Position numbers and translations under genes: made by a program
The notes under the pieces: generated by a model
The model's input: only the letters and a program-made list of their open reading frames with translations
The model's database searches: none
Told to the model about the DNA's origin: nothing
Origin: an uncultured Ignavibacteria bacterium
GTDB lineage: Bacteria; Zixibacteria; MSB-5A5; CAIYYT01
Length of the DNA: 64,000 nt
Direction of reading: 5' to 3'
NCBI GenBank assembly: GCA_964537215.1
Contig: CAZIBI010000002.1
Coordinates: forward strand, 64,001 to 128,000
In this document: piece by piece, positions 1 to 64,000 of the stretch
Numbering within the stretch: position 1 is the first letter of the stretch
Layout of the letters: each line of letters begins with the position of its first letter

Positions 1-6
1 CGCAGG

Positions 7-1008
7 TTGTATGAGCACCTATCCGGAGGAGCAACGTTCCACGCTCGCGACACTATTACCCAATTTCAAATCTCAGTGCACTTTCGAAATTGGCTTGATG
101 GAACTCCCGAGGCAGTGAGAGAACTGGAAGCTACAGACGTAGTACTTGGAGATCTTCATAAGTGGCAGGATAGACTGAATATCTCTGTGGATCTGGGTGT
201 TAGTGAAGGAGAGGTAGAAGAACTCCGAGAAACACGAGACCGAATGTATGCTGAAATGAAAGCGATTTTCGAGCGCTGGAGAGACGAGAAAGGGTACACG
301 TTTAAAGATCGGGTACTAGAGGAGGCAACCTCCTTTGGCAGGGCAACGTTTCAGAACTACATCCAATATTTGAAGCGATTTCGTGAAATCCATGCGGGCG
401 TACGCGAGCTTGGTCCCGAAGATGTGTTTCCACCGAGTTCGCAAATGTTGATTTCTTCAATGTTGGAGGAGATGAGGGGGCGAGAGATGACAATAGAAGT
501 GCAAATGCAGAAGCTCAGCGAATATTTTGCGGCTGAAAGTATCCTCGAAATCCCGTTCATCAGAATTTCTTCAATCTTGTATGCATCGATTGCACGCAAG
601 AGTGCTGCAGGGCAAATACGTCCACCGAGCCGAGGTGCATTTACCGACATAAATGCAATCGCAAGCATCTTGCCGTATGTCGACGCTATGTTCGTAGACG
701 ATGAAAATGCTGCTTACCTGAACGAGCGACCGGCATCAGAAATGCTTGGGTACCAGACAAAGATCTTCTCAAATAACACGCGAGAAGAGTTCTTGGCTTA
801 TCTCGAGAAAATCGAAAGGGATGCAGATCCAAAGCAACTTGAACTAGTCCGCGAGATTTATGGAGAATGCGAACCGTATCTAAGTATTTTAGTGGATGAC
901 CGTGCCAAACGAGAGAGTGAACCACCAAAGAAATTGCGACCTTCGATCGAACAAAGCTTAAAGGAGGTAAAACAGCGTCTGCAAAGAGGTGGCGACCAGA
1001 CTCCTTGA
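7..1008 (+). CDS. Hypothetical protein, 5'-partial. The reading frame is open to the window start and the first listed codon is TTG. No recognisable domain.
   Basis: Long ORF of 333 aa with coding-like composition. It lies immediately upstream of direct repeat A and the RloC-like ATPase gene. No motif recognised by eye. Confidence 0.55.
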   Translation: MYEHLSGGATFHARDTITQFQISVHFRNWLDGTPEAVRELEATDVVLGDLHKWQDRLNISVDLGVSEGEVEELRETRDRMYAEMKAIFERWRDEKGYTFKDRVLEEATSFGRATFQNYIQYLKRFREIHAGVRELGPEDVFPPSSQMLISSMLEEMRGREMTIEVQMQKLSEYFAAESILEIPFIRISSILYASIARKSAAGQIRPPSRGAFTDINAIASILPYVDAMFVDDENAAYLNERPASEMLGYQTKIFSNNTREEFLAYLEKIERDADPKQLELVREIYGECEPYLSILVDDRAKRESEPPKKLRPSIEQSLKEVKQRLQRGGDQTP

Positions 1009-1039
1009 AATTTTTCACGCTTGCAATTGGGGTACTCAA

Positions 1040-1250
1040 GTTATCCACAGTTTGTGAGGAATATCGCTACTAATCGACAATTGATCGTTCAACTGGACGT
1101 GGCTATGCTGCATTTACCGCTCAATCAGTTATCCGCGATAATGCGACACTCTCCAGCGTCTGTTTGAACGTGGGTCGACCGGGGTTCAAGAGGTAAAAGG
1201 TTCGAACATCCTTCACCAGGGTGAACCAATGAGTTCCCAAGTATATGTTT
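1040..1250. repeat. Direct repeat A. An imperfect (~85% identical) copy of the 3' end plus downstream region of the serine recombinase gene; partner of repeat B at 3767-3957.
   Basis: Both start gttatccacag..gtgaggaatatcgctac..tcgacaattgatc and both end ...gtttgaacgtgggtcgaccggggtt.a..aggtaaaa.gttcgaacatccttcaccagggtgaacca. Similarity stops sharply after ggtgaacca in both copies. Confidence 0.85.
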
Positions 1251-1260
1251 TTCCTCATTA
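1121..1260 (-). pseudogene. Truncated remnant (C-terminal ~40 codons) of a serine recombinase gene inside repeat A.
   Basis: The minus-strand ORF fragment encodes ...WFTLVKDVRTFYLLNPGRPTFKQTLESVALSRITD. This is near-identical to the C-terminus of the intact 553-aa recombinase (…WFTLVKDVRTFYLLNPGRPTFKQTLEGVALSRLTD). There is no upstream catalytic domain. Confidence 0.6.
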
Positions 1261-1431
1261 CCTGTGGACAACGTATATCCGACGAAATCGGCGATTTTGG
1301 CACGACTTGACATTGACTTTTATGGTGTTTAGTAGCAAGTTGAACATAAGATCGTCAAAGGGAATCGTCTAATGAGCAAATTGACCAAATGCAAGACTCC
1401 ACTTTTCTAATAGGATTGGGCCTACGCACTA

Positions 1432-3729
1432 ATGATTAGAAGGATCAAGAAGATTCGGAATTTGGGATTGGTGTTCTCGAATTACTCTGAGAAAGCTACA
1501 CTCCCAGCCTTCAAGAGATTTAATCTCATTTTCGGATGGAATGGATGTGGGAAGACAACTCTGTCTCGACTCTTCGGTTCGATAAGTGGGGTAGAAAGTT
1601 CGGGCGTGGAGTACCAGCTTGAGGACGATGGCGGTGTTGTTCATAAACATGGCGACCCGTTCCCAACAAAGATTCGTGTATTCAATCAAGATTTCATTCG
1701 TGAAAATCTAAGCTTGATCGAGAGTCGAGCAAAAACGATTTCTCTGATTCTCGGGAAGGAGAATCAGAGCCTATTGAAGCAAATCGAGAAGGACAGGCTG
1801 CTGCTTGAAGGTGACCCCACGAATGGCACGCAAGGCAAATTGTCATTGTTTGCAGCCAGTGAAAAAGAGGTCACACAAGCCGAAAGTGCACGAGCAAATA
1901 CATTCACCGAAGTCGCAAGAACAGTGGGCGCTGCGATCGGTGGTAATGCACTTCGAGATTACAGACGGCCGCAGGCGGAAAGTGATTTCAATGGCATGCC
2001 TGCCAAGGCCGAGCTAACCGCAGTAGAACTGGAAAAGCAATTATTATCAGTCAAACAGCTCTCACTGTCCGAGATTGCAACTCTCTCACTTCCTAAAGTG
2101 TCCTTGTCCGATAAACAAGTCCAACATGAATTGTCTAATTTAGCAGGATTGATCAGTTCAAAGTCCAAAGAACTCCAAAGTCGAACCGTAGATTCTGAGA
2201 TTGTCGAGCGTCTTACTTCGAATCCTGATATTTCGGAGTGGGTCGAAGCCGGGCTGATTTTGCACCAGAAGCACTCGTCAAATAAGTGCGAGTACTGCAT
2301 GCAGCAAGTACCAATAAAGCGATCTGAGGAACTTGCACGCCACTTTAATGAAGCGGACAGACGGTTGAAGGAAGAAGTACGGGAGTCAATATCCGACTTG
2401 ACCAGTTTGCGAGAAGTAGTTGGCTCACTACGAATTCCGGATAAAGCGCGATTCTATACTGCACTTCAGGTTGATTTCCAAGCGAAGGCCAGTGCTTTTG
2501 AACGAGAGAAGACAGCGGCAGTCCGAAGTATTGATTCTTGCACTGAAGAACTAGTTGAAAAACTGAAAAAGACAACTGAATCAGTGATTGCTAAAGAGAA
2601 ACTAGACCTTGAGTCCCTTACAACTACTATTGGTCAGATTAATCTGTCAATTGATGCTCACAATAAGATTACAAACGATTTTGATAGCGTAAGAAATGAA
2701 GCCATCAAGAAATTGAAACAACATTATCTAAGTACAATCTATGATGGTGTAAGACAGCTGGATGGCGAGATCGCGACCAAATCAACATCAAGGGATCAAC
2801 TCAAGGCAGAGATTGATACGTTGAAAGCGAGTATTACTGACAATTTGGCAAAAATGTCATCAACTCAAAAAGCATGTGAAGAAATCAATCAGCGCCTTCG
2901 GACATTCCTTGGACACAGCGAATTGAGTTTTGTCCCACATAACGAGCAACGGACGAAGGACGACGGAACGATGGAAGAAGTAACATCGGGATACGATATT
3001 ATGCGAGGGAACGATCCGGCCACACTGTTGAGCGAAGGCGAAAAGACAGCCGTGGCATTTGCCTATTTTGTCGTCCAGCTCGCTGATCAGGAATTTGATG
3101 TCAGCGAAGGGATCATCGTAATAGATGACCCAATCTCAAGTCTAGATTCAAATTCGTTGTACCAAGCTTTTAGTTTCTTGAAGAACGCGGTCAAGGAGAG
3201 CAAGCAGGTCTTCATACTCACGCACAACTTTGAATTTCTGAAGTTGTTAATTAACTGGCTAAAGGGCGCAAGGGCCGATGCTGGTTACTATATGATAAAG
3301 AATCGCTACCAGGATGGGGTACGAAGTGCATATATCGATGCGATGGATAAAGAACTCTTCGACTATGAATCTGAATATCACTACTTGTTCAAGCTCCTAA
3401 AGCAGCTCAGTCTCGATCAAGACGGCACGCTTGCCAAAGCATATCCAGTTCCGAATATTGCAAGAAAAGTCTGGGAGACATTCTTAATGTTCAGGGTTCC
3501 TAATAGTAAGTCCCAATACATGAAAATGGATGAGTTGAAAAAGGCGGGACTCGATGCAGTTAAGTTGGATTCGATATATAAGTTCACCAATGACCAGTCC
3601 CACATCACTGGATCCGGTTTGAACCCGGCATTGGTTCCACAAGCAACAAAAGTGATCAATGAGATGTTTGAGATGATGGCGGCGGGCGCCCCAGATCATT
3701 TTCGGATTCTTGATGATGCTACGAATTAG
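1432..3729 (+). CDS. AAA_13-family ABC-type ATPase with a coiled-coil insert and CxxC zinc hook. RloC/PrrC-like putative tRNA anticodon nuclease or abortive-infection ATPase.
   Basis: The N-terminus NLGLVFSNYSEK...FKRFNLIFGWNGCGKTTLSRLF carries the Walker A motif. IRVFNQDF is the Q-loop region. A long coiled coil contains HSSNKCEYCMQQV (CxxC). The ABC signature is LSEGEKTAVAFAYF, Walker B is IIVIDDPISSLD and the H-loop is FILTHNFEF. The C-terminal domain has ARKVWE (R-x3-E) followed 42 residues later by NDQSH. Confidence 0.8.
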   Translation: MIRRIKKIRNLGLVFSNYSEKATLPAFKRFNLIFGWNGCGKTTLSRLFGSISGVESSGVEYQLEDDGGVVHKHGDPFPTKIRVFNQDFIRENLSLIESRAKTISLILGKENQSLLKQIEKDRLLLEGDPTNGTQGKLSLFAASEKEVTQAESARANTFTEVARTVGAAIGGNALRDYRRPQAESDFNGMPAKAELTAVELEKQLLSVKQLSLSEIATLSLPKVSLSDKQVQHELSNLAGLISSKSKELQSRTVDSEIVERLTSNPDISEWVEAGLILHQKHSSNKCEYCMQQVPIKRSEELARHFNEADRRLKEEVRESISDLTSLREVVGSLRIPDKARFYTALQVDFQAKASAFEREKTAAVRSIDSCTEELVEKLKKTTESVIAKEKLDLESLTTTIGQINLSIDAHNKITNDFDSVRNEAIKKLKQHYLSTIYDGVRQLDGEIATKSTSRDQLKAEIDTLKASITDNLAKMSSTQKACEEINQRLRTFLGHSELSFVPHNEQRTKDDGTMEEVTSGYDIMRGNDPATLLSEGEKTAVAFAYFVVQLADQEFDVSEGIIVIDDPISSLDSNSLYQAFSFLKNAVKESKQVFILTHNFEFLKLLINWLKGARADAGYYMIKNRYQDGVRSAYIDAMDKELFDYESEYHYLFKLLKQLSLDQDGTLAKAYPVPNIARKVWETFLMFRVPNSKSQYMKMDELKKAGLDAVKLDSIYKFTNDQSHITGSGLNPALVPQATKVINEMFEMMAAGAPDHFRILDDATN

Positions 3730-3766
3730 TCTTCAGAGTTACTTTCACCAGAGGGTAAATTAGAGT

Positions 3767-3957
3767 GGTTATCCACAGGTAGTGAGGAATATCGCTACTT
3801 TTCGACAATTGATCATTTAGATAGACGAGCTACGATGACTTCACCGCTCAATCTGTCAGTCGCGATAATGCAACACCTTCAAGTGTTTGTTTGAACGTGG
3901 GTCGACCGGGGTTTAGCAGGTAAAAAGTTCGAACATCCTTCACCAGGGTGAACCAGC
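3767..3957. repeat. Direct repeat B. It overlaps the last ~110 bp of the serine recombinase coding sequence plus ~80 bp downstream of its stop codon.
   Basis: Alignable to 1040-1250 over ~195 bp at ~85% identity. Confidence 0.85.
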
Positions 3958-5509
3958 TCGAAATTCCAGCCCGGACAGGGGTAGCAACTGCTTTAGGCAA
4001 AGCACGAATCAGTGGTTCGAACTGCAGCTTTTGCACCGCATGAGAGAGAAGCGCGTTCTGGATCAACTTGAACGGTTTTTCCGGCTGAATACTGAGGATA
4101 CCGTCCTTTAGGGAAAGTTTCGAACCGCAGTGCCGGAGTATTGCTCGCTTCTGTTCCAGCGATCCCTGATCAAACTGCTCTTGCGCTCTGGAAGCAAATT
4201 CGAACGCGTCTTCACACGAACGGAAGACGTGGTCAAAACGACTGTCATTGTCTTCAAGCAATTCTTTCAATCGCACCCGCTCCGATTCCAGTTCGTTCTT
4301 TTTCGCCAGATATTCGTCATCACTTAGGATGTTTCGCAATCGCAAGCCGAGCAGTTCGGTGATTTCGAATTGGGAGGCCTCATACCGATGGTGAAGCGCT
4401 TTCAATGCCTTGCTGCCCTTTTCACTTTCCTCATCGTGGAGCTCGCGAAGAACCTCAAGCGTCCAGTCTCGGAGTTTTTTGCTGATGGTTAAGGAGCGCA
4501 GGAAGCTGGAAATTTGCTTTTCAAGCGCGGCACGTTCAATAACTTTTTGAGAGCAGCGGACATTGCGCTTTCGTCGGGTGCAGTGGTAATAGACATACTT
4601 ATATCCATACCGTCGATTCTTCTTGTGCTCAGCCGTGATTGCTGCACCGCACTCGCCGCAGGTAATAAGACCGGTAAAAGCGAACGTGTACTCTTGTGGT
4701 CGAGGCCGGCTGGCCAGCCCGAGGATCTCCTGAACGCGATCAAATTCGGCCTTTGTAATCATTGGCTTCTGCGACCCCGGAAAGAGCTCCTTGTTATATC
4801 GAATCGCTCCGTAGTAAAACGGGTTCGTCAGAATACTGTAGATGGTAGAGTAATGCACGGGTCCGCCGCCGTAACGCGAAAACTGTCGCGTTCGCAGCCC
4901 CAGCTGATTTGTTGCGACTTCCAGCACACCCATTGGGGTATACGTTCCTGTGAGCATGAGATCCCACATCTTGCGAACCAGCAGAAATCGTTCTGGATCA
5001 GGAATGACCGTTCGGGAATTGCGGTCATTCAAATATCCCAAGGGCGGCAAACCAGGCATCCAGCCCGATGCGATCTTGGCGCGAAGTCCGCGCTTCACAT
5101 TGTCTGATAGATCGTCCACATATTTTTTTGCCATCCCAAATTCGAGCTGCATCCAGAACTTATCGTTACCCGTGTTAAGGAAACTTCGTTGCGCCGTATG
5201 GATCGCTTTGAGATGCCCTTCTTCCATTGCCCAGATAAGCGCACCGCCATCGACAGGGTTTCGCGCCAGCCGGTCAAGCTTCCAACAAATGATGCCGTCA
5301 AGATCACCCTTTTGCACTTTACCGATCAGTTGCGTGAACACCGGCCGACCCGGAGCTTTAGCAGATTTCGATTCCGTAAAAACCGCATCAACCGCAAGAC
5401 CCTCCCTCCCGGCGTATTCTTGCAATTCACGAACTTGTGAATCAATCGACAGAACCTGTCTGTCCTCTGATTCACTCGACTTACGTGCGTAGATCGCGAT
5501 TTTCGGCAT
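3848..5509 (-). CDS. Large serine recombinase (resolvase/invertase-type catalytic domain, recombinase domain, zinc ribbon).
   Basis: The N-terminus is MPKIAIYARKSSESEDRQVLSIDSQ with the catalytic Ser. The motif ...WKLDRLARN follows. The central recombinase domain and the C-terminal Cys cluster CGECGAAI...YYHCTRRKR are present. Length is 553 aa. Confidence 0.9.
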   Translation of the reverse strand: MPKIAIYARKSSESEDRQVLSIDSQVRELQEYAGREGLAVDAVFTESKSAKAPGRPVFTQLIGKVQKGDLDGIICWKLDRLARNPVDGGALIWAMEEGHLKAIHTAQRSFLNTGNDKFWMQLEFGMAKKYVDDLSDNVKRGLRAKIASGWMPGLPPLGYLNDRNSRTVIPDPERFLLVRKMWDLMLTGTYTPMGVLEVATNQLGLRTRQFSRYGGGPVHYSTIYSILTNPFYYGAIRYNKELFPGSQKPMITKAEFDRVQEILGLASRPRPQEYTFAFTGLITCGECGAAITAEHKKNRRYGYKYVYYHCTRRKRNVRCSQKVIERAALEKQISSFLRSLTISKKLRDWTLEVLRELHDEESEKGSKALKALHHRYEASQFEITELLGLRLRNILSDDEYLAKKNELESERVRLKELLEDNDSRFDHVFRSCEDAFEFASRAQEQFDQGSLEQKRAILRHCGSKLSLKDGILSIQPEKPFKLIQNALLSHAVQKLQFEPLIRALPKAVATPVRAGISSWFTLVKDVRTFYLLNPGRPTFKQTLEGVALSRLTD

Positions 5510-5769
5510 GGGAGATTATGGTAAGTAGTCTAACTGTACCAAGCCGGCAGCCGAAGACACAACTTCTAAGATGTTCGAACCTTTTTGTCGTCGTCAGGGG
5601 ACTTGTGGAGTAATAGTCGGAACAGATTTGTGAGCCGCAAAGCCATCGCCCACGCCTCTTTGTCGTTCAATTCACAGTGAAACTCTTGCCTATAGATGCA
5701 TTTGAGCTGATCGATATGGTGTTGCTGAAGTGGCATAGTCAGCACAGTATGGAGGATTGAACACCGGTG

Positions 5770-5975
5770 AAAAGTGAGGAATATCACCTAAAAGGAACTT
5801 CGGGGTGTGGATAACCCGAATTGGGTACTATTTCCGAAGATACCGCAAGCTTGTTGGTCCTCTCATTTGAATTGCCAGCGTTCGGTTACTCTTCGGCGGC
5901 GAAACCGGAAATGCATTTTTGCGAACAATTCCTCACTGATGTCCACAGGAGCAAGTTCTTTTCGACAATTGAAGG
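5770..5975. promoter_or_regulatory. Cluster of short motifs shared with repeats A and B, lying in the region between the recombinase start codon and the HTH gene. Candidate recombinase binding or recombination subsites.
   Basis: agtgaggaatatc at ~5773-5785. tgtggataacc (inverted copy of ggttatccaca) at ~5806-5816. attcctcac (inverted gtgaggaat) at ~5929. tccacagg plus cttttcgacaattga at ~5942-5974. The same tccacag..ttttcgacaattga arrangement occurs at 1043-1084 and 3771-3813. Confidence 0.4.
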
Positions 5976-6018
5976 GGTTTTGTCATGGGATTACGCTAAT
6001 TTTGCACTCTTAAAACCC

Positions 6019-6297
6019 ATGCTACGTCCCATAAACAACCGCGTTCCGAACAGTATCCGATATTACCGGCGTCGTGCCAATATGCGGCTCTTTGAGTTGG
6101 CACACTACGTCGGAATTTCGAGTCCGGCAAACCTGGCGAATTGGGAAATGGGCAGGAAGATGCCATCAGCCGACAATCTACTGAAACTCTCCGCGGTGCT
6201 CATGGTGCCGCCGGAAATTCTCTTTCTCGGTCGCCTGAAACAACTCCGTGAACAAATCAAAGCTCGCAAAGATCAACCAATAAAGAAACCACTATGA
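6019..6297 (+). CDS. XRE-family helix-turn-helix DNA-binding protein.
   Basis: IRYYRRRANMRLFELAHYVGISSPANLANWEMGRKMPSADNLLKLSAVLMV fits the XRE HTH pattern. The stop codon overlaps the start of the next ORF (ctATGAgc). Confidence 0.6.
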   Translation: MLRPINNRVPNSIRYYRRRANMRLFELAHYVGISSPANLANWEMGRKMPSADNLLKLSAVLMVPPEILFLGRLKQLREQIKARKDQPIKKPL

Positions 6298-6551
6298 GCA
6301 CGAATCTCCCGATTCCATTCGTTCCGAAAAGTGCTGCAGATGCCCTGGCGCTCCAGATCGCGCAGTCGTTCGATGACGAAGAGCGATTGCCTATTTATCG
6401 GCGTGCGTGTGCCACTCATAATCAGAGTGTGGTGTATCGAGCTTATCGTGAGGCTCTACAGGTGCCGGCAGAGAAGGTGCGGAAATCGCGACGAGCCATT
6501 TTCTTCTTCATCCTGCACACCTATGAAGACGAAAATAGTGCTCGGCATTGA
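6294..6551 (+). CDS. Small hypothetical protein (85 aa), translationally coupled to the HTH and RuvC-like genes.
   Basis: ORF overlaps both neighbours (ATGA overlap upstream, ~29-bp overlap downstream). No recognisable motif. Confidence 0.4.
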   Translation: MSTNLPIPFVPKSAADALALQIAQSFDDEERLPIYRRACATHNQSVVYRAYREALQVPAEKVRKSRRAIFFFILHTYEDENSARH

Positions 6552-7047
6552 CTATGGTACGCGTGAATTTGGCTACGCCACTTTCCACGATGGCCGACTG
6601 CAGGATTGGAATGTCAAGTCGTTGCGCCGGACATTACCTCGACGAGATCGACTCATTGTCCTCCGACACGCATTCACAAGATTATTAATTGATACCCAGC
6701 CAGGGGTGATGGCAATGACAAGACACGAAACTGCCCACAACGACAAGCTGCAGATTATGCCAAAAGTCGACAGGATTATGAAATCCATCGCTGCCGAGCG
6801 CAGCATAGCAATTCATCAGTTTGACCCGGTGACTGTCAAGAAAGCTGTTACCGGCGACTCCAAAGCGACGAAGCGTATGGAAGCCAAGGGGGTTGTCGCA
6901 CTCTTTCCGGAAGTCCGGCTGTATCTCAACGAGGCAGGCTGGCAAGAGCGCTACTTGCAGAGAATGTTCGGGGCGATTGCTGCCGGATCCACCTATTTCG
7001 CTCTCTTCGAGAACCCGCCAGACCATGAGCAACCTAACCAACAGTAA
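6523..7047 (+). CDS. RuvC-like (RNase H-fold) Holliday-junction resolvase family protein.
   Basis: KIVLGIDYGTREFGYATFHDGRLQ resembles the RuvC N-terminus ILGIDPGSRVTGYGV. LIDTQPGVMAMTRHE resembles the FQPDYFAIEQVF segment carrying the catalytic Glu. AVTGDSKATKRMEAKGVVALF resembles [20 protein letters not shown]. The C-terminal acidic pair is not clearly conserved. Confidence 0.5.
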   Translation: MKTKIVLGIDYGTREFGYATFHDGRLQDWNVKSLRRTLPRRDRLIVLRHAFTRLLIDTQPGVMAMTRHETAHNDKLQIMPKVDRIMKSIAAERSIAIHQFDPVTVKKAVTGDSKATKRMEAKGVVALFPEVRLYLNEAGWQERYLQRMFGAIAAGSTYFALFENPPDHEQPNQQ

Positions 7048-8023
7048 GCGGACGCGGACAACACGGCGGCCGGTTGCAATTACGATTCGCGATCGGGCAA
7101 TGCTACTTGCACTAATTGAATTTCGCGTGCTTTCGACAGAGCAGATTCGTTGGTTGTTCTTTCCTTCAATCCATCGCACGCGGAAACGACTGTACTTGCT
7201 GTGGCGCCACGGTTTCCTTCGACGAGCTACTCGCCCGACCCGAATTGGGGAAGGGTCGGCGCAATTCCTGTACGCGCTTTCGGCCAAAGGGCGGCGACTC
7301 GTTGGCGACCAGAGCCTGCGACTCCGGCCGCAGTTGACCGATCCAAAGAAATTCAGTGAACATAGCCAGCTTATCAACAACCTCCATATTTGTCTGTTGC
7401 TCGTCGAACGTGCCGCCGATGACTTTTCCGTCCGGCGGTGGGAGCAAGGCGCAAAGCTCAAAATGTTCGTCACGGCGATATCTGCGGCCATTTCAACGAC
7501 ATTGCCGATTATTCCAGATGCAATGTTTATCCTAACCTGCAGAGGCCGGGATTATTGTTTTTTCGCGGAAGTTGATCGCGGTCAAACCGACCTCAATCGA
7601 ATCGCAAGCAAATGCACCGGCTATTCATCGTTGTGGCGGCAGAAGTTACCACAACGTCAATTTGGCGTCCGGTCGTTTCGTGTACTTTACCTGACAACTG
7701 GCGGAAAGCGGCTTGTCCATATCCTCGAAAAGATCCGGGTGCAACTACGAAACTCTTCTTGCCCGGACTTGATCGCCGGTGTGAGCGGTAATGCCGTTTC
7801 GCTCCAAGAACCTGAAAGGCTCTTTTCGATGGCATGGCGGACAGTTGCCCTTTCAGGAGACATTGTTTCGAGCTGTCCGCTGCCAAGCCCTTCCTTTGTC
7901 CGCTCCCGCCAGCGCCTTGAACACCACTTGTGCGCTGACCAGAATCCTGATGCTAGCTGTAAGGAGACTCCGGGCTCGGTGGATGAGGGCAGCCCTCGTC
8001 TGCCGGGTAGCGGGAGCGGATAG
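7025..8023 (+). CDS. Replication-relaxation (Replic_Relax, PF13814-like) family protein, paralog 1.
   Basis: RDRAMLLALIEFRVLSTEQIRWLFFPSIHRTRKRLYLLWRHGFLRR is a typical winged-helix N-terminus of this family. The start overlaps the RuvC-like gene end. Chosen start is M45 of the listed ORF. Confidence 0.6.
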   Translation: MSNLTNSKRTRTTRRPVAITIRDRAMLLALIEFRVLSTEQIRWLFFPSIHRTRKRLYLLWRHGFLRRATRPTRIGEGSAQFLYALSAKGRRLVGDQSLRLRPQLTDPKKFSEHSQLINNLHICLLLVERAADDFSVRRWEQGAKLKMFVTAISAAISTTLPIIPDAMFILTCRGRDYCFFAEVDRGQTDLNRIASKCTGYSSLWRQKLPQRQFGVRSFRVLYLTTGGKRLVHILEKIRVQLRNSSCPDLIAGVSGNAVSLQEPERLFSMAWRTVALSGDIVSSCPLPSPSFVRSRQRLEHHLCADQNPDASCKETPGSVDEGSPRLPGSGSG

Positions 8024-8261
8024 GTGAAGATCGGATGGAAGTCTGTTTTTGTTTGTGGTGCCGTCGGCAACAAGTGCTATTCGACGGCCTGAATGCGCGC
8101 GTTCGTCGGTCGGCTGCGCTTCACGCCATGCTTCCGGTGGGGTCGTGGTTGGCAGGGAGTGCAAACCACGACGAAAAAGTAGCCGGGAAATAATCTCTAT
8201 TTCCCTTCTACTTTTTTCGGGGTGTAACCCCTTGTCCCACCTCCAGCATGTCGTTCGCTTT

Positions 8262-8510
8262 GCCTCCCGACTCCACCATTTTTCCCGAGTCCTTTCTTCC
8301 TGCGCTTGGCGTCATTATATTGTGGGTGCGCCAAGCGCTGGAGCTTGGAAAGGACTCGGCTTTGCCGGTCGGCTCGGAAGCCGACATCGCCGCCGCTTAG
8401 CTTTTTGGTGGGTGCGGCGGCTCGGCGTCGGTCGGCGGCCATCCAACGGAGTTGGTCGTTTTAGCGGAGCCGTTGTCTGGCCTTGACGAAAAATGGTGGA
8501 GTCGGGAGGC
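8262..8510. repeat. Nested inverted repeats (large imperfect palindrome/cruciform) in a GC-rich intergenic region.
   Basis: Outer perfect 23-bp inverted repeat: gcctcccgactccaccatttttc (~8262-8284) and gaaaaatggtggagtcgggaggc (~8488-8510). Inner 12-bp inverted repeat: ccgagtcctttc (~8285-8296) and gaaaggactcgg (~8348-8359). Innermost 10-bp inverted repeat: gcgcttggcg (~8302-8311) and cgccaagcgc (~8329-8338), with the AT-rich loop tcattatattgtgggtg. Two further hairpins lie inside: gtcggct-cgga-agccgac (~8368-8388) and gccgccgc...gcggcggc (~8390-8430). Confidence 0.8.
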
Positions 8511-8622
8511 ATCGCGTGGCTATCACCCCGCCGTTGCGGCGAGGTTCCCGCGCCCCCTGCTCGTTGCCGACCCGGGGCGCGGAGCCACGCGGCCTCCGAC
8601 GAACGCGCGCAGAGAAAGACAG

Positions 8623-9771
8623 ATGAGGGAAGAGGACAGTTTGAAAGACCTACCGCTAAAGAGAAAACTGAAGGCATTCCGACCGAACGGACGCGATCGT
8701 TCGATCCTGCAGTATGTCGCCGACTATCGGTTCATGAGCATTGAGTTGCTCGCGGCGTTGATCGTTGCGCCGCCGGTACCGGGACGCACGTATGGATTCA
8801 GCGAATCGGCGCTCCGGGCACGATGTCAAAAGCTTCGAGATAATGACTTTCTTAACTGGCAATTTTTGCATGACTTGCCTACAGGTCGGGGTTTGCATAC
8901 CGAGCGACCAGCGGTGTACTCCATTGGTCCGGCGGCGCTCGATCTCTTAGAAGAAGAATTCGGCTTCAGCCGCGAGCAACTCAAGCAGTCGCTCGAGAAG
9001 AACAAACTGAGCTCAATGTTTCTCCGCCATTTCCTGATGATCAGCAAGTTCCATGTTTGCTTGGAACTGGCGTGCCGTCAAACCGCCAACGGCGGTATTG
9101 ATGCCGGCGTCGCCGGAGATCTCTCCGGTATGACGGTTGAAATTGGCACTTGGCTACAGGACGGACTGGTTGACCGCGTTCGTGTTACAGTCGGCGACGT
9201 AGTCGAGACGATACCGGTGGTGCCGGATGCTGTTTTCAATCTGGTCATTCGCAAATCAGACGGCTCGGTTACGGTGAAACATTTTGCGCTCGAGGCGGAC
9301 AGGGGGACGATGCCGATGCGGAGCATTACGAAGAAAGCAACTGGCTATTGGCAGTACATCCGGCGGGGATTGCAAAAACGCCGATATACATACTATGGAG
9401 AACATGGCGCGGGACCGGAATTGCGGGTTGTCAATCCGAACTTGAAATGGGATGCGATTCCAAAGGGCGAGCAAGAGAACATTCTGCGATACGGGATCGA
9501 TGATCTAACAGTCTTATTTGTCACCCGTGGGGAATCGCCTGACGTGAAGTCCCTGAAGGAGAAGTCCCAGCTCACACGCAAGCGCCAGAGCAGTATCCTT
9601 GAGGCGGTAAGACGGGTAGAAGGTATCGATCCATCTTCCGACACGTTCGTCTTTTGTACTGAAGGATTGGATTTCGATGTAAAAAGCGCGGCAGCGTTAT
9701 TCGAATCGATTTGGCAATCGTGTCGTGAAGAGCCCCTCAGATCGAAGTTGATACCAACCCGTGCGGAGTGA
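8623..9771 (+). CDS. Replication-relaxation (Replic_Relax-like) family protein, paralog 2.
   Basis: RDRSILQYVADYRFMSIELLAALIV...FLNWQFLH parallels the N-terminus of paralog 1. The listed ORF starts at 8452 inside the palindrome, so the internal Met (MREEDSLKDL) is chosen as start. Confidence 0.55.
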   Translation: MREEDSLKDLPLKRKLKAFRPNGRDRSILQYVADYRFMSIELLAALIVAPPVPGRTYGFSESALRARCQKLRDNDFLNWQFLHDLPTGRGLHTERPAVYSIGPAALDLLEEEFGFSREQLKQSLEKNKLSSMFLRHFLMISKFHVCLELACRQTANGGIDAGVAGDLSGMTVEIGTWLQDGLVDRVRVTVGDVVETIPVVPDAVFNLVIRKSDGSVTVKHFALEADRGTMPMRSITKKATGYWQYIRRGLQKRRYTYYGEHGAGPELRVVNPNLKWDAIPKGEQENILRYGIDDLTVLFVTRGESPDVKSLKEKSQLTRKRQSSILEAVRRVEGIDPSSDTFVFCTEGLDFDVKSAAALFESIWQSCREEPLRSKLIPTRAE

Positions 9772-9858
9772 TCTCAAGTCATCCAAACCCGGTCGCAAAT
9801 TTTTGTGAAAACAATCACGTGAATCCTAAAAAAAATTGACAACATTTGTCGATTCTTC

Positions 9859-9887
9859 TTGCTTTTCTTGGAAACTGGGATTATCAT
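9859..9887 (+). promoter_or_regulatory. Candidate sigma70-like promoter (ttgctt -35, 17 nt spacer, tatcat -10).
   Basis: Sequence inspection only. It lies in a 0.75 kb ORF-free region. A second candidate (ttgaca at 10082-10087, taatta -10) follows the terminator. Confidence 0.25.
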
Positions 9888-9894
9888 CGCATAC

Positions 9895-10072
9895 GTGGTA
9901 ACCGGCACTAGCTCAGAGCTCAAATCGGCGCGTTCGTTGCGCCCCGAGGAGGGTTGATCTGGTGTTCAGAGGAGATTAACCACAAACAGAGGAGGAATTA
10001 CGATCCTCTCTAGCGCTTTTCGCTCATTATTACTTTGATTGGTCGCGGCCGGGAAACTGGCCGCTTTTTTTA
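9895..10072 (+). ncRNA. Candidate small transcript (~180 nt) running from the promoter-like element to an intrinsic terminator. Function unknown.
   Basis: No ORF is listed in 9772-10519. The terminator at 10045-10072 is clear. Internal complementarity exists (gaggagg...cctctc). Confidence 0.2.
10045..10072 (+). terminator. Rho-independent terminator.
   Basis: gcggccgg-gaaa-ctggccgc stem followed by ttttttt. Confidence 0.65.
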
Positions 10073-10223
10073 TGAAATGTCTTGACAAGACCGTCAATCC
10101 AACGCTAATTAAAGCAACCAATCAAAGTAATCTCGTGGATTTCCCACACATCCTTTAAGTATGTCCAATTGTTACGCGCGGTTTTCATGCTTTCCGTGTG
10201 CGGTTTTGAAGAAAACCATCCAT

Positions 10224-10274
10224 AAAAAAGCACCCCGACTAGAGAATGCTTTGCACACAAGGCTCCAGTCGGGG
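10224..10274 (-). terminator. Possible minus-strand intrinsic terminator.
   Basis: The hairpin ccccgact ...(27 nt)... agtcgggg is followed by a T-run on the minus strand (the plus strand has aaaaaag upstream). The large loop makes this uncertain. Confidence 0.3.
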
Positions 10275-10655
10275 CTCACAGCAGAACGCTGCTTAATCGG
10301 TTAAGATAGCTGTTTTATTTTTCATGTCCACATGAATTTTAGAACAGGCTGTTTTTGCCGTCAAGCCTGCCGATCTGCGCTTCGTCCACCAAATAGGGCG
10401 AGGCATTCCTCAGTGACACAGCATCCATAGGAGTCAGCAATGCTTCGCTGCAATATGGATATCTATATCGAGGCCGCAATTCCGCTAATCGAAGCTGCAA
10501 TTGTGGTGGTGCCGTCGGATTGGACTGCTTTAGGTCCAGCGAAGGTCGCGTTCTGTTGCTTGTTGACGATCTACATCTTGTCTCGCCGCCGTCAACAGTA
10601 GCAGTTGTCCATCGATTTCTGAATTTGAAACGGATAATTTTGGAGGAAATAACAA

Positions 10656-10876
10656 TGTCTCACAGAGACGACTATGATGACGGATTTGATGACGGTATCG
10701 CTGCCGCCATCATTGGGGGCCTGGCTATTTATGGGGCGTTTAAGATTGTCGAAAAACTCAGGGAAACCCCTGAGCAGCGGCTGCTGAACAACCTTGGTCG
10801 TGATCTCAAGCAGCTTGATTCCGGAGTGTATGACGGGTATGACGACGATGAGGAGGACGAGGATGAGGCCGAGTAA
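10656..10876 (+). CDS. Small acidic membrane protein (73 aa).
   Basis: A good RBS (ttggaggaaataacaATG) is present. It has one hydrophobic helix, AAAIIGGLAIYGAFKIV, and an acidic tail, DDDEEDEDEAE. Confidence 0.4.
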
Positions 10877-11315
10877 GGTTCTCCGTATCGCTCACGAAGT
10901 TTTGGCTATCCGTCGGAAGATCGTTACTTCCCATATTGAGAATCGAAACCGCGTGGCTCTGCAACGATCCGAGATGGAAGTCCAGCTTAACAAGCAAAGA
11001 CTTGAATCCGCCCAATATCGGTTTGGTGTTATCGAACTACTTGCAAAGGTCAAGCAGATGACGCCACCGGCGCCAATCGATCCGGTGGAAGAAATCCAGC
11101 AGCGCGAACGCCGTGTCATGGCGGATTTGTCCGCCAAGGCGAACATTCGCGCCGCCGCCGAGAAGGCACTTCGTGATCAGGCTGCTCAAGCCGCATTTGA
11201 CCGCGCCGACTTCATCGCTCAGGTGAAGCGTGACTTGCCAGAGGAATCTTGGGCGGAGATCATCGACGACTATGACCGCCGCGTGTATGAAAGCACACAA
11301 GAGGAGACGTCGTGA
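10863..11315 (+). CDS. Coiled-coil hypothetical protein (~150 aa).
   Basis: ORF overlaps the previous stop. The sequence is heptad-like and charged. No domain recognised. Confidence 0.35.
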   Translation: MRPSKVLRIAHEVLAIRRKIVTSHIENRNRVALQRSEMEVQLNKQRLESAQYRFGVIELLAKVKQMTPPAPIDPVEEIQQRERRVMADLSAKANIRAAAEKALRDQAAQAAFDRADFIAQVKRDLPEESWAEIIDDYDRRVYESTQEETS

Positions 11316-11650
11316 CGCCGTTTTGTATTGGCGTGGATCGCAACACAGGACGCAGCGTAACGCTGCGTCCAGATGTTCTCTTCGCGCACGGCTTGATAGC
11401 GGGCGGAACAGGCATGGGGAAGAGCCAGCTTGCAAACGCTCTCTGCCGCCATTGTCTGCACGCGGGCATTCCGTTTGTCTATCTTGATCCTCATGGCGAC
11501 ACCTACCACGACCTTGTTGCCTATGCCACTGCCCGTCGGGTCCAGAACCGCCTTGTGACGATTGACGCCAATCTGGCGGCGGATACGTTTGTATTTCCAC
11601 TAAATTTCTGCTGCCGAATGGCTTGGATTCGGCAACGCAGGGAGCGATGA
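11312..11650 (+). CDS. N-terminal fragment (Walker A part) of an FtsK/HerA/TraD-like P-loop ATPase (type IV coupling-protein-like). It is split from the next ORF by an apparent frameshift.
   Basis: GGTGMGKSQLANAL carries the Walker A motif, followed by FVYLDPHGD. The frame ends at 11650 while the next frame opens at ~11604. Confidence 0.5.
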   Translation: MTPFCIGVDRNTGRSVTLRPDVLFAHGLIAGGTGMGKSQLANALCRHCLHAGIPFVYLDPHGDTYHDLVAYATARRVQNRLVTIDANLAADTFVFPLNFCCRMAWIRQRRER

Positions 11651-13092
11651 TCATGAAAGCAATGGCAAAAGTATTTGGCGAACAGGACGCGGAAACGAAG
11701 CCGCGTCTCGAACGCCGTGGGCGGGACACGTTCATTGCCTTGATCGAAGCAGGATTGACGCTTGCCGAAATGCTCGACTTCCTCTCCATCGATGACGATC
11801 GTTTTCGTAAGCACGTGCTTGGCCGAGTTTCGAATCCGTATGTTCGCGCTGAGTGGCAGGAATTTGACTCCATTGCAAGGCGATCAGACCGCGAAGCAAT
11901 GCTCGAGTCGACACTCAATCGCGCCGCCAAAGTCATTCTCAGTGATGCAATCCGACGCGTCTTTGGGACAGCAACGAATAATCTCGATTGGGAGAAAGTT
12001 CGGCGCGAGAATTTGGCGGTAGTTGTCAATCTCCAGCCGCAAAAAGTTGCAAGAGAAGCCCAGCAACTGCTCGGTACAATGCTGCTAGATCACTTGGCGA
12101 ACTACGCCATGCAGCAGACGAAAAGGGAGAATAAGATGTTTGTCATCGCTGACGAAATGGACGAATTGGCTAGTCCCGACTTCGCCTTGATGTTCCAAGC
12201 GTTTCGAAAGCGAGGCATTTTCTGCTGGCCGCTACTGCAGTATTTACAGCAACTGCGTTCGCGTGACGAGTCAAATCGTCTCTACGCGGCCGCAATGACG
12301 TGTTCGGACGTCAAGGTCGTCTTCCGTACATCGTACGAGGATGCGGCGCTTCTGGCGCGCGAACTTTTTCCCGGAGCATTCCGGGGCGACATTGTTAAGG
12401 ACGAGTTATTTCGGACACTGCTTTTGCCTAAGGAGTCGCAGCGTACTGTCGTTGGCTCGTCGGAAAGCGAAAGTGAATCGACGAGTGAGAGTGAGAGCGT
12501 TTCCGAGTTCGAAGGCACCGGCGTTGGCAGCACCAATGTCGACGGTATCGCCAGCGCCGAAGGTCAGACTTTCGGCGGTATGTACGGTGACGTTCTGCAA
12601 TCGTCCGAGCTATCAAGCCTGAACAGTGTTTCCGGTGCCTCCTCCTCATCGATGTCAGGTTCGACTCGATCTTCTTCAACCACCCGCAGTCATTCACGCG
12701 GCCACTCCCGGTCCAAGGCAGTTGTTCCGTTCTATGAATATGAACACGCCAAAGAGTTGGGTGGACGGCAGTATTTCAGTGTCGAAGAGGAATTGGAAAA
12801 GCGAATCTATGCTATCCAAAGCCAGGTGCGGCGCGAAGCGATCCTGAAAGTAGGAAACGCACCGGCAATTCACATTCTCACAACGTTCATCAAGCCGGTG
12901 CGCATTCGACCGCAGGATCTGCAGAGAACATTCGACCTGCTCGCGCGGAAATATGCACTGCCGGTTGAAGTCGTCGATGCCGCGATTGCGGAACGTCGGC
13001 GGCTTGCAGTTTCGACATCGGCGGGTGATATCGGCGTCGACAACAAGCAGATTGTCGCCTATCTCTTCAAACCGCAAAGGAGGAAACGATGA
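11623..13092 (+). CDS. C-terminal part of the FtsK/HerA/TraD-like ATPase (Walker B region) with a Ser/Glu-rich low-complexity tail.
   Basis: MFVIADEMDELAS is the Walker B DExx motif. The low-complexity segment SSESESESTSESESVSE...SSSSMSGSTRSSSTTRSHSRGHSRSK follows. Confidence 0.55.
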   Translation: MDSATQGAMIMKAMAKVFGEQDAETKPRLERRGRDTFIALIEAGLTLAEMLDFLSIDDDRFRKHVLGRVSNPYVRAEWQEFDSIARRSDREAMLESTLNRAAKVILSDAIRRVFGTATNNLDWEKVRRENLAVVVNLQPQKVAREAQQLLGTMLLDHLANYAMQQTKRENKMFVIADEMDELASPDFALMFQAFRKRGIFCWPLLQYLQQLRSRDESNRLYAAAMTCSDVKVVFRTSYEDAALLARELFPGAFRGDIVKDELFRTLLLPKESQRTVVGSSESESESTSESESVSEFEGTGVGSTNVDGIASAEGQTFGGMYGDVLQSSELSSLNSVSGASSSSMSGSTRSSSTTRSHSRGHSRSKAVVPFYEYEHAKELGGRQYFSVEEELEKRIYAIQSQVRREAILKVGNAPAIHILTTFIKPVRIRPQDLQRTFDLLARKYALPVEVVDAAIAERRRLAVSTSAGDIGVDNKQIVAYLFKPQRRKR

Positions 13093-13277
13093 AACGGGAA
13101 CGCGAATTTTTGAGTAAACGGGAAGTCGCTGAGATGTTGAATTTGAGCATCTTTACAATCGATTCTTGGGTTTCGCAACGGCGCGAAATACCATTTATCA
13201 AGATGGGAAGGAACGTCAGGTTTGACATTCGAGATGTCCGAGCCTGGCTAGAGAAGCGGAAGTTCAACCCCGAGTAA
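13089..13277 (+). CDS. Excisionase/AlpA-like helix-turn-helix protein (Xis-like).
   Basis: LSKREVAEMLNLSIFTIDSWVSQRREIPFIKMGRNVRFDIRDVRAWL fits the MerR/Xis-type HTH pattern. A strong RBS (aggagg) is present and the gene sits immediately upstream of the integrase. Confidence 0.65.
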   Translation: MKREREFLSKREVAEMLNLSIFTIDSWVSQRREIPFIKMGRNVRFDIRDVRAWLEKRKFNPE

Positions 13278-13349
13278 TGCGTTTTGGACGACGCCGGTCG
13301 GAATATCATTGCTGACCGGCGTTTTTTTGTGCTTATTGGCAAGAATTGG

Positions 13350-14465
13350 ATGGAAACTATGGCAGTCATCAAGCGCGGAAATACTTGGTACATTGACTAC
13401 TACAGCGGCGGCAGGCGCTTCCGGGAGGCCATCGGCTCCAACCGGAAAATGGCCGAGCGCGTGTTGGCGAAGCGGCAAGTTGAAATCGCCGAAGGCCGCT
13501 TCCTCGACGTCAAGAAGCAGTCAACGGCGACGTTTGACGACATCGCGAAATCGTTCATGGAGTACTCGCACAGTAACAAATTGTCCTTCGAGCGCGACGA
13601 ACGCTGCATCAAGCTGCTGCGCGAACACTTCGGCGGCAAGATACTCGACGAGATTACGCCACTGGAAATCGAGAAGTACAAGTCGGCGCGCCGGAAGATT
13701 GTCGGACCGGCCACCGTCAACAAGGAACTCGCATGTTTCAAGACGATGTTCTCCAAAGCGGTCATCTGGGGTTTGGCGAATCAAAATCCGGTGAAGAAAG
13801 TTTCGATGTTTCGCGAGCCGCCCGGCAGGGTGCGATTTCTTTCTCGCGAAGAAATTAGACGCTTACTGAGCGAGGCGGCCGATCACATTCGACCAATCAT
13901 CATCGTCGCGTTGTTCACCGGTATGCGGAAGAGCGAAATCCTCAAATTGACATGGAAAGACATCGACTTCAACCTACGGCTCATCTATGTTCGCAACTCC
14001 AAGAATAACTCGGCCCGCGAAATACCAATGGCCAGGGAAGTCGTCACCGCACTGCAATCCATACCGGTGTCGAAAGGTCGAGTCTTCACCAGCAGCGACG
14101 ACCGGCCGGTTTCGAGCATTCGCACAGGATTTGATAACGCTGTCAAGCGAGCGCAGATTTCGGATTTTTCATTTCACGATATCAGACATACTTTTGCGTC
14201 GTACCTTGTGATGAACGGTGTTGAATTGTTTACCGTGAAGGAACTACTCGGTCACAAATCGATTTCGATGACGACAAGGTATTCCCATTTGAGTCCGGCG
14301 CATAAAGGGCGCGCCGTTGAGACGCTCGATTTTCTGGGTAGTCACAAATTGGTCACAAACAGTGACACCAAGGTTGCGCAAGACAAGCTAAATCGTTATC
14401 GTTCAACAATTGCCGGAGTGGCGAAATTGGTAGACGCAAGGGACTTAAAATCCCTCGTGTGGTGA
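13350..14465 (+). CDS. Tyrosine site-specific integrase (phage-integrase family).
   Basis: The arm-binding-like N-terminus is VIKRGNTWYIDYYSGGRRFRE. The catalytic region is ...FHDIRHTFASYLVMNGVELFTVKELLGHKSISMTTRYSHL (R...HxxR...Y). The C-terminal ~18 codons are encoded by the 5' half of tRNA-Leu. Confidence 0.9.
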   Translation: METMAVIKRGNTWYIDYYSGGRRFREAIGSNRKMAERVLAKRQVEIAEGRFLDVKKQSTATFDDIAKSFMEYSHSNKLSFERDERCIKLLREHFGGKILDEITPLEIEKYKSARRKIVGPATVNKELACFKTMFSKAVIWGLANQNPVKKVSMFREPPGRVRFLSREEIRRLLSEAADHIRPIIIVALFTGMRKSEILKLTWKDIDFNLRLIYVRNSKNNSAREIPMAREVVTALQSIPVSKGRVFTSSDDRPVSSIRTGFDNAVKRAQISDFSFHDIRHTFASYLVMNGVELFTVKELLGHKSISMTTRYSHLSPAHKGRAVETLDFLGSHKLVTNSDTKVAQDKLNRYRSTIAGVAKLVDARDLKSLVW

Positions 14466-14497
14466 CACACGTACCGGTTCGATTCCGGTCTCCGGCA
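14412..14497 (+). tRNA. tRNA-Leu (anticodon UAA), type II with a long variable arm. No encoded CCA.
   Basis: Manual fold: acceptor GCCGGAG/CTCCGGC. D-arm GCG-AAATTGGTAGA-CGC. Anticodon arm AGGGA-CTTAAAA-TCCCT. Variable arm GTGTG-gtga-CACAC. T-arm ACCGG-TTCGATT-CCGGT. Discriminator A. Confidence 0.9.
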
Positions 14498-14537
14498 TAT
14501 TGTAAATGGGACAAATCTAGATTGCTGAATTGGGAGA

Positions 14538-15239
14538 TTACTTCTTCTTGGAGTAGTACTGCCCATAGTACTCGTTGCCGTAATGATAGGGAAGGGCGCC
14601 CTGCACATTGTTCAGGATCAACCCAATGATATTCGCTTCGGCTTTGGTTATAATATCGCGCGCACGTTGAACGACTTCCTTTTGCGTCCGGCCGGCGCGA
14701 ATGACCATTACAACACCGTCCACCGATGAAGAAATAATCGCCGGATCCGACACCGGAATAATCGGCGCGCAATCCACGAACACCAAATCGAAGCTAAATT
14801 CCGCCCGCTCGATCACTTTCCGGACCATGTCCTCGCGGATCATCTCCGTCGGGTTGCCCTCGGCGCTTCCGGCCGGCATTAGCCAGAGATTCTCCAAACG
14901 TGTCGATTTGAGCGTCGCTTCAAATTCAGCCTGCTCGGTCAACATCTCCGCAAAGCCCACGTTATTGTCTACGCCGAACATCTCGTGGACAACCGGGCGG
15001 CGCAAGTCGGAATCGATCAGAAGCGTCTTGCTTTTTTTGTGGTGTGCGGAAGTAATGGCCAGCAGCGCTGCTATCGTCGATTTGCCTTCGCCAGTAATTG
15101 CCGAAGTCACAAGAATCGAACGGGGCGTCACGCCTTTGATTGGTCGAGTGACGTTATGCAGTAGCCGCCGCAGCTCGGTACCGGCTACGGAATCAAACTT
15201 ATAGTAATCGAGAATCGACGGTTGCTTTTCCTTTGCCAT
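14538..15239 (-). CDS. Cytoplasmic BY-kinase (CpsD/Wze/EpsG-like tyrosine-protein kinase ATPase domain) without a transmembrane activator domain.
   Basis: ILVTSAITGEGKSTIAALLA carries Walker A, LLIDSDLRRP Walker A' and VFVDCAPI Walker B. The C-terminal Tyr-rich tail is YHYGNEYYGQYYSKKK. Confidence 0.8.
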   Translation of the reverse strand: MAKEKQPSILDYYKFDSVAGTELRRLLHNVTRPIKGVTPRSILVTSAITGEGKSTIAALLAITSAHHKKSKTLLIDSDLRRPVVHEMFGVDNNVGFAEMLTEQAEFEATLKSTRLENLWLMPAGSAEGNPTEMIREDMVRKVIERAEFSFDLVFVDCAPIIPVSDPAIISSSVDGVVMVIRAGRTQKEVVQRARDIITKAEANIIGLILNNVQGALPYHYGNEYYGQYYSKKK

Positions 15240-15520
15240 AATCTCTATGCTTCCATTCCGTATCAGGTGTACCCGTTCCGCTTTCGGGCGAATCCATTCG
15301 CAAGTAGGAATCGGGATTCCGGTGGTTATGATAATAATTCGGCAGAAACTGTCAAAACATAATAACTACCGAAGCGCGGCAAACATTTGTTTCAGTTTCG
15401 TTGTTGCCGGGTACCATTCGACCGATATATTAACGAATCAAATGACCAAACTCGCAATAGTATCATCAGGAACAGTTTTAGTGGTCGGCAACAGTACAAA
15501 CGCGGACTTTGTGGAGTAAT

Positions 15521-16123
15521 ATGGCAACCGTCAAAGCAAAAGGCGCATTTAGGGAGGATCTTGAAAAGTTCTACCGAGTCCAATTCGGCAGTTCAAAGGC
15601 TTCGCTCGCCCGGAAGCTGCGGATGTGGTTCAGGCATTTCGGGCTCCACTGCGTAGCTGTTTATCGCTTCGGCAAGATGGCGGAACGGATTTCCCGGAAG
15701 AATCGTCTGCTCGGGCTGCCGTTCAAGATCCCGCATGTTTTCCTGAATCTCTCGATGCAGTTCTTTCATCACGTCAATATTGATGATGCTACTATCGGTC
15801 CGGGGTTCTTCATCGGTCATGTCGGTACAATTTATATCGGTCCGGTCGCGATCGGAGAGAACTTTAGCGTGACTCACAATGTAACTATTGGTGTTGGTCA
15901 CTCTGAAGGCAAGGTCGGCATTCCGACGATTGGTGACAATGTCTGGATCGGAACCGGCTCGGTTGTCTCCGGTGCGATTACCGTCGGAAGTGGCGTCACT
16001 ATCGCCAACGGCACCATGCTGACACGAAGTGTGCCCGATGGCAGCCTTGTTGCCGGTAATCCGGGACGAGTGGTCATGAACAACTTTGACAATAGCGAAC
16101 TTCTGACCGTTCGAGAGCAATAG
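15521..16123 (+). CDS. Hexapeptide-repeat (left-handed beta-helix) O-acetyltransferase, serine-acetyltransferase-like.
   Basis: IGPGFFIGHVGTIYIGPVAIGENFSVTHNVTIGVG...IGDNVWIGTGSVVSGAITVGSGVTIANGTML are hexapeptide repeats. Confidence 0.7.
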   Translation: MATVKAKGAFREDLEKFYRVQFGSSKASLARKLRMWFRHFGLHCVAVYRFGKMAERISRKNRLLGLPFKIPHVFLNLSMQFFHHVNIDDATIGPGFFIGHVGTIYIGPVAIGENFSVTHNVTIGVGHSEGKVGIPTIGDNVWIGTGSVVSGAITVGSGVTIANGTMLTRSVPDGSLVAGNPGRVVMNNFDNSELLTVREQ

Positions 16124-16166
16124 TGGAATGTAACACTTGGGTGTACAAGCATCATAGTTTCAGGTA

Positions 16167-17690
16167 TTGCGAATGAAACAGAAGCGTGACGCGCCATCGC
16201 CGACCCAAAAGCCCCTCTCTAATTCCAATATTGACCGCGGCGGAATCTCCACATCCTCCATAATTACGCGTTATCGTCTGGCAGTTGCCGGGCTTGGAGC
16301 GTTGTCAATAGTCTTTGCGCTTGTATTTGTGAGAATGTCTGAAAAGCTCCAGTTCGCGATGGTCGCCGCAGTTCCGGCCATACTGATGGGCGCTTACATG
16401 ATGGTCAGCCAGTTTGCCGGTGTCTGGGCTTTCGTCATGGTCGAGTATCTAAGGCCGTATACGTTTATCGCGGCCCTGCGACCCCTGCGTCTGGGAATGT
16501 TGACCGTTGCCGTGACTTTGGTTTCATGGATCATAGCCCAGGCCGTCAATCGAGAAAAAATCCACTGGAACTCCCTCTGCACTTGGTTTCTCTGTTACCT
16601 TCTAGTCATCGCTTCGAGCATCCTTACCGCCGGTAATAATTTCCGGGCGTATCACGCCTTCGAAGGTTTGCTGGTGACCTTCCTGATGTTCTTCCTGCTT
16701 CTCAACATTGTGAAGACAAAGGATCAACTTAGCAAAATCATCTGGCTGTTGCTTCTAGTTCATGTCTATTACGCGATCAAAGGAATCTTCAACTTTGCCC
16801 TGGGTGGTTCAGGCGGCGGCTTGGTCACGAGCGGTGCTGTCGGCGGAAGTTTCATGGGAGATGAAAACGACTTTGCGCTCGCGCTCAATGCCATGATCCC
16901 GTTCGCGTTTTTTATGTTCCAGAATCAGACTTCGAAATTCAAGCGGCTCTTCTTGATCGGCTCGTTGCTCGTCCTCGTACTCGGCGTCGTGTCGAGCCAG
17001 TCGCGCGGCGGCTGGGTCGGTTTGATGGCGGTTGCTTTGTTCTGCTTCATGAAATCAAAGCGCAAACTGATGAATCTTGGCATCGCCGCAATGCTGGGCG
17101 TCGCCGTCCTGATTTTTGCTCCAAGCAGCTATTGGTTGCAGGTTGAATCGATTACTGATACCGAGGAAGCTACAGCCAACTCACGCCTAAACTACTGGCA
17201 TGCCGCAGTACGTATGTACATCGACTACCCGATTACCGGTGTCGGAGCGGCAAATGGCCCGATGAAAATGCCTTATTACGTAACCGGATTTCGCGATCCG
17301 GCAACGCAATGGGGGAGAACATTCCACGGAACTCTGCCCCTGGTTCTGGCTGAATCTGGTACTTTGGGAATCGTCTGCTATTTGATGCTGTACATAACAG
17401 CATTGCGCGGCTTAAGCGGGGTGCGAAAACGCTTCAGTCAGGATCACCGCTCGGACGAGTGGACTTATGCGAGCGCAATCACGGGCGGAATGATCGGATG
17501 GCTGACTTCGGCAACTTTCTTGTCAGCCGCGTACTATCCACATCTCTGGTCGTTATATGCTATGACCGGTGTCTTGCTTCGAATCGCCAAGACTACTCCT
17601 GACGTCGCACTTTCGCAATCTCAAATCGAAAGTGAATCAGGCCCTTCTATGCCCATCGACGATCGTGCGATCAAGCCAAAAGAGGGATAA
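16167..17690 (+). CDS. O-antigen ligase/Wzy-like polysaccharide polymerase family membrane protein.
   Basis: ~10-12 hydrophobic segments. The Wzy_C-like motif is LLVLVLGVVSSQSRGGWVGLMAV and a large periplasmic loop is present. Confidence 0.65.
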   Translation: MRMKQKRDAPSPTQKPLSNSNIDRGGISTSSIITRYRLAVAGLGALSIVFALVFVRMSEKLQFAMVAAVPAILMGAYMMVSQFAGVWAFVMVEYLRPYTFIAALRPLRLGMLTVAVTLVSWIIAQAVNREKIHWNSLCTWFLCYLLVIASSILTAGNNFRAYHAFEGLLVTFLMFFLLLNIVKTKDQLSKIIWLLLLVHVYYAIKGIFNFALGGSGGGLVTSGAVGGSFMGDENDFALALNAMIPFAFFMFQNQTSKFKRLFLIGSLLVLVLGVVSSQSRGGWVGLMAVALFCFMKSKRKLMNLGIAAMLGVAVLIFAPSSYWLQVESITDTEEATANSRLNYWHAAVRMYIDYPITGVGAANGPMKMPYYVTGFRDPATQWGRTFHGTLPLVLAESGTLGIVCYLMLYITALRGLSGVRKRFSQDHRSDEWTYASAITGGMIGWLTSATFLSAAYYPHLWSLYAMTGVLLRIAKTTPDVALSQSQIESESGPSMPIDDRAIKPKEG

Positions 17691-17714
17691 CAGAAGATTG
17701 GTAGGGGGAAGCTG

Positions 17715-18695
17715 CTAAACTTTTGAGTGTCTGAGATAACTAACTTCGACGGGATCGTAGTCTCGCCTCCGAAGGCGCCGGCGTAGACTGTCAAGGAACC
17801 ACTTCAATTCAAGGGCGAGCAGTTTGCGCTTCGAGATGCTTGCGCAACCTAACTGGCTCACATAGCAATCAAGAAGCTCTGAAACTGGTGCGAACCAGCA
17901 ATCGCGTTTGCTAAGTTCCGCCAACAGTTTCTTCGTCTCCGGATGAACCTCGTCGTTTTCTACAAAGCCTTTCCCAAAGTGCGTGCTGATGATGCACATC
18001 CCGCCATCTCGCTCCAGCGATTCCTGACGACTGCTGGACAGCAATGCATTAAACTCTTCGACGTTTTCGGCGTCGCAGGAAAGAAACCACGCATTGACCC
18101 ACGGAGTATGTCTGTTGTGATAGACGACCGGTGTGGCGCCGTTCAAGATATTGATTCCGGTGAAGGTAAAACTGCGAACATACTTGAGGTGCTTCTGCGC
18201 TAGATCGCCCCAGAAATAGGGAGACCCGCTTCGGTGGCCAAGGAAATACTGTCGGTCGTCGCGGCTTAACAGCGCGTACAGTCGTTTCGTAAACCAAAAC
18301 GTAAATCGCTCCGAGCCCCAATACAGATTGTCCCGGTTCCGCCCGTGAGCCGCGTTGATTGTCGGGTACGCTCCGAACACCTCGCGAAACTTGGCGAAGC
18401 CTCGTTCAATCTCGGCTCTGTACATGCTTTCCATTCCGGCCCCATGAAATGCGATTTCAAATCCGCGCCGTTTCAGCTCGAGCATGTAGGCAGCGTATTC
18501 GGAATTTTCCAGCGTATCGGAGCCTCTGTAGCTGCTGGCGCCCTCATAACCAACGCTCCACACCGACTTGGTCGTACGTATGCCTAGCTCCGAGAGATAG
18601 TCGTAGAGGGGGCGAATTGAAGCCAATGTCGACACATCCGTATCGTCAAATACGGAGAATGCGCATCGCTTACCGTTGGGAAACGTAACTTTCAT
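17715..18695 (-). CDS. Putative polysaccharide deacetylase-like (NodB/DUF2334-like) protein.
   Basis: SVFDDTD resembles NodB motif 1 (TFDDG). Weak overall; soluble, 326 aa. Confidence 0.35.
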   Translation of the reverse strand: MKVTFPNGKRCAFSVFDDTDVSTLASIRPLYDYLSELGIRTTKSVWSVGYEGASSYRGSDTLENSEYAAYMLELKRRGFEIAFHGAGMESMYRAEIERGFAKFREVFGAYPTINAAHGRNRDNLYWGSERFTFWFTKRLYALLSRDDRQYFLGHRSGSPYFWGDLAQKHLKYVRSFTFTGINILNGATPVVYHNRHTPWVNAWFLSCDAENVEEFNALLSSSRQESLERDGGMCIISTHFGKGFVENDEVHPETKKLLAELSKRDCWFAPVSELLDCYVSQLGCASISKRKLLALELKWFLDSLRRRLRRRDYDPVEVSYLRHSKV

Positions 18696-19819
18696 TGAGG
18701 GCCAAGGCCACCGGCGGCATCCGCAAAGCCTCGTGTAATATAGGAATTTTGATATAGTTGATCGAAATCGTCCGCCTTGTTCTCACTGCGGAATGCAACA
18801 TGGACGGTTTGTGGTATGCGTATGAATGCGGACGCCTTCAAAGTTTTTGCTAAATCTCGATTGTTGCCGGAGAACATGATTATGTCCACACCCTCATCAT
18901 AGCCACGGAATAATGCGTGCTGCACCAGCTCCTCGAGAGTATGCGGATCCGCATGCGACCACATCGCATCGATCACGTTAAGGGCCTTGAGTCCGTTTAA
19001 GGGACCGCCGTCACTATAAGTCATGATAGTATATAAGGCCCAAGCCTTGACTTCGTTTGACTTCGTATAGACCATTTTCCGCCAGCCTTTTGAAGTCGGG
19101 AACTGCCAATTCATATACTTGGAATTGCGAACATTGGTCAGACTGAAATATCCCTTGGTCTTTTCCCACAATTCGTCGACTTCAGGACCGAACTTATCCA
19201 CATCAACAAAGCGACAGTCTTTGCCCTTGCGCACCTTCGCCGGAATCCTCTTGAGCTGGTGAATGGTCGAAATGCCCAGACTCATCGGCATCCGCAACAT
19301 GCGCCAGGCGAGTGCCGCAACCGACTTCATTTTCTTCGGCAAGAATCTTTCGATGCGATCAACTGTCATCACGGACAAGAAGCGCCGTGGCTTAACGATG
19401 TGCACATACTCCACGATTTTGCCCGGGAAAACCCAGTTGTCCGCCTTATGAGATCGCAACGCGGCCTCAATAACGAAGACTCCTGCCAAAAGCGGAAACT
19501 CCTTTGTGGCGACTTCGTCAAGTTTCTTTGCCAAGCCCAACCCCCGGTATTCCTTCAATACAAATCGGCCGCTTCCCCAATGAGCCAGTCGCTCTTCGCC
19601 GTTCATCCAAAGTGCGAACGGTGTCGAGGCTAAATGACCGACAACCGTGCCGTTTTCAATAGCTATCGTTGTTGTCGGCTTATCAGTTTCGTAGGGGTTC
19701 TTGCTGGATTGATCGGAGCGTTGATCGCTGTTGGCGTCTTGAGTCGAAGCGAATACTTTTCGGCAAAACTCATTGACTAGATCTTGTTCAGCTCCCACTT
19801 TACAGAGCCTAACTTCCAT
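18692..19819 (-). CDS. GNAT-family acyltransferase (N-terminal GNAT fold plus C-terminal extension).
   Basis: HWGSGRFVLKEYRGLGLAKKL matches the GNAT motif A (R/Q-x-x-G-x-G/A). Confidence 0.5.
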   Translation of the reverse strand: MEVRLCKVGAEQDLVNEFCRKVFASTQDANSDQRSDQSSKNPYETDKPTTTIAIENGTVVGHLASTPFALWMNGEERLAHWGSGRFVLKEYRGLGLAKKLDEVATKEFPLLAGVFVIEAALRSHKADNWVFPGKIVEYVHIVKPRRFLSVMTVDRIERFLPKKMKSVAALAWRMLRMPMSLGISTIHQLKRIPAKVRKGKDCRFVDVDKFGPEVDELWEKTKGYFSLTNVRNSKYMNWQFPTSKGWRKMVYTKSNEVKAWALYTIMTYSDGGPLNGLKALNVIDAMWSHADPHTLEELVQHALFRGYDEGVDIIMFSGNNRDLAKTLKASAFIRIPQTVHVAFRSENKADDFDQLYQNSYITRGFADAAGGLGPQ

Positions 19820-20367
19820 TCGCGTCTCCGTTAATTCCGACCAGATTCATGTTCAAGACTCGCTCCATGATATGATTCGTAACTGGCGTTGCAAGTATTT
19901 GTTATCTCCACCCGGAACCACTTGGAAAATGAAGGCTCAAGGGGGGATTGCAACGCTAAAAAATCATTTCGGAATATTACCCTTAAGTAGGTCGACAATA
20001 TTCACTTTGAAATAACAATTGTCCAGCAATTTCGCGAGTGAATTCTTGACCATACGATTCAAAATAGAGCAGGCCGACGCAATTTCACCGGCTGATTTCG
20101 CCTGTGCCGTATTGATCTTAAGTCGTAGCGACCGCGATCGAAACTGAAAGGCTGTCACATCGACAAAAGAATAACTGTTTTCCTGATTTGGTCGATATTC
20201 GAACGTAGGCGACTGTCGCAACAAATCCGTTAGTGGGACAAATGACTTGCTAAGCCTCAAGCTCGGCTGTATCATACTATACTAGTTAGGAATTGGAAAT
20301 TTCACCTAAGCATCGGTAGGCAGGAGTAAGAGCAGCGAACGACTCATATGCAGGCGAAAGGTCACAA

Positions 20368-21399
20368 GTGAGGAGAGTTGTAGAGTACAGTGATGATTGC
20401 GAAGAAATCTGGACTGACTACATCAAACGTTCGCCGCAAGCTTCCATTGCCCATCAAATTGGCTTCCGAAAAGTCATAAAGGAAGGGCTGGGCAACACTC
20501 CGATCTATCTCATGGTTCGCGATGGTGATTCGGTTGCCGGTGTCTTACCTTTATTTTCAATCCGAACCTGGTGGAATGTACAATACTTGATCTCCGTACC
20601 GTGGCTCGATTATGGCGGCATCTGCGCCGATGATCCGGACGCCGAGGCGATGCTGCTCCAGGAAGCCCAAAACATCGCAAAACGAGAGAAGGCGGTCTTT
20701 ATTGAGTTCAGGTCAGAGCACAAGACCAAGCAGGCGCTGACTGACCTGGACCAAAGGGTGACCTTTTTGATGGAACTGAATCCTGACAGCGAAGCTCTTT
20801 GGAAGAGTCTTGACTCCAAAGTCAGAAATCAGGTTCGCAAGTCCCAGAACTCCGGCTTGACGGTTCACTACGGCCGACTGGAGCTATTGGACGAGTTTTA
20901 TCGCGTGTTTGCCTGGAAGATGCACGAACTGGGGACTCCCGTTTGGGGCAAGAAGCTGTTTGCTGGGGTACTCAAGGAATTCCCCGATTCTGTCGAAATT
21001 GTCTTGGTAAAGCAAGGAGACACAACAGTTACGGGTGCTCTGCTTTTGGCGCACAAAGACCGGCTCTATGTGCCGTCGGCAGCGTCCTATCGCAAGTATC
21101 TCAAAATGTGTCCCTATCACGCATTGTATTGGAGCGTTATTGAACGAGGTTGTCGGACCGGGTTCAAATACTTTGACTTTGGTCGTTCAACAATCAATTC
21201 GTCAACGTATCACTTTAAGAAGCAGTGGGTAAGTGTACCAACGCCATTGGAATGGCAATATTCGCTGCATCGCATTTCGGAGATTCCGCAAATCAATCCC
21301 AGCAACCCGAAATATCGACTCGCGAAGTGGTTGTGGATGCGTCTGCCGTTGCCGGCCGCGAACTTGCTCGGGCCATTAGTAATTAAGAATTTTCCCTAA
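20368..21399 (+). CDS. FemAB-family/Acetyltransf_6 (PEP-CTERM-associated FemAB-like, TIGR03019-type) acyltransferase.
   Basis: ~340 aa. WLDYGGICADD...FAWKMHELGTP...YRKYLKMCPYHALYWSVIERGCRTGFKYFDFGRS matches the pattern of FemAB/CelD-like enzymes in EPS loci. GTG start. Confidence 0.6.
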   Translation: MRRVVEYSDDCEEIWTDYIKRSPQASIAHQIGFRKVIKEGLGNTPIYLMVRDGDSVAGVLPLFSIRTWWNVQYLISVPWLDYGGICADDPDAEAMLLQEAQNIAKREKAVFIEFRSEHKTKQALTDLDQRVTFLMELNPDSEALWKSLDSKVRNQVRKSQNSGLTVHYGRLELLDEFYRVFAWKMHELGTPVWGKKLFAGVLKEFPDSVEIVLVKQGDTTVTGALLLAHKDRLYVPSAASYRKYLKMCPYHALYWSVIERGCRTGFKYFDFGRSTINSSTYHFKKQWVSVPTPLEWQYSLHRISEIPQINPSNPKYRLAKWLWMRLPLPAANLLGPLVIKNFP

Positions 21400-21431
21400 T
21401 CGGAAAGATACGGATCGTAATCAAATACACT

Positions 21432-22637
21432 ATGCAGAATCATCTCGTCGCTCCCGCTGGAACACCAATCGTATTCGGCGAATTAGCCAAGACCCTATAC
21501 GATCGCTTTAAGCGCGAATCGCACACCGAACGTCTGGCTAAGCGAATCCAGAGTTTCACCGGATCGCGACACAGCTATTTCCTCAATTCCGGTCGCGCCG
21601 CGCAAACCGTCCTGCTCCGAGCGATGCGCCAAATCGCACCGGAAGAGCGTAACGAAGTAATTCTGCCGGCATACACCTGTTATTCCGTCGCTGCGGCTAC
21701 AATCAGAGCTGGCCTGAAGATTCGCCTCGTCGATGTCAATCCAATGAGCTTTGATTATGACTTCGAGCATCTGGAAAGAATTTCCGGGTCGCGCGTACTC
21801 GCGGCACTAGGTTGCAATATGTTTGGCGTCCTCAACGATTGGGATCGCCTGGCGGAGATAGCCAAAGCAGGAAATTACTTCCTTGTTGATGACGGCGCGC
21901 AGTCATTTGGAGCTTCATACAAGGGAAGACAATCCGGAACATTAGGAACAGCCGGTTTCTACAGCCTCGGACGCGGCAAAGCACTGACTACCTACAACGG
22001 CGGCATCCTCGTCACCAATAATCGCGATCTCGTTGGTCCATTGGATGAAATCGTCGGCAAATTACCCGCCGCCGGACTCGTCGAAGAATGCGTTGTCTTT
22101 GTCAAGCTAATGATGTATTCAATGTTCATCCGGCCAAGCCTCTACTGGATCCCGGCATCGCTGCCGTTTCTTGGGCTTGGTGAAACTGAATTCGAAGTTG
22201 ATTTTGGGATGAGCAAATTGTCGTCGGTGCAGACAGTCGCCGGGTCAGTAATCTTTGAGAGCATTCTCTATTTCCACACCAGACGCGCTGAAAATGCGGC
22301 AGAATTGGCGAATGCGGTATTGAGTCTGGGAAAATTTGAAATCCCGGGCTGGAATGCCAAGAGCTGCCCGCCCTATTTACGCCTTCCTGTGCTGGCTCCA
22401 AATCGCGAGTCGCGCGATCGTGCAATTGAAGAACTTAGAAAAGCGGGAGTCGTTGCCACGAAAATGTATCCGACTACCATTCGCGCTATTCCTGGAATTG
22501 AACCGCACCTTGCTTCAGACCAAGCGGACTTTCCCGGTTCACAACAATTGGTCGATCGCCTCTTCACACTGCCGACTCATCCTTACCTTACCGAGCGGGA
22601 TGTTGACAACATCTTGGCCGGTCTCAAAAACATCTGA
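21432..22637 (+). CDS. DegT/DnrJ/EryC1/StrS-family PLP-dependent sugar aminotransferase.
   Basis: ILPAYTCYSVAAATIRAGLKIRLVDV...FYSLGRGKALTTYNGGILVTNNRDL carries the PLP-lysine. Confidence 0.8.
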   Translation: MQNHLVAPAGTPIVFGELAKTLYDRFKRESHTERLAKRIQSFTGSRHSYFLNSGRAAQTVLLRAMRQIAPEERNEVILPAYTCYSVAAATIRAGLKIRLVDVNPMSFDYDFEHLERISGSRVLAALGCNMFGVLNDWDRLAEIAKAGNYFLVDDGAQSFGASYKGRQSGTLGTAGFYSLGRGKALTTYNGGILVTNNRDLVGPLDEIVGKLPAAGLVEECVVFVKLMMYSMFIRPSLYWIPASLPFLGLGETEFEVDFGMSKLSSVQTVAGSVIFESILYFHTRRAENAAELANAVLSLGKFEIPGWNAKSCPPYLRLPVLAPNRESRDRAIEELRKAGVVATKMYPTTIRAIPGIEPHLASDQADFPGSQQLVDRLFTLPTHPYLTERDVDNILAGLKNI

Positions 22638-22655
22638 TGCGCCTGGTAGTTGGAT

Positions 22656-23799
22656 AATGCGCCGAATCATCAAACAGCTGTTTGCAGCGGCATTATACTA
22701 CTCCGGACTTCTGGCATTGCTTGACTATTGCGCACTGGCGCTCACACGCAAACCCCATGAAGTCTTGCTTATGTATCATCGGGTGCTCGATGATCCCTTC
22801 TCTGAATCCGAATACGCCCAAACGGGAACCGCGGTCTCGACCAAGTCATTTGAAGCGCAGATGGTGTTCCTGGCGAAAAAGTTTACGGTGCTGACTGCCG
22901 CCGAATATGTCAAACGCCGCAAATCCGGCACGCCATTGCCGAAGAAATGTGCGGTAGTTACTTTTGACGATGGTTGGGCGGACAACTATGAAAACGCCTA
23001 TCCGATTCTCAAGAAGCACAAGATTCCCGCAACGATCTTTCTCTGCTCGGATTTTGTCAATTCCACCAAGAAGTTTTGGTTTCATGAAATGATTCACGCC
23101 ATCAAGTGGCAGAATCTAAGCGCACAGCAACTCGAACAGGCACTCAATCGATTTCAATCTCAAGCACCTGCGGGGGCTTCCCAGCCTGTGTCGCTTTCGA
23201 CCCACACAACCTGGAATGCTCTCATCAACAGTTTCTTTCGACTCGCCAAGACACTTAGCGCCGATCAACTGGGCGTGTTGTTGGCCGACCTCACCCGGAT
23301 AACCGGTAAATCCGACGACGATTGGAAAAGCAAGCGGTTCATCTTAAGCTGGGACGAGATCACTGCGATGGATCCGGCAATCATTGAGATTGGTTCGCAC
23401 GGCAAATCCCACCGGCTTCTGACAGCAATCTCGCGCGACGAATCCGCCCGCGAGTTGATCGAATCCAAGCGCGATATCGAAGAGAAATTGGGAAGAAGAG
23501 TCCTGACTTTTGCCTACCCGAACGGATCGTATGACGAAACGATCAAGCAGATGACTGCCGAAGCAGGCTATGAAGGCGCGTTCGGTGTGGGATTCGATCA
23601 CCTGGACTCCGACCTGTTTGCAGTATCTCGCTCTGGTGTGCACGAAGGCGCCATTGCCGGTTTTCGCGGCAAATTCTCGCCGGCAATCTGGGCGGCAAAA
23701 TTAAGCCCGGCATACCAACGGTGGTTCGACAAACGCAAAGGTCCGCAAGAAAAGGTCAATAACCGCAACAACGCCCACTATGCAATCGATGCGTTTTAA
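22656..23799 (+). CDS. Polysaccharide deacetylase (NodB/CE4 family).
   Basis: VTFDDGWADNYENAYPILKKHKIPATIFL is NodB motif 1. An N-terminal TM segment is present. The internal Met is chosen as start; the listed ORF (from 22336) overlaps the DegT gene. Confidence 0.7.
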
Positions 23800-23811
23800 T
23801 TCTGCGACACT

Positions 23812-24969
23812 ATGGCAACGACTAAGATAAATCTTCTTCATGTAGTCTTGGAAATGGACATCGGTGGTTTGCAGCGTCTGATCACTGACACGACTCTTGC
23901 TATGGATCGCGAAAAATTCAGTGTCGAAGTCGTCTGCCTTGACAGCCTTGGCTGTTTCGCTGAAGTCCTGCAAGCCAACGGCGTCAAAGTCACTTTGCTG
24001 CGCCGCCACGATCAACACCTCGCTCTGTACCCGATTCGACTCGCCCGCTATATGCGACAGCGCAAAGTCCATATCGTGCACATGCACCCCGGCAGTTTCA
24101 TCTTCGGCATACTCGCCGCAGTACTGGCGCGGGTGCCGGTTTCGGTTTACACCGAACATGGCCGCGCCGTCCCGGAGAGTCCCGCGCGTGTCAGGGAAGA
24201 CCGGGTCTCCGGCGTCTTTGTCGATCAGATCATTGCCGTCTCGAAAGAATTGGAGCTGTACCTGGCGGACGCGGTCAAGTTGCCGGCGCACAAGATCTGC
24301 ACCGTAATCAACGGCGTGAGGGTTTCGGAATTTGTCAAGAGGCCAAAGGATCCCGCGCTGCAGAAAGAATTCGGTCTTGCGCCGGACACAAAAGTTCTCG
24401 GCACTGTGGCTCGATTGGACGGCGTCAAAGATCAGTTGACCATGCTCAAAGCAGTAAAGATCGTCCGCGAAACAATTCCAGATGTGCGGCTGATGTTAGT
24501 CGGCGACGGTCCGGAACGATCGGAACTGGAAAAGTTCGCAAAAGCGAACGGCATGGAAGGGAATATGACCATCACCGGTCAGCGCAATGACGTGCCGCGA
24601 CTGATCAATCTCTTCGACATATTTTTGCTTTCCTCCTTGCGCGAAGGCACGAGCATATCTTTGCTCGAAGCAATGTCATCCGGTGTCGCCCCAATTGTCA
24701 CAAATGTCGGCGGCAATCCAGCCATTGTGAGTTCCCAAGTTGATGGAATTCTGGTCGAACCGCGCGATCCGCAAGGAATGGCCGACGCCATCATAGAATT
24801 GCTGCGTGACGACGACAAGCGAAAGCGCTTTGCCGAGGCTGCCGCGCTAAAAGTCCGTAATCATTACAGTATCGAAAATATGGTTCGCCAATACGTTGAA
24901 ATTTATACAAAGCACCTCGCCAAAAAGAGACGGTCGCGCTATCTTGTGGAGCAGTACGCCGGAAAATAA
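23812..24969 (+). CDS. Glycosyltransferase family 4 (GT-B, GT1-like).
   Basis: LLSSLREGTSISLLEAMSSGVAPIVTNVGGNPAIV is the E-x7-E region. Confidence 0.85.
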   Translation: MATTKINLLHVVLEMDIGGLQRLITDTTLAMDREKFSVEVVCLDSLGCFAEVLQANGVKVTLLRRHDQHLALYPIRLARYMRQRKVHIVHMHPGSFIFGILAAVLARVPVSVYTEHGRAVPESPARVREDRVSGVFVDQIIAVSKELELYLADAVKLPAHKICTVINGVRVSEFVKRPKDPALQKEFGLAPDTKVLGTVARLDGVKDQLTMLKAVKIVRETIPDVRLMLVGDGPERSELEKFAKANGMEGNMTITGQRNDVPRLINLFDIFLLSSLREGTSISLLEAMSSGVAPIVTNVGGNPAIVSSQVDGILVEPRDPQGMADAIIELLRDDDKRKRFAEAAALKVRNHYSIENMVRQYVEIYTKHLAKKRRSRYLVEQYAGK

Positions 24970-25026
24970 TGGACTCGAACGCAGGGATCTCGCGATGAAA
25001 GCTACCGCATTCAACAGGACTAACGC

Positions 25027-26178
25027 TTGAAGACGTCTGAAATCGTCCTGCTCGTAATTTTTGCCGCCGCAGTCGCTGAAATCTTGTGGTCATATCTCGG
25101 CTATCCGATGTTTCTCTTGATCTGTTCGAGACTCATCCGCCGGGAAAGCAAGAGCAAAGACTGGCTGCCGGATGTCGCCGTCGTGATTACTGCTCACAAC
25201 GAGGAAAAACGCATTCGCCAGAAGATTGAGAATACACTGGCTCTCGATTATCCGGCTGACAAACTGCACATCACTGTCGTTTCCGATGCTTCAACTGACG
25301 GGACCGAAGAAATCGTCCGCACGTTCAAGGATCGCGGCGTGTCGCTGATGATCATGCCGGAGCGGCGCGGCAAACACTATGGTCAGGGCAAAGGCGTCGC
25401 TGCCGCACCGGCAGAATTCGTTGTCCTGTCCGACGCGACAACATTTCTGAAAAGCGACGCAGTGCGGTTAATCATTCAAAATTACGCCGACCCGAACATC
25501 GGCTGTGTCTCTGGTTGCGATGATGTCATGGAGCACGAAGATAGCTCGGTGGGCGAAGGTGCCTATGTGCGCTACGAAATGGCGCTGCGCCGCCTGGAAA
25601 GCCGGGTGTCTTCACTCATTGGCGCCAGCGGATCCTTCTTTTCAGTGCGAAAGAGTCTATGCGATACCTGGATTGACGACATGTCGAGCGACTTCTACTT
25701 GCCGCTCACGTGTTACATCAAGGGATACCGCTCCATTCTCGATGAACGCGCGATCGGCCACTACAGCGTTCTCCATGATCCTTCGCGCGAGTTTCAACGT
25801 AAGCTGCGCACAATAGTCCACGGCCTGGAAGTACTCTTCCACTTCAAGAGAGTGCTAAATCCGTTCAAGTACGGAATTTACTCGATACAGCTTATTAGTC
25901 ACAAATTGTGCCGTTGGCTCGTGCCGTTCGCCATGATTGCCGCGCTGGTCTGTAATATTCTCCTGCTGCCTTACGGCACTGCTTACCAGATGCTCTTTGT
26001 GATCCACTTTGCGACTTACGTCCTGGCTGGCTTTGCGTTTCTTTACAAACCGGTGCAGAGCTTGACGCTGTTCAAAGTCCCGCTCTTCTTTGTAATGGCA
26101 AACCTTTCCATTCTCATTGCCTGGTACAAATTCCTGCGCGGAGAAAAGTACGTAGTATGGAAAGCAACCGAAAGATAG
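25027..26178 (+). CDS. Glycosyltransferase family 2 with C-terminal transmembrane helices.
   Basis: VVITAHNEEKRIRQKIENTLALDYPADKLHITVVSDASTDGTEEI is the GT-A region, followed by the DxD motif VVLSDAT. The C-terminal TM segments suggest a processive/synthase-like GT2. TTG start. Confidence 0.8.
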   Translation: MKTSEIVLLVIFAAAVAEILWSYLGYPMFLLICSRLIRRESKSKDWLPDVAVVITAHNEEKRIRQKIENTLALDYPADKLHITVVSDASTDGTEEIVRTFKDRGVSLMIMPERRGKHYGQGKGVAAAPAEFVVLSDATTFLKSDAVRLIIQNYADPNIGCVSGCDDVMEHEDSSVGEGAYVRYEMALRRLESRVSSLIGASGSFFSVRKSLCDTWIDDMSSDFYLPLTCYIKGYRSILDERAIGHYSVLHDPSREFQRKLRTIVHGLEVLFHFKRVLNPFKYGIYSIQLISHKLCRWLVPFAMIAALVCNILLLPYGTAYQMLFVIHFATYVLAGFAFLYKPVQSLTLFKVPLFFVMANLSILIAWYKFLRGEKYVVWKATER

Positions 26179-27293
26179 CGGTCTGCCACATCATTTCCGG
26201 AGACCTTTGGGCCGGCGCCGAGGCACAGGCGTTCACAATGATGTCGGCGCTGGCGAAGATACCTGCGATTGAAGTCTCGGCAATTGTCCTCAATCACGGA
26301 AAGCTTGTGCAAAAACTAAAAGAAGCCAATATCGCCGTTGCTGTCATTGACGAGAGGAAGTACAGCTTTCTGCAAATATTGAAAATTGCTGCCGAAATCG
26401 TTGAAGCGCGGCAGGCGAAGGTGCTGCACTCGCATCGCTACAAAGAAAATTTACTCGCGGCACTCATTAGGAAGCAGGGAAGACCAGTCTATTTGGTGCA
26501 GACCGTGCACGGTGTTCAGGAAAAATTCGCCGGCGTCAAGAGTCTGAAGATTGTCGCCTATGGGAAGTTGAATGAATTCATTTCCAATCGCTACTTTGAC
26601 CGTATTCTTGCGGTGTCTCGTGACATTCAGCAAACGCTTTCGGCGAAGTACCGCCCGGAATTGCTGCGCCACGTTGCCAATGCCATCGATCTCGATCAGA
26701 TCAAAATCACAAAATCACCGGCCGAAGTTCGCGCGTCGCTCGCGATCAAGCCGGGAGAATTGGTTATCGGGGCAGTCGGACGCATGGTGCCGATCAAAGG
26801 TTTTGAAGTGTTCCTGAAAGTAGCCCAGGAAATATTGAAGACTTCGCCACAGACAAGATTCGTTCTTGTCGGCGACGGACCGGAGTTGGAGAAGCTCAAG
26901 GCCCTTGCCGGCACTTTGGGAATTTCCGAACAGGTCGTGTTCACCGGTTTCCGCGACGACATTCTGGATGTCGTGAATGCTCTGGACATTTTCCTGATGA
27001 CCTCCTGGCATGAAGGAATTCCCGTCGCACTCTTGGAGGCAATGGCGCTGGAAAAACCGACGGTTGCCACTGGTGTTGGCGGCGTCAATGAAGTCCTTGA
27101 AAACGGCGACACTGGGTTGCTTGCCCCAGTAGGAGATTTTGTTGCACTTGCGCAACAGTGTGAAGTCCTATTAAAGTCGCCCGAGCGCAGAAGCGCCATG
27201 GGCAAATGCGCCCGCGCAAGAGTTGAGAGTGAGTACTGGTCGGTGCAGCAAAGCCACCGGCTGCAAAACATCTACACGGAACTGTGCAAGTAA
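26157..27293 (+). CDS. Glycosyltransferase family 4.
   Basis: FLMTSWHEGIPVALLEAMALEKPTVATGVGGVNEVLENGDTGLL. Confidence 0.85.
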   Translation: MESNRKIAVCHIISGDLWAGAEAQAFTMMSALAKIPAIEVSAIVLNHGKLVQKLKEANIAVAVIDERKYSFLQILKIAAEIVEARQAKVLHSHRYKENLLAALIRKQGRPVYLVQTVHGVQEKFAGVKSLKIVAYGKLNEFISNRYFDRILAVSRDIQQTLSAKYRPELLRHVANAIDLDQIKITKSPAEVRASLAIKPGELVIGAVGRMVPIKGFEVFLKVAQEILKTSPQTRFVLVGDGPELEKLKALAGTLGISEQVVFTGFRDDILDVVNALDIFLMTSWHEGIPVALLEAMALEKPTVATGVGGVNEVLENGDTGLLAPVGDFVALAQQCEVLLKSPERRSAMGKCARARVESEYWSVQQSHRLQNIYTELCK

Positions 27294-27295
27294 AT

Positions 27296-28546
27296 ATGCG
27301 AATTCTCTTTGTTTCACACTTCATACCGCACCCGCCGACCGGTGGAGCTTCGCTGCGAAATTACAACATCGTCAAGGAACTATCCCGCAACAACAGTCTG
27401 CATCTTGTGACTTTCACTCAGCGCGATCGCCATCCGACGCGCGAGAAAATCGCACTTAGCCGCGAAGTCCTCAAGGACTACTGCGAGGAGATGGCAATTA
27501 TCGATGTGCCCAGCGATTTCAGTTCGCTCAAGTGGTATTCGTTGCTTGGGTTCAACTTGTTTTCGCGCGAGCCGTATTCGGCCTGGCGGTTTTGGGCGCC
27601 GGAAATGGTGCAGGCGATTACTAATCAAATTGACAAGCACTCGTTCGACATCGTCCATGTCGACACGATCGCGCTCGCGGGTTACATTCGGCACCTGCGC
27701 CGTCTGCCCGCAATACTCAATCACCACAATGTTGAATCGACGCTGCTGCTGCGCCGCGCGGCCACAGAAAAGAATCCGGCAACGAAGGCCTACATCAATC
27801 TTCAAGGCAAGAAACTTCGGCGAGCCGAACAGCGCGCACTCGGCGAGTATGACGGCAACATCAGCGTCTCGGAACTCGATAGTCAGGAACTTCTGTCGTT
27901 GAATCCCGCCGCGACAGTTCGCGTGGTGCCGAACGGAACGGATACGGAGTACTTCAAACCGATTGACGGAGTTGCTGAAGACTTGAGTCTGGTATTCGCC
28001 GGTTCAATGGCATGGTACCCCAATGGTGATGCCATGATTCTCTTCGGCGAGAAAATCTGGCCCTTGATAAAGAAAGAGATTCCCAATATCACGATGAACC
28101 TGATTGGCTCTCGCGCTCCTGCTGAAGTCGTTCAATTTGGCGCAAATGACAGCAACTTCAAAGTACTGGGATTTGTCGACGATGTCCGCCCGACGATTGC
28201 GCGGGCAGCAGTTTACGTTGTTCCGATTCGCGTCGGGGGCGGGACCCGGCTTAAGATCCTCGATGCAATGGCAATGGGGAAAGCAATTGTCAGCCACCCG
28301 ATCGGTGCGGAAGGACTCGATGTTACTGACGGGAAAGATATCGTAATCGCCGAGGAGCCGGAAGCCTTCGCCAAATGCGTCATCGAACTGGTGCGCAACG
28401 AGCAGAAGCGGCGGCTAATCCGCGAACAAGCCCGCAAATCCGTCATAGAGAAATATTCCTGGTCGACGATTATTCCCCAATTAGAAAAATTCTACCGCGA
28501 GATCTCGGACCGAAAACGTGATAAGGTCATGGCGAAGAATGTTTGA
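27296..28546 (+). CDS. Glycosyltransferase family 4.
   Basis: GGGTRLKILDAMAMGKAIVSHPIGAEGLDVTDGKDIVIAE. ATG at 27296 is chosen; the listed ORF starts at 27284. Confidence 0.8.
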   Translation: MRILFVSHFIPHPPTGGASLRNYNIVKELSRNNSLHLVTFTQRDRHPTREKIALSREVLKDYCEEMAIIDVPSDFSSLKWYSLLGFNLFSREPYSAWRFWAPEMVQAITNQIDKHSFDIVHVDTIALAGYIRHLRRLPAILNHHNVESTLLLRRAATEKNPATKAYINLQGKKLRRAEQRALGEYDGNISVSELDSQELLSLNPAATVRVVPNGTDTEYFKPIDGVAEDLSLVFAGSMAWYPNGDAMILFGEKIWPLIKKEIPNITMNLIGSRAPAEVVQFGANDSNFKVLGFVDDVRPTIARAAVYVVPIRVGGGTRLKILDAMAMGKAIVSHPIGAEGLDVTDGKDIVIAEEPEAFAKCVIELVRNEQKRRLIREQARKSVIEKYSWSTIIPQLEKFYREISDRKRDKVMAKNV

Positions 28547-28570
28547 AGGGCAAAATCCCGGGACCAAAAG

Positions 28571-29662
28571 ATGAGCTCTGATACGCCCTTGGTAATATCT
28601 GCTGTTGGCGACATTATGCTTGGCGACCTTCCGGCCTGCTCTGGATTTGGCGTAGGCAGTATGATTGCCAAACACGGGCCGAAGTTTCCGTTCGAAAAAT
28701 GCGTCGCCGGGTTTGCCGGCAGCGACATAGTTATCGGTAATCTTGAAGTCGTGTTGTCTCGGTTTGATCCCCAAACCGATTCCTTCGCCAAGACTCACCT
28801 GCGTGCTCAACCGGAAGCCGTCGCCGGACTCACCTACGCCGGCATAAATGCCGTCACGTTAGCGAATAACCACATCATGCAACACGGCAGGGAAGCAGTA
28901 CTCGAAACGATCCGTGTCCTTGATCAAAACGCGATAGCCTATACTGGAATCGAATCAGCAGATTCCAAAATCAAGAACTTCCGCCTGATTGAAAAGAAGG
29001 GCCGACGGGTCGGTCTGCTCGGCTACAATTTTCGCCCCGAACAGTATTCTGTGTCGCCGCGAATGGACGTCGCCGGTAACCTCGACCGCATCTGCAGCGA
29101 CATCGAAGCTTACAAGGGGCAATGCGACTTTCTCGTGCTCTCGCTGCACTGGGGCGAGGAGTTTATCGGCCGTCCTTCACCGGAACAAGTGCAAATGGGC
29201 CGCAAATTCATTACCTGCGGAGCGCACGTTATTCTCGGTCATCACCCGCACATTTTGCAGGGCGTCGAACTCTACCGGGGCAGAGTCATAGCTTATAGCC
29301 TTGGCGATTTTGTATTCGATCTCTGGCCGAGTCGACTGCGCAAATCAATGATATTGCGGCTTGAGTTGGCGGGCAGCGATGACATCCGCTTTGAAATCAA
29401 GCCCATCCTGATAAATCGGAATTGGCAACCGGTGCTCTTGCAGGGTGAGGAAGCGTCACGACAGAGAACCGAGATCGAGCAATTGGCATCGTTAATTGAT
29501 ATCAACTCATCGATGGATGATTGGAATCGCGAGGTTGCCGACGAATTGCGAAAGTTCAGAAAAAGCGTCTATAGTCACTATCTCAAAAGTCTCCACCGAT
29601 TTGGCCCCAAACGACTGTTTTCGCTGGCAAAAGGGATTGTCGCAAACCGACTTACGCGTTAG
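28571..29662 (+). CDS. CapA/PgsA-family (PGA_cap, metallophosphatase-like) capsule-synthesis protein.
   Basis: ISAVGDIMLGD...ANNHIMQHGREAVLETIRVLDQNAIAYTG...VLSLHWGEE...ILGHHPH matches the CapA family. Confidence 0.7.
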   Translation: MSSDTPLVISAVGDIMLGDLPACSGFGVGSMIAKHGPKFPFEKCVAGFAGSDIVIGNLEVVLSRFDPQTDSFAKTHLRAQPEAVAGLTYAGINAVTLANNHIMQHGREAVLETIRVLDQNAIAYTGIESADSKIKNFRLIEKKGRRVGLLGYNFRPEQYSVSPRMDVAGNLDRICSDIEAYKGQCDFLVLSLHWGEEFIGRPSPEQVQMGRKFITCGAHVILGHHPHILQGVELYRGRVIAYSLGDFVFDLWPSRLRKSMILRLELAGSDDIRFEIKPILINRNWQPVLLQGEEASRQRTEIEQLASLIDINSSMDDWNREVADELRKFRKSVYSHYLKSLHRFGPKRLFSLAKGIVANRLTR

Positions 29663-29788
29663 ACGCCTTGGTCAAGTCGAATCGCAACACTGTCGATATT
29701 AAAGACAAGAGTTTAAGTCTGGCATTTCAACCTGCTTAAGGTAATCCGTAGGCGAATCGTTCGCCTTGAGTCACTGATCGGGAGGCAG

Positions 29789-31120
29789 ATGAATCCGTGG
29801 ATAGCAAAGAACGTTTTCTACCTGCCAATCGAACGACTGCGTGGAGAACCGATCACGCGCTATATGCGCGAGATCGCGGAGTTTGAGCATCTCTCCAGCG
29901 AGGAAATGTCGGCATTGCAATGGGACAGACTCAAAGCGCTTCTTGACCACGCCTACAAGAATAACTCCTTCTACCGCCAACAATTTGATCGAGTCGGCAT
30001 AATCCCGGAGGACATCAAGTCTCCGGCGGATTTTGAGCGGGTTCCATTCCTCACCAAGAAGCTCCTGCGGGAAAACTTCGCCAGCATGATGTCCAAGTCT
30101 GTTGGCAAAGTCTCGTTGCGAAAGACCTCTGGCTCGACCGGTACACCGCTGAAGCTGGCAAAGGATCGAACCGCAACTGCGTACATGGAAGCCTACATGT
30201 ACCATGTCTACGGCTGGTACGGAATCGAGATCGGAACCCGGCAAGGTCGCGTCTGGGGCATGCCCTTTGGATTTTCTGGACGTTCGATGACTCGAGTCAA
30301 GGACGTTTTGCTCAATCGCAGGCGATTGGTGTCGTTTGAGCTTAGTCGCGATGCCTGCCGCCTCTATTATCATCATCTTAAGAAATTCAAACCATATTTT
30401 CTCTACGGGCTGATTGCGCCGATTAGCGAATTCGCGCGTGAATTGGCCGGGTGCGGAATTGATCCGAAAGAGCTGGGACTTAAAGTTATCATCGCAACCG
30501 GCGAGAGACTGCATCCCGGAAAGAAAGAACACGCGGAGCGTGCCTTCGGCTGCCGGGTCGTAAACGAATATGGCTGCACCGAGTCCGGCATCATCGCATT
30601 TGAGTGTCCTTCCGGGAATTTACATGTTGCAAATCACAACCTGTTGGTAGAAATTGTGAATCCGGAAACCGGCGTAGCGGTAGCTGCGGGTGAGTCAGGT
30701 GAAGTTGTCTTGACCGAATTATTCGCGACGGGTATGCCGCTAATCCGTTATCGGATAGGTGATCTCGCCTGTAAATCAAACGAGCGATGCACCTGTGGAC
30801 GTCAGTCACCAATAATCGGAAGTGTTATCGGCCGAACGTCGGAACTAATCCCGACTCCGGACGGTCGCAAGGTCGCCGCCGCGTTGCTTGATTATGCGAT
30901 ACCGTCAAGCGTATCGAGATTTCGGGCCATTTTAACCGAAGTGGATCGCCTCGAGTTGTTGCTTGAGTGTCCGCAACCGCTGACAGAAGATGAACGCGAT
31001 TCGATTAAGAACAAGATGAGCCAATATCTCGGCAAGCAAATGCGTATAGAGCTTCGAATTGTCGGTAGCATTCCCAGCGATCCTTCCGGCAAACTTCGGT
31101 GCTTCGAATCGAGGATATAA
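29789..31120 (+). CDS. CapK/PaaK-like adenylate-forming enzyme (phenylacetate-CoA ligase/F390 synthetase superfamily), copy 1.
   Basis: The adenylation motif is LRKTSGSTGTPLKLAKD. The 443 aa length is typical of CapK-like proteins in capsule loci. Confidence 0.7.
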   Translation: MNPWIAKNVFYLPIERLRGEPITRYMREIAEFEHLSSEEMSALQWDRLKALLDHAYKNNSFYRQQFDRVGIIPEDIKSPADFERVPFLTKKLLRENFASMMSKSVGKVSLRKTSGSTGTPLKLAKDRTATAYMEAYMYHVYGWYGIEIGTRQGRVWGMPFGFSGRSMTRVKDVLLNRRRLVSFELSRDACRLYYHHLKKFKPYFLYGLIAPISEFARELAGCGIDPKELGLKVIIATGERLHPGKKEHAERAFGCRVVNEYGCTESGIIAFECPSGNLHVANHNLLVEIVNPETGVAVAAGESGEVVLTELFATGMPLIRYRIGDLACKSNERCTCGRQSPIIGSVIGRTSELIPTPDGRKVAAALLDYAIPSSVSRFRAILTEVDRLELLLECPQPLTEDERDSIKNKMSQYLGKQMRIELRIVGSIPSDPSGKLRCFESRI

Positions 31121-31182
31121 AATAAGCAATCCTTATGGCTGCTCTCCGGGCAGAGTAATCCTGCCGAGAGTTCAATGGAGAA

Positions 31183-32586
31183 GTGACAACGACGAATCTA
31201 ATGCAATCAATCTATGAGGCTTCGCCGGCATTCATACAAAACGCCGGCGTCTCGCTTTATGGCTTGAAAATATATTGGCGCGAACTCGGCCCTAAATTTG
31301 AACGCCAACTCGCCGAGTTTGAATCCCATTTCAAATGGTCCGAGTCAGAACTGCACGCGTACCAAAACGAGCGGCTGCAGCGTTTGATTGCGCACTCCTA
31401 CGAGAACGTCCCATATTACCGGGATCTGATGAATAAGCAAAAACTCACCCCGTCCGATTTTCGTGACATCGCGGACCTTCCGAAATTGCCGCTGTTAACT
31501 CGAAATATGGTGATGGAAAACGGCGACAAACTTTTGGCTCGCGGTCTTCGGCGGGCCGACCAAATTGTCGGACATACTTCCGGTACAACCGGGTCGCCCT
31601 TGCGACTGGTTTGGGATCGACACGTTTGCCTAATGAAAACAGTTGTTGACTGGCGACAAAAACGCCTCGCCGGGATCAATCCGGGCGATCGGATCGCTTT
31701 TTTCCTGGGCAGACAAGTTGCGCCGCTGCGTCAAACTAAACCGCCGTTTTGGCGCCACAATTGGGTGATGAATCATCTCTTTTGCTCGTCGTTCCACTTG
31801 TCGCCGGCAAATATGACATTTTACATGGACAAGCTGTCCAAATTCCGGCCGCGCGCGCTGGAAGGATATCCTTCAACGATGTCGGTCCTAGCTGGATTTT
31901 TGAATCAGCGCAATGAGACGTTTCCGGTGCAAGCTGTGTTCACTTCTTCCGAGACTCTGCTGCCTTCGCAGCGCGCAGCGATTGAAAAAGCATTCGCATG
32001 CAAGGTCTTCGATTTCTATGGCATGGCCGAGCGTGTGGTGTTTGCGACCGAGTGCGAACTCCACGGCGGCAAGCACGTCAATACCGATTTCGGCCTCGTT
32101 GAAATTTCGAGTTCTTCCGGCGGTACATCTTCGCCCAACAGGTTGGGAAGAGTCATTGCAACCGGATTGCATAACTACGCCATGCCGTTGATTCGTTATG
32201 AAACAAGTGATGTGACTTCGCTGGAACCCAATCCTTGTCGCTGCGGACGGCCGATGCCATTAATGAGCGGTGTTACCACCAAGGATGAAGATATCGTCGT
32301 GACTCCGGACGGGCGCTATGTGTCATCCTCGATTCTCAACGCGGTAACTCATCATCTGGTCAACGTCAAAGAATCGCAGATCGTGCAGGAAACCCGGTCG
32401 CGCGTTTTCATGCGTGTTGTCCCGCGTCCGGCTTACACGGCAGCCGACACCGAATTCATTTGCGCCGAGCTTCGCAAAGTACTTGGCGCCGAAGTCTCGG
32501 TCGGCGTTGACATCGTCGAGTCAATCGAACGCACCGCAAACGGGAAATTTCGCTGGGTGATTTCCAAGGTGCCGCTTGGATTTTGA
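31183..32586 (+). CDS. CapK/PaaK-like adenylate-forming enzyme, copy 2.
   Basis: GHTSGTTGSPLRLVWD. Start may be GTG at 31183 or ATG at 31201. Confidence 0.7.
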   Translation: MTTTNLMQSIYEASPAFIQNAGVSLYGLKIYWRELGPKFERQLAEFESHFKWSESELHAYQNERLQRLIAHSYENVPYYRDLMNKQKLTPSDFRDIADLPKLPLLTRNMVMENGDKLLARGLRRADQIVGHTSGTTGSPLRLVWDRHVCLMKTVVDWRQKRLAGINPGDRIAFFLGRQVAPLRQTKPPFWRHNWVMNHLFCSSFHLSPANMTFYMDKLSKFRPRALEGYPSTMSVLAGFLNQRNETFPVQAVFTSSETLLPSQRAAIEKAFACKVFDFYGMAERVVFATECELHGGKHVNTDFGLVEISSSSGGTSSPNRLGRVIATGLHNYAMPLIRYETSDVTSLEPNPCRCGRPMPLMSGVTTKDEDIVVTPDGRYVSSSILNAVTHHLVNVKESQIVQETRSRVFMRVVPRPAYTAADTEFICAELRKVLGAEVSVGVDIVESIERTANGKFRWVISKVPLGF

Positions 32587-32619
32587 TCTCGATTTCTATG
32601 GCAAAGCGGAAGTAAACCA

Positions 32620-33804
32620 ATGCTGCAACTGAAAACTTTGACGACCGTTGATGAGTTGGCAGCAATTGCCGACTCTTGGGACCAGTTGCTAAGTCAAAGC
32701 CTCAACAATAGCTACTCGCTTTCCTGGACTTGGCTATCACATTGGCTCAATGTCTACCTGGGAAATGACCGCCTGCTCTGTGTGTTAGTTTACGACGACG
32801 CAAGACTCGTTGGAATAGCACCGTTCTGGGTCAAGAAATTGCGTCAACTCGGGATCGGGCGCTTACGCATCCTCCGGTTCATTGGCTCCGAGGAAGTCTG
32901 TGCCGACCATCTCGATCTCATTATTTCGCGTAAGAATTCCAAAGCAATTTGCGCAGCCATTTGGGAAGAGCTTCACGGCCCCTTGCGCAAGGAGTGGGAT
33001 TTCTGGGAGTACAACTTTGTTCCTGCGATGTCGCCTGTGCTCCAGTCGCTGACCGAACTCGCAGACAAAGACAATCGCTGCCTTAGCATGAACATCACCG
33101 GGTTCACGATTTGTCCTTACGCAATGTTGCCGGACTCGTGGGAGACTTACATCACGTCCATCAGCCGCAGCTCAAGAGGGAATCTGAAGACGTCCACAGA
33201 GCTCCTGACCAAAGCTGGAAATCTACAGTTGCGTATCTGTGATTCGCACGAGAGCCTCCCGGGTTATCTGGAGACCCACATGGATCTGCACCGCAAATCT
33301 TGGAACGATCGCGGCCAGGACGGCAGCTACACAACCGAGACATTCAAGCGCTTTCATCGCGAGTTATCGCAGGATTTGCTTTCCCGCGGACAACTGATGT
33401 TGTGCAGCCTGGAATTGGACGGCGTGGCAATCGGAAGTTTCTACGGTTTTATCCACGAAAAAGTCATTTACTATTACCTTCTCGGCGTCAACCGGGCTGC
33501 CGTGCCGAAAGCTGGAATCGGACGGGTTCTGCTTGGCAAGTGCATCGAAGCTGCCATTGGCCGCAAGTGCACCGAGTTCGATATGCTGCGCGGATTCGAG
33601 GAGTACAAGTACTACTGGACGGACACCGAACGGCGCGAACTTCTGATCACATTCCACAATCGCTCGATCAACGCGCTAATTTTCATCTTGAGGCAGTTCG
33701 TCAATCGATTCAGTAAGCAGGTCGGCAAAGTCTTACTCGGAGGCAAAACGAAAGCCGTCAAGCAGTGGCTCGGCAAAGGAACACCAGATCGGAGCAGCAA
33801 TTGA
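32620..33804 (+). CDS. FemAB/CelD-like (Acetyltransf_6, PF13480-type) acyltransferase.
   Basis: Family-typical N-terminus LAAIADSWDQL.....YSLSWTWLSHW plus a C-terminal GNAT-like fold. 394 aa. Confidence 0.6.
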   Translation: MLQLKTLTTVDELAAIADSWDQLLSQSLNNSYSLSWTWLSHWLNVYLGNDRLLCVLVYDDARLVGIAPFWVKKLRQLGIGRLRILRFIGSEEVCADHLDLIISRKNSKAICAAIWEELHGPLRKEWDFWEYNFVPAMSPVLQSLTELADKDNRCLSMNITGFTICPYAMLPDSWETYITSISRSSRGNLKTSTELLTKAGNLQLRICDSHESLPGYLETHMDLHRKSWNDRGQDGSYTTETFKRFHRELSQDLLSRGQLMLCSLELDGVAIGSFYGFIHEKVIYYYLLGVNRAAVPKAGIGRVLLGKCIEAAIGRKCTEFDMLRGFEEYKYYWTDTERRELLITFHNRSINALIFILRQFVNRFSKQVGKVLLGGKTKAVKQWLGKGTPDRSSN

Positions 33805-34886
33805 AAGAGCAGATTAAGCAGAACGCAAAGAAGTTTCTCTATTACTCCGGTTACTACTCGCTGCTTGAACGCTTGCACGCACCCTCTGAACATCGTCTGT
33901 TGATAATCATGCTGCATGACATCGTCAGAGACGAAGAATGGGCTTCCACTTGGTACAATGCCGTTAGCCACAGCGAGTCTCAACTCGAAGCGATGTTCGT
34001 TGCGATCAAGAAGCGCTTTCGGGTAATAACCGTTGAAGACGCCGTGCAGGAATTCAAGACGCACGGAATGCTCAAGGAAAAGAGCATCGCCATTACATTC
34101 GATGACGGCTATCTGTCAACGTATGAGATTGTATTTCCTCTCCTAAAGAAACATGGCGTCACGGCGACTACTTATATTCCCACTGGGTGGATCAACGGAG
34201 AGATTACTCCATGGTGGCTAACGCTAACGGGAACTATCGAACACAGCGTCCTTGAGCCCAGCATGGTTAGTGCGATTGAGAAGATTATCGGGACATCTGT
34301 TGATCCTCGGATCGCCACTTTGGGCAATTCCGGACAAGCGAAACGCTTCCTGGACGACGCACTGGGTGGGATGTTGATGCGACAGGAGGACAAGACTCGC
34401 CGAAAGATGCTTCAGGACATATACCAGGTGCTTAACGAGGGCAAGGACTATCAACCCCGCATCGAAAGGCCGATGTCGTGGGAGCAAATCAAAGACATGG
34501 CCGCACACGGCAATCGCTTTGGCGCCCATACTTGCACCCACCCGAATCTGTCGTTTGTTGATATGGAAACCGCCGAGCGCGAAATAGTGGAGTCGCGACG
34601 GATTATTGAAGAGCGCCTCGGAGAGAAGATCTCTGGATTTGCCTACCCTTACGGTTATGATGTCGCCGGTTATCAGCGGCTTGAAGGTCTACTGCAAAAG
34701 CACGGATTTCTTTATGCTGTCACCAGTTGGTGGGGGCACGTCGACCACACTGCCGATTTCTACCGCCTGCGCCGCACCGGCGTGGTGATCTCCACATCGC
34801 CTGCAATCATTGGTCGCGATCTCGGAATTCAATACTGTGATGAACAGCGCCCCTTGACTCTACCGCCGCGCAGCTCCGGCCACTAG
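33765..34886 (+). CDS. Polysaccharide deacetylase (NodB/CE4 family).
   Basis: IAITFDDGYLSTYEIVFPLLKKHGVTATTYIPTGW is NodB motif 1. The start is uncertain; the listed ORF overlaps the upstream gene by ~40 bp. Confidence 0.7.
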   Translation: MARQRNTRSEQQLKEQIKQNAKKFLYYSGYYSLLERLHAPSEHRLLIIMLHDIVRDEEWASTWYNAVSHSESQLEAMFVAIKKRFRVITVEDAVQEFKTHGMLKEKSIAITFDDGYLSTYEIVFPLLKKHGVTATTYIPTGWINGEITPWWLTLTGTIEHSVLEPSMVSAIEKIIGTSVDPRIATLGNSGQAKRFLDDALGGMLMRQEDKTRRKMLQDIYQVLNEGKDYQPRIERPMSWEQIKDMAAHGNRFGAHTCTHPNLSFVDMETAEREIVESRRIIEERLGEKISGFAYPYGYDVAGYQRLEGLLQKHGFLYAVTSWWGHVDHTADFYRLRRTGVVISTSPAIIGRDLGIQYCDEQRPLTLPPRSSGH

Positions 34887-36253
34887 GGCCTGCTCTTCGA
34901 CCGCACGAAAGCATCATCCAACAGCCGCGCAAAATCCCGCGTCAATTCTCGTTTGTAAAGGTGCTTAAGCGACTGCAGCGACTTGCTCCGGTCGCGCGAG
35001 CCGCTGCGCAGGCGCGTCGCGATAGTCTGAATGGCCGATTTGATCGCGACATGGTCTTCCGGATGAGCAATTTGCACATTCTCGTAACCCTTGAGAATAT
35101 TGGCTGTGGCACCCGGAGGCGCCATTGCCAGAATTTCGTTTCCGGTTGCCAAATACTCAAAGGTCTTTGCCGGGACTTCAGTAGGAGTGAGGTTGGACTG
35201 TAGCAGCAACAGCACGTCCGCTGATCCGATCAGTCGCAAGTATTCGGATCGCTTGACGAGCGCTTTGAACTGAATCACGTCTGCGAGTCCGCATTGTTCG
35301 ATTATTCTTTGCAATGATGTTGTATCGATTTCAATCGGTCCGTAAAAATCTACCACAATCCCTTCGCGCTTGAGAAAACCGCTGCTGACCAGTTCTCCCA
35401 ATGCAACAACGAATTGGCGCGGATCCCGGCCCTCGTACAGCGTACCGGCGTACAGGAAATGAATAGTCTCCTTCGGATCGTGATCTTCGGGCGCTGCTCC
35501 CGGAAAATCATCGATATCGAATCCATTGATGACAGATTGGCAGTTCGTCTCCAGCACTGGATAGTACTGCTTCTTCAGCACATCGCGAAATTCTGGCGTG
35601 GTTGTCATGACTAGGATTGAGCGATTAACCGTGCGCCGTTCCATCCAACATTCAAATCGCCACGCCAAACGAGTCGTGAACTTCTCTGGTCTCTGTGCCA
35701 CTACCAACGGATCGCGAAAGTCGGCGACCAGCGGCTTGCCGGTGATCAGACTCACGACCCAAGCGATCCAATGTCCCGTTCGCGGCGGCCCCGAGGCGTA
35801 GATCAGATCGACTTTTTCGCGTCGCGCTACTTTGACTCCCAACCAAATTCCGGGAAACAACCATCCGATACAGTAGTCGGGCGTCCAGAATATCCAACGA
35901 AACAGCGACTTCCACTTGAAACCGCTCCCGCCTTGTTGCAGACTTGACGTGAGCGACTGCAAACTTTCGTTGCCCGACCCGGTGGACTGCTTGCCACGTA
36001 CCGATCGAAGCATCTTCTTTGCCCACAAGTAACAATCGCCAACAGTCGGCCATTTGCTGCTGCGCTCGACTGTGCACTCGAACGGAAGCGGTGTAGGGTC
36101 GGTCTTCTGATAATATTTAGACTTAACTGTGACGATAATTGCCTTCCAATCCGACTCGGGCAGGAACTTGGCGAACTTGACTGTGCGCACTGCTCCGACC
36201 TCAAGGTCCGGATGAAAATAATAGGCAATCATCAGAATCTTTCTCGGCATCAA
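34883..36253 (-). CDS. Glycosyltransferase family 4.
   Basis: MMPRKILMIAYYFHPDLEVGAVRTVKFAKFL is the GT4 N-domain. The C-domain is ...DVLLLLQSNLTPTEVPAKTFEYLATGNEILAMAPPGA. Confidence 0.7.
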   Translation of the reverse strand: MMPRKILMIAYYFHPDLEVGAVRTVKFAKFLPESDWKAIIVTVKSKYYQKTDPTPLPFECTVERSSKWPTVGDCYLWAKKMLRSVRGKQSTGSGNESLQSLTSSLQQGGSGFKWKSLFRWIFWTPDYCIGWLFPGIWLGVKVARREKVDLIYASGPPRTGHWIAWVVSLITGKPLVADFRDPLVVAQRPEKFTTRLAWRFECWMERRTVNRSILVMTTTPEFRDVLKKQYYPVLETNCQSVINGFDIDDFPGAAPEDHDPKETIHFLYAGTLYEGRDPRQFVVALGELVSSGFLKREGIVVDFYGPIEIDTTSLQRIIEQCGLADVIQFKALVKRSEYLRLIGSADVLLLLQSNLTPTEVPAKTFEYLATGNEILAMAPPGATANILKGYENVQIAHPEDHVAIKSAIQTIATRLRSGSRDRSKSLQSLKHLYKRELTRDFARLLDDAFVRSKSRP

Positions 36254-36328
36254 CTTACCCTAATTCCAAGTCAGTCATATTTGGTGGATAACATTAAGTA
36301 GTTTTGGCAGCCGTTCGCAAGCTTTTCA

Positions 36329-37810
36329 TCATGCCCCGGAGCGGAGATCTTTGATGGCCGAAGTCGGACTCTTGAAGAATCGCTGCACCCAACTCTTTTC
36401 CTCTGGCGTCAGCACACCGCTAAAATACACAAGTACCGGGAATAGCAGCGCCGCCACCGTATTTGTCAGCAAAGACAAGGGGAGATTCTCGATACGAATA
36501 TAGGAAAAGGGCACCAAAATAAGCAGGAACAAGAACCCGAGCATAACGACTCTCTTAATGTCGTAAGTAACATGATATAGCTGTTGTGCAAAGTACACAT
36601 CAAGTGTGAGCCTCACGACATAAGAAGCCAGTGTCGAGATCGCGGCACCCCATGCACCCATCGTCGGAATCAAAAGGAAGTTCAATACGATATTCGCGAC
36701 CATTGCCGATGAAGTCGAGTACGCGCGATATTTTGACTTGCCCGAAAGCAATATTCCGGCGCCGGCAATGTAGAGTGCGCCGTTGAGAACGTACGACAAA
36801 CTAATCAGCGCGACATATTTATACGCGCTCCAATACGACTCGTCCGCCATGATGCGCAAAACATCTCGGGTCAATAGAGATAATCCGAGGCAGAGCGCCA
36901 ATGCTATCAGCAGATAGTAAATCAACACTTTGGCAAATATCGGCTTTCCATCTTCCTGCTTGCCATACTTGAACATCTCGGTCCCCCAAACCGACATGAA
37001 AGGGCCGTTGATCAGCATCGAGAGAATCATTCCAAATGTGTACGACATCGAATAAATCCCGACTGTTCCGAGGTCGGCGAAGTAGTTCAAAAAGTATCTA
37101 TCCGAATAAGTCAGCATGAAGGACGATACATCCGAAACGATAATTGGCATTCCAAATCGAAGCATTTCAACATATTTGCTGAAATCAAATCCGATTCCGA
37201 CTTTTCGCAGGGTCGAAAATGTCAGATACAGCGCAAAGATGGTTGATGAGATTAGGGTGCTGTAAAGAACACCGTAGATCCCGAGACCAAGTCCCACCAA
37301 AAACCAGATATTGAGACTTAGCTGCATAACCATCTTAATCAAACTGATTCCCACGTACTTGCCGCTCTGCAGCTTGATGCGCAGGAAGATCATCGGTATC
37401 TCGATGCCGCTGGCGAGAAACATCCCGAGAAAGGTCAGGCGAAAGTAACCGGTATACTCCTCGCTCGAAAATATCAGCTGCGATAGCTGCGGTGACAGCA
37501 GCATTGCCGTCGCTGTGATGACCGCCATCACCGAGATCGAACCCAGCAGCGCCGAACTTATCACCTTGCGTCTTGACGGCTCGTCCTCAAATTTCTGATA
37601 GGTGCGCACAACCGCACTCGCCATACCAAGACCGAACAGCGTCGCAACAATATCAATCGTCAACCCAAGCAACGACAGCGTGCCGTAGTTTTCCGTGGAG
37701 AGGTAGGCAGTGTAGACCGGTATCATCAGGAAGCCGACAATGCGTCCCAATATGATACCGAACATGTAGACCGAGCCGTGCTTGAGAATATTTTTTAGGT
37801 CTTTGTACAT
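36329..37810 (-). CDS. Wzx-type polysaccharide flippase (MOP superfamily, polysaccharide biosynthesis protein).
   Basis: 493 aa with ~12-14 TM segments and the typical Wzx architecture. Confidence 0.75.
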   Translation of the reverse strand: MYKDLKNILKHGSVYMFGIILGRIVGFLMIPVYTAYLSTENYGTLSLLGLTIDIVATLFGLGMASAVVRTYQKFEDEPSRRKVISSALLGSISVMAVITATAMLLSPQLSQLIFSSEEYTGYFRLTFLGMFLASGIEIPMIFLRIKLQSGKYVGISLIKMVMQLSLNIWFLVGLGLGIYGVLYSTLISSTIFALYLTFSTLRKVGIGFDFSKYVEMLRFGMPIIVSDVSSFMLTYSDRYFLNYFADLGTVGIYSMSYTFGMILSMLINGPFMSVWGTEMFKYGKQEDGKPIFAKVLIYYLLIALALCLGLSLLTRDVLRIMADESYWSAYKYVALISLSYVLNGALYIAGAGILLSGKSKYRAYSTSSAMVANIVLNFLLIPTMGAWGAAISTLASYVVRLTLDVYFAQQLYHVTYDIKRVVMLGFLFLLILVPFSYIRIENLPLSLLTNTVAALLFPVLVYFSGVLTPEEKSWVQRFFKSPTSAIKDLRSGA

Positions 37811-37956
37811 ATTATCCCGAAGATCGGCTAATTTCAGCCGACCATTAGTGAAGCGAGTTTATGAAGCAATTTCCTGCAGCGAGAATACTTTTTTCGCCAA
37901 CGGATTTCTGGTATCAGAATCAAAAACTAGTATATTAGTCCACAGAGGAAACGCAA

Positions 37957-39051
37957 GTGCCAAAAAAGTTACTATGCATCGTCGGGACTCGACCGAATTT
38001 TGTGAAGTCCGCCCCGCTCATGCGCGAATTAAAAAAGAACTCCGCCAGTTTTGATGCCAAGCTCGTTCACACTGGACAGCACTACGATCAGAATCTCTCG
38101 GACTGGTTATTCAACGACCTCGGCATGACGCCACCCGATATCAGTCTCGGCGTCGGTTCCGGTTCGCACACGCAGCAGACCGCCAAGATCATGCTCGGGC
38201 TCGAGGAAGCCATCACCAGCGAGAAAGCGGACTTGGTGGTGGTCTTTGGCGATGTTAATTCAACTCTGGCTGCAGCCGTGGTTGCGGCGAAAATGGGCGT
38301 GCCGGTTGCGCACGTCGAATCAGGACTGCGTAGTTTCGATCGCGCGATGCCGGAAGAAATCAACCGCATCGTCACGGATCACTTGTCCGATATGCTGTTT
38401 GTCACCGAGGAATCCGGCATGCACAACCTCAAGCAAGAGGGCATCGCCGACAGCAAAGTGTTCTTCACGGGAAACATCATGATCGATTCGCTGCTCGCGA
38501 CTCTCGACATTGTCAAGCGCTCCGATATCCTCGACAAACTGAAACTGCAGCCGCGTCAATACGCCGTCATGACACTTCATCGTCCTTCTAATGTCGACGA
38601 CCCCGAAACTTTGAAATACGTCCTCAATACTGTCGCAGAGGTTGCACGCAAAGTTCCGGTCATTTTCCCGTGCCATCCGCGGACACGCAATAACATCTCG
38701 CGATTCGCGCTGGACGAAGTTGTCAAGAATAGCTCACTAACGCTCATCGATCCCCTTGGCTATGTCGATTTCTGCCGTCTAACCTACGAATCGAAATTCG
38801 TCTTGACCGATTCCGGCGGCATTCAGGAAGAAACGACTTATCTGCAGATTCCTTGTATTACGATGCGCGAGAATACCGAACGTCCAATCACAGTTACCGT
38901 GGGTACCAACGTGATGACCGGCAACGATCGGGCGAAGATTCTGGCCACTGTGGATGCAATCATTAGTGGTAACCCGAAGCAGGGGCGCATTCCGGATCTC
39001 TGGGATGGCCACACTGCCGCGCGAATTGTTGAAATCTTGAAAAAGTTGTAG
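37957..39051 (+). CDS. wecB: UDP-N-acetylglucosamine 2-epimerase (non-hydrolysing).
   Basis: VHTGQHYDQNLSDWLFNDLGMTPPDISLGVGSGSHTQQTAKIM...VVFGDVNSTLAAAVVAAKMGVPVAHVESGLRSFDRAMPEEINR matches WecB/MnaA closely. Confidence 0.9.
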   Translation: MPKKLLCIVGTRPNFVKSAPLMRELKKNSASFDAKLVHTGQHYDQNLSDWLFNDLGMTPPDISLGVGSGSHTQQTAKIMLGLEEAITSEKADLVVVFGDVNSTLAAAVVAAKMGVPVAHVESGLRSFDRAMPEEINRIVTDHLSDMLFVTEESGMHNLKQEGIADSKVFFTGNIMIDSLLATLDIVKRSDILDKLKLQPRQYAVMTLHRPSNVDDPETLKYVLNTVAEVARKVPVIFPCHPRTRNNISRFALDEVVKNSSLTLIDPLGYVDFCRLTYESKFVLTDSGGIQEETTYLQIPCITMRENTERPITVTVGTNVMTGNDRAKILATVDAIISGNPKQGRIPDLWDGHTAARIVEILKKL

Positions 39052-39062
39052 AGGAGAACTTC

Positions 39063-40361
39063 TTGGGCGACTCAATGCAGACCGGTCTTAGCCTGACACG
39101 TCGACTCCAAGTCGCACAACGGATACTGGCAACTAAATTACGCTTCAGCATTGCAACTACCGAGTTGTTTAGCCGCATTGAAAAAATCCACGGCCAATTG
39201 AAACTTGCGAGTTCGAAAACTGCGGCCGCAAGCCACCTAATGACTGCTCACCGCACCACGCGTTCTCCCAAACGGCAGATCAAAATTGAAAAGATATTGC
39301 TCAAGAACGATCTGCTGGCAAAGGACATCATGACTCCTTTGCTGCCCAATTCGGGAGCGGGGCGCGATTTTTGGGATAAGCGCGTCATCAAGATGAAAGA
39401 GAAGAAAGACGACGAGCGCGGTGTCTTAGTGGTCAGCTTCGATGTCTTCGGCCAAATGGCGGCATTTTACGATATGGCCGCAATCCTGCGCGACTATTAC
39501 TTCGTCCTTGAACCAAGTTGGTCGGGATACTGTTTGCCGGGAGTACTGCAGTTCCTCAATCATCCCAACGACAGAGTCATTGTGCAGTCACCGGAAAAAC
39601 TCGATTATGATTTCCTGCAGCGCCTCAACTCGAATCTCATTCCCATCGAAATCGGCGCTTCGAATTGGGTCGACGATCGCACCTTCAATGACCTCGGCCT
39701 CAAAAAAGAGTACGACTGCGTCATGGTCTCGCACTTCGGCGACCTCAAGCGACACTTTGTTCTATTCGACGCATTGCGCACAATCAACGACCCGTCTTTT
39801 CGGGTTTGTCTGATCGGTGAACCGTGGGGCGGCCGCACACGCGAAGATCTGCTCGATCTTGCCCGTTACTATGGCGTCGCGCAGTGTCTCGACATCTACC
39901 AGCTTGTGAGCGCCGAAGAAGTTAATCGCCTTCTCAATCTCTCCAAGGTGAACATATTGCTGTCGAGAAAAGAAGGCGCCAATCGCAGTATCTTCGAGGG
40001 ACTCTTTGCCAACGTACCGGGTATTGTTCTAAAGTCAAACTGTGGCGTGAACAAGAACTACATCAATGAATATTCGGGAAGACTCATCGAAGATGATGGA
40101 CTCGCCGAGGCGCTACTTTGGTTCCGCTCAAATCCAACAACTATTCAGCCGCGCAAGTGGGCACTCAACAATATTTCCTGCCAGATTTCAACGCGCAGGT
40201 TGGAGGAGATGCTTCAGGGAATAGCTAAGGACATGGGTAACAAGTGGACCGGCAAGCTCACTACTAAGGTCAACCGTCCGGAATTCGAGTACTATGATGA
40301 GACGTTGTCGAAATTTGACTTCGAGCACTACAGCCTGACGCGAGTACATCAAGCGCACTAG
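39063..40361 (+). CDS. Hypothetical protein, possibly a glycosyltransferase-like (GT-B C-domain-like) protein.
   Basis: LLSRKEGANRSIFEGLFANVPGIVL resembles the GT4 E-x7-E region. The start is ambiguous; several in-frame Met codons lie between 39063 and 39393. Confidence 0.35.
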   Translation: MGDSMQTGLSLTRRLQVAQRILATKLRFSIATTELFSRIEKIHGQLKLASSKTAAASHLMTAHRTTRSPKRQIKIEKILLKNDLLAKDIMTPLLPNSGAGRDFWDKRVIKMKEKKDDERGVLVVSFDVFGQMAAFYDMAAILRDYYFVLEPSWSGYCLPGVLQFLNHPNDRVIVQSPEKLDYDFLQRLNSNLIPIEIGASNWVDDRTFNDLGLKKEYDCVMVSHFGDLKRHFVLFDALRTINDPSFRVCLIGEPWGGRTREDLLDLARYYGVAQCLDIYQLVSAEEVNRLLNLSKVNILLSRKEGANRSIFEGLFANVPGIVLKSNCGVNKNYINEYSGRLIEDDGLAEALLWFRSNPTTIQPRKWALNNISCQISTRRLEEMLQGIAKDMGNKWTGKLTTKVNRPEFEYYDETLSKFDFEHYSLTRVHQAH

Positions 40362-40372
40362 CAATTCTTCAG

Positions 40373-41134
40373 TTACTTGCCCGAATTCTTCCGAAAGAGA
40401 ATATGAATCCAGTTGGGATGCGGCTTGATAAACGGCTGTTGCAACGAGCGACAAACCGATCCCGCTTTTGTAGCCACTTTTGAGAAGAAGCTTCTCGAAG
40501 TAGGACCGACCAAGACTGCACCACAATGAACGCAAGGTTCATCTTGCTCATATGTGCCGAACGGATTTCCGGCAATCGTCATGAATGCTGCCGCAGCCCA
40601 GTTGGTCGCCTCGTTGTTGGTTCCGACAAAATCAATCTTCTCCGCGCTGCACTTGGGAAACAAGGCCTTTAATTTATCTTCAGTGAATCGATTGACATGA
40701 CCCCACGGCGGATTCGTCTTTCCGCAGCTGCGGCAAGTCGTTTGGCCAACTCGCGTATCCTGCCGATAGGGCACGCCAATGAGAACATGGCCCTTCGCAA
40801 TCCGCGTGAGTTCATCGCAGGCGCGGGGAAGTTGCTTCGGCGGTATATGCTCCAGCACTTCCGCACATAGAACTAAATCGAAGGTATTGTCTTCCAGTGG
40901 CAAGTCGAGGACATTGCCCTCAACGCAAGTAATATTCTCGCCAACCACATCAGGCATGGTCAGGTCGAGAGCGACGACACGGCTGAAAATCTTGGCGAGA
41001 ACTTTGGAAATATATCCGTCGCGGGCGCCAATATCAATTGCGCTGCCTCTCTCGGTGGGAAACAAGGATTGCAAGCTAGCCACCCGGCCTTGTTCTGCTT
41101 CGCTGGCACGATATTCGCTCAAGTCCACATTCAA
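40373..41134 (-). CDS. Class I SAM-dependent methyltransferase with a C-terminal Cys-rich (zinc-ribbon-like) region.
   Basis: VVALDLTMPDVVG...FDLVLCAEVLEHIPPKQL is the methyltransferase fold. Two CxxC pairs are present: CRSCGK...CVHCGA. Confidence 0.7.
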   Translation of the reverse strand: MNVDLSEYRASEAEQGRVASLQSLFPTERGSAIDIGARDGYISKVLAKIFSRVVALDLTMPDVVGENITCVEGNVLDLPLEDNTFDLVLCAEVLEHIPPKQLPRACDELTRIAKGHVLIGVPYRQDTRVGQTTCRSCGKTNPPWGHVNRFTEDKLKALFPKCSAEKIDFVGTNNEATNWAAAAFMTIAGNPFGTYEQDEPCVHCGAVLVGPTSRSFFSKVATKAGSVCRSLQQPFIKPHPNWIHILFRKNSGK

Positions 41135-41549
41135 TTCCGTTCTGCTTTTGGTTTTTGTGCGGCTATCGCTTCATCGGTCTCTTACAGCGTCCGCGACCAT
41201 CTGCAGAAAATAGAACACTGGTCGCAAATTCCACAAAAAACAGGAGTGCGAAAGCCGTTAGAATTTGTAAAAAATCCTGATAAAGTGTACTCGCATTATC
41301 GAGAATAAAATGCTTGTGTCAACTACTAAGATTGTTCACTTTCTGGGCAATCTCAAGAAACGCACAGCCGCGAGTTGGTTGCTGCGGATACTGGCTGATT
41401 TTATGCAAGATAACATCTGTTCTAACAATAAGTTAAGCGCGAGGGAATAACGATTCGATTGGTATGCGCTTTGCAATGGAAGTTAGTCGGTAATCTGCCG
41501 ATTACTCTAATTGGCAAGCTCCGAGGTGCTTAACATTCGAGATCGGAAT

Positions 41550-44500
41550 ATGGAAAGTATGCGAATCGTTTTAGGAAGATATCTCTGGCTCATGGCCGCA
41601 GTCGCCGTGCTGTTTGCGCAAGACGTTTCAGCGACGACTTACTACGTCCGCCCCGGCGGCAACAATGCTAGCGACGGTTTGTCGTGGGCGACAGCCTGGG
41701 CACATCCCAACCGAGCTCAATCTCAATTCACGACCTCTGGTCATACCTTGGTGATTGCACCGGGTTCGTACGATACGGTTCAATTCGTACCGCCGGCAGC
41801 AGGTGGTGCTCAAACTGTTTATGCCTGTTCATCCTGGGCCGCAAGTGGTTCTGATGACGGCCGCAACAACACCTTCATTCGCGGCGGCCGCAATCAAAAC
41901 CTAACCTGGACCAGCATCGGCGGCAATCTCTGGACAACTGTGTTTGATTCGCCCGGCGGCGGCGTTGTCTCCAACAACGGCGAGTATGTTGCCTTCTTCC
42001 GTGACGGCGTTACTATGCGACCGCGCCAAACTGTTGCCGAATTGAACGAGCAAAATGAATATTCCTATGTCACAGCCGGTGGCCTGACGACTTTATACTC
42101 TACGACAAATCCCAACACTTCCTCTTGGCGCGTCAGTTGGCGACCGGTGATGTTTCTTGGCCGCAACCAATCCAATATCATGATCTATGGGTTGAACATC
42201 TCGGAAGGTTCGCAGCGACTGTTCATATTATCGGAGTCTGGATCGGGAATGCCGAAGCCGGATAGTATTTACATCTACCACTGCAACTTGAGCAAAGTGT
42301 CCGACCTGCAGATCGCGCACAATACGTCCATAGTCTATTGCGGCGAAATCGGCCCCAATTCAGTGTCCGATTGGAGCAACGCCATCGAAGTCGTGGGCTG
42401 CTCGCTCTCGACAGTTATTTCTGTTGGCGAGGGCACAGGCGTTCACGCCGGTTCTGCGATTGAATATTACTTCACCCGCGACTCGCGCATCGACTCCAAT
42501 GTCTTTGTCGGTCCGATGAGCGTGGCAATTGCATTAAAAATGGGCTGCTATCCCGACAACGGCAACAAGTCTCTGAATTGGAGCATTAAATACAACCGCA
42601 TTAGCGGTTGCGTTGACGAAGCCGTTTGGTTCAGCAACAAGGTCGGCAATGTCGACTTCATCGGGAATATCCTCGAACGCAACGAATGTGCTGTCAACAT
42701 TCACACGTCCAGCCCCTGCGGCAATGATCCGACGCAAGGCAACATCATTGTAAGCCACAATACGTTCATTGACAACCAGGTCAATTTCACGGCGTCGGCT
42801 GCCAATGCTATCGGCGGCAACAAAATCATGTACAATATCTTTTCTGATACTGTCTCAACCGTCGGCACGAACTATGAGTACACGATCGGTTTCCGCTTGC
42901 GCGGCGGTGAGGCGCCGCTCGAGACTCCGCCAACCGAAACCTATTGGGCGAACGGCGTCAATTATAACATGTACTATTCAGCCAACGGCGGCGAGTCGTT
43001 TTCGGCGCGCTTTACCAGCAACAGCGGCTTTGCCGGCTATCCGAATCCGACTTGGGCACAGTGGACCGCGCATTTCGATCAATCGAGCGTTACCGGTATC
43101 AACCCCAAGTTCGCTGCCAGCCACCTAGGCGATTATTCGCGGCCAAACTCCGCTCCTGAATTCAACGTCACCGAATACGGACGGACCTGGACACTTTACG
43201 GCGCGTGGCAACCGGATTCTCCCGGCTGCTTCCCATTAATCGCAGCTCCGGACCCGCTGTCGCCATCCGATGGAGCTGCAAACCAGACGGCGCCGATTGT
43301 ATTTGACTGGAGCGATGTTGCGGGATCTACCAACTATAGAATCGAAATTGATAACAATTCGGGATTCACAAGTCCGGAAGTCTCCGCTCAATCGGCGACT
43401 TCGACATTCAGCACATCCGCTCTTCTGCCCTCAACAACATATTATTGGCGAGTCGCCGGTTTCGATGCCTGCGGTTGGGGAAACTGGAGCACACCGAGAT
43501 CGTTCTCGACTTGCAATGCTCCGGTAGCTCCGAATTACGTTTCGCCAGCAAATGGCGCGACCGGCATTACTCTTCCGGTAGTCCTCGATTGGAGCGACCT
43601 CGCTGGAGTTACAGCGTATCAAGTTCAAGTTGACGACAACGCTGACTTTTCAAGTACCGCCATCGATCAGCAGGTCGCGGCTTCGACATATTCCGCCTCC
43701 GGATTGACCGGCGGCCCCGTCTACTATTGGCGTGTGAGAGCGCAGAATTCCTGTGGTTGGGGAACCTGGACAACAGCCCGATCATTCACATTAACCTGTA
43801 CACTACCTGCAGCGCCGACACTTGCCAGTCCAGCGAACGCGGCAACAAATCTCGCGCAGCCGATAACACTTGACTGGAATGATGTTGCCACCGCGACCGG
43901 CTATCAGATTCAGGTTGATAACGACTCCGATTTTTCCAGCGTTACCGTTGCTCCCACAGCCACGGCGTCAACATATTCTCTTTCCGGCTTGGCTACGGGA
44001 ACAACTTATTACTGGCGCGTGCAGGCGCAAAGTGCTTGCGGTCTGGGCAGCTTCAGTACCTCCCGATCCTTTACGACCGCTTGTAATCTTCCGGCAGTCC
44101 CGTCATTCGTTTCGCCTGCCAACGGTGCGACGAACCTGTCCCAGCCGATCGTGCTGGACTGGTCTGACGTCTCCGGCGCCACGCAATATCAAGTTCAAGT
44201 CGACAACAATTCAGATTTCAGCAGTCCAGCTGCGGACAACCAGCCGGGCGCTTCAACCTATTCCGTGAGCGGATTAACCGGAGGCACATTGTTCTATTGG
44301 CGCATCCGTGCGCAAAACTCTTGCGGCTGGGGATCGTGGTCTGCTTCAAGAACATTCACAACGTCTTCAACTGACGGTACGCCGCCTGTGATCTCCGGTG
44401 TGATTGCAACTGACATCACCGACCGCTCGGCAGTTATCACCTGGACCACCAACGAAGCTGCCTCGACCCAAATCAACTACGGTACGACTGGGGCTTATGG

Positions 44501-47237
44501 TTCTTCCACGCCTCTCGTTGCTACTCTCACGACCACGCACGAGCAAGTGATCACCGGACTCGATTCGCTGACTACATATCACTTCCGCGTTCGTTCGCGC
44601 GACGCGGCAAACAACGAAGCGGTCAGCAGCGACTTCGTGTTTACGACGGCAAACAGTCTCGGTGAAGGCGTCCCGCCAACCGTCTCCAGTACCTATACCG
44701 GTTTTGATCCGATCCATATTACCGACGGTGATTATAATCCTTACGGTTGGGAAACCTCAACTTGGGCCTCCGATAGTACGACATCAGCAAATTGGATCGA
44801 ATTCAATCTCGGCACAAGTCGCACCATCGATCGCGTTGCTGTCTACTGGGCCTGGAATTCGAACACAAATAGTTGGATGACGTCGCGGGAATTTCGCGTC
44901 CAGATTTGGAATGGATCTGCCTACGTCGATGTCGCGACAAATAACAACGTCACAGTTGATAGTTGTACTTTTGCCGAAATCACACCGGTCGCAACCACAC
45001 GGGTTCGCTACTACCAACCCGCCAACATGGGACCGACAGCTTACCCGAAAGTTGTGTGGCTCGCAGAACTTGACGTCTTTAGTAACGGATTAGTCAATTC
45101 AGCCCCGACTGTGCCCGGACTCACCAGCCCGGCTGACGCAGTCCAACTAGTCACGCTCACGCCTACACTCACTCTTGCGAATTCCACCGATGCCGACGGC
45201 AACCTGCTATCTTACGATTTCCAGATTGCAACGTCATCCAGCTTTGCAACAATCGTCGCACAAGCAACAGGCATCGTCCAAGGCGGAAGCGGTTCCACCT
45301 CATGGAATGTAAGCCCGAGTCTCGCCTCCGGCACAACCTATTATTGGCGTGCGCGCGCTTTTGATGGTTCGCTCTATTCGAGCTACAGCGCGTATCGCAC
45401 ATTTACGATTACAGCCAATACGGCGCCGACCGTTCCGACTCTTACGAGCCCGATCGCCGGCGCACAAGTCAGCACATTGACGCCAACCTTGGCAATCGGC
45501 AACTCGACCGACGCCCAAGGCAATACGATTACTTACGATATTCAGGTTTCAACTTCGTCGACTTTCAGCACCATTGCCGCCCAGACGACTGGACTCGCGC
45601 AGGGTGGAAGCGGCTCAACATCGTGGGTCGTTAGCCCGAATCTCGTCACTGGAACAACCTATTACTGGCGTGCCCGTGCGTATGATGGCGCCCTCTACTC
45701 AAGCTACGCTGCTTACCAGTCATTCTCAATTGTCAGCAACAGCGCGCCATCGACGCCGGGACTGAACAGTCCGGCCGCGGCTGCAACCGGATTGACTCGT
45801 ACCCCAACGCTCGTGGTCAACAATTCAACGGATCCTGACGGCAATACAATCACTTACGAATTCCAGGTCGCGACAACATCCTCGTTCTCGACAATTGTAG
45901 CGCAAGCTGCGGGAGTCGCGCAAGGGACCGGTGGTACAACCTCATGGATCGTTAGCACGCAGTTGGCTTATTCGACGACGTACTACTGGCGCGTCCGCGC
46001 AAGTGACGGCGCGCTGAACTCACCCTATGCGGCATATCGTTCGTTCACGACAATGAGCAATACTGCGCCCGGCGCACCAGCGCCGACCCTGCCGCTTAAC
46101 GGCAGCCGCGTAATCGACATGACGCCGGACTTGGTCGTGAACAACGCCACCGACACCAACGGCGACCCGCTGACCTATCAATTTTATCTCTACAACGAGG
46201 CAACAACGGTACTGCTCGCGACTTCGCCGATGACAGCGCCCGGCGCCGGCACTACCGCTTGGACTACCTCAATTACGCTTTCGCCGAAAACAAAGTATAC
46301 TTGGCGTGCGCGTGCCAATGACGGTTCAGCCTGGTCCGGGTATTCGCCGACACGCAATTTCCGGACGAATCGTATTCCATTGACGCCGGTACCGAGTGCG
46401 CCGATTGACGGCGATACGGTCATTGGTTCGATGCACCAATATGTCGTTATCAACTCGACTGACCCCGACGGCGATGCGCTTACTTACGACTTTGAGGTCT
46501 ATTCCGATTCATTGCTGACTATTCTGGTGGAATCCGTTCTCGGAGTCAATCCAGGTGCAAGCCAGACCAGCGCGATTTCAAACGTGCCGCTGAATCCCAA
46601 TCAATTCTACTGGTGGCGTGCGCGTGCCAACGACAGCACCCATTCTTCCAATTGGTGCGAGGCCGAGAAGTTCTTCCAGAGCCAGTTGAGTCTTGATGTT
46701 ACGGAAGCGCCGTCCATCGTCTCACCGCAGATCGGTGAACAGATCAATCAAGCGCAACCTGCATTGACAATCTCGTGGACGGGAATTACCGATACCTCTG
46801 AATGTAGCTTCGAATTGTCGCGGACCAACAACTTCCAGACTTTCGTGGATGTAGGCACAGTTCGCGGCAACGGCAATTCGGCATCGTGGACAACCGATCA
46901 AGTTCTCGATCAGGGCGAATACTTCTGGCGCGCCAAGCGGGGAAGTAGCGACTATTCGGTCACCGGCAACTTCTCGGTTGTCGCCTCTATCTACGTTTCG
47001 CCCAATCCTTTCGAGTACTCGAACGAAAGCATCGTCGTTCACAATCTGCCGTCCGGTTCTCGTTTCGAGGTCTACACCTCATCCGGCGACCGGGTCATGT
47101 CGATCGACAACTTGACCGGCGATTTCAACTGGGACGTCCGCAATTCGGCCGGCGAGAAACTGGGTTCCGGCGTGTTCCTTTGGTACGTCCGGCTAAGCGA
47201 CAAAACAGTTTCGGGCAAGCTGATCGTCCAGCGTTAA
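41550..47237 (+). CDS. Giant secreted protein. It has a signal peptide, a right-handed parallel beta-helix (pectin-lyase-fold) domain, 4 ~95-aa Cys-containing repeats, an FN3 domain, a discoidin/F5-8-type-C-like domain, ~6 ~105-aa repeats and a T9SS-type C-terminal sorting domain.
   Basis: Signal peptide MRIVLGRYLWLMAAVAVLFAQDVSA. Beta-helix TTYYVRPGGNNASDGLSWATAWAH. Repeats with W-x-D-V-x-G-A-x-x-Y-Q-V-Q-V-D-N-x-S-D-F-S-S...YYWRVRAQNSCGWG. FN3 region TWTTNEAASTQINYGTTGAYG. C-terminal domain SPNPFEYSNESIVVHNLPSGSRFEVYTSSGDRVMSI...FNWDVRNSAGEKLGSGVFLWYVRLSDKTVSGKLIVQR. Confidence 0.8.
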   Translation: MESMRIVLGRYLWLMAAVAVLFAQDVSATTYYVRPGGNNASDGLSWATAWAHPNRAQSQFTTSGHTLVIAPGSYDTVQFVPPAAGGAQTVYACSSWAASGSDDGRNNTFIRGGRNQNLTWTSIGGNLWTTVFDSPGGGVVSNNGEYVAFFRDGVTMRPRQTVAELNEQNEYSYVTAGGLTTLYSTTNPNTSSWRVSWRPVMFLGRNQSNIMIYGLNISEGSQRLFILSESGSGMPKPDSIYIYHCNLSKVSDLQIAHNTSIVYCGEIGPNSVSDWSNAIEVVGCSLSTVISVGEGTGVHAGSAIEYYFTRDSRIDSNVFVGPMSVAIALKMGCYPDNGNKSLNWSIKYNRISGCVDEAVWFSNKVGNVDFIGNILERNECAVNIHTSSPCGNDPTQGNIIVSHNTFIDNQVNFTASAANAIGGNKIMYNIFSDTVSTVGTNYEYTIGFRLRGGEAPLETPPTETYWANGVNYNMYYSANGGESFSARFTSNSGFAGYPNPTWAQWTAHFDQSSVTGINPKFAASHLGDYSRPNSAPEFNVTEYGRTWTLYGAWQPDSPGCFPLIAAPDPLSPSDGAANQTAPIVFDWSDVAGSTNYRIEIDNNSGFTSPEVSAQSATSTFSTSALLPSTTYYWRVAGFDACGWGNWSTPRSFSTCNAPVAPNYVSPANGATGITLPVVLDWSDLAGVTAYQVQVDDNADFSSTAIDQQVAASTYSASGLTGGPVYYWRVRAQNSCGWGTWTTARSFTLTCTLPAAPTLASPANAATNLAQPITLDWNDVATATGYQIQVDNDSDFSSVTVAPTATASTYSLSGLATGTTYYWRVQAQSACGLGSFSTSRSFTTACNLPAVPSFVSPANGATNLSQPIVLDWSDVSGATQYQVQVDNNSDFSSPAADNQPGASTYSVSGLTGGTLFYWRIRAQNSCGWGSWSASRTFTTSSTDGTPPVISGVIATDITDRSAVITWTTNEAASTQINYGTTGAYGSSTPLVATLTTTHEQVITGLDSLTTYHFRVRSRDAANNEAVSSDFVFTTANSLGEGVPPTVSSTYTGFDPIHITDGDYNPYGWETSTWASDSTTSANWIEFNLGTSRTIDRVAVYWAWNSNTNSWMTSREFRVQIWNGSAYVDVATNNNVTVDSCTFAEITPVATTRVRYYQPANMGPTAYPKVVWLAELDVFSNGLVNSAPTVPGLTSPADAVQLVTLTPTLTLANSTDADGNLLSYDFQIATSSSFATIVAQATGIVQGGSGSTSWNVSPSLASGTTYYWRARAFDGSLYSSYSAYRTFTITANTAPTVPTLTSPIAGAQVSTLTPTLAIGNSTDAQGNTITYDIQVSTSSTFSTIAAQTTGLAQGGSGSTSWVVSPNLVTGTTYYWRARAYDGALYSSYAAYQSFSIVSNSAPSTPGLNSPAAAATGLTRTPTLVVNNSTDPDGNTITYEFQVATTSSFSTIVAQAAGVAQGTGGTTSWIVSTQLAYSTTYYWRVRASDGALNSPYAAYRSFTTMSNTAPGAPAPTLPLNGSRVIDMTPDLVVNNATDTNGDPLTYQFYLYNEATTVLLATSPMTAPGAGTTAWTTSITLSPKTKYTWRARANDGSAWSGYSPTRNFRTNRIPLTPVPSAPIDGDTVIGSMHQYVVINSTDPDGDALTYDFEVYSDSLLTILVESVLGVNPGASQTSAISNVPLNPNQFYWWRARANDSTHSSNWCEAEKFFQSQLSLDVTEAPSIVSPQIGEQINQAQPALTISWTGITDTSECSFELSRTNNFQTFVDVGTVRGNGNSASWTTDQVLDQGEYFWRAKRGSSDYSVTGNFSVVASIYVSPNPFEYSNESIVVHNLPSGSRFEVYTSSGDRVMSIDNLTGDFNWDVRNSAGEKLGSGVFLWYVRLSDKTVSGKLIVQR
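43250..44375 (+). repeat. Four tandem ~285-bp coding repeats (~95-aa domains) inside the giant gene.
   Basis: Repeated protein units end in YYWRV(R)AQNSCGWGxWSxxRSFTT-C/S. Confidence 0.8.
45100..46980 (+). repeat. About six tandem ~310-bp coding repeats (~105-aa domains) inside the giant gene.
   Basis: Repeated units P(T/A)VPxLTSP...LTPTLxxxNSTDxDGNxxTYxFQ(V/I)xTSSxFxTIVAQxxGxxQGxxGxTSW.VS..L...TTYYWRARAxDGxLxSxYSxxRxFT. Confidence 0.8.
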
Positions 47238-47270
47238 GCTGACTCAATACACTCTTACGTTATGCTGCAA

Positions 47271-47309
47271 GAGGCCGGACTCGAACCGAGTTCGGCCTCT
47301 GCTTTTCTA
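47271..47309 (+). terminator. Intrinsic terminator downstream of the giant gene.
   Basis: gaggccggactcg-aac-cgagttcggcctc hairpin (13 bp, 1 mismatch) followed by tgcttttct. Confidence 0.6.
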
Positions 47310-47324
47310 TGTCTAATCGGGAGA

Positions 47325-48320
47325 TTACTTTAGTTCGATGTTATCTACATACAGAGTATGCGGGGCTTGTCTGCCTGATGTGAATAAGATGATGTTCGCA
47401 ATACTCGTCATATCCATCTGACGACCGTCAGGCAAGTCCACGACATCCGCGAGCGATACAGTGAACTGGTTCAGTCCCGGCTTCACGGTAAGCTCGCTAT
47501 TGTAGCGGTCATCGTATTCAAAATTGTGCGCCACATCATTGATTCGCAGGAAAACATGCAAGTCCCGCTGCTCATCGGAAAATATCTCAAAGTGAAAACT
47601 GCTATACCCGGTCCAAACTGGATACGGATACTGAATCGTCAGCGCAGACAGCAGCTTCCCGTCGCTATGCCAACGAACCACTCCGTCGCTCTTGTTGCTG
47701 TTCCATTCCGTCGGCGGATCGACAAAATCGATTGTCGCATTCGACCCGAGCACAAAATTGTGGTCGAGATACGAATCGAAATTGCTGATTACCGGAAACT
47801 GCGCTTGACGCCTGGCGTGCGCCAGTGTAATCGTCGCAAACGAAATGAATGCGCAGCTGACTATAAGTACCGATCCTAACCGCACCCAATTGCGTCCCGC
47901 CAGCGACTTCAGTAGGGGATATTGCTGCATTTTCGGATCAATCGTCGCCGCAAATAGCAGGAAGCTCGTTATTCCTAGCTCGTTGTAAATCATATCGAGC
48001 ACGCTAGCGTCTCGCGGTGTGAAATACTGGATGAACTCCGTTAGTCCACCGACAAACGACGCCACGACGCCGGCGGCGATGAAGTAGTGAAACTGCTCCG
48101 TTGTCCGGCGCATAAATCGCTTGGCAAAGACCAGCATCGCTATTGAAAGTACGCCGAATAGGGGAGCATGCCCGGCGTTCGTTGCTTCGCGCCAGAGCCG
48201 CGACTGCGTTGGCAAGTTGATTCCGTCGAGCACATAAACCACCGCCAGTAGCACGACGACGGATAGTATCAGCGGCATTCGCTTCTGCATTACCTCAATC
48301 AACTCATTGGGCTCAAACAA
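47325..48320 (-). CDS. VanZ-like membrane domain fused to a C-terminal extracytoplasmic beta-rich domain. Function unknown.
   Basis: Four N-terminal TM helices carry the VanZ-like motif LTEFIQYFTPRDASVLDMIYN (E-x2-Q-x-F-x2-R-x4-D). The C-terminal ~150 aa are soluble. Confidence 0.45.
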   Translation of the reverse strand: MFEPNELIEVMQKRMPLILSVVVLLAVVYVLDGINLPTQSRLWREATNAGHAPLFGVLSIAMLVFAKRFMRRTTEQFHYFIAAGVVASFVGGLTEFIQYFTPRDASVLDMIYNELGITSFLLFAATIDPKMQQYPLLKSLAGRNWVRLGSVLIVSCAFISFATITLAHARRQAQFPVISNFDSYLDHNFVLGSNATIDFVDPPTEWNSNKSDGVVRWHSDGKLLSALTIQYPYPVWTGYSSFHFEIFSDEQRDLHVFLRINDVAHNFEYDDRYNSELTVKPGLNQFTVSLADVVDLPDGRQMDMTSIANIILFTSGRQAPHTLYVDNIELK

Positions 48321-48681
48321 ACAAGCGCAAATTCAGACTCTAGTCGGTGGATCTGGACACCGGACGGTACACCATAAGACACAATGTTCTATATGGATAG
48401 CATCATGTATCTAATTCTGGACACTAACTGCCGACTGTAAAGCTCTATGGGACAGTGCGATAATGCGATAGTCTCACTATATCAACCAAAAGTGTCAACT
48501 ATCTGAACAAGATTGCATACACTAACTTCCGAGCAAATTTGACCAAACCCTGTATCGTGCAGAACTGCAAGGGGTTGCGACATTCTGCCCGAGCTTGGAT
48601 TCATTGGCACAGGTATTGCTTAATTCCAGCTTGTAGAGCTGAATTTTATAGTTTTTTCAATAACCCGTTTCGGAGGACCTG

Positions 48682-49449
48682 ATGTCGAAAATCTTCTTGG
48701 CTGCACTTGCTCTGACAATGACACTTGGTGTCGCGTCGGCGAGTGCTTTTAGTTGGTCCTATTACGACTTCGGCTCGGCCTATTTCGACGATCACAACAA
48801 TACGTCGGAAATCAATTATCCGGGCGGCGTTGGATCGCTACCATCACCCGGTAATCTCGGTGAAGGCGGCGAGAAGTTTGATATCGAAGGACTCAATTTC
48901 GCCTATGATAACAACTTCGTCTATTTGAGCGTCACTTCGTCGTTCAACGAAGGCGCTTACTCCACCGGTTGGAACCAAACCTACGGTCGCGGCGACCTGT
49001 TCTTCGGCTTTGGCGGCAACAAATACGACTACGCTATCACGAGCGACGGTCGTTTGGTTGATGTGAATACCTGGAACGGTATTTCCAATAAGCCGGGTAC
49101 ATATTACAACTACGCCTCGATCCGGAATGCCGCAGGCGCCTGGCGCGTCGGTACCGGCACCAATCTGGGCAGCGTTGACATCCTCAAGACTTATGACGCC
49201 ACCCTTGAAAGCAACCCGATGTTCGGCGGCGGCGGCGGAACCTATATCTGGGAGTACAAATTCTCCCGCTCGCTTTTGTCCGACTTCGGCAATGGCGCGA
49301 TCACTTTTCACCAGACGCTTGAGTGCGGCAACGACCTGCTCACCAAGCAGTACGAAAGTGTACCCGAACCTGCCACCATGATGCTCTTCGGCATCGGACT
49401 GGCCGGGCTTGGAGCCAAGCTTCGCAAGCGCAAAAACGCTGCAGCATAA
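48682..49449 (+). CDS. PEP-CTERM sorting-domain protein (exosortase substrate).
   Basis: N-terminal signal peptide. The C-terminus VPEPATMMLFGIGLAGLGAKLRKRK has the VPEP motif, a TM helix and a basic cluster. Confidence 0.8.
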   Translation: MSKIFLAALALTMTLGVASASAFSWSYYDFGSAYFDDHNNTSEINYPGGVGSLPSPGNLGEGGEKFDIEGLNFAYDNNFVYLSVTSSFNEGAYSTGWNQTYGRGDLFFGFGGNKYDYAITSDGRLVDVNTWNGISNKPGTYYNYASIRNAAGAWRVGTGTNLGSVDILKTYDATLESNPMFGGGGGTYIWEYKFSRSLLSDFGNGAITFHQTLECGNDLLTKQYESVPEPATMMLFGIGLAGLGAKLRKRKNAAA

Positions 49450-49474
49450 TTCCGAGAAACTTATTCGATTTATC

Positions 49475-49507
49475 AAGGTCGCCCTAAACAGGCGGCCTTT
49501 CTTTTTA
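49475..49507 (+). terminator. Intrinsic terminator after the PEP-CTERM gene.
   Basis: aaggtcgcc-ctaaaca-ggcggcctt hairpin followed by tcttttta. Confidence 0.55.
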
Positions 49508-49571
49508 TTCGCGTTGTCTTAGTTACACCAAATGTGAGGTAGGTCCGAATCTGTCGACTCGTGTGATCAAG

Positions 49572-50162
49572 CTATTCCGCGCGGCGCTCCGGGCTCTCTT
49601 TTCCTTCGTAGAAATGATCCAGAGATTTCGGATCGAGCATCCGAATCACCCGGGCAGGATTGCCTGCAACTATGGCATAGGGCGGGACATCCTTGGTCAC
49701 GACCGAGCAAGCGCCGACAATCGCGCCTTTACCGATCCTCACGCCTTTGAGTATCGTCGCGCGCGCATATATCCAAGCCAAGTCCTCGATGACAATTTCC
49801 TCCGGCACTCCATCGCCCCTGGTGTCCGAATGATAATCGCTGCCCATTATCAACACGTCCCAGGAAATGCCGGCACGGTAGCCGATAGTGACTTTCGAGC
49901 CGCAGTGAATCTCCGTGCGGTCGCCGATATGCACGTATTCGCCGATAGTAATTTCCGGATTGCTGCCTGCCGGTGCAGCTTCAAAATCAAACGTCACGCC
50001 CGGAAACAGCTTGCTGCGTTTCCCAATCGTGATCTTGCCATCCCGACCCTTTATCTTAACCCGACCGTAAACCTTGATCGGACCCGTAGTCGTGACTCTT
50101 CGCTTGAGTAGAAACCCTCTGAAGTAGGCGACAGCCTTTTTCAACGTTACCAGATCTATCAC
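49572..50162 (-). CDS. Hexapeptide-repeat O-acetyltransferase (WcaF/maltose O-acetyltransferase-like).
   Basis: [39 protein letters not shown]...[33 protein letters not shown]. Confidence 0.75.
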
Positions 50163-50610
50163 TTGCTGCTCCTTAGCTTAACAACAATCTTACGCTTGTC
50201 GCCGCATTTTCGCGTCCTTGCCAAAGTGGGGCGATACAGTAAGTCTACATACTAAGTCGACATTGGCTGCATGAGGATAACCAATTCTCGTCGCTACGAC
50301 CGTATTTTCGCTCCCGTTGGCCGCCACGGCTCGATTGCTGCGTCTCATTTGGAAACGTCCGTCGCGCAGGCATTTCATCATCTGCAGCCCTGAAGAATCT
50401 TACTAGATTAAAAGATGCTCCCAAAGACTTCTTCTTCCAAATTTGGAATTTCCTGCAGAAACTGCCGGTTTCGAGCAGGCGAACAACTGCCGATATGCTT
50501 CAGTATGGCAGCGGCGACAAGTTAAGATTGTTTTTTTTCTTGGAAATATGGATATTGTAGCTGCGTATTAAGAATAACCAAATCGGCCGGAGCTGGGCGG
50601 GTGCCAGACC

Positions 50611-52173
50611 GTGCGTTTGGCATCTTTCGTTGATATTGTTCAGGAGGAAGTGAAATTGGATAATTCCAAGCAGATCAAAACGTTCTACGTCCGCGACATT
50701 CTCTCGATTGCGTGGCGGCGCAAGTGGCTGCTTGTAATTCCCGTCGTCCTGGTTACCGCGATTACCGCGGTGAGCACGCGATACCTAAGTCCAATATTTG
50801 AAGCTTCCGTCACAATCTTCATGGAAAAGCCCGTGCGCTTATCTCAAGACCTTCAGCGGCTGATCGGCGGCGGGACCGGCGGCATGGGCGCCAACGCCGA
50901 AACACGCGAAAGCGAACTGCAGAGCCTGCAGAACGAAATCGTGTCCGCGCCGTACATTGCACAGCTTGTTGAGGCGATCGGCCTTGACAAAGATCCGTCC
51001 ATGGATATTCTCGCTGCCAAGATGCAGGTCAGCCGACCCAATATCTCGGTAGAAGAAATCAAGTTTGACTTCCTACTCGAAAGTCTGCGGAAGCGCATTC
51101 GCGTCGAATTTGCCGGCACCAATCAAGTCAAGATATTGGCGACCTCATCCGATGCCGAGCAGGCGAAGTTGATCGTCCAGAACCTTGGCGAGATATTCAT
51201 CCAGGAAAAGACCAAGCAAGAATCCCGGACCATCTCCGCGTCATCCGACTTTTCCGCGGAACAGCTGCAGACCTACGACAAAGATGTCCAGGACAAGATT
51301 ACGGAACGGACCTCGCTCGAAACTGAATTGCTGCGTGTGCAGCTCGACGATGTCGTCGCCTCGCAAGCCAATCGCCAATCAATCAACATGGAAGTCCAGG
51401 CCATCGCACTTGAACTGGCCGAAAAAGAGAAACTCGTCGGCGACTCGCAGCTTCGCCTTTCGAGCCTGCCGGGTGGTTTGCCGACTTTTACGGAACCGCC
51501 GGCACTGGTCGAAAAGAGGGATGAGATAACCAAGCTCTTGGCGACCATGCCCGAACTGCTGCGAAAAAATAGCTGGAGTACGCCGACAGTTGTCAGCTTC
51601 AAAGTGCGTTTGTATGGACTGATCAGTGATGTCGACGAATATGTCGCACAGTCGGTGCGCGGGACCTTTGCAAAAGAATCAGAAGTCACGAAGAATGACT
51701 TGATAACACTCTTCAGCTTGCGACTGCGTCTTGAATCGCTCTATGCCTACAGCAACAACTTGAAACTCGCCCTGGCCGACATCGATCGGCGGGGAAGTCT
51801 CATGCCCGGCTATCGTGCCCGCATCGAGCAATTGACCCGCGAAATCGAGGCTTCCCGCGCGCTACGCGACCAGTTCAAATTGGCACAGGAAGGCACCCAA
51901 ATTTCACAAGCGCTGCTGATGGAGTCAAAATTCCGCGTCGTCGAACCGGCGCGCTTGCCAATGTCTCCCATTTGGCCAAACAAAAGAATGATCGTCTTGC
52001 TGGGTCTGCTTGCCGGAATTAGCCTCGGCGCCGCCGCTGTCATCGTGGCAGAATTCTTCGACAACTCGATCAAAAAGATCGACGATGCTGAACAGGCGCT
52101 TGGTTTTCCGGTAATCGGCACCATGCCCCGGATTGACGGCCTTGAGAAGCTGAAAGTGCATGCCGGACGCTAA
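50611..52173 (+). CDS. Wzz/GumC-family polysaccharide chain-length determinant (co-polymerase, likely BY-kinase activator). It has no kinase domain.
   Basis: The N-terminal Wzz motif and TM helix are IKTFYVRDILSIAWRRKWLLVIPVVLVTAITAV. A long coiled-coil periplasmic domain follows. A second TM lies near the C-terminus (MIVLLGLLAGISLGAAAVIVAEFFDN). Confidence 0.75.
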   Translation: MRLASFVDIVQEEVKLDNSKQIKTFYVRDILSIAWRRKWLLVIPVVLVTAITAVSTRYLSPIFEASVTIFMEKPVRLSQDLQRLIGGGTGGMGANAETRESELQSLQNEIVSAPYIAQLVEAIGLDKDPSMDILAAKMQVSRPNISVEEIKFDFLLESLRKRIRVEFAGTNQVKILATSSDAEQAKLIVQNLGEIFIQEKTKQESRTISASSDFSAEQLQTYDKDVQDKITERTSLETELLRVQLDDVVASQANRQSINMEVQAIALELAEKEKLVGDSQLRLSSLPGGLPTFTEPPALVEKRDEITKLLATMPELLRKNSWSTPTVVSFKVRLYGLISDVDEYVAQSVRGTFAKESEVTKNDLITLFSLRLRLESLYAYSNNLKLALADIDRRGSLMPGYRARIEQLTREIEASRALRDQFKLAQEGTQISQALLMESKFRVVEPARLPMSPIWPNKRMIVLLGLLAGISLGAAAVIVAEFFDNSIKKIDDAEQALGFPVIGTMPRIDGLEKLKVHAGR

Positions 52174-52302
52174 GAACAGCCCAAATCGGGGGGACGCAAA
52201 TATTTTCACCATTTTCAAGTTGCAGTTGCGTTAACCCCTGTCCGATACTATTTTAGAGACCAATTCGAATTGTAACTTTCAAGTCTAGATAAAGGATATC
52301 GG

Positions 52303-53277
52303 TTGAAATTCCATAAAGACATTCTCAAACTGGATGCCGCGCGCGTTACCGATCAACTCTGCACGGCAATTCGCAGCCAGATCCGCGACGATCTCAAGAA
52401 AAGCGGCGTGGTCGTCGGTATCTCCGGCGGCATCGACTCGACCGTCGTTTCCGCGCTTTGCGCCAAAGCGCTCGGCCCGGAACGCGTCCTGGGAATCATG
52501 ATGCCCGAGCAGGAATCCTCCGGCGAAAGCGAAACACTCGCCCGCAAATTGGCTGCGCAATTTGGCTTTGAATCGATCAAGGAAGACATCAGCGCCGGTC
52601 TCAAGGGCCTCGGTTGTTACGAAAAGCGCGATGAGGCGATCAAGCAGCTCTTCCCGGAATACGACGCCAGTTACAAGTGCAAGATCACCAATCCCGGCAA
52701 TATCCTCTCCAAGGATACCTTCAACTTCTTTCACTTGACGATCATGAAGGAAGGCAAGGAACCGCAGACCAAGCGTATGACCCCGAGCGTCTACGCGCAG
52801 GTCGTCGCTGCTTCGAATCTCAAGCAGCGCCTCCGCATGACCACCTTGTACTACCACGGCGAGAAACGCAATTGGGCCGTCGCCGGAACCGGCAACAAGG
52901 ACGAGCACATGCAGGGCTTCTTCGTCAAATATGGCGACGGTGGCGCCGACTTCAAGCCGATCGCCCACTTGTTCAAGATTCAGGTATATCAGCTCGCCGA
53001 GTACTTGGGAGTTCCGGCTGACATCATTAAACGCACTCCCACCACCGACACGTACAGCGCAGGGTCGACCCAGGAAGAGTTCTTCTATGGTCTCGATTTC
53101 TATCGCATGGACATGCTCTGGTATGCCATGGAAAACAACGTGCCGGCCGCCGAGGTCGCATCTGTATTGGGGCTTTCGGTTCAGGAAGTCGAACACGGCT
53201 ACGCTCACATCGCGCGTAAGATTCGTGCGACCGAACCGCTGCGGATGATTCCGCTCGAGATTAGCCCGACCGCGTAA
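52303..53277 (+). CDS. nadE: NH3-dependent NAD+ synthetase-like PP-loop ATPase.
   Basis: The PP-loop is VVGISGGIDSTVVSAL. VVAGTGNKDEHMQGFFVKYGDGGADFKPIAHLFKIQVYQLAEYLGVPADIIKRTPTTD parallels E. coli NadE VVGTDHAAE..GFFTKYGDGGTDINPL..L.K.Q...LL..L..P.....K.PTADL. Confidence 0.65.
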   Translation: MKFHKDILKLDAARVTDQLCTAIRSQIRDDLKKSGVVVGISGGIDSTVVSALCAKALGPERVLGIMMPEQESSGESETLARKLAAQFGFESIKEDISAGLKGLGCYEKRDEAIKQLFPEYDASYKCKITNPGNILSKDTFNFFHLTIMKEGKEPQTKRMTPSVYAQVVAASNLKQRLRMTTLYYHGEKRNWAVAGTGNKDEHMQGFFVKYGDGGADFKPIAHLFKIQVYQLAEYLGVPADIIKRTPTTDTYSAGSTQEEFFYGLDFYRMDMLWYAMENNVPAAEVASVLGLSVQEVEHGYAHIARKIRATEPLRMIPLEISPTA

Positions 53278-53338
53278 ATAGGATTTTGTTGGATGGCGCT
53301 CCTCACGGGTCGCTTAACTTTGCTTGATAAGGATTATT

Positions 53339-53602
53339 ATGGAGTTCAATGCTGAAAGCATCCGCACCGAAATTAGAAAGTTCATCGTCGACTCATATCT
53401 TCTCGGAGATGAGAGCGTCAAATTCTCGGATGCGGATTCGTTCATGCGCCGCGGCATCATCGATTCGATGGGCATCCTCGAATTGACCGCCTTTCTCGAA
53501 CAGAAATACGGCATTACTGTCGCCGACAATGAAATGCTGCCGAACAATCTCGACAGCGTCGACAACCTTATCGGTTTCATCAAGGGCAAATCCGGTAAGT
53601 AA
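53339..53602 (+). CDS. Acyl carrier protein.
   Basis: GIIDSMGILELTAFLEQKYGI is the phosphopantetheine-attachment motif DSM/L. Confidence 0.7.
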   Translation: MEFNAESIRTEIRKFIVDSYLLGDESVKFSDADSFMRRGIIDSMGILELTAFLEQKYGITVADNEMLPNNLDSVDNLIGFIKGKSGK

Positions 53603-53658
53603 CGCGGAAGCCGCGCGTCGTCGCCGCTCATTCCCATTCCGCGGAGGTAACTGATCCA

Positions 53659-55227
53659 ATGAGACTCGATCAATTCCTGCGTCGGACCCGCGAACAATTC
53701 CCGCATAATACCGCCGTCATCGATCAAGACAGCCAAATCAATTATGCCGATTTGGGTGCTGCTACTGCGAGATTCGCGGAATCCCTTCAGCAGCTTCCAA
53801 TCGCGCCGGGATCGCGCATTGGCCTCTTGATGGAAAACTCCATCGACTACGTTATCTCGTTCTTCGCCGTAATCGAAGCCGGATTCGTTGTCGTTCCGCT
53901 CGACACCTCTGCCAATGGCGAAACTCTGCGTTTCATCATCGCCGATTGCGGCATCAAAGCGCTGATCGCACAATCGCGCTATCGCCGACAACTAAAAGTC
54001 ATCTTCGACAATGAAACGAATCTCAAATTCCTGTTCTGCGATTCGCAGCTGAATTTCGCCGAAGGGAAGGTTCAGTCGCTCATCTACGGCGCGCGGATGG
54101 AGCTGGTTGATCCCGTCGTGAGCGATTCCAAAACACCGGAAGCGGCCGATCGAATTGTCTTGACGCGCGGAGGTAAAGAGCACGAACTCGCGGCGATTTT
54201 CTATACTTCAGGCAGTACCGGAACACCCAAGGGCGTGATGCTGTCGCACCTGAATCTCATGTCGAACACGATAGCAACGATTGACTATCTGCGCCTGACA
54301 GAGATCGACCGCACTTTGGTCATCTTGCCGTTTTACTACATTTACGGCAATTCGCTTCTGCTGACAAATGTCGCCTGCGGTGCTTGTCTCGTCATCGATA
54401 ATCGCTTTCTCTATCCCGAGACGATACTCAACACGCTCGAAGAGCATCAATGCACCGGCCTCTCCGGAGTGCCTTCCAACTTCATGATCCTGCTCGGTAA
54501 GTCCACACTCACCGCGCGCAAACTGCCGCATCTGCGCTATTTCACGCAGGCCGGCGGCGCAATGGCGCCCGATATCGTCCGCACTCTTGCCGACGCTTTC
54601 CCAACCAAGGAAATCTACATCATGTACGGCCAAACCGAAGCTGCACCGCGAGTGACCTATTTGCCGCCGCCGCATCTGGCAGAAAAGCTCGGCTCAATCG
54701 GCATCCCGCTTACCGGAATCACAGTGACAATTTCCGACGACCAGCACAAAGAAGTCCCCGCCGGCGAAACCGGCGAACTCGTCGTCTCCGGCGATAATGT
54801 GATGATGGGTTATTGGAACCAGCCCGAAGAACAAAGAGAAGTCTTGCAGGACGGCAATCTCTTCACCGGCGACCTGGGCTACAAAGATAAAGACGGCTAC
54901 ATCTTCATCGTTGGCCGCAAGAAAGAAATCATCAAAGCCGGCGGCAATCGCGTCAGCGTCAAAGAAGTCGAGGAATGCCTCGTCGGAAATGACAAGGTAC
55001 TTGAGGCCTGCGTGATTGGCGTCCCCGACCCGCTGCTTGGCGAAGCGATTAAGGCCGTCATTGTGCTCAAGCCGGGGGCCGAGATGGATGCCAAGGAAAT
55101 CATCCATCACTGCCGTCTAAAATTGGCTGATTTCAAGGTTCCGAAACTGGTCAGCTTTGTCGAATCGCTGCCGAAATATCAATCAGGTAAAATAAACAAG
55201 CAATTGCTCAAGCAGCAGCCAGTTTAG
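53659..55227 (+). CDS. AMP-dependent synthetase/ligase (acyl-CoA or acyl-ACP ligase, exosortase-locus type).
   Basis: AAIFYTSGSTGTPKGVMLSH is the AMP-binding motif. ...YGQTEA... and GDLGYKDKDGYIFIVGRKKEIIKAGGNRVS... are also present. Confidence 0.8.
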   Translation: MRLDQFLRRTREQFPHNTAVIDQDSQINYADLGAATARFAESLQQLPIAPGSRIGLLMENSIDYVISFFAVIEAGFVVVPLDTSANGETLRFIIADCGIKALIAQSRYRRQLKVIFDNETNLKFLFCDSQLNFAEGKVQSLIYGARMELVDPVVSDSKTPEAADRIVLTRGGKEHELAAIFYTSGSTGTPKGVMLSHLNLMSNTIATIDYLRLTEIDRTLVILPFYYIYGNSLLLTNVACGACLVIDNRFLYPETILNTLEEHQCTGLSGVPSNFMILLGKSTLTARKLPHLRYFTQAGGAMAPDIVRTLADAFPTKEIYIMYGQTEAAPRVTYLPPPHLAEKLGSIGIPLTGITVTISDDQHKEVPAGETGELVVSGDNVMMGYWNQPEEQREVLQDGNLFTGDLGYKDKDGYIFIVGRKKEIIKAGGNRVSVKEVEECLVGNDKVLEACVIGVPDPLLGEAIKAVIVLKPGAEMDAKEIIHHCRLKLADFKVPKLVSFVESLPKYQSGKINKQLLKQQPV

Positions 55228-55280
55228 CCGCAAATGGCTGCGAAACTCAAATAAGCAGGGAAGTCAGGCGTTTAAACAAT

Positions 55281-57293
55281 ATGTGTGGAATTGCCGGATA
55301 CTTTCAACTCGAAGGAACTCGTCCGCCCGACCGTGATCTCGTGGTCAGAATGGTCTCGCTCATTCGCCATCGCGGCCCCGATGAATTCGGCGCCTTCCTT
55401 GACGACAAGTGTGTCCTCGGACATGCACGGCTTTCCATTATCGACCTCTCATCCGGCCAGCAACCGCTCTGCAATGAGGACGAAACTGTCTGGATCGCTT
55501 TCAACGGCGAAATATACAACTACATCGAGTTGCGTCCCATTCTCGAATCGCACGGCCACCAATTCCGCACACATTCCGACACCGAAGTAATCGTCCACGC
55601 CTACGAGCAGTGGGGCAAGGACTGTCTGCAATATTTCAATGGCCAATTCTCACTTGCCATTTACGACAGCAAAGCACAATCACTTTTCCTCGCGCGCGAC
55701 CGCATGGGCAAGCGACCGCTTTTCTACGCGGTTCACGACGGTCGATTCTACTTCGCTTCCGAAATCAAGGCTCTGTTCGCTGACCCGGGAATTTCCCGCC
55801 GTCTCGATGTCGAAGGGCTTGACCAAGTGTTTACATGGTGGACCTGTGCGCCGCCGAAAACTGTATTCGCGGGCGTCAACGAGCTCGAGGCCGGCTCTTG
55901 CATCGAGATCAAGCAAGGAAATGTTGCGACCTCCCGTTACTGGTCGATGCAATATCCCGATTCCTACGACAACAGCCGCGGTGTCGATTCGTGGGCGGAA
56001 GAACTCCACGCACTCTTGGTCGACTCAATCCGATTGCGTCTGCGCGCTGACGTTCCGGTCGGCGCCTACCTTTCCGGCGGCTTGGATTCTTCGGCAATCG
56101 CGTCGTTGGTCCGCTCGTTTACGACGAATCGCCTCGAATCCTTCTCAATTGCATTTGGCGATAGTGCCTTTGATGAGTCCAACTATCAAAAGCAAATGGC
56201 CGACCAACTCGGAACCCATCATCGCTCTGTCCAATGCAATTATGATGACATCGCCAATTGCTTCCCGGAAATTATCTGGCATACCGAGCGACCGATTCTC
56301 CGTACAGCGCCTGCACCGATGTACCTGCTCTCGCGGCTCGTCAATGACTGCAAGTTCAAGGTCGTCCTGACTGGTGAAGGCTCCGATGAGATCTTCGGCG
56401 GCTACGACATCTTCAAAGAAACCAAGATTCGCCATTTCTGGGCGCGCAATCCAGACTCCAAATGGCGCTCGTTGTTGCTCAAGCGGCTCTATCCGACTCT
56501 TCCCCTTAGCGAAGTCAAATCCAACTATTTCCTGGAAGAGTTCTACAAAGAGGGCCTCGCCGATACTGATCGCTATTATTTCTCGCACATGCCGCGAATC
56601 AAGACCACTTCGCGCGTCAAGGATTTCTACAACGCAGAACTCAAGGGCAAGTCAGCCGCTGCCGATTCCTTGAACGCCTTCGCCCATACCTTGCCAACCG
56701 GATTTCCGAATTGGCATCACGTCTCCAAGGCACAATTCCTCGAATCCAAATCGTTGCTTTCCGGTTATCTGCTCTCTTCGCAGGGCGACCGCATGGCCGC
56801 TGCCAACGCCGTCGAGGGCCGCTATCCGTTTCTCGATCACCGTGTAATCGAATTGGCGACACAAATCCCGCCGCACCACAAGTTGTTTGGTCTCAAGGAG
56901 AAATGGGTATTGAAGAAGGCTATGAAAGGCGCGCTTCCGGAAGCTATCCTTAAACGCCCCAAACAGCCGTACATGGCGCCCGATTCAAGCTGCTTTACGC
57001 AGGCCCAGTCGCCCGCTTATGTCCGCGAGTTGCTATCCGAAGATCGCATCAAGAAGGCAGGGGTTTTCAATCCAGTTATGGCGGGAAAACTTTACGAGAA
57101 ATGCCTCAAGCAATCCCAGGCGCAGATGTCTTTCAAGGACAACATGGCGTTCGTGGGAATATTATCCACGCAAATCCTGGTCGATAGCTTTATCGAGAAT
57201 TTCGATGCCCACGCTTTTCGCAAAGTCACGGAGTTCCGCGTCTGGCGCGACCTAAGCGGCACGCGCTCTGATTCCACGCGCCTTAGGAGCTAG
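55281..57293 (+). CDS. Asparagine synthetase (glutamine-hydrolysing)-family amidotransferase (exosortase-associated amidotransferase type).
   Basis: MCGIAGYF is the N-terminal nucleophile Cys. The class-II glutamine amidotransferase domain is followed by a PP-loop synthetase domain (YLSGGLDSSAIASL). Confidence 0.9.
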   Translation: MCGIAGYFQLEGTRPPDRDLVVRMVSLIRHRGPDEFGAFLDDKCVLGHARLSIIDLSSGQQPLCNEDETVWIAFNGEIYNYIELRPILESHGHQFRTHSDTEVIVHAYEQWGKDCLQYFNGQFSLAIYDSKAQSLFLARDRMGKRPLFYAVHDGRFYFASEIKALFADPGISRRLDVEGLDQVFTWWTCAPPKTVFAGVNELEAGSCIEIKQGNVATSRYWSMQYPDSYDNSRGVDSWAEELHALLVDSIRLRLRADVPVGAYLSGGLDSSAIASLVRSFTTNRLESFSIAFGDSAFDESNYQKQMADQLGTHHRSVQCNYDDIANCFPEIIWHTERPILRTAPAPMYLLSRLVNDCKFKVVLTGEGSDEIFGGYDIFKETKIRHFWARNPDSKWRSLLLKRLYPTLPLSEVKSNYFLEEFYKEGLADTDRYYFSHMPRIKTTSRVKDFYNAELKGKSAAADSLNAFAHTLPTGFPNWHHVSKAQFLESKSLLSGYLLSSQGDRMAAANAVEGRYPFLDHRVIELATQIPPHHKLFGLKEKWVLKKAMKGALPEAILKRPKQPYMAPDSSCFTQAQSPAYVRELLSEDRIKKAGVFNPVMAGKLYEKCLKQSQAQMSFKDNMAFVGILSTQILVDSFIENFDAHAFRKVTEFRVWRDLSGTRSDSTRLRS

Positions 57294-58203
57294 AACCGGC
57301 TCGTTCCTTGTTGCTTGCCGATGCACCGCTATTCTGCCATTCGTTCCAAACCGGTCTAAAGAATTCCAAGAACCGAATTGCTCCCTGCTTGTAGCCCAGT
57401 TCGTTGGGGTGGGAATCACTCTGATCCGGGCGCCGATATTCATCCCGCAGAACGTTGTTGCTATTCGCCAGCACGTCAAATAAGTCAAAGACTACAAAAT
57501 TGCGCATCCCGCTTTCACTCTGATATCGCGGCAGATAATCCTTCATCAACCATGCGTTGAATTCACGCGCGCGCGCGGCGGCTTCCGGATTCGTCTCGGG
57601 CTCAACCAGCGGGGGATAGGTCACATAGATGAAAAGCTTGTTCGGGTACTTGCGGAATTCCTTTGAGAGCTCTTCAAATACTGCCTTGTAATTCTCGGTC
57701 GTGTATTCCCGATTGTTGGGGTTTCCAGGACTTGTACCTTCCGACCCGATCTTGCTGCACGGATAGCATGACTTGAACATGATGATGTCGTTCACGCGGC
57801 CATCTTTGTAGTATTGGTTCGGATGATTCTTGAAAACGAACAGCTTCTGGATGTCAGTCTTGAATTTGGGATACCAGTCGCAGACATCCGTGCGTTGGCC
57901 GATTTCGTCGCCGTAGGTCGCGCCCTTTACAAAGATCCCCATGTTTAAGAGGCTGTCGCGCAGTCCACCCTGGTCCAGAATTCCCTCGCCGACTGAATGG
58001 TGCACGAACAACATGCGATGCTTGTATCCGTTTTCAACCCTGTCAGTCAAATCGTTGACGACCTTGCCGGCTCCAATAACGGCATCCTGAAGTGCGGAAA
58101 CCGTGTAACCTTGCTTACGGTATTTGTAAGCGAAGAACAATCCGATCACATTTCCAATTATCGAAATGAGCAAAATAACAATAAGCAGCTTATTCACTTT
58201 CAA
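57283..58203 (-). CDS. Hypothetical membrane-anchored protein (N-terminal TM helix plus a soluble ~270-aa domain).
   Basis: MKVNKLLIVILLISIIGNVIGLFFAY is a signal-anchor. No motif recognised. Its end overlaps the AsnB-like gene convergently by ~11 bp. Confidence 0.4.
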   Translation of the reverse strand: MKVNKLLIVILLISIIGNVIGLFFAYKYRKQGYTVSALQDAVIGAGKVVNDLTDRVENGYKHRMLFVHHSVGEGILDQGGLRDSLLNMGIFVKGATYGDEIGQRTDVCDWYPKFKTDIQKLFVFKNHPNQYYKDGRVNDIIMFKSCYPCSKIGSEGTSPGNPNNREYTTENYKAVFEELSKEFRKYPNKLFIYVTYPPLVEPETNPEAAARAREFNAWLMKDYLPRYQSESGMRNFVVFDLFDVLANSNNVLRDEYRRPDQSDSHPNELGYKQGAIRFLEFFRPVWNEWQNSGASASNKERAGSSS

Positions 58204-58333
58204 CTCCTAAATGCCGGATTAATACTAACAGGAAACATCACTCAAACCTGTGCATTATACGATGACACAAGGACGATACAACCAAATATTTTTAGGTCGG
58301 CAGAGCGCAAATTCAGAACAGACCAGATAAAGC

Positions 58334-59977
58334 TTAAGTTCGTAACGGCAACTTAATAATGAATTTTGTCCCGCGTGACGGATCGCTGTCGACAGTTATC
58401 TCGCCGTTGTGTTTCTTAACGATATTATAGGATATCGATAGTCCCAAGCCGGTGCCGACGCCGACACCTTTTGTCGTGAAGCCCGGATCAAAGATCTTCG
58501 CCAGATGTTCCTTGCGAATTCCAACGCCGGTGTCTTCAATTTCCACCCAAACCCATTCGCGATCATTTCGTGTAGTGATTGTCACGCTTCCCCGGTCGGG
58601 AATCGCTTGCGAGGCATTGACGAGAAGATTCATGAACACTTGGTTGAGTTCGTTGGGGAAGCACAAGATTGCGGGCACGCCGCCGTAGCGCTTGATAATC
58701 TCGATGCGGTTTTTGAATTCGTGATGTACCAGCGTCAGCGTTGTATCAAGACCTTCCTCAATATTAGCGCGTTGAAAATCAGCCTCATCCAGTCGCGCAA
58801 AACTCTTCAAGCTCCTCACAATATGCGCAATCCGCTGGCTTGCTGTCGTCGTGATAATCGTATTTTCGTCCAGTACTTTGAACAGCTTCTCAAACTCCGG
58901 TCCGCTCATCGCGCTGCGAACTAACTCATTGGACATAACCAATTCGCGCAGCTTGACTACGGCGCGTCGGGCATTGTCTGCCGAGGAATTGACCGCCCCG
59001 ATGGGATTGTTGATTTCATGCGCAACACCGGCGACCAAATTGCCCAGCGATGCCATCTTTTCCTTCATGATCAACTGTTGCTGCGCCTCCTGCAACTGCG
59101 TCAGCGCCATCTGCAATTCGGCATTCTGCGACCGCAGCGCTGCTTCCTGTTCCTCGGTCTTGGCTCGGGCAGCGCGCAAGGCGCCGGTCATACTGTTAAA
59201 TGAAGTCGTCAATTGCCCCAGCTCGTCCTGCGACTTGTGTTCGAGCTGCACCGACAAATCACCCTGGGCGACTTTTCCGACGGCGCTGGACAACTGCTTG
59301 ATTGGAATCGTGATCAACCGCACGGTCACAAACACCGCGAGCGCCGAGACAATGAGCGTCGCTATGAAGATGTTCTGCGCTACCCGTTTCGCCGTAGCAA
59401 ACGACTCTTCTGCCAGAACCGCCGCTTTCTGCGAATCGCGTGTGTTGACCGCAACCAATTCTTCTAGATCGGTCCGGAATTCGTCGAACACGACGCGCGC
59501 CTCGCCATTCAAAAGTTCAACCGCTTCAACGATGTGATCCTCGCGCGAGAGTCGGAAGAATTCCAAACTCAATTCCTGATACGAATCCCATTTGCTATCG
59601 AAAGCCTCAAACAGCGCCCGCTCTTCTTCGGAGTAGAGGTTCTGCGCAATCGCCTGATTCCGCAACTTTTCGTAAGCATCCAAATTTGCGCTGATTTTGT
59701 CAATCAGCACGACAATCCGGTCCGCTTGCGATACGCGTTGACTCTCGCTGTCCGAGAAAATCAACTGCAGCTGATTCTGCCGCAAATCGGTGGTATTGAG
59801 ACTTATCTCCGAGATCGTGATCGCGCGGGGAAGCCAACTATTCGTTACGTCGTCGATCGACTCTTTCAGTCTGAATAACTGATAGAACGACGAAAAATTC
59901 GCAATCGCCAACAGGGCAAGAACACAGACAAAACCGATCGTCTGTTTGACGCCGATTTTCAGGTCCTTTAATTTCAT
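58334..59977 (-). CDS. Sensor histidine kinase (periplasmic 4-helix-bundle-like sensor, HAMP, HisKA, HATPase_c).
   Basis: Two TM segments. The H-box is LVAGVAHEINNPIG, the N-box is VFMNLLVNASQA and the G-boxes are DTGVGI...GTGLGLSI. Confidence 0.85.
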   Translation of the reverse strand: MKLKDLKIGVKQTIGFVCVLALLAIANFSSFYQLFRLKESIDDVTNSWLPRAITISEISLNTTDLRQNQLQLIFSDSESQRVSQADRIVVLIDKISANLDAYEKLRNQAIAQNLYSEEERALFEAFDSKWDSYQELSLEFFRLSREDHIVEAVELLNGEARVVFDEFRTDLEELVAVNTRDSQKAAVLAEESFATAKRVAQNIFIATLIVSALAVFVTVRLITIPIKQLSSAVGKVAQGDLSVQLEHKSQDELGQLTTSFNSMTGALRAARAKTEEQEAALRSQNAELQMALTQLQEAQQQLIMKEKMASLGNLVAGVAHEINNPIGAVNSSADNARRAVVKLRELVMSNELVRSAMSGPEFEKLFKVLDENTIITTTASQRIAHIVRSLKSFARLDEADFQRANIEEGLDTTLTLVHHEFKNRIEIIKRYGGVPAILCFPNELNQVFMNLLVNASQAIPDRGSVTITTRNDREWVWVEIEDTGVGIRKEHLAKIFDPGFTTKGVGVGTGLGLSISYNIVKKHNGEITVDSDPSRGTKFIIKLPLRT

Positions 59978-60026
59978 CGGTAATTATCCCAGTTAGGGAT
60001 GGATTTTGTGAGGAGCCACTACGGCG

Positions 60027-60494
60027 CTACTTTGTCTTTGCGCCATTCTCTTGTTCAATTATTGCCAGCGTCTTTACTGTGTCTGTAACTGCACTGCGCG
60101 AGATAAACCCGATCGCTCCGGGCGTCGCGGCAACTTTACGCAACATCTCGGCTTCCGAATCCACCGCTTGCGGCGGATCTCCCTCTCCGGACAACATGCG
60201 CTTCATCCAGACCGATTTCATCCGCGACGGACTCTTGCCCAGGTACTTGTAGAAAGTCTCTTTGATCTCGCCCGCCGGTTTGAGATCCATCACGATCACC
60301 GGCTTGCCGTCGCTCCAGTTTTTGACATCACCGGAATAGATGTCCAACAGCTTCGTCTTATTTAGTTCCTTCTCCGGTACGGACGGATGCGCAATCACGG
60401 CCACGCTGTCCGCAGCCAATATCGCCGGCGTCAGTATCGCGCAACCCAGCGCAAGCGCCAGAACAATCAATATGTTGATGCGATCTCTTCTCAT
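60027..60494 (-). CDS. Small secreted periplasmic-binding-protein-like protein (phosphate-binding/PBP_like_2-related).
   Basis: Signal peptide, ~155 aa. ...TPGAIGFIS... resembles the PstS family C-terminal motif. Confidence 0.4.
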   Translation of the reverse strand: MRRDRINILIVLALALGCAILTPAILAADSVAVIAHPSVPEKELNKTKLLDIYSGDVKNWSDGKPVIVMDLKPAGEIKETFYKYLGKSPSRMKSVWMKRMLSGEGDPPQAVDSEAEMLRKVAATPGAIGFISRSAVTDTVKTLAIIEQENGAKTK

Positions 60495-60499
60495 ATTGC

Positions 60500-61702
60500 C
60501 TACAAGAACACCGAAATTGCCGCGGCAAAATAATTGAACCTGTATTCGACTTCTGAACCTTCGAAATGATAATCTTGCCGTACCGGTGCGACTTGGACCT
60601 TGATAACGATCTTATCCGTCACCGTGTAAGCCCCGCCAAAAGTCGGAGTTGCCAACTTGTAATCCGAATCCGCTGTGACTGTATCGATGCTGCCGAAAAC
60701 GCCCTCGATCTCTTCGGCTCTGAAGAAACGCTCCTTTGCCAGCCAATAGCTCCCGTAAATGCGAATATTGTCGGTGACGTCATAAAAGAGAGTCGCGTAA
60801 TAGAACTGCAAATCGATGTCGTATTTGCCCAGGCCCTGTTCGTAATTGACTTTGATAAACTCGCTCTCCAATGCGAAGTCGCCGATAGCATAGCGCAAAT
60901 CGCCGCCGATGCGAACGCGCGGCACGCGGCTTACGACGTCATCATCTTTTAATAAGGTTACAACGGTCTGGGGAAAATCAAATTTATCATACGTCGCCGA
61001 AAAACCGATATTGAATTCCCGCGCCCGCAATCCAACTCTCCCGCCAACTAAAAATGTATTGGTGGTGTCGACGCCGGTCTGTCCGTATCTGCGATCGCTG
61101 TTGATGTTCGGGCTGTTGCCGACATACAGCGCGTAATCCAACTTCGCGCCGCCTTTCGGCAGGTATCCGAAAACTTGCACGTATGCCCGGGACGGGAGAT
61201 ATTCCTCGAGCCGCAGAATTTCATTGAACGATGATTCATACACAAGCGGCCGGATAACGTACGGCATCAAGGGTGTGCGATTTTTGATCTCATTGAGATA
61301 GTTGAACGTCGGCGTCTGCAGTCCGAGTCGTAAGTTCAACCCGGTCCCGACATGATACCGAATCCACGCTTCTTCGACACTGAACGAGCCCCATTGTTTA
61401 CTCGATGAATAATTGTTCAAAAACTCGAAATTGACAAACGCCGTCAAATCACGGTCAAGGTCCTTTTGCATGAACAGATTAAGCTGCTGCATTGAAAAAG
61501 TCTTGGCGTCCTTGAACCCTTCCTCAAGCTGATTGTATTGAACGTAGTTCGTTTGAAAATATCCAAACAGCCGAAGCGGCGCCTCGCCCTGTTGAGCCGA
61601 AATTTCGGTGTGAAATCCGACCAGACACAGCAGCGTCCAAATCGCGGTAGCCGGAACTAACTTGAGATTTGCTCGGTGAAAATTCTGTCTCATTCTCTTC
61701 AT
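60500..61702 (-). CDS. Outer-membrane beta-barrel porin-like protein (possibly phosphate-selective, Porin_O_P-like).
   Basis: Signal peptide. Alternating amphipathic beta-strand pattern with aromatic-rich strands. Sits in a PstS context. Confidence 0.4.
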   Translation of the reverse strand: MKRMRQNFHRANLKLVPATAIWTLLCLVGFHTEISAQQGEAPLRLFGYFQTNYVQYNQLEEGFKDAKTFSMQQLNLFMQKDLDRDLTAFVNFEFLNNYSSSKQWGSFSVEEAWIRYHVGTGLNLRLGLQTPTFNYLNEIKNRTPLMPYVIRPLVYESSFNEILRLEEYLPSRAYVQVFGYLPKGGAKLDYALYVGNSPNINSDRRYGQTGVDTTNTFLVGGRVGLRAREFNIGFSATYDKFDFPQTVVTLLKDDDVVSRVPRVRIGGDLRYAIGDFALESEFIKVNYEQGLGKYDIDLQFYYATLFYDVTDNIRIYGSYWLAKERFFRAEEIEGVFGSIDTVTADSDYKLATPTFGGAYTVTDKIVIKVQVAPVRQDYHFEGSEVEYRFNYFAAAISVFL

Positions 61703-61771
61703 GGGGAATAGCTTAAGTCAAAACTGTCGTTCGCGCAACACCCTTTTTGTGACCAGATTGAGTCCACGAAA

Positions 61772-62563
61772 CTAGTAGGGTTTTCGCGTCAATCGAGTCT
61801 CGATGATTTCATCAACCAGTCCGATTCCATTGAAGTAAGTGTAACTTGTATACTGCACATCGTGGGCGACTTGCCTGACTCGAATCAACCCGGCATCCGC
61901 GAAATATTCTGTCATTTCTGTGCCCGGCAAATTCTCCCACAGCCAGTCAATTGCGTAACACTCGAAACTGCCTGCCGGCACGTTTTGCTCGCCGATCCCA
62001 ATGACACGCTTGTAAATCGCCCCAGCCGGTCCATAGCCGAATCCGTTCGTGTATTCCCATTGCAGTCCCTCTTGGAGCGGATATTCCAAACTCTTGCGCG
62101 CCAGAATCTCCTGTGGTTCGGCGCTCTTTGAAACTCCGGTTGGTTTGAAGAGCAAAATCGGAGAACCCGTCGACAAGTCAGTGTAATGATAGAGGCCGTC
62201 CGTCCGGTTCCCAAAGTACTGGTAGCTTTCCGATATCAGCGAATCACCTTCGCTAAGCACTTCATGGACGACATGTACAATCGCGCCGTCGTCAAGCGTA
62301 TCCGGTCCGACAACAGTCACGGTTATGTAATACAGCTTCAGCGTATCAGTCGGAACTTCGGTAATCGAATCGCCGTCGGGACGGAAATTCGTAATGTGCA
62401 CCTCGCGCTCATACTGCCAGCTATACCCGTCAGTGAGCGGAAAGCGCAAATCGCCGTTGCAGTTCAAAGTGCACTCGTCGCTTGAACATGATAGCGATAA
62501 CGTCGCAGCCAGCATCGCAACTATGATTGCCGCACCAATTCGTATGACCTTCTGTTTATTCAT
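61772..62563 (-). CDS. Hypothetical lipoprotein.
   Basis: Lipobox LSLSCSS follows MNKQKVIRIGAAIIVAMLAAT. Confidence 0.45.
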   Translation of the reverse strand: MNKQKVIRIGAAIIVAMLAATLSLSCSSDECTLNCNGDLRFPLTDGYSWQYEREVHITNFRPDGDSITEVPTDTLKLYYITVTVVGPDTLDDGAIVHVVHEVLSEGDSLISESYQYFGNRTDGLYHYTDLSTGSPILLFKPTGVSKSAEPQEILARKSLEYPLQEGLQWEYTNGFGYGPAGAIYKRVIGIGEQNVPAGSFECYAIDWLWENLPGTEMTEYFADAGLIRVRQVAHDVQYTSYTYFNGIGLVDEIIETRLTRKPY

Positions 62564-62655
62564 CTACTTGGTTATATACAATATAGTCGCGCACGAAGCA
62601 CAAAAAAACGCAGGAGCGCCCCCTGCACTCCTGCGTTCGCTGATTTCAAAGTCCG

Positions 62656-63525
62656 CTACTTAAGCGGGAAATAGCCCACTTCCGAAACGACCTTTTGGCC
62701 TTCTTCCGACAACACGAAATCCACGAACTTCTTGATTTCGCCGCTCGGCTTGTTGCGCACATACCAGAACAAGTAGCGCGATAGGGGATAAGCACCCGAC
62801 TTGACATGTTCCAGATCCGGCTTGTACGCTGGCGCCGCTGCATCCGCTTTCATCGCGCAATACTTTACACCCTTGGCGTATGCCGCACCGCCATAACCAA
62901 TACCTTGCTTGTCTTTGGCAATCGCATTGACAATCGCCGCCGTACCGGGAAGCGTCTGCACTTGCGGTGCAAAATCCTCGCCCTTCAAAACTTCGTCCTT
63001 GAAATACACGTACGTTCCCGAGCTATTCTCGCGGCCGTACACGATGATTTTGGCATCCTCGCCGCCGACTTCCTTCCAATTGAGGATTTCGCCGGAGTAG
63101 ATTGCCGCCAGCTGATCCATCGTCAGTTCACTGACCGTATTGGCTTCATTCAGATAGACCGTCAATCCGTCACGAGCGACCGGAATCTCCACGCCCGGAA
63201 CGTTGAACCGTGCCTTGAGACTTTGCGTCTCTTTCGGTTTGATTGGGCGCGAAGCCTCGCAAATGTCGGTCGTCCCGTTGATCAACGCCGCGAACCCAAC
63301 ACCCGAGCCGCCGCCTGTTACCTGAATCACGCTTTCGGGATTCTTCGCCATATATGTCTCCGCCCAGCGCTGTCCCAGAATCACCATTGTGTCAGAACCC
63401 TTGACAGTCACTCTCTCCGCAGCGCGAAGGTCGGCGGTCAGAGGGGCGAAAAGTATCGCCAGTATCGCGGCCAGTAATCCAATTTGCTTGAATATGCTAA
63501 GTTTGTTCATTCTCTTCTCCTTCAT
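62656..63525 (-). CDS. pstS: Phosphate ABC transporter substrate-binding protein (PstS family).
   Basis: VKGSDTMVILGQRWAETYMAKNPESVIQVTGGGSGVGFAALINGTTDICEASRPIKPKE is the PstS/PBP_like_2 core. Confidence 0.7.
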   Translation of the reverse strand: MKEKRMNKLSIFKQIGLLAAILAILFAPLTADLRAAERVTVKGSDTMVILGQRWAETYMAKNPESVIQVTGGGSGVGFAALINGTTDICEASRPIKPKETQSLKARFNVPGVEIPVARDGLTVYLNEANTVSELTMDQLAAIYSGEILNWKEVGGEDAKIIVYGRENSSGTYVYFKDEVLKGEDFAPQVQTLPGTAAIVNAIAKDKQGIGYGGAAYAKGVKYCAMKADAAAPAYKPDLEHVKSGAYPLSRYLFWYVRNKPSGEIKKFVDFVLSEEGQKVVSEVGYFPLK

Positions 63526-64000
63526 TAGTCAATCGAAAACTGTAACTGCAGGGTGAACCGATTGTCATCGATGTCGCCGTCATACTTGGAAAACACTGAT
63601 CCATCCTTCAACGTGCGGAACATGTCGTATGCCGCGGTGATCTTTACATACGAATCCCAGAAGTAGTGCACTGCTATCGAGGTCGTACCCACCGCATCGT
63701 TAGAAAGTACCGCCAGTTTCGCCGGGTCGGCTTCCGCATAATCATTGTGCACATTCGGGTCGAAGAAATCATATCTAATCGCTGCGCCGAATTTGGTGCC
63801 CAGACTTTGCGACAACCACAGGTACCAGCCCTTGCTGACTCCCACTTGGTCCGAGGCAGACTTGAGGTAGTCTTCGCCATAATAGAACTCGCCGCGAAGT
63901 GCGGTTCCACCAACCGGCAGTATGTCGAAATACGCTTGTGCATCCAGTCCGTAGCGCGTCTTGTCGGTATTGACCGCCAAACCCGCTGCCTTGGCAGCAA
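63525..64000 (-). CDS. Porin-like outer-membrane protein, 5'-partial (continues beyond the window end).
   Basis: The C-terminal beta-barrel-like segment ends ...RFTLQLQFSID. The frame is open upstream of the first listed start codon. Confidence 0.35.
   Translation of the reverse strand, partial: AAKAAGLAVNTDKTRYGLDAQAYFDILPVGGTALRGEFYYGEDYLKSASDQVGVSKGWYLWLSQSLGTKFGAAIRYDFFDPNVHNDYAEADPAKLAVLSNDAVGTTSIAVHYFWDSYVKITAAYDMFRTLKDGSVFSKYDGDIDDNRFTLQLQFSID

Follow-up and report, generated by a model that had tools for sequence, protein, structure and literature searches.

How did a gene coding for an RloC-like ATPase come to lie between two copies of the 3' end of a recombinase gene? The locus belongs to a stretch of 64,000 nucleotides from an uncultured Ignavibacteria bacterium, called the window here, to which all coordinates refer. 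We propose that the ATPase gene is probably a recombinase-less module docked by site-specific recombination at a site, X, located in the 3' end of the gene of the adjacent large serine recombinase (LSR).

Two direct repeats define the arrangement. They are located at 1040-1228 (copy A) and 3768-3955 (copy B), both on the minus strand, share 84.1% identity over 189 nt (blastn, E 3e-32) and differ in length by one 1-nt indel. MAFFT alignment and a repeat search (families D1 and D2) recovered the same copies, in agreement with the preliminary description, which had reported long imperfect direct repeats bracketing the ATPase gene and had proposed to align them and to map their breakpoints. The similarity breaks off abruptly, as had been noted, after ...GGTGAACCA, at 1228 in copy A and 3955 in copy B; the end of copy A had been placed at 1250, which is 22 nt too far. 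Copy B was correctly recognized as the real end of the recombinase gene and comprises the final 108 nt of its coding sequence with 80 nt of 3' sequence. This downstream region includes a conserved non-coding block, b2 (3768-3812, minus strand), whose counterpart in copy A occupies 1040-1084 (minus strand). The initial 22 nt of the repeat (GTTATCCACAGGTAGTGAGGAA) are found again, inverted and matching at 20 of 22 positions, at 1251-1272 (minus strand; inverted pair I3), 22 nt past the end of copy A, where they contain a DnaA-box-like TTGTCCACA. The 22-mer has three matches within the window against zero expected, and its copies at 1251-1272 and 3768-3789 form inverted repeats on either side of the ATPase gene. 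A mis-assembly of the metagenome-assembled genome is unlikely because SRR14271334, assembled independently in Logan (L001/L003, corresponding to window positions 945-6707), has the identical arrangement.

Copy A had been considered a dead remnant. It does contain recombinase C-terminal sequence, but its reading frame (1121-1228, minus strand) is preserved: 35 codons are translated as WFTLVKDVRTFYLLNPGRPTFKQTLESVALSRITD followed by a stop, and 33 of the 35 residues are the same as those of the live end. The coding parts of copies B and A are separated by 14 nucleotide differences, which affect 10 codons synonymously and two non-synonymously. Such a synonymous-biased divergence argues against an in-place duplicate left decaying, and points instead to a sequence that evolved as the working end of a different element and was then imported. 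Judging from its sequence, copy A is not decaying, since both the putative attachment site and the C-terminal frame are intact. The displaced tails that were translated all retain frame and stop (nine of nine).

Exactly between the two recombinase ends, as first described, lies a single gene (1432..3729, plus strand) encoding a protein of 765 aa. It is the sole long ORF of the 1229-3767 interval; the remaining ones do not exceed 113 aa and, except for three in 1229-1431, fall on other frames inside it. The protein matches the AAA_13 family over its full length (PF13166, E 1.5e-122, residues 20-746) and the PADLOC model of the candidate defence system PDC-S06 (PDLC04894, E 3.8e-223, residues 1-763, profile positions 1-737 of 740). 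The alignment to the PADLOC model for PrrC is limited to residues 525-660, corresponding to the ATPase part, and no NCBIfam model attains its cut-off. Homologues about 50-59% identical are named 'wobble nucleotide-excising tRNase' or 'ACNase RloC' in their source records. Like RloC and PrrC, the protein is AAA_13 throughout, has a CxxC motif (CEYC) in a long helical insert and shows in its C-terminal region an R-x3-E ... H pattern, visible in the translation, that we take to resemble their anticodon-nuclease motif; it differs from them in that its best curated match is the PDC-S06 candidate system and not PrrC. The name 'RloC-like' given at the outset is a fair label on the basis of these similarities, the nuclease activity being putative.

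The neighboring recombinase (3848..5509, minus strand, 553 aa) possesses in order the resolvase catalytic (Resolvase, PF00239, E 4.6e-21), recombinase (Recombinase, PF07508, E 1.3e-08) and zinc-ribbon (Zn_ribbon_recom, PF13408, E 3e-12) domains of a large serine recombinase, all above cut-off, and its nearest solved structures are A118 integrase and SPbeta SprA (YokA), with E values of about 1e-8 to 1e-9. NCBIfam scores amount to 113 bits for XisF (cut-off 375), 79.7 for CcrB (900), 51 for CcrC (900) and 49 for CcrA (700). CcrB (NF047343, E 1.8e-22) is among the top-scoring named families, yet far under its cut-off, and the assignment of the LSR as a Ccr recombinase was rejected since it fails the Ccr equivalog cut-offs. 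Just 5' of the gene, a conserved small ORF of 73 aa is found in the same orientation (5566..5787, minus strand). About 70 nt 5' of the LSR start, the sequence GATGTTCGAACCTTTT (5570..5585, plus strand) is a 16-nt exact inverted copy of the X core; kept at this place in 13 loci beside a TTGaCc hexamer, it constitutes a candidate operator. The conserved core of the host element (5821..14498, plus strand) encodes an XRE-type HTH protein, an 85-aa protein, a RuvC-like protein, two Replic_Relax proteins, DUF87/TraG-like proteins and a tyrosine integrase (13284-14465). The latter adjoins a tRNA-Leu(taa) gene (14411-14498), the sole tRNA of the window, on the other side of the element. This counts against our preferred reading, as the element as a whole may have an integrase other than the LSR.

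The repeats share a common layout: a complete X, then the stretch encoding the final 26 LSR residues, then the conserved non-coding block. X is an imperfect palindrome of about 50 bp centered on GTTC|GAAC that follows the pattern T-GGTTCA-N14-GTTC|GAAC-N11-TGAACC-CC and represents a candidate att site. The window has two complete X sites on the same strand and in direct orientation. The distal one (1179..1228, minus strand) has its TTCGAA at 1201-1206 and its left edge at a TGG codon (1226-1228). The proximal one (3906..3955, minus strand; TTCGAA at 3928-3933) is inside the live LSR gene, where it falls in the last 36 codons and codes for W-F-T-L-V-K-D-V-R-T-F-Y-L-L-N-P. Two more family-conserved TTCGAA cores occur within the gene (4016..4124, minus strand), at 4016-4021 in the codons of F-E-P and at 4119-4124 in those of G-S-K, which is G-S-N in relatives. 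Across phyla, GGTTCGAAC is retained in three different reading frames, at about -70, +1382, +1485 and +1573 of the gene. The codons for G-S-N read GGTTCGAAC in 20 of 28 cases (2.6% expected), those for V-R-T read GTTCGAAC in 18 of 31 (4.7% expected) and those for F-E-P read TTCGAA in all 15 (32% expected). That the palindrome is kept in three frames suggests a site bound by a protein.

Searching relatives for the same recombinase, as the preliminary description had suggested, recovered the bracketed-tail architecture at 10 or more related loci in other phyla, without uncovering an empty site for the window module. Direct repeats of the 3' end of the LSR gene lie 0.2-7 kb further downstream in L002/L004 (three copies), L007, L011, L035, L036, L037, L041, L062, L063 and L065, the recombinases of these loci being 40-92% identical to that of the window. 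The source groups of the loci include Ignavibacteria, Zixibacteria, Eisenbacteria, Patescibacteria and Gemmatimonadota, along with further groups that are mostly uncultured. Whereas the length of the repeat varies from 36 nt (L007) to 456 nt (L002), its start recurs at a Trp codon that belongs to a conserved C-terminal motif and is 25 nt away from the GTTCGAAC palindrome; in sites of canonical form, it begins at TGG, 25 +/- 2 nt off the palindrome center. The recurrence of this edge disfavors random deletion or duplication. In addition, the metagenome contigs L063 and L065 provide a natural breakpoint. Over 4315 nt, which take in the LSR, an AbiE cassette and the initial 29 nt of the distal tail, their identity is 99.93%; right after ...GATGTTCGAAC, at the palindrome, they part completely.

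The cargo located between tail copies in these loci is nearly always a defence system: PDC-S06 in the window, CBASS and AbiE in L002, PDC-S31 in L035, a DitA-like gene in L037 and type III CBASS in L041, with AbiEii-like and AbiEi/Eii-like ORFs, judged by eye only, in L062 and L063. Among the pairs with intervening ORFs listed, L041 alone has a recombinase between its tails. In eight of 10 further loci, the first large ORF 3' of the LSR matches a defence model, and most relatives, approximately 35 loci with enough downstream sequence to be assessed, have defence cargo, yet no second tail within 10 kb, which speaks against our reading. No close homologue of the window ATPase was found in another tail-flanked context, which bears on the question of which tail came with the cargo.

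More distant relatives reveal a link to tRNA genes. In at least 14 of them, the LSR frame overlaps an antisense tRNA gene by 13-148 nt, with the T-loop of the tRNA at the place corresponding to X. A 20-nt direct repeat of the 3' end of tRNA-Ser bounds a 10.4-kb element in L044, and a 16-nt repeat of a tRNA 3' end likewise bounds the element of L051. In L064, which shares the identical 29-nt core and terminates at tRNA-Gln, the LSR tail and the intact antisense tRNA gene are separated by a cassette with a single gene. In these three loci, X shares its distal 6-10 nt with the local tRNA, offset exactly 5 bp further out; from this comparison, X may tentatively be regarded as an attP-type partner of the local tRNA attB. 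No tRNA was found after copy A up to the end of the window.

Taken together, these observations suggest a route by which the module could have entered. X, within the final ~110 nt of the LSR coding sequence, would be the recombination site of the enzyme, and the module would have arrived there in the form of a small circle or, alternatively, of a complete related element whose recombinase was subsequently lost, although the order of these events can only be conjectured. The mobile unit would extend over 2727 bp from the X center of copy A to that of copy B (1204..3930). Besides the ATPase gene, it would contain the remainder of a tail, a b2 block, the inverted 22-mer and X's left half. By tandem accretion, it would bring a replacement C-terminus for the LSR: as the module would have carried its own tail, the LSR frame would be rebuilt from the resident body and the incoming tail, and the former tail, copy A, would end up beyond the module. 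Conversely, recombination between the two X sites, which are direct repeats, would release the module in circular form and reunite the LSR with copy A, its gene remaining intact. The predicted circle junction is ...GGGAACTCATTGGTTCACCCTGGTGAAGGATGTTC|GAACTTTTTACCTGCTAAACC... and the predicted empty site consists of the LSR body followed by copy A. Neither an excised circle nor an empty site or alternative junction of the window module was found, the sole other assembly being in the occupied state, and the module is presumed to be still mobile. The LSR is presumably the cognate enzyme because it is invariably linked to the site in more than 25 loci, and the crossover would take place within TTCGAA. 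Classical serine integrases pair attP with attB, not two alike sites, so recombination between two X sites would need a Ccr-like or resolvase-like behavior. The idea of tandem insertion or cassette capture put forward in the preliminary description thus gains comparative support in its core, leaving aside the dead copy and the supposed novelty of the arrangement.

Other explanations have to be weighed against this scenario. The exchange point could be placed at the other edge of the repeat (b2, ...CTGTGGATAAC|, at 1040 and 3768), in which case the mobile unit would be the cargo with the following tail, and the tail copy merely a long recombination site comparable to the integron attC. This edge is as sharp as the Trp-codon edge in five of five copies (window and L002), the b2 block is conserved though non-coding, and the palindrome and tail at the far end of the cassette are reminiscent of a composite attC-like site. 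We nevertheless hold this placement unlikely: the b2 block is limited to the subfamily of the window, L002, L062 and L064 and missing from the tails of L063/L065, L011 and L041; the sole natural breakpoint seen is at the palindrome and not at the outer edge of the tail; L007 repeats just 36 nt around the palindrome; and the synonymous-biased divergence of the tails fits sequences serving in turn as working C-terminus. It is similarly improbable that the locus lacks any dedicated site or mobility and arose through RecA-dependent recombination, or through tandem integration of two complete elements and untargeted deletion. The second recombinase gene between the tails of L041 does resemble an intermediate of tandem integration followed by decay, and tails of 190-456 nt with 84-94% identity could sustain homologous exchange. 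However, untargeted deletion would yield neither the Trp-codon edge in 10 of the 10 pairs examined nor repeats of 36-53 nt (L007, L035), the switch between L063 and L065 occurs inside an identity block of 29 nt, short for RecA, and the DNA conservation of the palindrome in three frames argues for a bound protein.

Tyrosine integrases classically target the T-loop of tRNA genes and leave identity blocks of about 20 nt. The tRNA 3'-end repeats of L044 (20 nt) and L051 (16 nt) have this signature, tyrosine recombinase genes are located 0.7-1.2 kb 5' of the LSR in about 12 loci, and the window element finishes at the tRNA-Leu adjoining its own tyrosine integrase. The sites could then be served by that enzyme (13284-14465), or by the small tyrosine recombinase located next to the LSR in many relatives, the LSR gene being just adjacent to the target. 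We give this little credence: tblastn with the window proteins, including the tyrosine integrase, returned no match in L044, L051, L021 and L027, where the LSR frame nonetheless enters the site, and the site is always at the 3' end of the LSR gene, never next to a tyrosine recombinase gene. Moreover, Dehalococcoides islands have the same 20-bp repeat although their recombinases are all of the serine type (PMC3146451). As for the 22-nt inverted repeats (1251-1272/3768-3789), they are 91% complementary and bracket the ATPase gene exactly, as if it were an invertible switch driven by the LSR; copy A (1040-1272) is itself bracketed by the 22-mer in inverted orientation, like a 233-bp element with terminal inverted repeats that would derive from the recombinase module, and L064 has a similar inverted box (GTTATCCACAAG) 52 nt ahead of its terminal tRNA. 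Either interpretation is very improbable. The long inverted repeat occurs in no other array, and no inverted variant of the locus was found. A short conserved palindrome, AAGTGGACA-N4-TGTCCAGT, abuts the Trp-codon edge of the distal tails at this position in L002, L011, L062 and L063 and is absent from the window copy, an absence that also counts against our preferred reading. The same boxes are present between the HTH and LSR genes too, suggesting sites for a regulator or DnaA and not recombination ends.

The docking of a module in the LSR gene is not without analogues, and the arrangement, contrary to what was first thought, recalls Dehalococcoides ssrA islands, SCCmec composites and cis-mobilizable elements. 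The ssrA islands insert midway through the T-loop and form tandem arrays split by direct repeats (McMurdie et al. 2011; PMC3146451); the gene of their CcrB-like serine recombinase, DsiB, always overlaps the att site by its 3' end and continues in frame into the adjoining sequence, and some islands without integration module were read as cis-mobilizable (PMC3146451). By analogy, there is precedent in these islands for every element of our model (PMC3146451), and in the 14 tRNA relatives the LSR frame likewise extends across the candidate att site into the tRNA gene. The differences concern the target, which is tmRNA with a 20-bp ssrA fragment in Dehalococcoides and the recombinase's own C-terminal coding repeat of 36-456 nt in the window subfamily, the functional replacement tail that the modules of this subfamily alone would supply, and the cargo, reductive dehalogenases in one case and defence genes in the other. 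The companion genes (DsiA, RecF-like and ParB-like as opposed to HTH, RuvC-like and Replic_Relax) are different as well. SCCmec composite islands also carry defence systems (PMC11470126) and combine large serine recombinases, insertion at the 3' end of a conserved gene, direct repeats between cassettes and recombinase-less cassettes mobilized in trans. Their target is however rlmH, as compared with the recombinase gene in the window subfamily and a tRNA gene in its relatives, and they use CcrAB or CcrC, whereas the window locus has one recombinase gene only.

Cis-mobilizable elements arise by accretion (PMC5704250). Those of the ICESt1/ICESt3 type (PMC5704250) are flanked by direct att sites, contain no integrase or transfer genes and lie beside an element with the matching recombinase; the window module similarly has two direct att-like sites, no recombinase or transfer gene inside and an adjacent recombinase gene. 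The classical cases depend on tyrosine integrases acting at a host gene's 3' end (fda), in contrast to the window, where a serine recombinase has its own end repeated. In Myxococcus phage Mx8, intP is reportedly changed to intX on recombination, with an altered C-terminal end. SSV-type archaeal integrases are described as having the recombination site within the integrase coding sequence (PMC7253208). Mx8 and SSV thus resemble the window locus in that the site is inside the integrase gene and recombination alters the enzyme C-terminus, but both encode tyrosine recombinases, and SSV integration splits and inactivates the gene while the incoming DNA would restore a full tail in the window. Integrons share a fixed recombinase gene with its docking site, a promoter-poor cassette array and a structured repeat per cassette, and the cargo of sedentary integrons includes defence genes as well. 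IntI is nonetheless of the tyrosine type and acts on folded single-stranded attC, attI is 5' of intI and not in its 3' coding end, and the cassettes of integrons, smaller in size, share one orientation behind the Pc promoter, unlike the window module. The assignment of the locus as an integron was rejected in view of its serine-type recombinase with a site in the 3' coding end.

A broader and more tentative possibility is that this LSR family forms an integron-like platform of different chemistry, with a docking site in its own C-terminal codons and swappable defence modules that bring replacement C-termini; since the modules supply a working C-terminus, the LSR gene would survive each insertion and excision. 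If true, this would represent a widespread route for packaging and swapping defence systems as small modules bounded by the recombinase's own site. A recombinase tail with a GTTCGAAC core could serve as a signature for defence cargo in metagenomes, and the sites predicted here would provide natural att sites for a large uncharacterized LSR clade, relevant as genome-engineering tools. The T-loop-like GGTTCGAAC palindrome, present in three frames and in the promoter, may correspond to candidate recombinase binding sites that shape the most conserved C-terminal residues, a case where DNA-binding-site constraint, rather than protein function, may explain their conservation. Past copy A, an ORF of 333 aa (7..1008, plus strand) that has no hits in Pfam, PADLOC and NCBIfam may be the cargo of the next module of the array.

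The sole gene between two direct copies of the 3' end of a large serine recombinase (LSR) gene encodes an AAA_13 ATPase of 765 aa (1432..3729, forward strand; E 1.5e-122) with a full-length match (E 3.8e-223) to PDC-S06, a candidate defence system in PADLOC; source records call its homologues 'wobble nucleotide-excising tRNase' or 'ACNase RloC'. The LSR gene itself occupies 3848..5509 on the reverse strand and specifies a protein of 553 aa carrying Resolvase, Recombinase and Zn_ribbon_recom domains; it falls below the NCBIfam cut-offs for Ccr and XisF and is neither of these by that measure. A repeat search resolved the duplication into two adjoining families (1040-1099/3768-3827 and 1102-1228/3829-3955) of 85% identity each. 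The two copies, A and B, align continuously with MAFFT and share 84.1% identity over 189 nt by blastn (E 3e-32), which bears out the repeat as given in the preliminary description and excludes a chance or low-complexity similarity. The similarity starts at 1040 and 3768 with GTTATCCACAG and ends at 1228 and 3955 after GGTGAACCA. Copy B consists of the last 108 nt of the LSR gene and 80 nt downstream; copy A, when translated, still encodes the C-terminal 35 residues and the stop codon. The 22 nt that begin the repeat are also present in inverted orientation at 1251-1272, and the ATPase gene is thus additionally enclosed by 22-nt inverted repeats. An assembly artefact is unlikely since an independent Logan contig of the locus has the same structure. 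The G+C content of 43-47% at positions 1-4000, against about 50-55% in the remainder of the window, fits foreign cargo modules.

Copy A had been regarded as a dead remnant. Its differences from copy B argue otherwise: 14 nt differ over 35 codons, with 10 codons changed synonymously and 2 non-synonymously, and both frame and stop are intact. Frame and stop are likewise kept in 9/9 displaced tails translated (the window copy, copies 2 and 3 of the closest relative L002, and the distal tails of L011, L041, L062, L063 and L065). A displaced tail can moreover be nearer to the live tail of another genome, as for copy 2 of L002, which differs from the live tail of L062 by 10 synonymous and 3 non-synonymous changes. 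The synonymous bias and the intact frames indicate that the two window tails diverged as working C-termini in different elements, and recombination would have united them afterwards. Duplication in place followed by decay is excluded by the same counts. The integrase of Mx8, a tyrosine recombinase, carries attP within its own reading frame. Tyrosine recombinases of the SSV family are also known to do so (PMC7253208). Gene splitting of that type by integration of a whole element would require a tail upstream of the core genes, and the 64 kb hold no third tail.

Comparison with other loci delimits the element common to the repeat pairs. The repeated segments range in length from 36 nt (L007) to 456 nt (L002), so that the common element amounts to a site of about 36-50 bp, termed X. 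On the LSR sense strand, the repeated segments with a canonical site begin at a TGG codon, that of Trp-519 in the window LSR, within the motif W-x-x-[LV]-x-D-V-R-T-[FW], and this codon precedes the centre of the GTTC/GAAC palindrome (the slash marking the centre) by 25 +/- 2 nt; the core of L037 is a variant, ATACGCAC. In the window, X (1179-1228 distal, 3906-3955 proximal) forms an imperfect palindrome, T-GGTTCA-N14-GTTC/GAAC-N11-TGAACC-CC. Its reverse complement terminates in CCA yet, inspected by hand, exceeds the length of a tRNA 3' end by 5 nt, and a search of the repeats for a hidden tRNA or other known RNA with ARAGORN and Rfam gave only the tRNA-Leu at 14411-14498. On the cassette side of the TGG edge, a small palindrome AAGTGGACA-N4-TGTCCAGT or a variant of it is conserved in L002 (both downstream copies), L011, L062 and L063; the window copy is without it and has the inverted 22-mer in its place. 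TGGACA-N3-6-TGTCCA was rejected as a general feature of complete elements; the loci first compared had it only at the displaced-tail junctions of L002 and L011 and at two unrelated sites; variants adjoin the displaced tails of the later-found L062 and L063. Contigs L063 and L065, from two related samples, are 99.93% identical over 4315 nt, from the LSR with its tail through an AbiE-like cassette and the small palindrome into the distal tail, of which the initial 29 nt are included. Alignment is lost directly after ...GATGTTCGAAC and resumes, at 90% identity, some 430-600 nt further on, which is what an exchange at the palindrome would leave.

The arrangement recurs widely. L002, an Ignavibacteria MAG whose LSR is 92% identical to that of the window, shares the entire window element: the small ORF, an HTH protein, an 85-aa protein, a RuvC-like protein, two Replic_Relax proteins, DUF87/TraG-like proteins, the tyrosine integrase and tRNA-Leu. 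It contains three LSR tails (11549-12003, 15352-15806 and 19386-19596) separating two cassettes. A scan for LSR relatives with one genome per species yielded 58 loci, and the LSR 3' end is directly repeated downstream in seven (L004, L007, L011, L035, L036, L037 and L041); a metagenome scan by core pattern yielded five loci, three of which (L062, L063 and L065) carry two copies about 3 kb apart. The LSRs of the repeat-bearing loci share 40-92% identity with the window protein; their sources are Ignavibacteria, Gemmatimonadaceae, Eiseniibacteriota and unclassified MAGs. The wider family, with roughly 5,800 members, is also found in Zixibacteria and Patescibacteria. The core pattern had no match among the viral contigs of IMG/VR. 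Three homologue look-ups for the same ATPase cassette in another tail-flanked context, which would have told which tail accompanies the cargo, found none in four contigs (L067-L070). One of these, the 34-kb contig L067 (Logan SRR13588871), has an LSR relative and, after it, about 18 kb of defence island, with no second tail; the island contains a CBASS-like SMODS/SLATT set, a PIF1 helicase with a PDDEXK protein, Fic, Kiwa (KwaAB) and an RloC-like AAA_13 protein fused to a type I restriction-modification operon.

Defence systems are found in the stretches between tails. Besides PDC-S06 in the window, these are a CBASS cyclase with a 4TM effector and a LexA-like S24 peptidase (L002 cassette 1), AbiEi/AbiEii (L002 cassette 2), PDC-S31 (L035), DitA-like DUF5677 (L037), a type III CBASS with cyclase, HORMA, TRIP13 and SAVED nuclease together with a second, tail-less LSR (L041), and AbiEii-like or AbiEi-Eii-like ORFs whose N-termini were judged by eye (L062 and L063). 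Ten further loci have no second tail, and in 8 of them a defence model is matched by the large ORF that comes first downstream of the LSR: HerA, LmuB-like, GajB (twice), OLD/AriA-like, type IV restriction-like, helicase and PDC-M36A. Among the tail pairs with intervening ORFs listed, L041 alone has a recombinase in the inserted segment. This second LSR (11945-13405) is 41% identical to the first and stops a few codons short of the conserved Trp position; about 200 nt beyond it lies a displaced tail 94% identical to that of the first recombinase.

The nature of X is illuminated by more distant relatives. In at least 16 of them (35-50% identity, many from Patescibacteria), the LSR gene ends at an antisense tRNA gene (Gln, Lys, Tyr, Leu, Asp, Ser or Glu), which the reading frame enters by 13-148 nt in 14 cases. 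In L021 and L027, the two inspected closely, the tRNA CCA end read in antisense supplies the Trp codon, and the T-loop (TTCGAA/T) lies at the position equivalent to X. A 10.4-kb element in L044 is delimited by a 20-nt direct repeat of the tRNA-Ser 3' end, from CCA to T-loop, and the element of L051 likewise by a 16-nt repeat. In L064, whose 29-nt core is that of the window, a single cargo gene separates the LSR tail from an intact antisense tRNA-Gln, which host ftsEX follows. Taken together, these relatives argue that the att site of the family is located at the 3' end of the recombinase gene, with T-loops as its putative natural targets. The distal 6-10 nt of the left half of X recur in the local tRNA 3' end in L044, L051 and L064; the X half is the longer of the two, by exactly 5 nt. 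This offset resembles the attP-versus-attB half-site geometry of serine integrases that Rutherford et al. reportedly described in 2013; the resemblance is suggestive only and is not reconciled with the intact tRNA junctions of these loci. Some 190-215 nt inside the left end of the tRNA-Ser-bounded elements, L044 (1167-1400) and L051 (170-400) have a hairpin and, beyond it, a canonical tail that is intact and unattached, W-R-R-V-V-D-D-V-R-T-Y-W, whose left-half distal bases match the local tRNA-Ser 3' end with 5 nt of extra spacing; both elements contain attP-like and attB-like sites, all intact.

The palindrome is constrained as DNA. TTCGAA, mostly inside GGTTCGAAC(C), occupies four conserved positions in the family: one about 70 nt before the start codon, adjoining a TTGaCc hexamer (13 loci), and three inside the LSR gene at about +1382, +1485 and +1573, the last of which is X. 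In the window these three lie at 4119-4124, 4016-4021 and 3928-3933. Each in-gene site falls in a different reading frame, specifying G-S-N, F-E-P and V-R-T in turn, the most conserved residues within the C-terminal 100 aa. Relative to what these amino acids and the codon usage of the genes would predict, the palindromic codons are strongly over-represented: G-S-N is written GGTTCGAAC in 20/28 cases (expected 2.6%), V-R-T is written GTTCGAAC in 18/31 (4.7%) and F-E-P is written TTCGAA in 15/15 (32%). From this usage we infer putative protein-binding sites. The upstream site of the window (5570-5585), a 16-nt exact inverted copy of the X core, is likely an operator. Two extra TTCGAA in the window LSR gene (4199-4204 and 4364-4369) are common to L002 only, and the gene has five in its 1662 nt against about 0.4 expected.

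We propose that X is the recombination site of the LSR and that the ATPase gene would be the cargo of an att-flanked, recombinase-less module spanning approximately 1204-3930. The module could have arrived directly, as a circle bearing X, or a complete related element could have inserted at X and lost its recombinase and core genes afterwards; L041 looks like an intermediate of the latter route. Either insertion would join the resident LSR body in frame to a new functional tail, because the remainder of the tail directly follows X in the incoming DNA, and would move the old tail to the far side of the module. Recombination between the two X sites would reverse the process and leave the LSR gene undamaged. 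The predicted circle junction, from the 1204 side to the 3930 side, reads ...GGGAACTCATTGGTTCACCCTGGTGAAGGATGTTC joined to GAACTTTTTACCTGCTAAACCCC..., and the predicted empty site, from LSR body to copy A tail, ...TTTCGAGCTGGTTCACCCTGGTGAAGGATGTTC joined to GAACCTTTTACCTCTTGAACCCC.... Enzyme identity, exact crossover and present-day activity are steps that we infer. Beyond the displaced tail come its own b2 block, the conserved non-coding segment after each tail, and a further unannotated ORF (7..1008). The array probably continues past the left end of the window, where the model predicts additional tail-bounded modules and, at the end, a tRNA gene in antisense, probably tRNA-Gln as in L064.

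The arrangement may be classed with serine-recombinase tandem accretion at sites of T-loop type, and some of its features are unusual. The preliminary reading of tandem insertion or cassette capture was thus right in substance but erred, besides the supposed death of copy A, in finding no described precedent. The closest described system is that of the Dehalococcoides ssrA genomic islands, which form tandem arrays and some of which lack an integration module and were read as cis-mobilizable (PMC3146451); the arrangement proposed here shares both traits. The best-studied parallel is provided by SCCmec composite islands, with defences in tandem cassettes (PMC11470126), and the concept of accretion and cis-mobilizable elements has been reviewed (PMC5704250). 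Unlike in these systems, the repeated unit is the LSR's own conserved coding tail, so that each module brings a selectable replacement; the T-loop-like palindromes are dual-coded in three frames, the LSR family is phylogenetically very broad and the cargo consists almost exclusively of defence genes.

The b2 block has three motifs in common with the HTH-LSR intergenic region in the window, L002 and L062: GTTATCCACAG, which includes a perfect DnaA box TTATCCACA, AGTGAGGAA and TTTTCGACAATTGA. The HTH regulator of the element or DnaA may be what binds them. DnaA-box-like motifs lie at 1040-1050, 1262-1272, 3768-3778, 5805-5815 and 5938-5948, with TTATCCACA perfect at 1041 and 3769 and inverted at about 5806; they are accompanied by the short motifs AGTGAGGAAT and CTTTTCGACAATTGA, and further motif positions are 5773-5785 and 5958-5972. 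The HTH and recombinase genes are divergent, and the upstream motifs are kept in L002 and L062. Together these could be operators of an XRE-type regulator or part of an origin.

Directly upstream of the LSR gene, a 73-aa ORF (5566-5787, reverse strand) kept in many loci gave no family match; its final codons, K-V-R-T-S, overlie the upstream GTTCGAAC palindrome, and it could encode a directionality factor or a regulator. A tyrosine integrase gene in the 13284-14498 region terminates at the tRNA-Leu(taa) 5' end, both being on one strand. An island of this integrase with its far end in the window was rejected, as no direct repeat of the tRNA-Leu 3' end occurs elsewhere in the window; homology with L002 ceases exactly at this tRNA 3' end. 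In L027, a 94-nt inverted repeat of 100% identity (1431-1524 and 3588-3681) joins the tail of one recombinase gene to the upstream region of a second, which ends in antisense tRNA-Lys; either an invertible segment or an artefact of assembly may account for it. In L063, two recombinase genes (1629-3911 and 4101-6385; 80-82% DNA identity) lie head to head with their tails outward.

Follow-up and report, generated by a model that had tools for sequence, protein, structure and literature searches.

A 45-bp motif forms the conserved outer end of a repeat that separates exchangeable anti-phage defence genes in a mobile element of an uncultured bacterium

What are the short motifs that recur around a recombinase gene and its ATPase neighbour, and does the recombinase act on them? 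The question is raised by positions 1040 to 5975 of the 64,000-nt stretch of DNA analysed here (the window), for which a preliminary description had proposed three directly oriented copies of a short site in the order site A, ATPase, site B, recombinase, site C. The motif strings quoted there are all present in the window, and the layout stands. The motif proves to be the outer end, 45 bp long and conserved, of a repeat of about 190 bp, and copies of this repeat lie between exchangeable anti-phage defence genes of a mobile element. The locus points to a recombinase-linked cassette system, of which we found no description in this form.

We divided the motif into three parts, X (GTTATCCACAG), Y (GTGAGGAATATC) and Z (TTTTCGACAATTGA). 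At site A (1040-1084, plus strand; nhmmer E = 2.8e-12) and at site B (3768-3812, plus strand; E = 4.5e-13), which lies 36 bp past the stop codon of the recombinase gene, they follow one another as X-N3-Y-N5-Z and form a 45-bp core that is identical at 41 of 45 positions between the two sites. Site C (5929-5972, plus strand) is shorter and rearranged: an inverted Y fragment (TTCCTCAC, 5929-5936) and an X-like GATGTCCACAG (5938-5948) precede an exact Z (5959-5972), the distance between X and Z is about 13 bp less than in A and B, and no Y lies between them. Further copies of the parts are a Y (AGTGAGGAATATC, 5773-5785, plus strand) and an inverted X (GTTATCCACAC, 5805-5815), both upstream of the operon formed by a 56-aa ORF and the recombinase gene and conserved in two related elements (L002, 9695-9736; L013, 1103-1113). 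An inverted X-Y copy on the minus strand (1251-1298, with X-Y at 1251-1272; profile E = 0.012), missed by the preliminary description, adjoins a CCGATTTCGTCGG palindrome; its 22 nt at 1251-1272 are 91% complementary to 3768-3789, and as a whole, read by eye, it resembles a site of the C type on the ATPase-proximal side of the first repeat copy.

The motif is real and non-random. Allowing one mismatch at most, Y occurs three times in the 64-kb window against 0.27 expected and X five times against 0.60 expected, a count reached by none of 100 shuffles; Z is present as two exact copies and one copy with two mismatches, all of them inside 1040-5975. A profile of the 45-mer scores E ~1e-12 at A and B and finds no further significant match in the window. 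Chance origin is ruled out by these counts, the shuffles and the profile, and the proposed tie between the motif and the recombinase neighbourhood is borne out by its confinement to that neighbourhood in the window scan.

Sites A and B do not stand alone as short sites. They are the outer ends of a direct repeat of 188-189 bp, hereafter R (1040-1228 and 3768-3955, with an identity of about 85%). It extends into the recombinase gene at its 3' end and consists of the last 35 codons of that gene, the remnant of an antisense XRE-family regulator gene and the promoter region of the latter, which is the motif itself. The copy at site B (minus strand) holds the functional last 35 codons (3848-3955), the XRE remnant and core B, with promoter-like hexamers TTGATC (3809-3814) and TACGAT (3831-3836). 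The copy at site A (minus strand) holds an orphan version of the same 35 codons with their stop (1121-1228, minus strand), the antisense XRE remnant and core A, with TTGATC at 1081-1086 and TATGCT at 1104-1109; tblastn reads its tail as THWFTLVKDVRTFYLLNPGRPTFKQTLESVALSRITD followed by the stop. The tail codons of these two copies differ by ten synonymous and two non-synonymous changes, and orphan tails in general are in frame with mostly synonymous changes (synonymous to non-synonymous 10:2, 10:2 and 8:1). Across elements, R copies are 190-450 bp long and 78-90% identical, with mosaic interiors; the XRE ORF carried by R matches HTH_31 (3e-07), and in its long form R codes for an intact HTH_31/HTH_3 protein whose start lies some 45 nt downstream of Z. 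R is bounded on its inner side by the Trp codon of SSWFTLVKDVRTF (window positions 3955 and 1228), where a TTCACC-CT-GGTGAA palindrome is found; the same codon forms the boundary in L002 and L013, and the equivalent Trp in the more distant L028. An Rfam search of R gave no match at E <= 1.

The recombinase (553 aa; 3848-5509, minus strand) is not a resolvase. It has, in order, the Pfam domains Resolvase (PF00239, 4.6e-21), Recombinase (PF07508, 1.3e-08) and Zn_ribbon_recom (PF13408, 3e-12), all three of the full-length large serine recombinase (LSR) architecture, with more than 5,800 homologues and, among structures in the PDB, the A118 and SPbeta (YokA) integrases as distant relatives. Read by eye, its N-terminus (MPKIAIYARKSSESEDRQ...) offers a Y-x-R-x-S context for the putative catalytic serine. 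Directly upstream lies the conserved 56-aa ORF (5566-5736, minus strand), which has no family match, and a gene of 56-57 aa occupies the same position in L003, L025 and L027. The ATPase between A and B (1432-3729, plus strand) matches Pfam AAA_13 (1.5e-122) and PADLOC PDC-S06, a candidate defence family (3.8e-223). Downstream of site C, a backbone XRE-family regulator gene (6019-6297, plus strand; HTH_3, 9.6e-09) encodes a protein with 29% identity to the XRE protein that R carries in L002. A tyrosine integrase ORF marks the opposite end of the host element; it lies about 8 kb from the LSR gene and runs into tRNA-Leu(taa) (ORF 13284-14498, plus strand; tRNA 14411-14498), and homology between the window and L002 stops at the 3' end of this tRNA. 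The defence-cassette array sits in an integrative, mobilisable element inserted beside tRNA-Leu.

Conservation of the sites in orthologous elements had been set beforehand as the test that could refute their significance, and the 45-bp core was found with its length, orientation and position kept in relatives whose LSR is 92% down to 61% identical. Core sites lie at 11957, 15760 and 19552 in L002 (LSR 92%), at 3366 and 6151 in L013 (about 90%), at 7437 in L009, at 11732 and 12586 in L027 (64%) and at 11957 and 15149 in L028 (61%); beyond these and the sites of the window, no further significant core match was present in the roughly 232 kb scanned. The core stands behind the 3' end of an LSR gene or an orphan copy of one, with the exception of the second L027 site, which has no LSR tail and lies beside a pseudo-copy of the 56-aa ORF situated between the two L027 sites. 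A C-type variant upstream of the backbone XRE gene also occurs in L002, L013, L027 and L028, and in five of five lineages its outer motifs, the same as those of the core, are 10-13 bp closer together. There are two site classes, an R type of 45 bp and a C type of 32-35 bp, with common outer motifs; sites of hybrid length, as attL and attR would be, were not seen among those of the window and its relatives.

The relatives come from metagenome-assembled genomes labelled Ignavibacteria, Zixibacteria and Patescibacteria. A scan of sequence collections with the pattern ATATTCCTCN5CTGTGGATAA gave 8 genome and 12 metagenome loci, among which the true relatives were only L005/L007 (the L002 contig), L009 and L013; the remaining loci (Eisenbergiella, Planctomycetota and others) are unrelated and lack Z. 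Viral scans returned nothing or a single phage fragment, L030, that carries a terminase but lacks an LSR and is probably a chance match.

With two sites plus C in the window, three in L002 and two each in L013, L028 and L027, the elements hold tandem cassettes bounded by direct repeats of the site, and most cassettes lack a recombinase. L002 carries a CBASS cyclase with a 4TM effector and then AbiEi/AbiEii; L013 carries AbiEii and then a block of a large P-loop ATPase (weak NACHT and AAA_29 matches), DUF5655, YgjP and HsdR; L028 carries AbiE and L027 a Gabija-like pair. Where elements are close relatives, they differ by entire units made of cargo and R. Loci with more distant LSRs (L003, L025, L032 and L033) lack R repeats though defence cargo is present; in L032 (LSR 53%) and L033 (60%) this cargo lies behind the LSR gene. 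L003 has only a 21-bp direct repeat, with one copy on each side of its LSR gene.

At ten R-type sites the sequence that follows is unrelated from site to site and diverges within 1 nt after ...GGATAA(C/G), and novel joints of such uniformity could not be created by homologous exchange. In addition, L009 has the order recombinase, R, cassette 2, and L002 the order recombinase, R, cassette 1, R, cassette 2. Up to ...GTACTTAT the single L009 site agrees with the first L002 site at 14 of 15 informative positions, and from CCTC[A]GTAT..AAG on it resembles the second L002 site, which places a breakpoint inside the core, as judged from one element pair with only two informative positions on the cargo side. 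In L002 the last core adjoins DNA outside the element, with a CHAP/dockerin gene, so that the core forms an end of the element as well. By eye, neither a conserved half-site in the cargo-side flanks nor similarity of flanks between sites was found, and the two ends of a cassette have only 7-8 nt in common in L002, L013 and L028. The view of the motif as recombination sites around cassettes is partly supported: the core separates differing defence cassettes in relatives and one breakpoint falls inside it, but the core also coincides with a promoter-like layout.

These comparisons suggest that the 45-bp core is a recombination site of the LSR. The best explanation, which we hold tentatively and at somewhat short of an even chance, is that it lies at cassette junctions of an array like those of SCC and overlaps an XRE promoter/operator. 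The R copies, in direct orientation, punctuate a defence-cassette array hanging off the 3' end of the LSR gene. A crossover in or beside Y/X would release units of cargo plus R as circles, and these could be re-inserted beside the LSR gene or beside another unit to give tandem arrays, in the way that SCC accretes behind rlmH. The same DNA would double as the XRE promoter/operator, with the -35 element in Z and, in relatives, a TTGCCGA..TCGGCAA palindrome, an overlap that would tie the site to the regulation of the recombinase module; site C would be a short-spacer paralogue placed before the backbone XRE gene. The 45 bp fall in the size range of LSR att sites. Several observations count against this explanation. 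LSRs normally recombine unlike partners (attP x attB) rather than identical sites. The length and identity of R suffice for RecA-dependent exchange. The promoter-like layout overlaps the core, with operator-like arrangements of X and Y upstream of the 56-aa ORF/LSR operon, and L032 and L033 carry defence cargo behind the LSR without R. By eye, dyad symmetry of the core is weak, the inner arms AGTAGCGA and AGTGAGGA matching at 5 of 8 positions, and none was found between the Z and X halves.

The overlap with a promoter-like layout leads to the main rival, in which X, Y and Z only bind XRE regulators and RNA polymerase, the copies descend from an ancestral duplication of R, cassettes are swapped by homologous recombination and the LSR acts elsewhere. 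Upstream of an HTH gene, the core keeps a fixed position, and conserved hexamers of the -35 and -10 type form a putative promoter: TTGAnC, 16-18 nt and TAYGMT follow Z at a fixed distance at ten sites from three lineages, including C-type sites and those of L027 and L028, and the ten-site alignment reads CAATTGA, 17-20 nt and TACGCT. At site C the corresponding hexamers are TTGAAG (5969-5974) and TACGCT (5992-5997). Three promoters would be involved, those of the R-borne XRE gene, the backbone XRE gene and the 56-aa ORF/LSR operon, and X and Y lie near all three in varied orientation and spacing. The start of the intact HTH protein in the long form of R at its short distance from Z, the palindromic Z of L027 and L028 (TTGCCGA-N2-4-TCGGCAA) and the mosaic interiors of R, as gene conversion predicts, fit this account as well. 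The stretch at 5770-5975 had been likened to a multi-subsite res/att region, but it holds single copies of X and Y without paired half-sites, and operators of divergent promoters may account for them at least as well as recombination subsites. A generic sigma-70 scan neither supports nor excludes these promoters: they were not among its calls, and it gave no enrichment over shuffles. What a promoter and operator would leave unexplained is how ten unrelated cargos came to be joined to R at the same nucleotide outside X, why the last L002 core marks the end of the element, and why a repeat of 450 bp should have the L009/L002 breakpoint within 25 bp of its end. We regard regulation on its own as possible, if on the unlikely side.

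R ends sharply on its inner side, at the same Trp codon of the LSR gene, which a crossover in the core does not account for. This boundary would be explained if the crossover took place there, inside the LSR gene, so that each incoming cassette replaced the 3' end of the gene and X-Y-Z travelled along as the promoter of the XRE gene. The sequences just upstream of the shared Trp differ among the window, L002, L013 and L028, implying three or more independent events; at the boundary, CT stands between the arms of a perfect 6-bp inverted repeat, the orphan copies have palindromes immediately beyond the boundary (GGACAC..TGTCC in L002 and L013, AGACACAAGTGTCT in L028), and the tails are in frame with mostly synonymous changes. 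Yet the L028 boundary sequence is not palindromic, gene conversion with a selected copy could also yield the synonymous bias, and the second L027 core has no LSR tail at all. Moreover, the R beside the L009 LSR should resemble the second L002 site throughout, whereas it is like the first up to the core. We consider a crossover at the Trp codon improbable.

Much less credible is that the ATPase cassette is invertible, the 22-nt inverted repeat I3 (91% complementary; 1251-1272 and 3768-3789) bracketing it whole and serving phase variation, or that X is a DnaA box belonging to an origin or to DnaA-regulated promoters. X equals TTATCCACA exactly in three copies (A, B and 5805-5815), and the pattern scan also yielded unrelated loci with ATCCACAG..CTGTGGAT pairs. 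However, the long inverted repeat is peculiar to the window, while the cassette ends of L002, L013 and L028 have only their 7-8 nt in common; X varies in relatives (TTTTCCCCA and TTATCCCCA) and becomes ..TCCCCAG at the second L027 site and in the second R of L028, which breaks the DnaA consensus; and neither an AT-rich unwinding region nor an iteron array lies beside the sites in the window. Least probable of all, and largely refuted by missing tRNA repeats and chance-level similarity, is that the repeats are attL/attR-type scars of a tyrosine integrase left by successive integrations at tRNA-Leu, with the LSR irrelevant: tandem accretion at tRNA genes is common, an integrase gene abuts tRNA-Leu at the other element end and a Z-like TTCAACAATTG precedes the tRNA, but neither the far end nor the internal sites contain a repeat of any part of the tRNA, the tRNA-proximal similarity to X-Y-Z is equalled by 428 of 4568 control windows, the same core flanks cassettes in L027 and L028, whose 21-kb loci contain no tRNA gene, and the core is always contiguous with the LSR tail, the second L027 site apart.

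Among the closest known systems, SCC/SCCmec of staphylococci shares an LSR, tandem cassettes between direct repeats of a site, one unit that encodes the recombinase, defence-rich cargo and a repeat that overlaps the 3' end of a gene. The SCC att/ISS sequence is shorter than 20 bp, whereas the repeat here spans 190-450 bp and includes a regulator gene with its promoter. The repeated 3' end is that of rlmH in SCC and that of the recombinase gene itself in our elements, which have no rlmH in the locus; our array also belongs to an integrative element at tRNA-Leu that encodes a tyrosine integrase of its own, and the LSR of the array is only distantly related to characterised ones. For SCC, the CcrAB and CcrC LSRs excise single and tandem defence-carrying cassettes flanked by att repeats in experiments (PMC11470126), whereas the present system is known from its sequence.

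Integrons (IntI, attI, attC) likewise place a platform recombinase gene before an array whose cassettes are mostly promoter-proximal and have a single function; every cassette terminates in a conserved recombination element, and the content varies between close relatives. Defence cassettes occur in chromosomal integrons. Nevertheless, IntI is a tyrosine recombinase and the adjacent enzyme here a serine recombinase, and the cassettes here follow the recombinase gene at its 3' end and include a part of that gene. The attC site works as a folded single strand, whereas the 45-bp core has no consistent hairpin (DNA folding z = 0.08 for A, -2.43 for B and 0.70 for C, with no common structure). Resolvase/res systems (Tn3, gamma-delta) share a serine recombinase, directly repeated sites and motif copies grouped upstream of the recombinase operon, in its promoter region, but our enzyme has Recombinase and zinc-ribbon domains in place of a short C-terminal HTH, there is no three-subsite res with paired 12-bp half-sites, and the sites flank cargo 2.7-3.8 kb apart. 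In integrative elements that accrete into tandem arrays with cis-mobilisable remnants, such as the ICESt1/ICESt3 CIMEs, and in the pdif modules of Acinetobacter plasmids, arrays are also separated by copies of a recombination site and units without a recombinase can be moved in trans; these rely on tyrosine recombinases (Int, XerCD) and on att cores or 28-bp dif-like sites, in contrast to the recombinase-gene tail and regulator gene found here. In XRE/CI-type operator-promoter switches, too, short motifs recur in differing orientations about the divergent promoters of small HTH regulators and the -35 element is overlapped by a palindrome, but operators are not normally placed at exact cassette joints or at an element terminus.

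The conservation of the orphan tails raises the question of whether recombination occurs within the enzyme's own gene. One speculative answer, which we think unlikely, is a serine-recombinase counterpart of the integron, in which the LSR gene ends in an exchangeable 3' segment and each defence cassette carries a spare segment, a small regulator gene and the 45-bp site. If so, the gain and loss of cassettes would repeatedly rewrite the C-terminal tail of the recombinase, and this would account for the coding selection on orphan tails and for their start at the same Trp down to 61% identity. If the core is a site of the LSR, the LSR and its site would be a new pair of possible use in genome engineering, and the 45-bp signature together with the LSR tail would delimit cassettes and could be used for mining new defence genes. 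The elements would then represent a compact, self-contained platform that gathers and shuffles anti-phage systems in uncultured lineages, extending the SCC principle well beyond staphylococci in a different architecture.

Every string that the preliminary description had quoted for a short motif recurring around the ATPase and recombinase genes was found in the window. Two of the copies are 45 nt long, site A at 1040-1084 and site B at 3768-3812. In each, X (GTTATCCACAG) and Y (GTGAGGAATATC) stand 3 nt apart, and Z (TTTTCGACAATTGA) follows after another 5 nt; the two sites are identical at 41 of 45 positions, and we refer to this motif as the core. Site C (5929-5972) is a shorter variant with an exact Z and an X-like copy, about 13 bp closer together than in A and B, and with a fragment of Y that is inverted and placed on the other side of X. 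The extra copies that had been claimed, Y at 5773-5785 and inverted X at 5805-5815, are likewise present, upstream of the divergent operon of a 56-aa ORF and the large serine recombinase (LSR) gene, and an inverted-repeat search added an inverted X-Y copy at 1251-1272. Motif counts in the 64-kb window greatly exceed those in shuffled sequence, and the copies are confined to 1040-5975.

Each of sites A and B is one end of a copy of R, a direct repeat of 188-189 bp (1040-1228 and 3768-3955, about 85% identity). The LSR gene lies on the minus strand (3848-5509) and encodes 553 aa with Resolvase, Recombinase and Zn_ribbon_recom domains; because R copy B overlaps its final 35 codons, copy A carries an orphan LSR tail. 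This tail translates as THWFTLVKDVRTFYLLNPGRPTFKQTLESVALSRITD, compared with SSWFTL...EGVALSRLTD in the gene, and 10 of the 12 codons that differ are synonymous. In orphan LSR tails the protein sequence is conserved. A 16-nt stretch of R, GATGTTCGAACCTTTT, which includes the palindrome GTTCGAAC, recurs inverted at 5570-5585, in the gap that separates the 56-aa ORF stop codon from the start of the LSR gene.

LSR homologues number in the thousands, and the surrounding DNA was read for several of them. In L002, from a metagenome-assembled genome labelled Ignavibacteria (LSR 92% identical), synteny with the window runs from tRNA-Leu to the LSR gene, and three cores in one orientation (11957, 15760 and 19552) punctuate the cargo: a CBASS-type cassette (cyclase, 4TM effector, DUF2188, S24 peptidase) and an AbiEi/AbiEii cassette are set apart by them, and the final core adjoins a CHAP/dockerin gene outside the element. 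In the metagenomic locus L013 (about 90%), two cores flank an AbiEii cassette, and the next block holds a large P-loop ATPase (weak NACHT and AAA_29 matches), DUF5655, YgjP and HsdR. In a third locus, L009, the core lies behind an LSR gene cut short by an IS630-like element, with the second cassette of L002 directly after it; only about 250 nt remain at the 3' end of the gene, the rest being replaced by a DDE_3 transposase (5625-6854), and the R unit and the next AbiE cassette are intact. In the more distant L028 (61%), an AbiE cassette is bracketed by a repeat of 320 bp or more that comprises LSR tail and core. The two cores of L027 (64%) enclose a pseudo-copy of the 56-aa ORF, and a Gabija-like pair lies beyond them. 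This pseudo-copy (12210-12340, 80-91% identity, containing a stop) points to a second LSR unit in tandem that has since decayed. The cores of L027 and L028 have diverged in sequence and are still exactly 45 bp long (TCAATTGCCGA..GGCAA..CTGTGGAnAAC). R is longer at the first two sites of L002 (s1 and s2), at the first of L013, and in L009 and L028, by about 260 bp in L002-type copies, and the long form contains an intact antisense XRE gene (HTH_31, 3e-07), of which the short R of the window is a deletion remnant.

Neither a scatter of the motif throughout the genome nor its loss from orthologous elements, the outcomes that the preliminary description had named as contrary to its reading, was observed, since a profile derived from the sites matched only these core positions in about 232 kb scanned and the core is conserved in L002, L013, L009, L028 and L027.

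Positions 1 to 14498 belong to an integrative element, probably mobilisable, with a tyrosine integrase, a TraG-like protein, two Replic_Relax proteins, a RuvC-like protein and an XRE regulator. The cargo gene enclosed by sites A and B codes for an AAA_13 ATPase that matches PDC-S06, a candidate defence family in PADLOC (3.8e-223). The integrase gene extends into tRNA-Leu(taa), its ORF (13284-14498) entering the tRNA gene by 55 nt, and in L002 the called integrase gene (978-2120) spans the entire tRNA; the integrase C-terminus is thus encoded by sequence that spans the attachment junction, in parallel to the LSR tail inside a repeat. Between the Replic_Relax genes, a 29-nt inverted repeat (8256-8284 and 8488-8516, with arms 93% complementary and separated by 203 nt) and, close by, a 19-nt hairpin (8174-8216) could be an oriT or a terminator. 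In two lineages with 60-61% LSR identity, an extra block between the backbone XRE gene and the LSR gene (L028, 7320-9344; L033, 6013-8534) holds two or three ORFs and a Phage_integrase fragment of 193-217 aa, so cargo is also possible on the LSR 5' side. The module of L025/L026 (9283-14309), on contigs where NCBI labels the LSR as Patescibacteria, consists of an XRE gene, small ORFs and an LSR gene (67%), followed by SocA/Panacea and GmrSD genes; it lacks a Replic_Relax or integrase backbone, and an LSR module can thus exist apart from the tRNA-Leu element.

As the best model, at somewhat less than an even chance, we tentatively propose that the 45-bp core is the site of the LSR at the joints of a defence-cassette array and overlaps an XRE promoter/operator. 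The cargo-side sequences of ten R-type sites are unrelated to one another, and divergence begins within 1 nt after ...GGATAA(C/G). The array order is recombinase, R, cassette 2 in L009 and recombinase, s1, cassette 1, s2, cassette 2 in L002; up to ..GTACTTAT the L009 site is s1-like at 14 of the 15 positions that are informative, and from CCTC[A]GTAT..AAG onward it is s2-like, the latter resting on two cargo-side positions. This places the switch in or next to Y, in the final 25 bp of a 450-bp repeat. As far as the alignment of this single case and its two cargo-side positions goes, such a location would fit a site-specific event better than the homologous exchange that would have swapped cassettes if the core were a promoter/operator only, the main rival reading and one that we consider rather unlikely. 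A promoter/operator role itself is indicated by ten aligned sites, including the short C-type sites before the backbone XRE gene in five elements, which share CAATTGA, 17-20 nt and TACGCT as a -35/-10-like pair, and in which the regulator ATG follows the -10-like hexamer at a distance of a few tens of nt; the motif would accordingly lie at about -35 to -80 of predicted XRE-gene promoters. The Z region is palindromic in L027 and L028, and a generic promoter scan was uninformative for these -35/-10-like sites.

The inner boundary of R may mark another recombination point, within the LSR gene. The same LSR Trp codon bounds R in the window, L002 and L013, and an equivalent Trp does so in L028. The DNA next to this codon, on the outer side, differs: in the window it is an inverted X-Y, L002 and L013 have a GGACAC..TGTCC palindrome, and L028 has AGACACAAGTGTCT. 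The boundary sequence in the window lineage is TTCACC-CT-GGTGAA. Together with the protein-conserved tails, this boundary suggests either a second, intragenic point or, alternatively, gene conversion with the selected copy and an ancient duplication; we treat the intragenic point as a rival explanation in its own right, and an unlikely one.

Origin of the sites as tyrosine-integrase att repeats, attC-like folding, a known RNA family and inversion of the ATPase cassette as a general feature were among the rejected or weak ideas, as were DnaA boxes, which three copies match literally; the match is not conserved in relatives. The pattern scan also returned two unrelated conserved loci with ATCCACAG...ATATTCCTC...CTGTGGATAA or GTCCAC...CTGTGGATAA arrangements, one in Eisenbergiella and gut metagenomes (L004, L008, L016, L019, L020, L022) and one of Planctomycetota type (L006, L010, L014, L021, L023), both of them possibly DnaA-box clusters.

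The preliminary description stands as an observation, and part of its interpretation is supported, the motif copies being conserved and confined to the neighbourhood of the recombinase. With its LSR architecture the system is not of the resolvase/res kind; nor is the array an integron, given the serine enzyme and sites without a hairpin. Literature searches returned no description of the LSR-tail/XRE repeat arrangement. Among documented systems the SCC family comes closest by analogy: in it, Ccr LSRs excise tandem cassettes, many with defence systems, bounded by att repeats at the rlmH 3' end (PMC11470126). Unlike SCC, the array studied here lies within a tRNA-Leu element and has a different phylogenetic range; its repeated gene end belongs to the recombinase itself rather than to rlmH, and the repeat carries a regulator gene together with its promoter.

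Follow-up and report, generated by a model that had tools for sequence, protein, structure and literature searches.

RloC, a single-gene system of the defence catalogues (COG4694; AAA_13, PF13166), is defined by the motif Arg-X3-Glu-X36-52-His, in which a Ser often precedes the His (PMC2610378). Mutagenesis of the G. kaustophilus protein addressed R692, E696 and H737 together with C291, the Cys of its hook (PMC2610378). The Walker residues of the same protein are Lys44 (A) and Asp572 (B), its activation depends on DNA and ATP, and it is promiscuous in vitro. In vivo, RloC is activated by inducers of double-strand breaks, even in a host deficient in restriction-modification (R-M). All the RloCs studied by experiment, those of G. 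kaustophilus and A. baylyi, cut tRNA; protection against phages has been proposed in the RloC literature, where no demonstration of it was found for any RloC. The C-terminal domain of RloC has been ascribed to the HEPN fold (Anantharaman et al. 2013).

The gene described here lies in a window of 64 kb, the whole stretch of DNA that was analysed. Its product is very likely an RloC-family anticodon nuclease, acting as a single-protein effector of abortive infection or stress, acquired as a 2.7-kb module in the 3' end of a serine recombinase gene. The sole unusual feature of the locus is the position of rloC, on a 2.7-kb insert with exact junctions in the tail of the recombinase gene of a mobile element.

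Architecture and conservation of the protein

The open reading frame at 1432-3729 is intact and encodes a typical RloC-family protein, as seen in its motifs and their conservation, in homology to a listed RloC over the full length and in the architecture predicted for it. Its features are as follows.

1432-3729, plus strand: rloC-family gene, 765 aa, ATG start (open reading frame, AAA_13, PDC-S06, RloC orthologue alignment)
1534-1560, plus strand: Walker A/P-loop GWNGCGKTT, aa 35-43, with Lys41 (motif scan and conservation)
2287-2298, plus strand: CEYC, aa 286-289, candidate zinc hook with Cys286 and Cys289 (motif scan and conservation)
3028-3147, plus strand: from LSEGEK (aa 533-538) to the Walker B/D-loop IVIDDPISSLD (aa 562-572) (motifs, conservation)
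3223-3225, plus strand: switch (linchpin) His598 of THN (aa 597-599), invariant among homologues
3349-3726, plus strand: C-terminal domain, aa ~640-765, helical throughout and holding the candidate catalytic triad (secondary structure, pLDDT)
3463-3465, plus strand: candidate Arg678, invariant
3475-3477, plus strand: candidate Glu682, at a position always Asp or Glu
3598-3603, plus strand: Ser723-His724, the His invariant and the Ser nearly so

The predicted order of domains is an ABC ATPase head, split by a helical insert with the zinc hook, and then a C-terminal HEPN-like nuclease domain. The initial annotation had proposed an AAA_13-type ABC head, and all four of the motifs it named (GWNGCGKTT, LSEGEK, IVIDDPISSLD and THN) are where it had placed them; the Pfam profile AAA_13 (PF13166) is matched over positions 8-712 of 713 (E = 1.5e-122, 411 bits, the cut-off being 36). 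The PADLOC model PDLC04894, for PDC-S06, aligned its positions 1-737 of 740 with residues 1-763 of the protein (E = 3.8e-223, 741 bits). PDC-S06 is a 'candidate' class in PADLOC, and the literature that mentions it gives no test of it. On this evidence PDC-S06 covers the RloC/AAA_13 family: the full-length match is the same, and the difference is that the label is a computational one without an attached mechanism. The PADLOC profile for PrrC was also matched (E = 2.8e-14), though it aligned to the ABC part alone (residues 525-660) and did not reach the C-terminal domain, and in NCBIfam there was no specific model for the protein, just generic ABC transporter matches under the cut-off. Homologues at E ≤ 1e-5 numbered 332, the closest in the database at 59% identity, and names such as 'wobble nucleotide-excising tRNase' (JGI/NCBI) and 'Translation-disabling ACNase RloC' occur among them.

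The bridge to the characterised RloCs is the protein of Cupriavidus (Ralstonia) metallidurans CH34, YP_587691, the one listed orthologue that was aligned; the CH34 open reading frame has exactly 792 aa, in agreement with YP_587691 in the table of RloC orthologues (Table S1, PMC2610378). BLASTP aligned it to residues 2-757 at 30% identity (E = 3e-97), the characterised RloCs being far more distant than the nearest database homologue. The Walker A Lys, the CxxC, the signature, the Walker B, the switch His, and the Arg, Glu and Ser-His of the C-terminal domain fall in the same columns of both proteins, CEYC being aligned with CLFC.

Conservation was analysed in 109 homologues of 41-59% identity, with the acidic position tallied in 34 sequences. 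The Walker A residues G40, K41 and T42 are invariant in the 109 sequences, and so are both hook cysteines, C286 and C289, whose conservation in orthologues had been at issue; E287, S534, E537, D565, D566, D572 and His598 are also invariant among the homologues. In the C-terminal domain ARKVWE (aa 677-682) is followed by NDQSH (aa 720-724), and His724 lies 42 residues after Glu682, as originally observed. The resulting R678-x3-E682-x41-S723-H724 fits the published Arg-X3-Glu-X36-52-His rule (PMC2610378). Arg678 and His724 do not vary, Ser723 hardly does, and position 682 is acidic throughout (Glu in 12 and Asp in 22 of the 34 sequences), the spacing from acid to His ranging from 39 to 43 residues. 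The Arg, Glu and His proposed as a triad thus occupy positions homologous to those of RloC, and the motifs, the conservation and the full-length RloC alignment together support, at the level of sequence, the original view of the protein as an RloC-like candidate anticodon nuclease.

AlphaFold produced a confident model (mean pLDDT 84.6), with an ABC head, a helical insert carrying the CxxC in a turn, and an all-helical C-terminal domain. The insert (~112-493), between Walker A and the signature, had been read as a coiled coil of ~350 aa with CEYC; the insert and its CEYC are present, whereas the model suggests ~380 aa folded as roughly ten helices and not as two continuous ones. CEYC, the only CxxC of the 765-aa protein, is placed by the model about halfway along the insert, where a short turn links helix 265-281 to helix 295-304. 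Foldseek matched the whole protein to SMC/Rad50 heads, Rad50 and SMC heads being also the best matches among solved structures by sequence as well as by fold, and for the C-terminal domain the top matches were HEPN proteins, at TM scores of 0.45-0.55 that were not significant (E 0.3-5).

The predominance of Asp over Glu at the triad acid (22 of 34 subfamily sequences, as against the Glu of characterised RloC and PrrC) would also suit an RloC-like ATPase-HEPN protein with another RNase target, mRNA or rRNA, or with a HEPN-like domain that binds RNA without catalysis, in which case the label 'anticodon nuclease' would be wrong. The window protein itself, however, has Glu at position 682. HEPN domains do comprise mRNases and non-catalytic forms (PMC3710099), but the Arg, the acidic residue and the Ser-His are kept here at RloC spacing. 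Substrate specificity is unreadable from sequence, identity to the aligned orthologue is just ~30%, and the G. kaustophilus enzyme is promiscuous in vitro; against this, both RloCs that have been studied by experiment cleave tRNA. Another target, or none, is accordingly an unlikely reading.

As an RloC-family anticodon nuclease, the protein would, by analogy with the RloC literature, bind zinc, be activated by DNA, cleave tRNA and exert an anti-phage effect. It would dimerise through the Rad50-like ABC head, by analogy with the G. kaustophilus and A. baylyi proteins, with helical arms ending in the Cys286-x-x-Cys289 hook, and zinc bound at that hook would restrain the C-terminal HEPN-like RNase. 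DNA ends arising from damage or from an attacking phage would, once bound, lift the restraint in conjunction with ATP hydrolysis. The Arg678/Glu682/His724 site would then cleave tRNA anticodon loops with excision of the wobble nucleotide, and translation would be shut off. Such action would proceed without the need of a linked R-M system.

Neighbours of rloC and the host element

No hsd, mod or res gene was found in the window, either with eight R-M proteins as tblastn queries or among the open reading frames scanned with Pfam and PADLOC, in agreement with the initial annotation, which had however treated the missing R-M partner as notable. It is unremarkable, because absence is the rule for RloC: R-M loci hold 8 of the 72 rloC genes in the founding paper (PMC2610378), and a type I or type III gene lies within 10 kb in 19 of the 80 rloC-homologue loci analysed here. 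Orthologues at 51-54% identity do lie in type I R-M operons (locus L086). In another locus, L090, a Fic gene accompanies an R-M operon whose final gene overlaps the rloC homologue by 4 nt, a neighbourhood described for RloC-like proteins (PMC3710099). Promoter and terminator scans of positions 1000-4000 gave nothing above background. The neighbouring features are the following.

1-1008, plus strand: 3' two-thirds of the gene for a SEC-C-motif/Zn-ribbon protein, complete at 497 aa (P0121, 100% identical)
3848-5509, minus strand: large serine recombinase of 553 aa, its gene convergent with rloC (Resolvase, Recombinase and Zn_ribbon_recom)
5821-14498: backbone of an integrative/mobilisable element (Pfam, tRNA scan)
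5821-6297: HTH_3 (Pfam)
6331-7047: RuvC-like (Pfam)
6893-8023 and 8452-9771: two Replic_Relax genes (Pfam)
11623-13092: TraG-like (Pfam)
13284-14465: tyrosine integrase (Pfam)
14411-14498: tRNA-Leu(TAA) (tRNA search)

The 333-aa upstream open reading frame, formerly an unknown neighbour with no recognisable domain, corresponds to the C-terminal 333 residues of the 497-aa protein, cut by the edge of the window; the missing N-terminus holds a SEC-C motif and a CxxC...CxxC ribbon. It was considered as a partner of RloC and rejected as a resident gene of the element, since the SEC-C protein is present without rloC in elements L083 and L084 (52% identical in the latter) and absent from the 80 rloC-homologue loci.

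The backbone is common to L083, L089, L091 and L092, and relatives of the 553-aa serine recombinase adjoin varied defence cargo, rloC being located at the edge of the defence-cargo region of the integrative element. The TraG-like and Replic_Relax genes of this element, the conjugative character of 163 of the 244 plasmids with relatives, and the structural matches to Rad50 and SMC heads could be taken to indicate a Rad50/SbcC-like ATPase that serves DNA repair, plasmid maintenance or conjugation and has no role in defence. Nevertheless, an Mre11/SbcD-type partner is absent next to rloC, and the conserved C-terminal R/E/H domain does not belong to Rad50/SbcC. Moreover, rloC is dispensable for the element, because L083 keeps the entire backbone without it, and it occupies a variable cargo position outside that backbone. 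An ATPase of this kind is therefore highly improbable.

The 2.7-kb insertion in the recombinase tail

Element L083, a proxy ~97% identical to the window's element, has an empty site without rloC, and its comparison with the window defines the features below.

1229-3955: 2,727-nt insertion relative to L083, in which rloC is preceded by a 203-nt leader and followed by a surrogate recombinase 3' end (blastn breakpoints, base-level junctions)
1040-1228: copy A, the displaced and orphaned original recombinase tail, consisting of the final 36 codons with 81 nt of 3' flank (direct repeat)
3768-3955: copy C, the surrogate recombinase tail from the insertion, fused in frame to the recombinase body (direct repeat)
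1212-1225: perfect 6-2-6 palindrome TTCACC-AG-GGTGAA at the left junction, candidate crossover site (repeat alignment)
3939-3952: the same palindrome at the right junction (repeat alignment)
1251-1272, minus strand: 22-nt motif GTTATCCACAGGTAGTGAGGAA, inverted third copy in the cassette leader (motif scan)

The flanks of the insertion are 95-99% identical to L083 (97.6% for window positions 1-1228), and its GC content is 44.2% against 52.9% in the backbone. The earlier description of the gene as recombinase-flanked is accurate on the right, where the large serine recombinase is intact; on the left there is just the 36-codon remnant of copy A (1121-1228), which in L083 is joined to the recombinase body and which tblastn aligned at 89% identity over 37 aa. 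Copies A and C share ~85% nucleotide identity, with two conservative changes in 36 aa and 11 of the 14 coding differences synonymous. Neither copy is a hybrid, A being parental and C foreign from end to end, and therefore the crossover is placed at the extreme end of the homology.

All six copies of the repeat, from three elements, carry the palindrome unchanged, and each time the homology stops 3 nt beyond it. In the sibling element L089 another two displaced tails end at the same base beside the palindrome, so that three displaced tails in two elements share the exact end base (...GGTGAACCA), besides the occupied/empty polymorphism between the window and L083. The two displaced copies of L089 have an identical 23-nt distal arm, which is unlike the arm that follows the junction in the window copy.

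The 22-nt motif occurs in direct orientation at 1040-1061 and 3768-3789, which with the inverted copy gives three matches where none is expected by chance. It was rejected as a widespread recombination site: one match was found in the JGI metagenome contigs, in an unrelated intergenic region by trpG/pknB-type genes, which is about the chance expectation for roughly 10^12 bases (the collection size being estimated), and none in viral contigs. Inversion of the rloC segment between the motif copies at 1251 and 3768 found no support: no contig with the inverted order was seen, and L081 has the same orientation as the window. The motif begins with the DnaA-box consensus TTATCCACA.

A unit made of the recombinase and the backbone was also considered as the inserting DNA and discarded, the right half-site not being repeated at the other end of the backbone; no repeat of the tRNA-Leu was found in window positions 1-14 kb. 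Tail arrays are absent from L001, L084, L090, L091 and L092, and L086 has an unrelated 236-nt repeat alone.

Two origins can be proposed for this arrangement. The rather more probable one is that the 2.7-kb indel and the tail repeats are leftovers of homologous or illegitimate recombination, for example tandem accretion and deletions, the RloC module not being itself mobile. Arrays were found in just two element lineages, that of the window and L081 and that of L089; no displaced tails occur within 10 kb in relatives whose recombinases are 64-66% identical, no circular form was seen, and ~190 nt of shared homology is not normal for the att sites of serine recombinases. The difference between the post-junction arm of the window copy and those of L089 points in the same direction; the 23-nt distal arm common to both L089 copies, however, does not. 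Neither do the three independent displaced copies that end at exactly one base, 3 nt past an invariant perfect palindrome, nor the wholly parental and wholly foreign character of copies A and C. These observations would rather suit a second origin, which we put forward tentatively: the rloC module may be a recombinase-less cassette, captured site-specifically in the last 36 codons of the recombinase gene, each arriving cassette supplying a surrogate tail and pushing the preceding tail and older cargo outward. Defence modules would in this way accumulate as an ordered array beside the recombinase gene, on an integron-like platform operated by a serine recombinase whose target is its own gene.

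Significance and comparison with known systems

The gene adds one more well-preserved member of RloC, from an uncultured Gram-negative bacterium, and changes little for the family; the labels PDC-S06 (PADLOC) and 'AAA family ATPase' (NCBI) hide a family with a published mechanism. The near-identical occupied/empty pair of the window and L083 indicates that rloC was gained here as a 2.7-kb unit, independently of the type I R-M operons that house the 51-54% identical orthologues. A candidate mechanism also emerges for the piling up of defence genes beside a serine recombinase gene. The cassette-capture context of rloC is possibly novel; capture as a cassette, if true, would provide a simple pair of att sites and a new cassette platform with which to study and engineer the assembly of defence islands.

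The protein agrees with RloC in having an ABC head, a CxxC helical insert and a C-terminal R-x3-E-x41-SH domain in that order, and is nearly colinear with the G. kaustophilus enzyme (K41/C286/D565/R678/E682/H724 against K44/C291/D572/R692/E696/H737). Also as in RloC, an R-M neighbour is absent, as it usually is, and resolvases, integrases and plasmid genes are frequent neighbours. It differs in length (765 aa against 804) and in the triad acid, which in its subfamily is more often Asp than Glu. With PrrC of E. coli (prr/EcoprrI) it shares the ABC N-domain and a putative C-terminal Arg/Glu/His nuclease domain, PrrC shutting off translation by tRNA cleavage. PrrC, however, has no coiled-coil/zinc-hook insert and at ~400 aa is about half the size of the present protein with its ~380-aa insert; it is kept silent by the type Ic hsd locus in which it is always found, while the window has no hsd gene, and it nicks the anticodon loop without excision of the wobble base. 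Rad50, SbcC and SMC proteins likewise have a long helical insert with a CxxC hook within the ABC head, but no C-terminal nuclease domain, relying on a separate Mre11/SbcD nuclease that is missing here.

For the cassette context the comparison systems are SCCmec-type and tRNA-targeting islands, tycheposons, ICE/CIME accretion and integron cassette arrays. The window element, whose architecture is known from two element lineages alone, differs from these systems in that the target is the recombinase gene itself and the inserted unit has no recombinase of its own, and from integrons in its use of a large serine recombinase and not a tyrosine integrase. In common with them, repeated 3' ends of the target gene separate the cargo modules, a surrogate 3' end comes with the inserted DNA, the latest module to arrive is adjacent to the intact gene, and the cargo at the site varies between closely related elements.

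The element and the rloC insertion

The first ~14,500 nt of the window are part of an integrative or mobilisable element that carries, besides a large serine recombinase, HTH_3, RuvC-like, two Replic_Relax and TraG-like proteins and a tyrosine integrase.

Landmarks of the element (window coordinates)
3848-5509, minus strand: large serine recombinase
14411-14498: tRNA-Leu(TAA), the element's end

In window 13284-14498, the tyrosine integrase ORF shares 55 nt with the 5' part of the tRNA-Leu(TAA) gene, on whose 5' side the island is situated. No partial tRNA repeat is present in window 1-14 kb, so the other island end lies outside the window. The remainder of the window is occupied by the Gram-negative host's cluster for polysaccharide synthesis; within this region, 41511-47237 encodes a protein of 1,908 aa, unrelated to rloC, that bears fibronectin-III, Ig-like and F5/8 type C domains.

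The initial annotation described rloC as lying in a recombinase-flanked cassette. This holds for the right side, where the recombinase is located, but the left side bears an orphaned recombinase tail instead of a second recombinase. The gene is enclosed by a direct repeat of ~190 nt (1040-1228 and 3768-3955), whose copies are about 85% identical. On the right it comprises the recombinase's last 36 codons and about 80 nt of 3' flank; on the left stands an orphaned version of this tail and flank. The same element without rloC was found in another sample, on the 16-kb contig L083, which is 97.6% identical to window 1-1228 and 95-99% identical from 3956 on. In L083 the recombinase body runs straight into a tail of the left-hand type (L083 7195-7383); the window hence has an insertion of 2,727 nt at 1229-3955, in which a 203-nt leader and rloC are followed by a surrogate tail that is foreign (85%). 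The surrogate tail restores the recombinase reading frame with two amino acid changes, both conservative, and 11 of the 14 coding differences are synonymous. The GC content is 44% in the insertion versus 53% in the backbone.

Two backbone stretches, one within the first Replic_Relax gene (7367-7766) and one in the terminal part of the second (9366-9728), share 68-87% identity with L083, the backbone otherwise showing 93-99%; the alignment suggests local recombination or diversifying change. A 22-nt motif, GTTATCCACAGGTAGTGAGGAA, starting with the DnaA-box consensus TTATCCACA, occurs three times (1040-1061, plus; 1251-1272, minus; 3768-3789, plus) where chance predicts none. Its inverted copy is in the rloC leader, so that rloC sits between inverted copies, and the motif may act as an operator, as an inversion site or as a site for an accessory factor.

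A recurrent site for defence cargo

The sibling element L089 has the same backbone, a 92%-identical recombinase and other cargo, with two further displaced tails delimiting one SMODS/LexA-like and one AbiEii module. In the window and in L089 alike, the recombinase 3' end recurs as a direct repeat separating cargo modules.

Recombinase tails in L089
~10510-11015
~14320-14815
~18370-18610

Two conserved blocks are common to all six tail copies from three elements, and homology stops at one same base in 6/6, directly after CATCCTTCACCAGGGTGAACCA. The boundary is placed 3 nt past an invariant perfect palindrome, TTCACC-AG-GGTGAA; a crossover site of a serine recombinase would be laid out in this way, and the palindrome is a candidate for one. 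The two displaced L089 tails share the same 23-nt distal arm.

Four elements (L084, L090, L091 and L092) with recombinases 53-66% identical to the window's hold cargo at the same position, with no displaced tails within 10 kb.

Defence cargo of related elements
L091 12007-16825: SIR2 and DUF87/HerA-like
L092 12896-16356: Gabija-like (AAA_15/TOPRIM and UvrD)
L089 11055-16814: SMODS and AbiEii
L084 5464-9768: SAVED/HNH
L090: SMODS/SLATT and restriction-modification (R-M) plus RloC

Since related elements carry different defence systems there, the position past the 3' end of the recombinase gene is clearly a hotspot for defence cargo, in an element family spread over Zixibacteria, Patescibacteria and other uncultured lineages. 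Cargo may enter by recombinase-mediated cassette capture, which is rather doubtful, or, more probably, by recombination between related elements. It is the context, that is, the occupied/empty pair and the tail-repeat arrays beside the serine recombinase gene, that merits follow-up.

In L086, an unrelated element with type I R-M genes and an RloC homologue, a serine recombinase that is shorter than, and distinct from, the window's is closely followed by a 236-nt direct repeat (12135-12370 and 14834-15069, 93.6% identical) around a three-gene module, possibly a comparable arrangement.

Genes neighbouring rloC

As initially noted, no R-M genes were found in the 64-kb window. A solitary rloC is not anomalous, since few rloC genes reside in R-M loci: 8 of 72 in the published set (PMC2610378) and, here, at least 19 of 80 reference-genome loci, in which a gene of type I/III kind lies no more than 10 kb from the rloC homologue. 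Orthologues of the same subfamily do occur in the classic R-M arrangement. HsdM/HsdS/HsdR and a YgjP-like gene stand immediately upstream of the homologue in L086; a methylase and a GmrSD-type enzyme precede it in L085, on a T4SS element; and in L090 the end of a Fic, HsdR-like and methylase/specificity operon overlaps it by 4 nt, a Fic/R-M/RloC neighbourhood described in 2013 (PMC3710099). Ahead of its SEC-C gene, about 4 kb upstream of the window-start equivalent, L083 (2-4464) contains a Type III Res-like C-terminal part (helicase region and RE_endonuc) and a full-length defence gene, Ppl (PHP plus ABC ATPase). This defence cluster is probably also present in the DNA that precedes the window.

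The neighbour first read as a 333-aa domainless protein proved to be the last 333 residues of P0121, a 497-aa protein cut by the window edge, whose N-terminus bears a SEC-C motif and a CxxC...CxxC ribbon. These features, together with a ~400-aa domain of no assigned name, characterise an unnamed conserved family of ~360-500 aa whose genes, in several related elements, converge on the serine recombinase gene.

Members of the SEC-C family
window 1-1008: P0121
L083 5670-7163
L084 10001-11467: 52% identical to P0121

As a partner of RloC this protein was rejected: it is present in 0/80 rloC-homologue loci, and it adjoins the recombinase in L083 and L084, both without rloC.

The RloC protein

The rloC ORF (1432-3729, plus strand, ATG start) encodes 765 aa and contains every motif quoted at the outset, including the 42-residue spacing from Glu682 to His724.

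Motifs of the RloC protein (residues)
35-43: Walker A, GWNGCGKTT
286-289: CEYC, the sole CxxC
533-538: ABC signature, LSEGEK
562-572: Walker B, IVIDDPISSLD
597-599: THN
677-682: ARKVWE
720-724: NDQSH

This pattern is not due to chance, given the matches to AAA_13 (PF13166; E = 1.5e-122, profile positions 8-712 of 713) and, end to end, to the PADLOC candidate-defence model PDC-S06 (E = 3.8e-223); no specific model was matched in the NCBIfam profile search. The public gene call P0001 (753 aa) omits the first 12 codons (window 1432-1467); its start is too late, because the N-terminus MIxKIxKIxNLG (strand MIRRIKKIRNLG) is conserved among homologues.

RloC is defined by ABC ATPase motifs in common with PrrC, by a CxxC zinc hook in a coiled-coil insert, giving a Rad50-like head, and by a C-terminal Arg-X3-Glu-X36-52-His motif in which Ser often precedes the His (PMC2610378; PMC3458546). 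Among 34 and later 109 homologues (41-59% identity), no variation is seen at K41, C286, E287, C289, D565, D566, H598, R678, K679 or H724; S723 is almost invariant and residue 682 is acidic throughout, with 39-43 residues between acid and His. A listed orthologue is YP_587691 (792 aa) of Ralstonia (Cupriavidus) metallidurans CH34 (PMC2610378, Table S1). At the tblastn match, the CH34 chromid has an ORF of exactly 792 aa, which aligns with residues 2-757 (BLASTP, 30% identity, E = 3e-97) and places Walker A, CxxC (CLFC), signature, Walker B, THN, Arg-x3-Glu and Ser-His in the same columns. Closer homologues are already labelled 'wobble nucleotide-excising tRNase' (JGI) or 'Translation-disabling ACNase RloC'. 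The proposed RloC/PrrC-like identity is upheld; the gene is a member of the RloC family, known since 2008 and already annotated by several resources.

An AlphaFold model (109-sequence alignment, mean pLDDT 84.6) predicts an ABC head, a helical insert (~residues 112-493), a beta-hairpin and an all-helical C-domain (640-764). In the model, the CxxC occupies a short turn that separates helices 265-281 and 295-304, R678 and E682 share one helix, and S723-H724 lie in a loop. Solved structures resembling the whole model are cohesin, condensin and Rad50 heads and retron-complex SMC-like ATPases; by sequence, Rad50 and AriA alone are matched, weakly, and no RloC or PrrC structure was among the PDB matches listed. 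For the C-domain modelled separately (pLDDT 86.5, pTM 0.82) the top matches are the HEPN proteins 7ae6, 2hsb, 1wwp, 8xeh and 1o3u (TM 0.45-0.55, probability at most 0.95, non-significant E-values). The predicted fold agrees with the HEPN assignment of the RloC C-domain (Anantharaman et al. 2013), without proving it.

Comparison with characterised RloC

The experimentally important residues of the 804-aa G. kaustophilus RloC are K44, C291, D572, R692, E696 and H737 (PMC2610378; PMC3458546). Their counterparts here (K41, C286, D565, R678, E682 and S723-H724) are nearly colinear with the published positions, and the Glu682-x41-His spacing is inside the range published for RloC. Since all experimentally identified residues are present and conserved, this protein probably shares the mechanism of characterised RloC, the main caveat being substrate specificity. 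By analogy with the published scheme (PMC2610378; PMC3458546), dimers would be kept inactive via intramolecular zinc-hook joints, DNA ends and ATP hydrolysis would switch on the C-terminal RNase, and excision of the tRNA wobble nucleotide would stop translation. [quoted passage not shown] While characterised RloC and PrrC use Glu as the triad acid, Asp is the commoner residue in the subfamily described here (22 of 34 aligned homologues, the other 12 having Glu).
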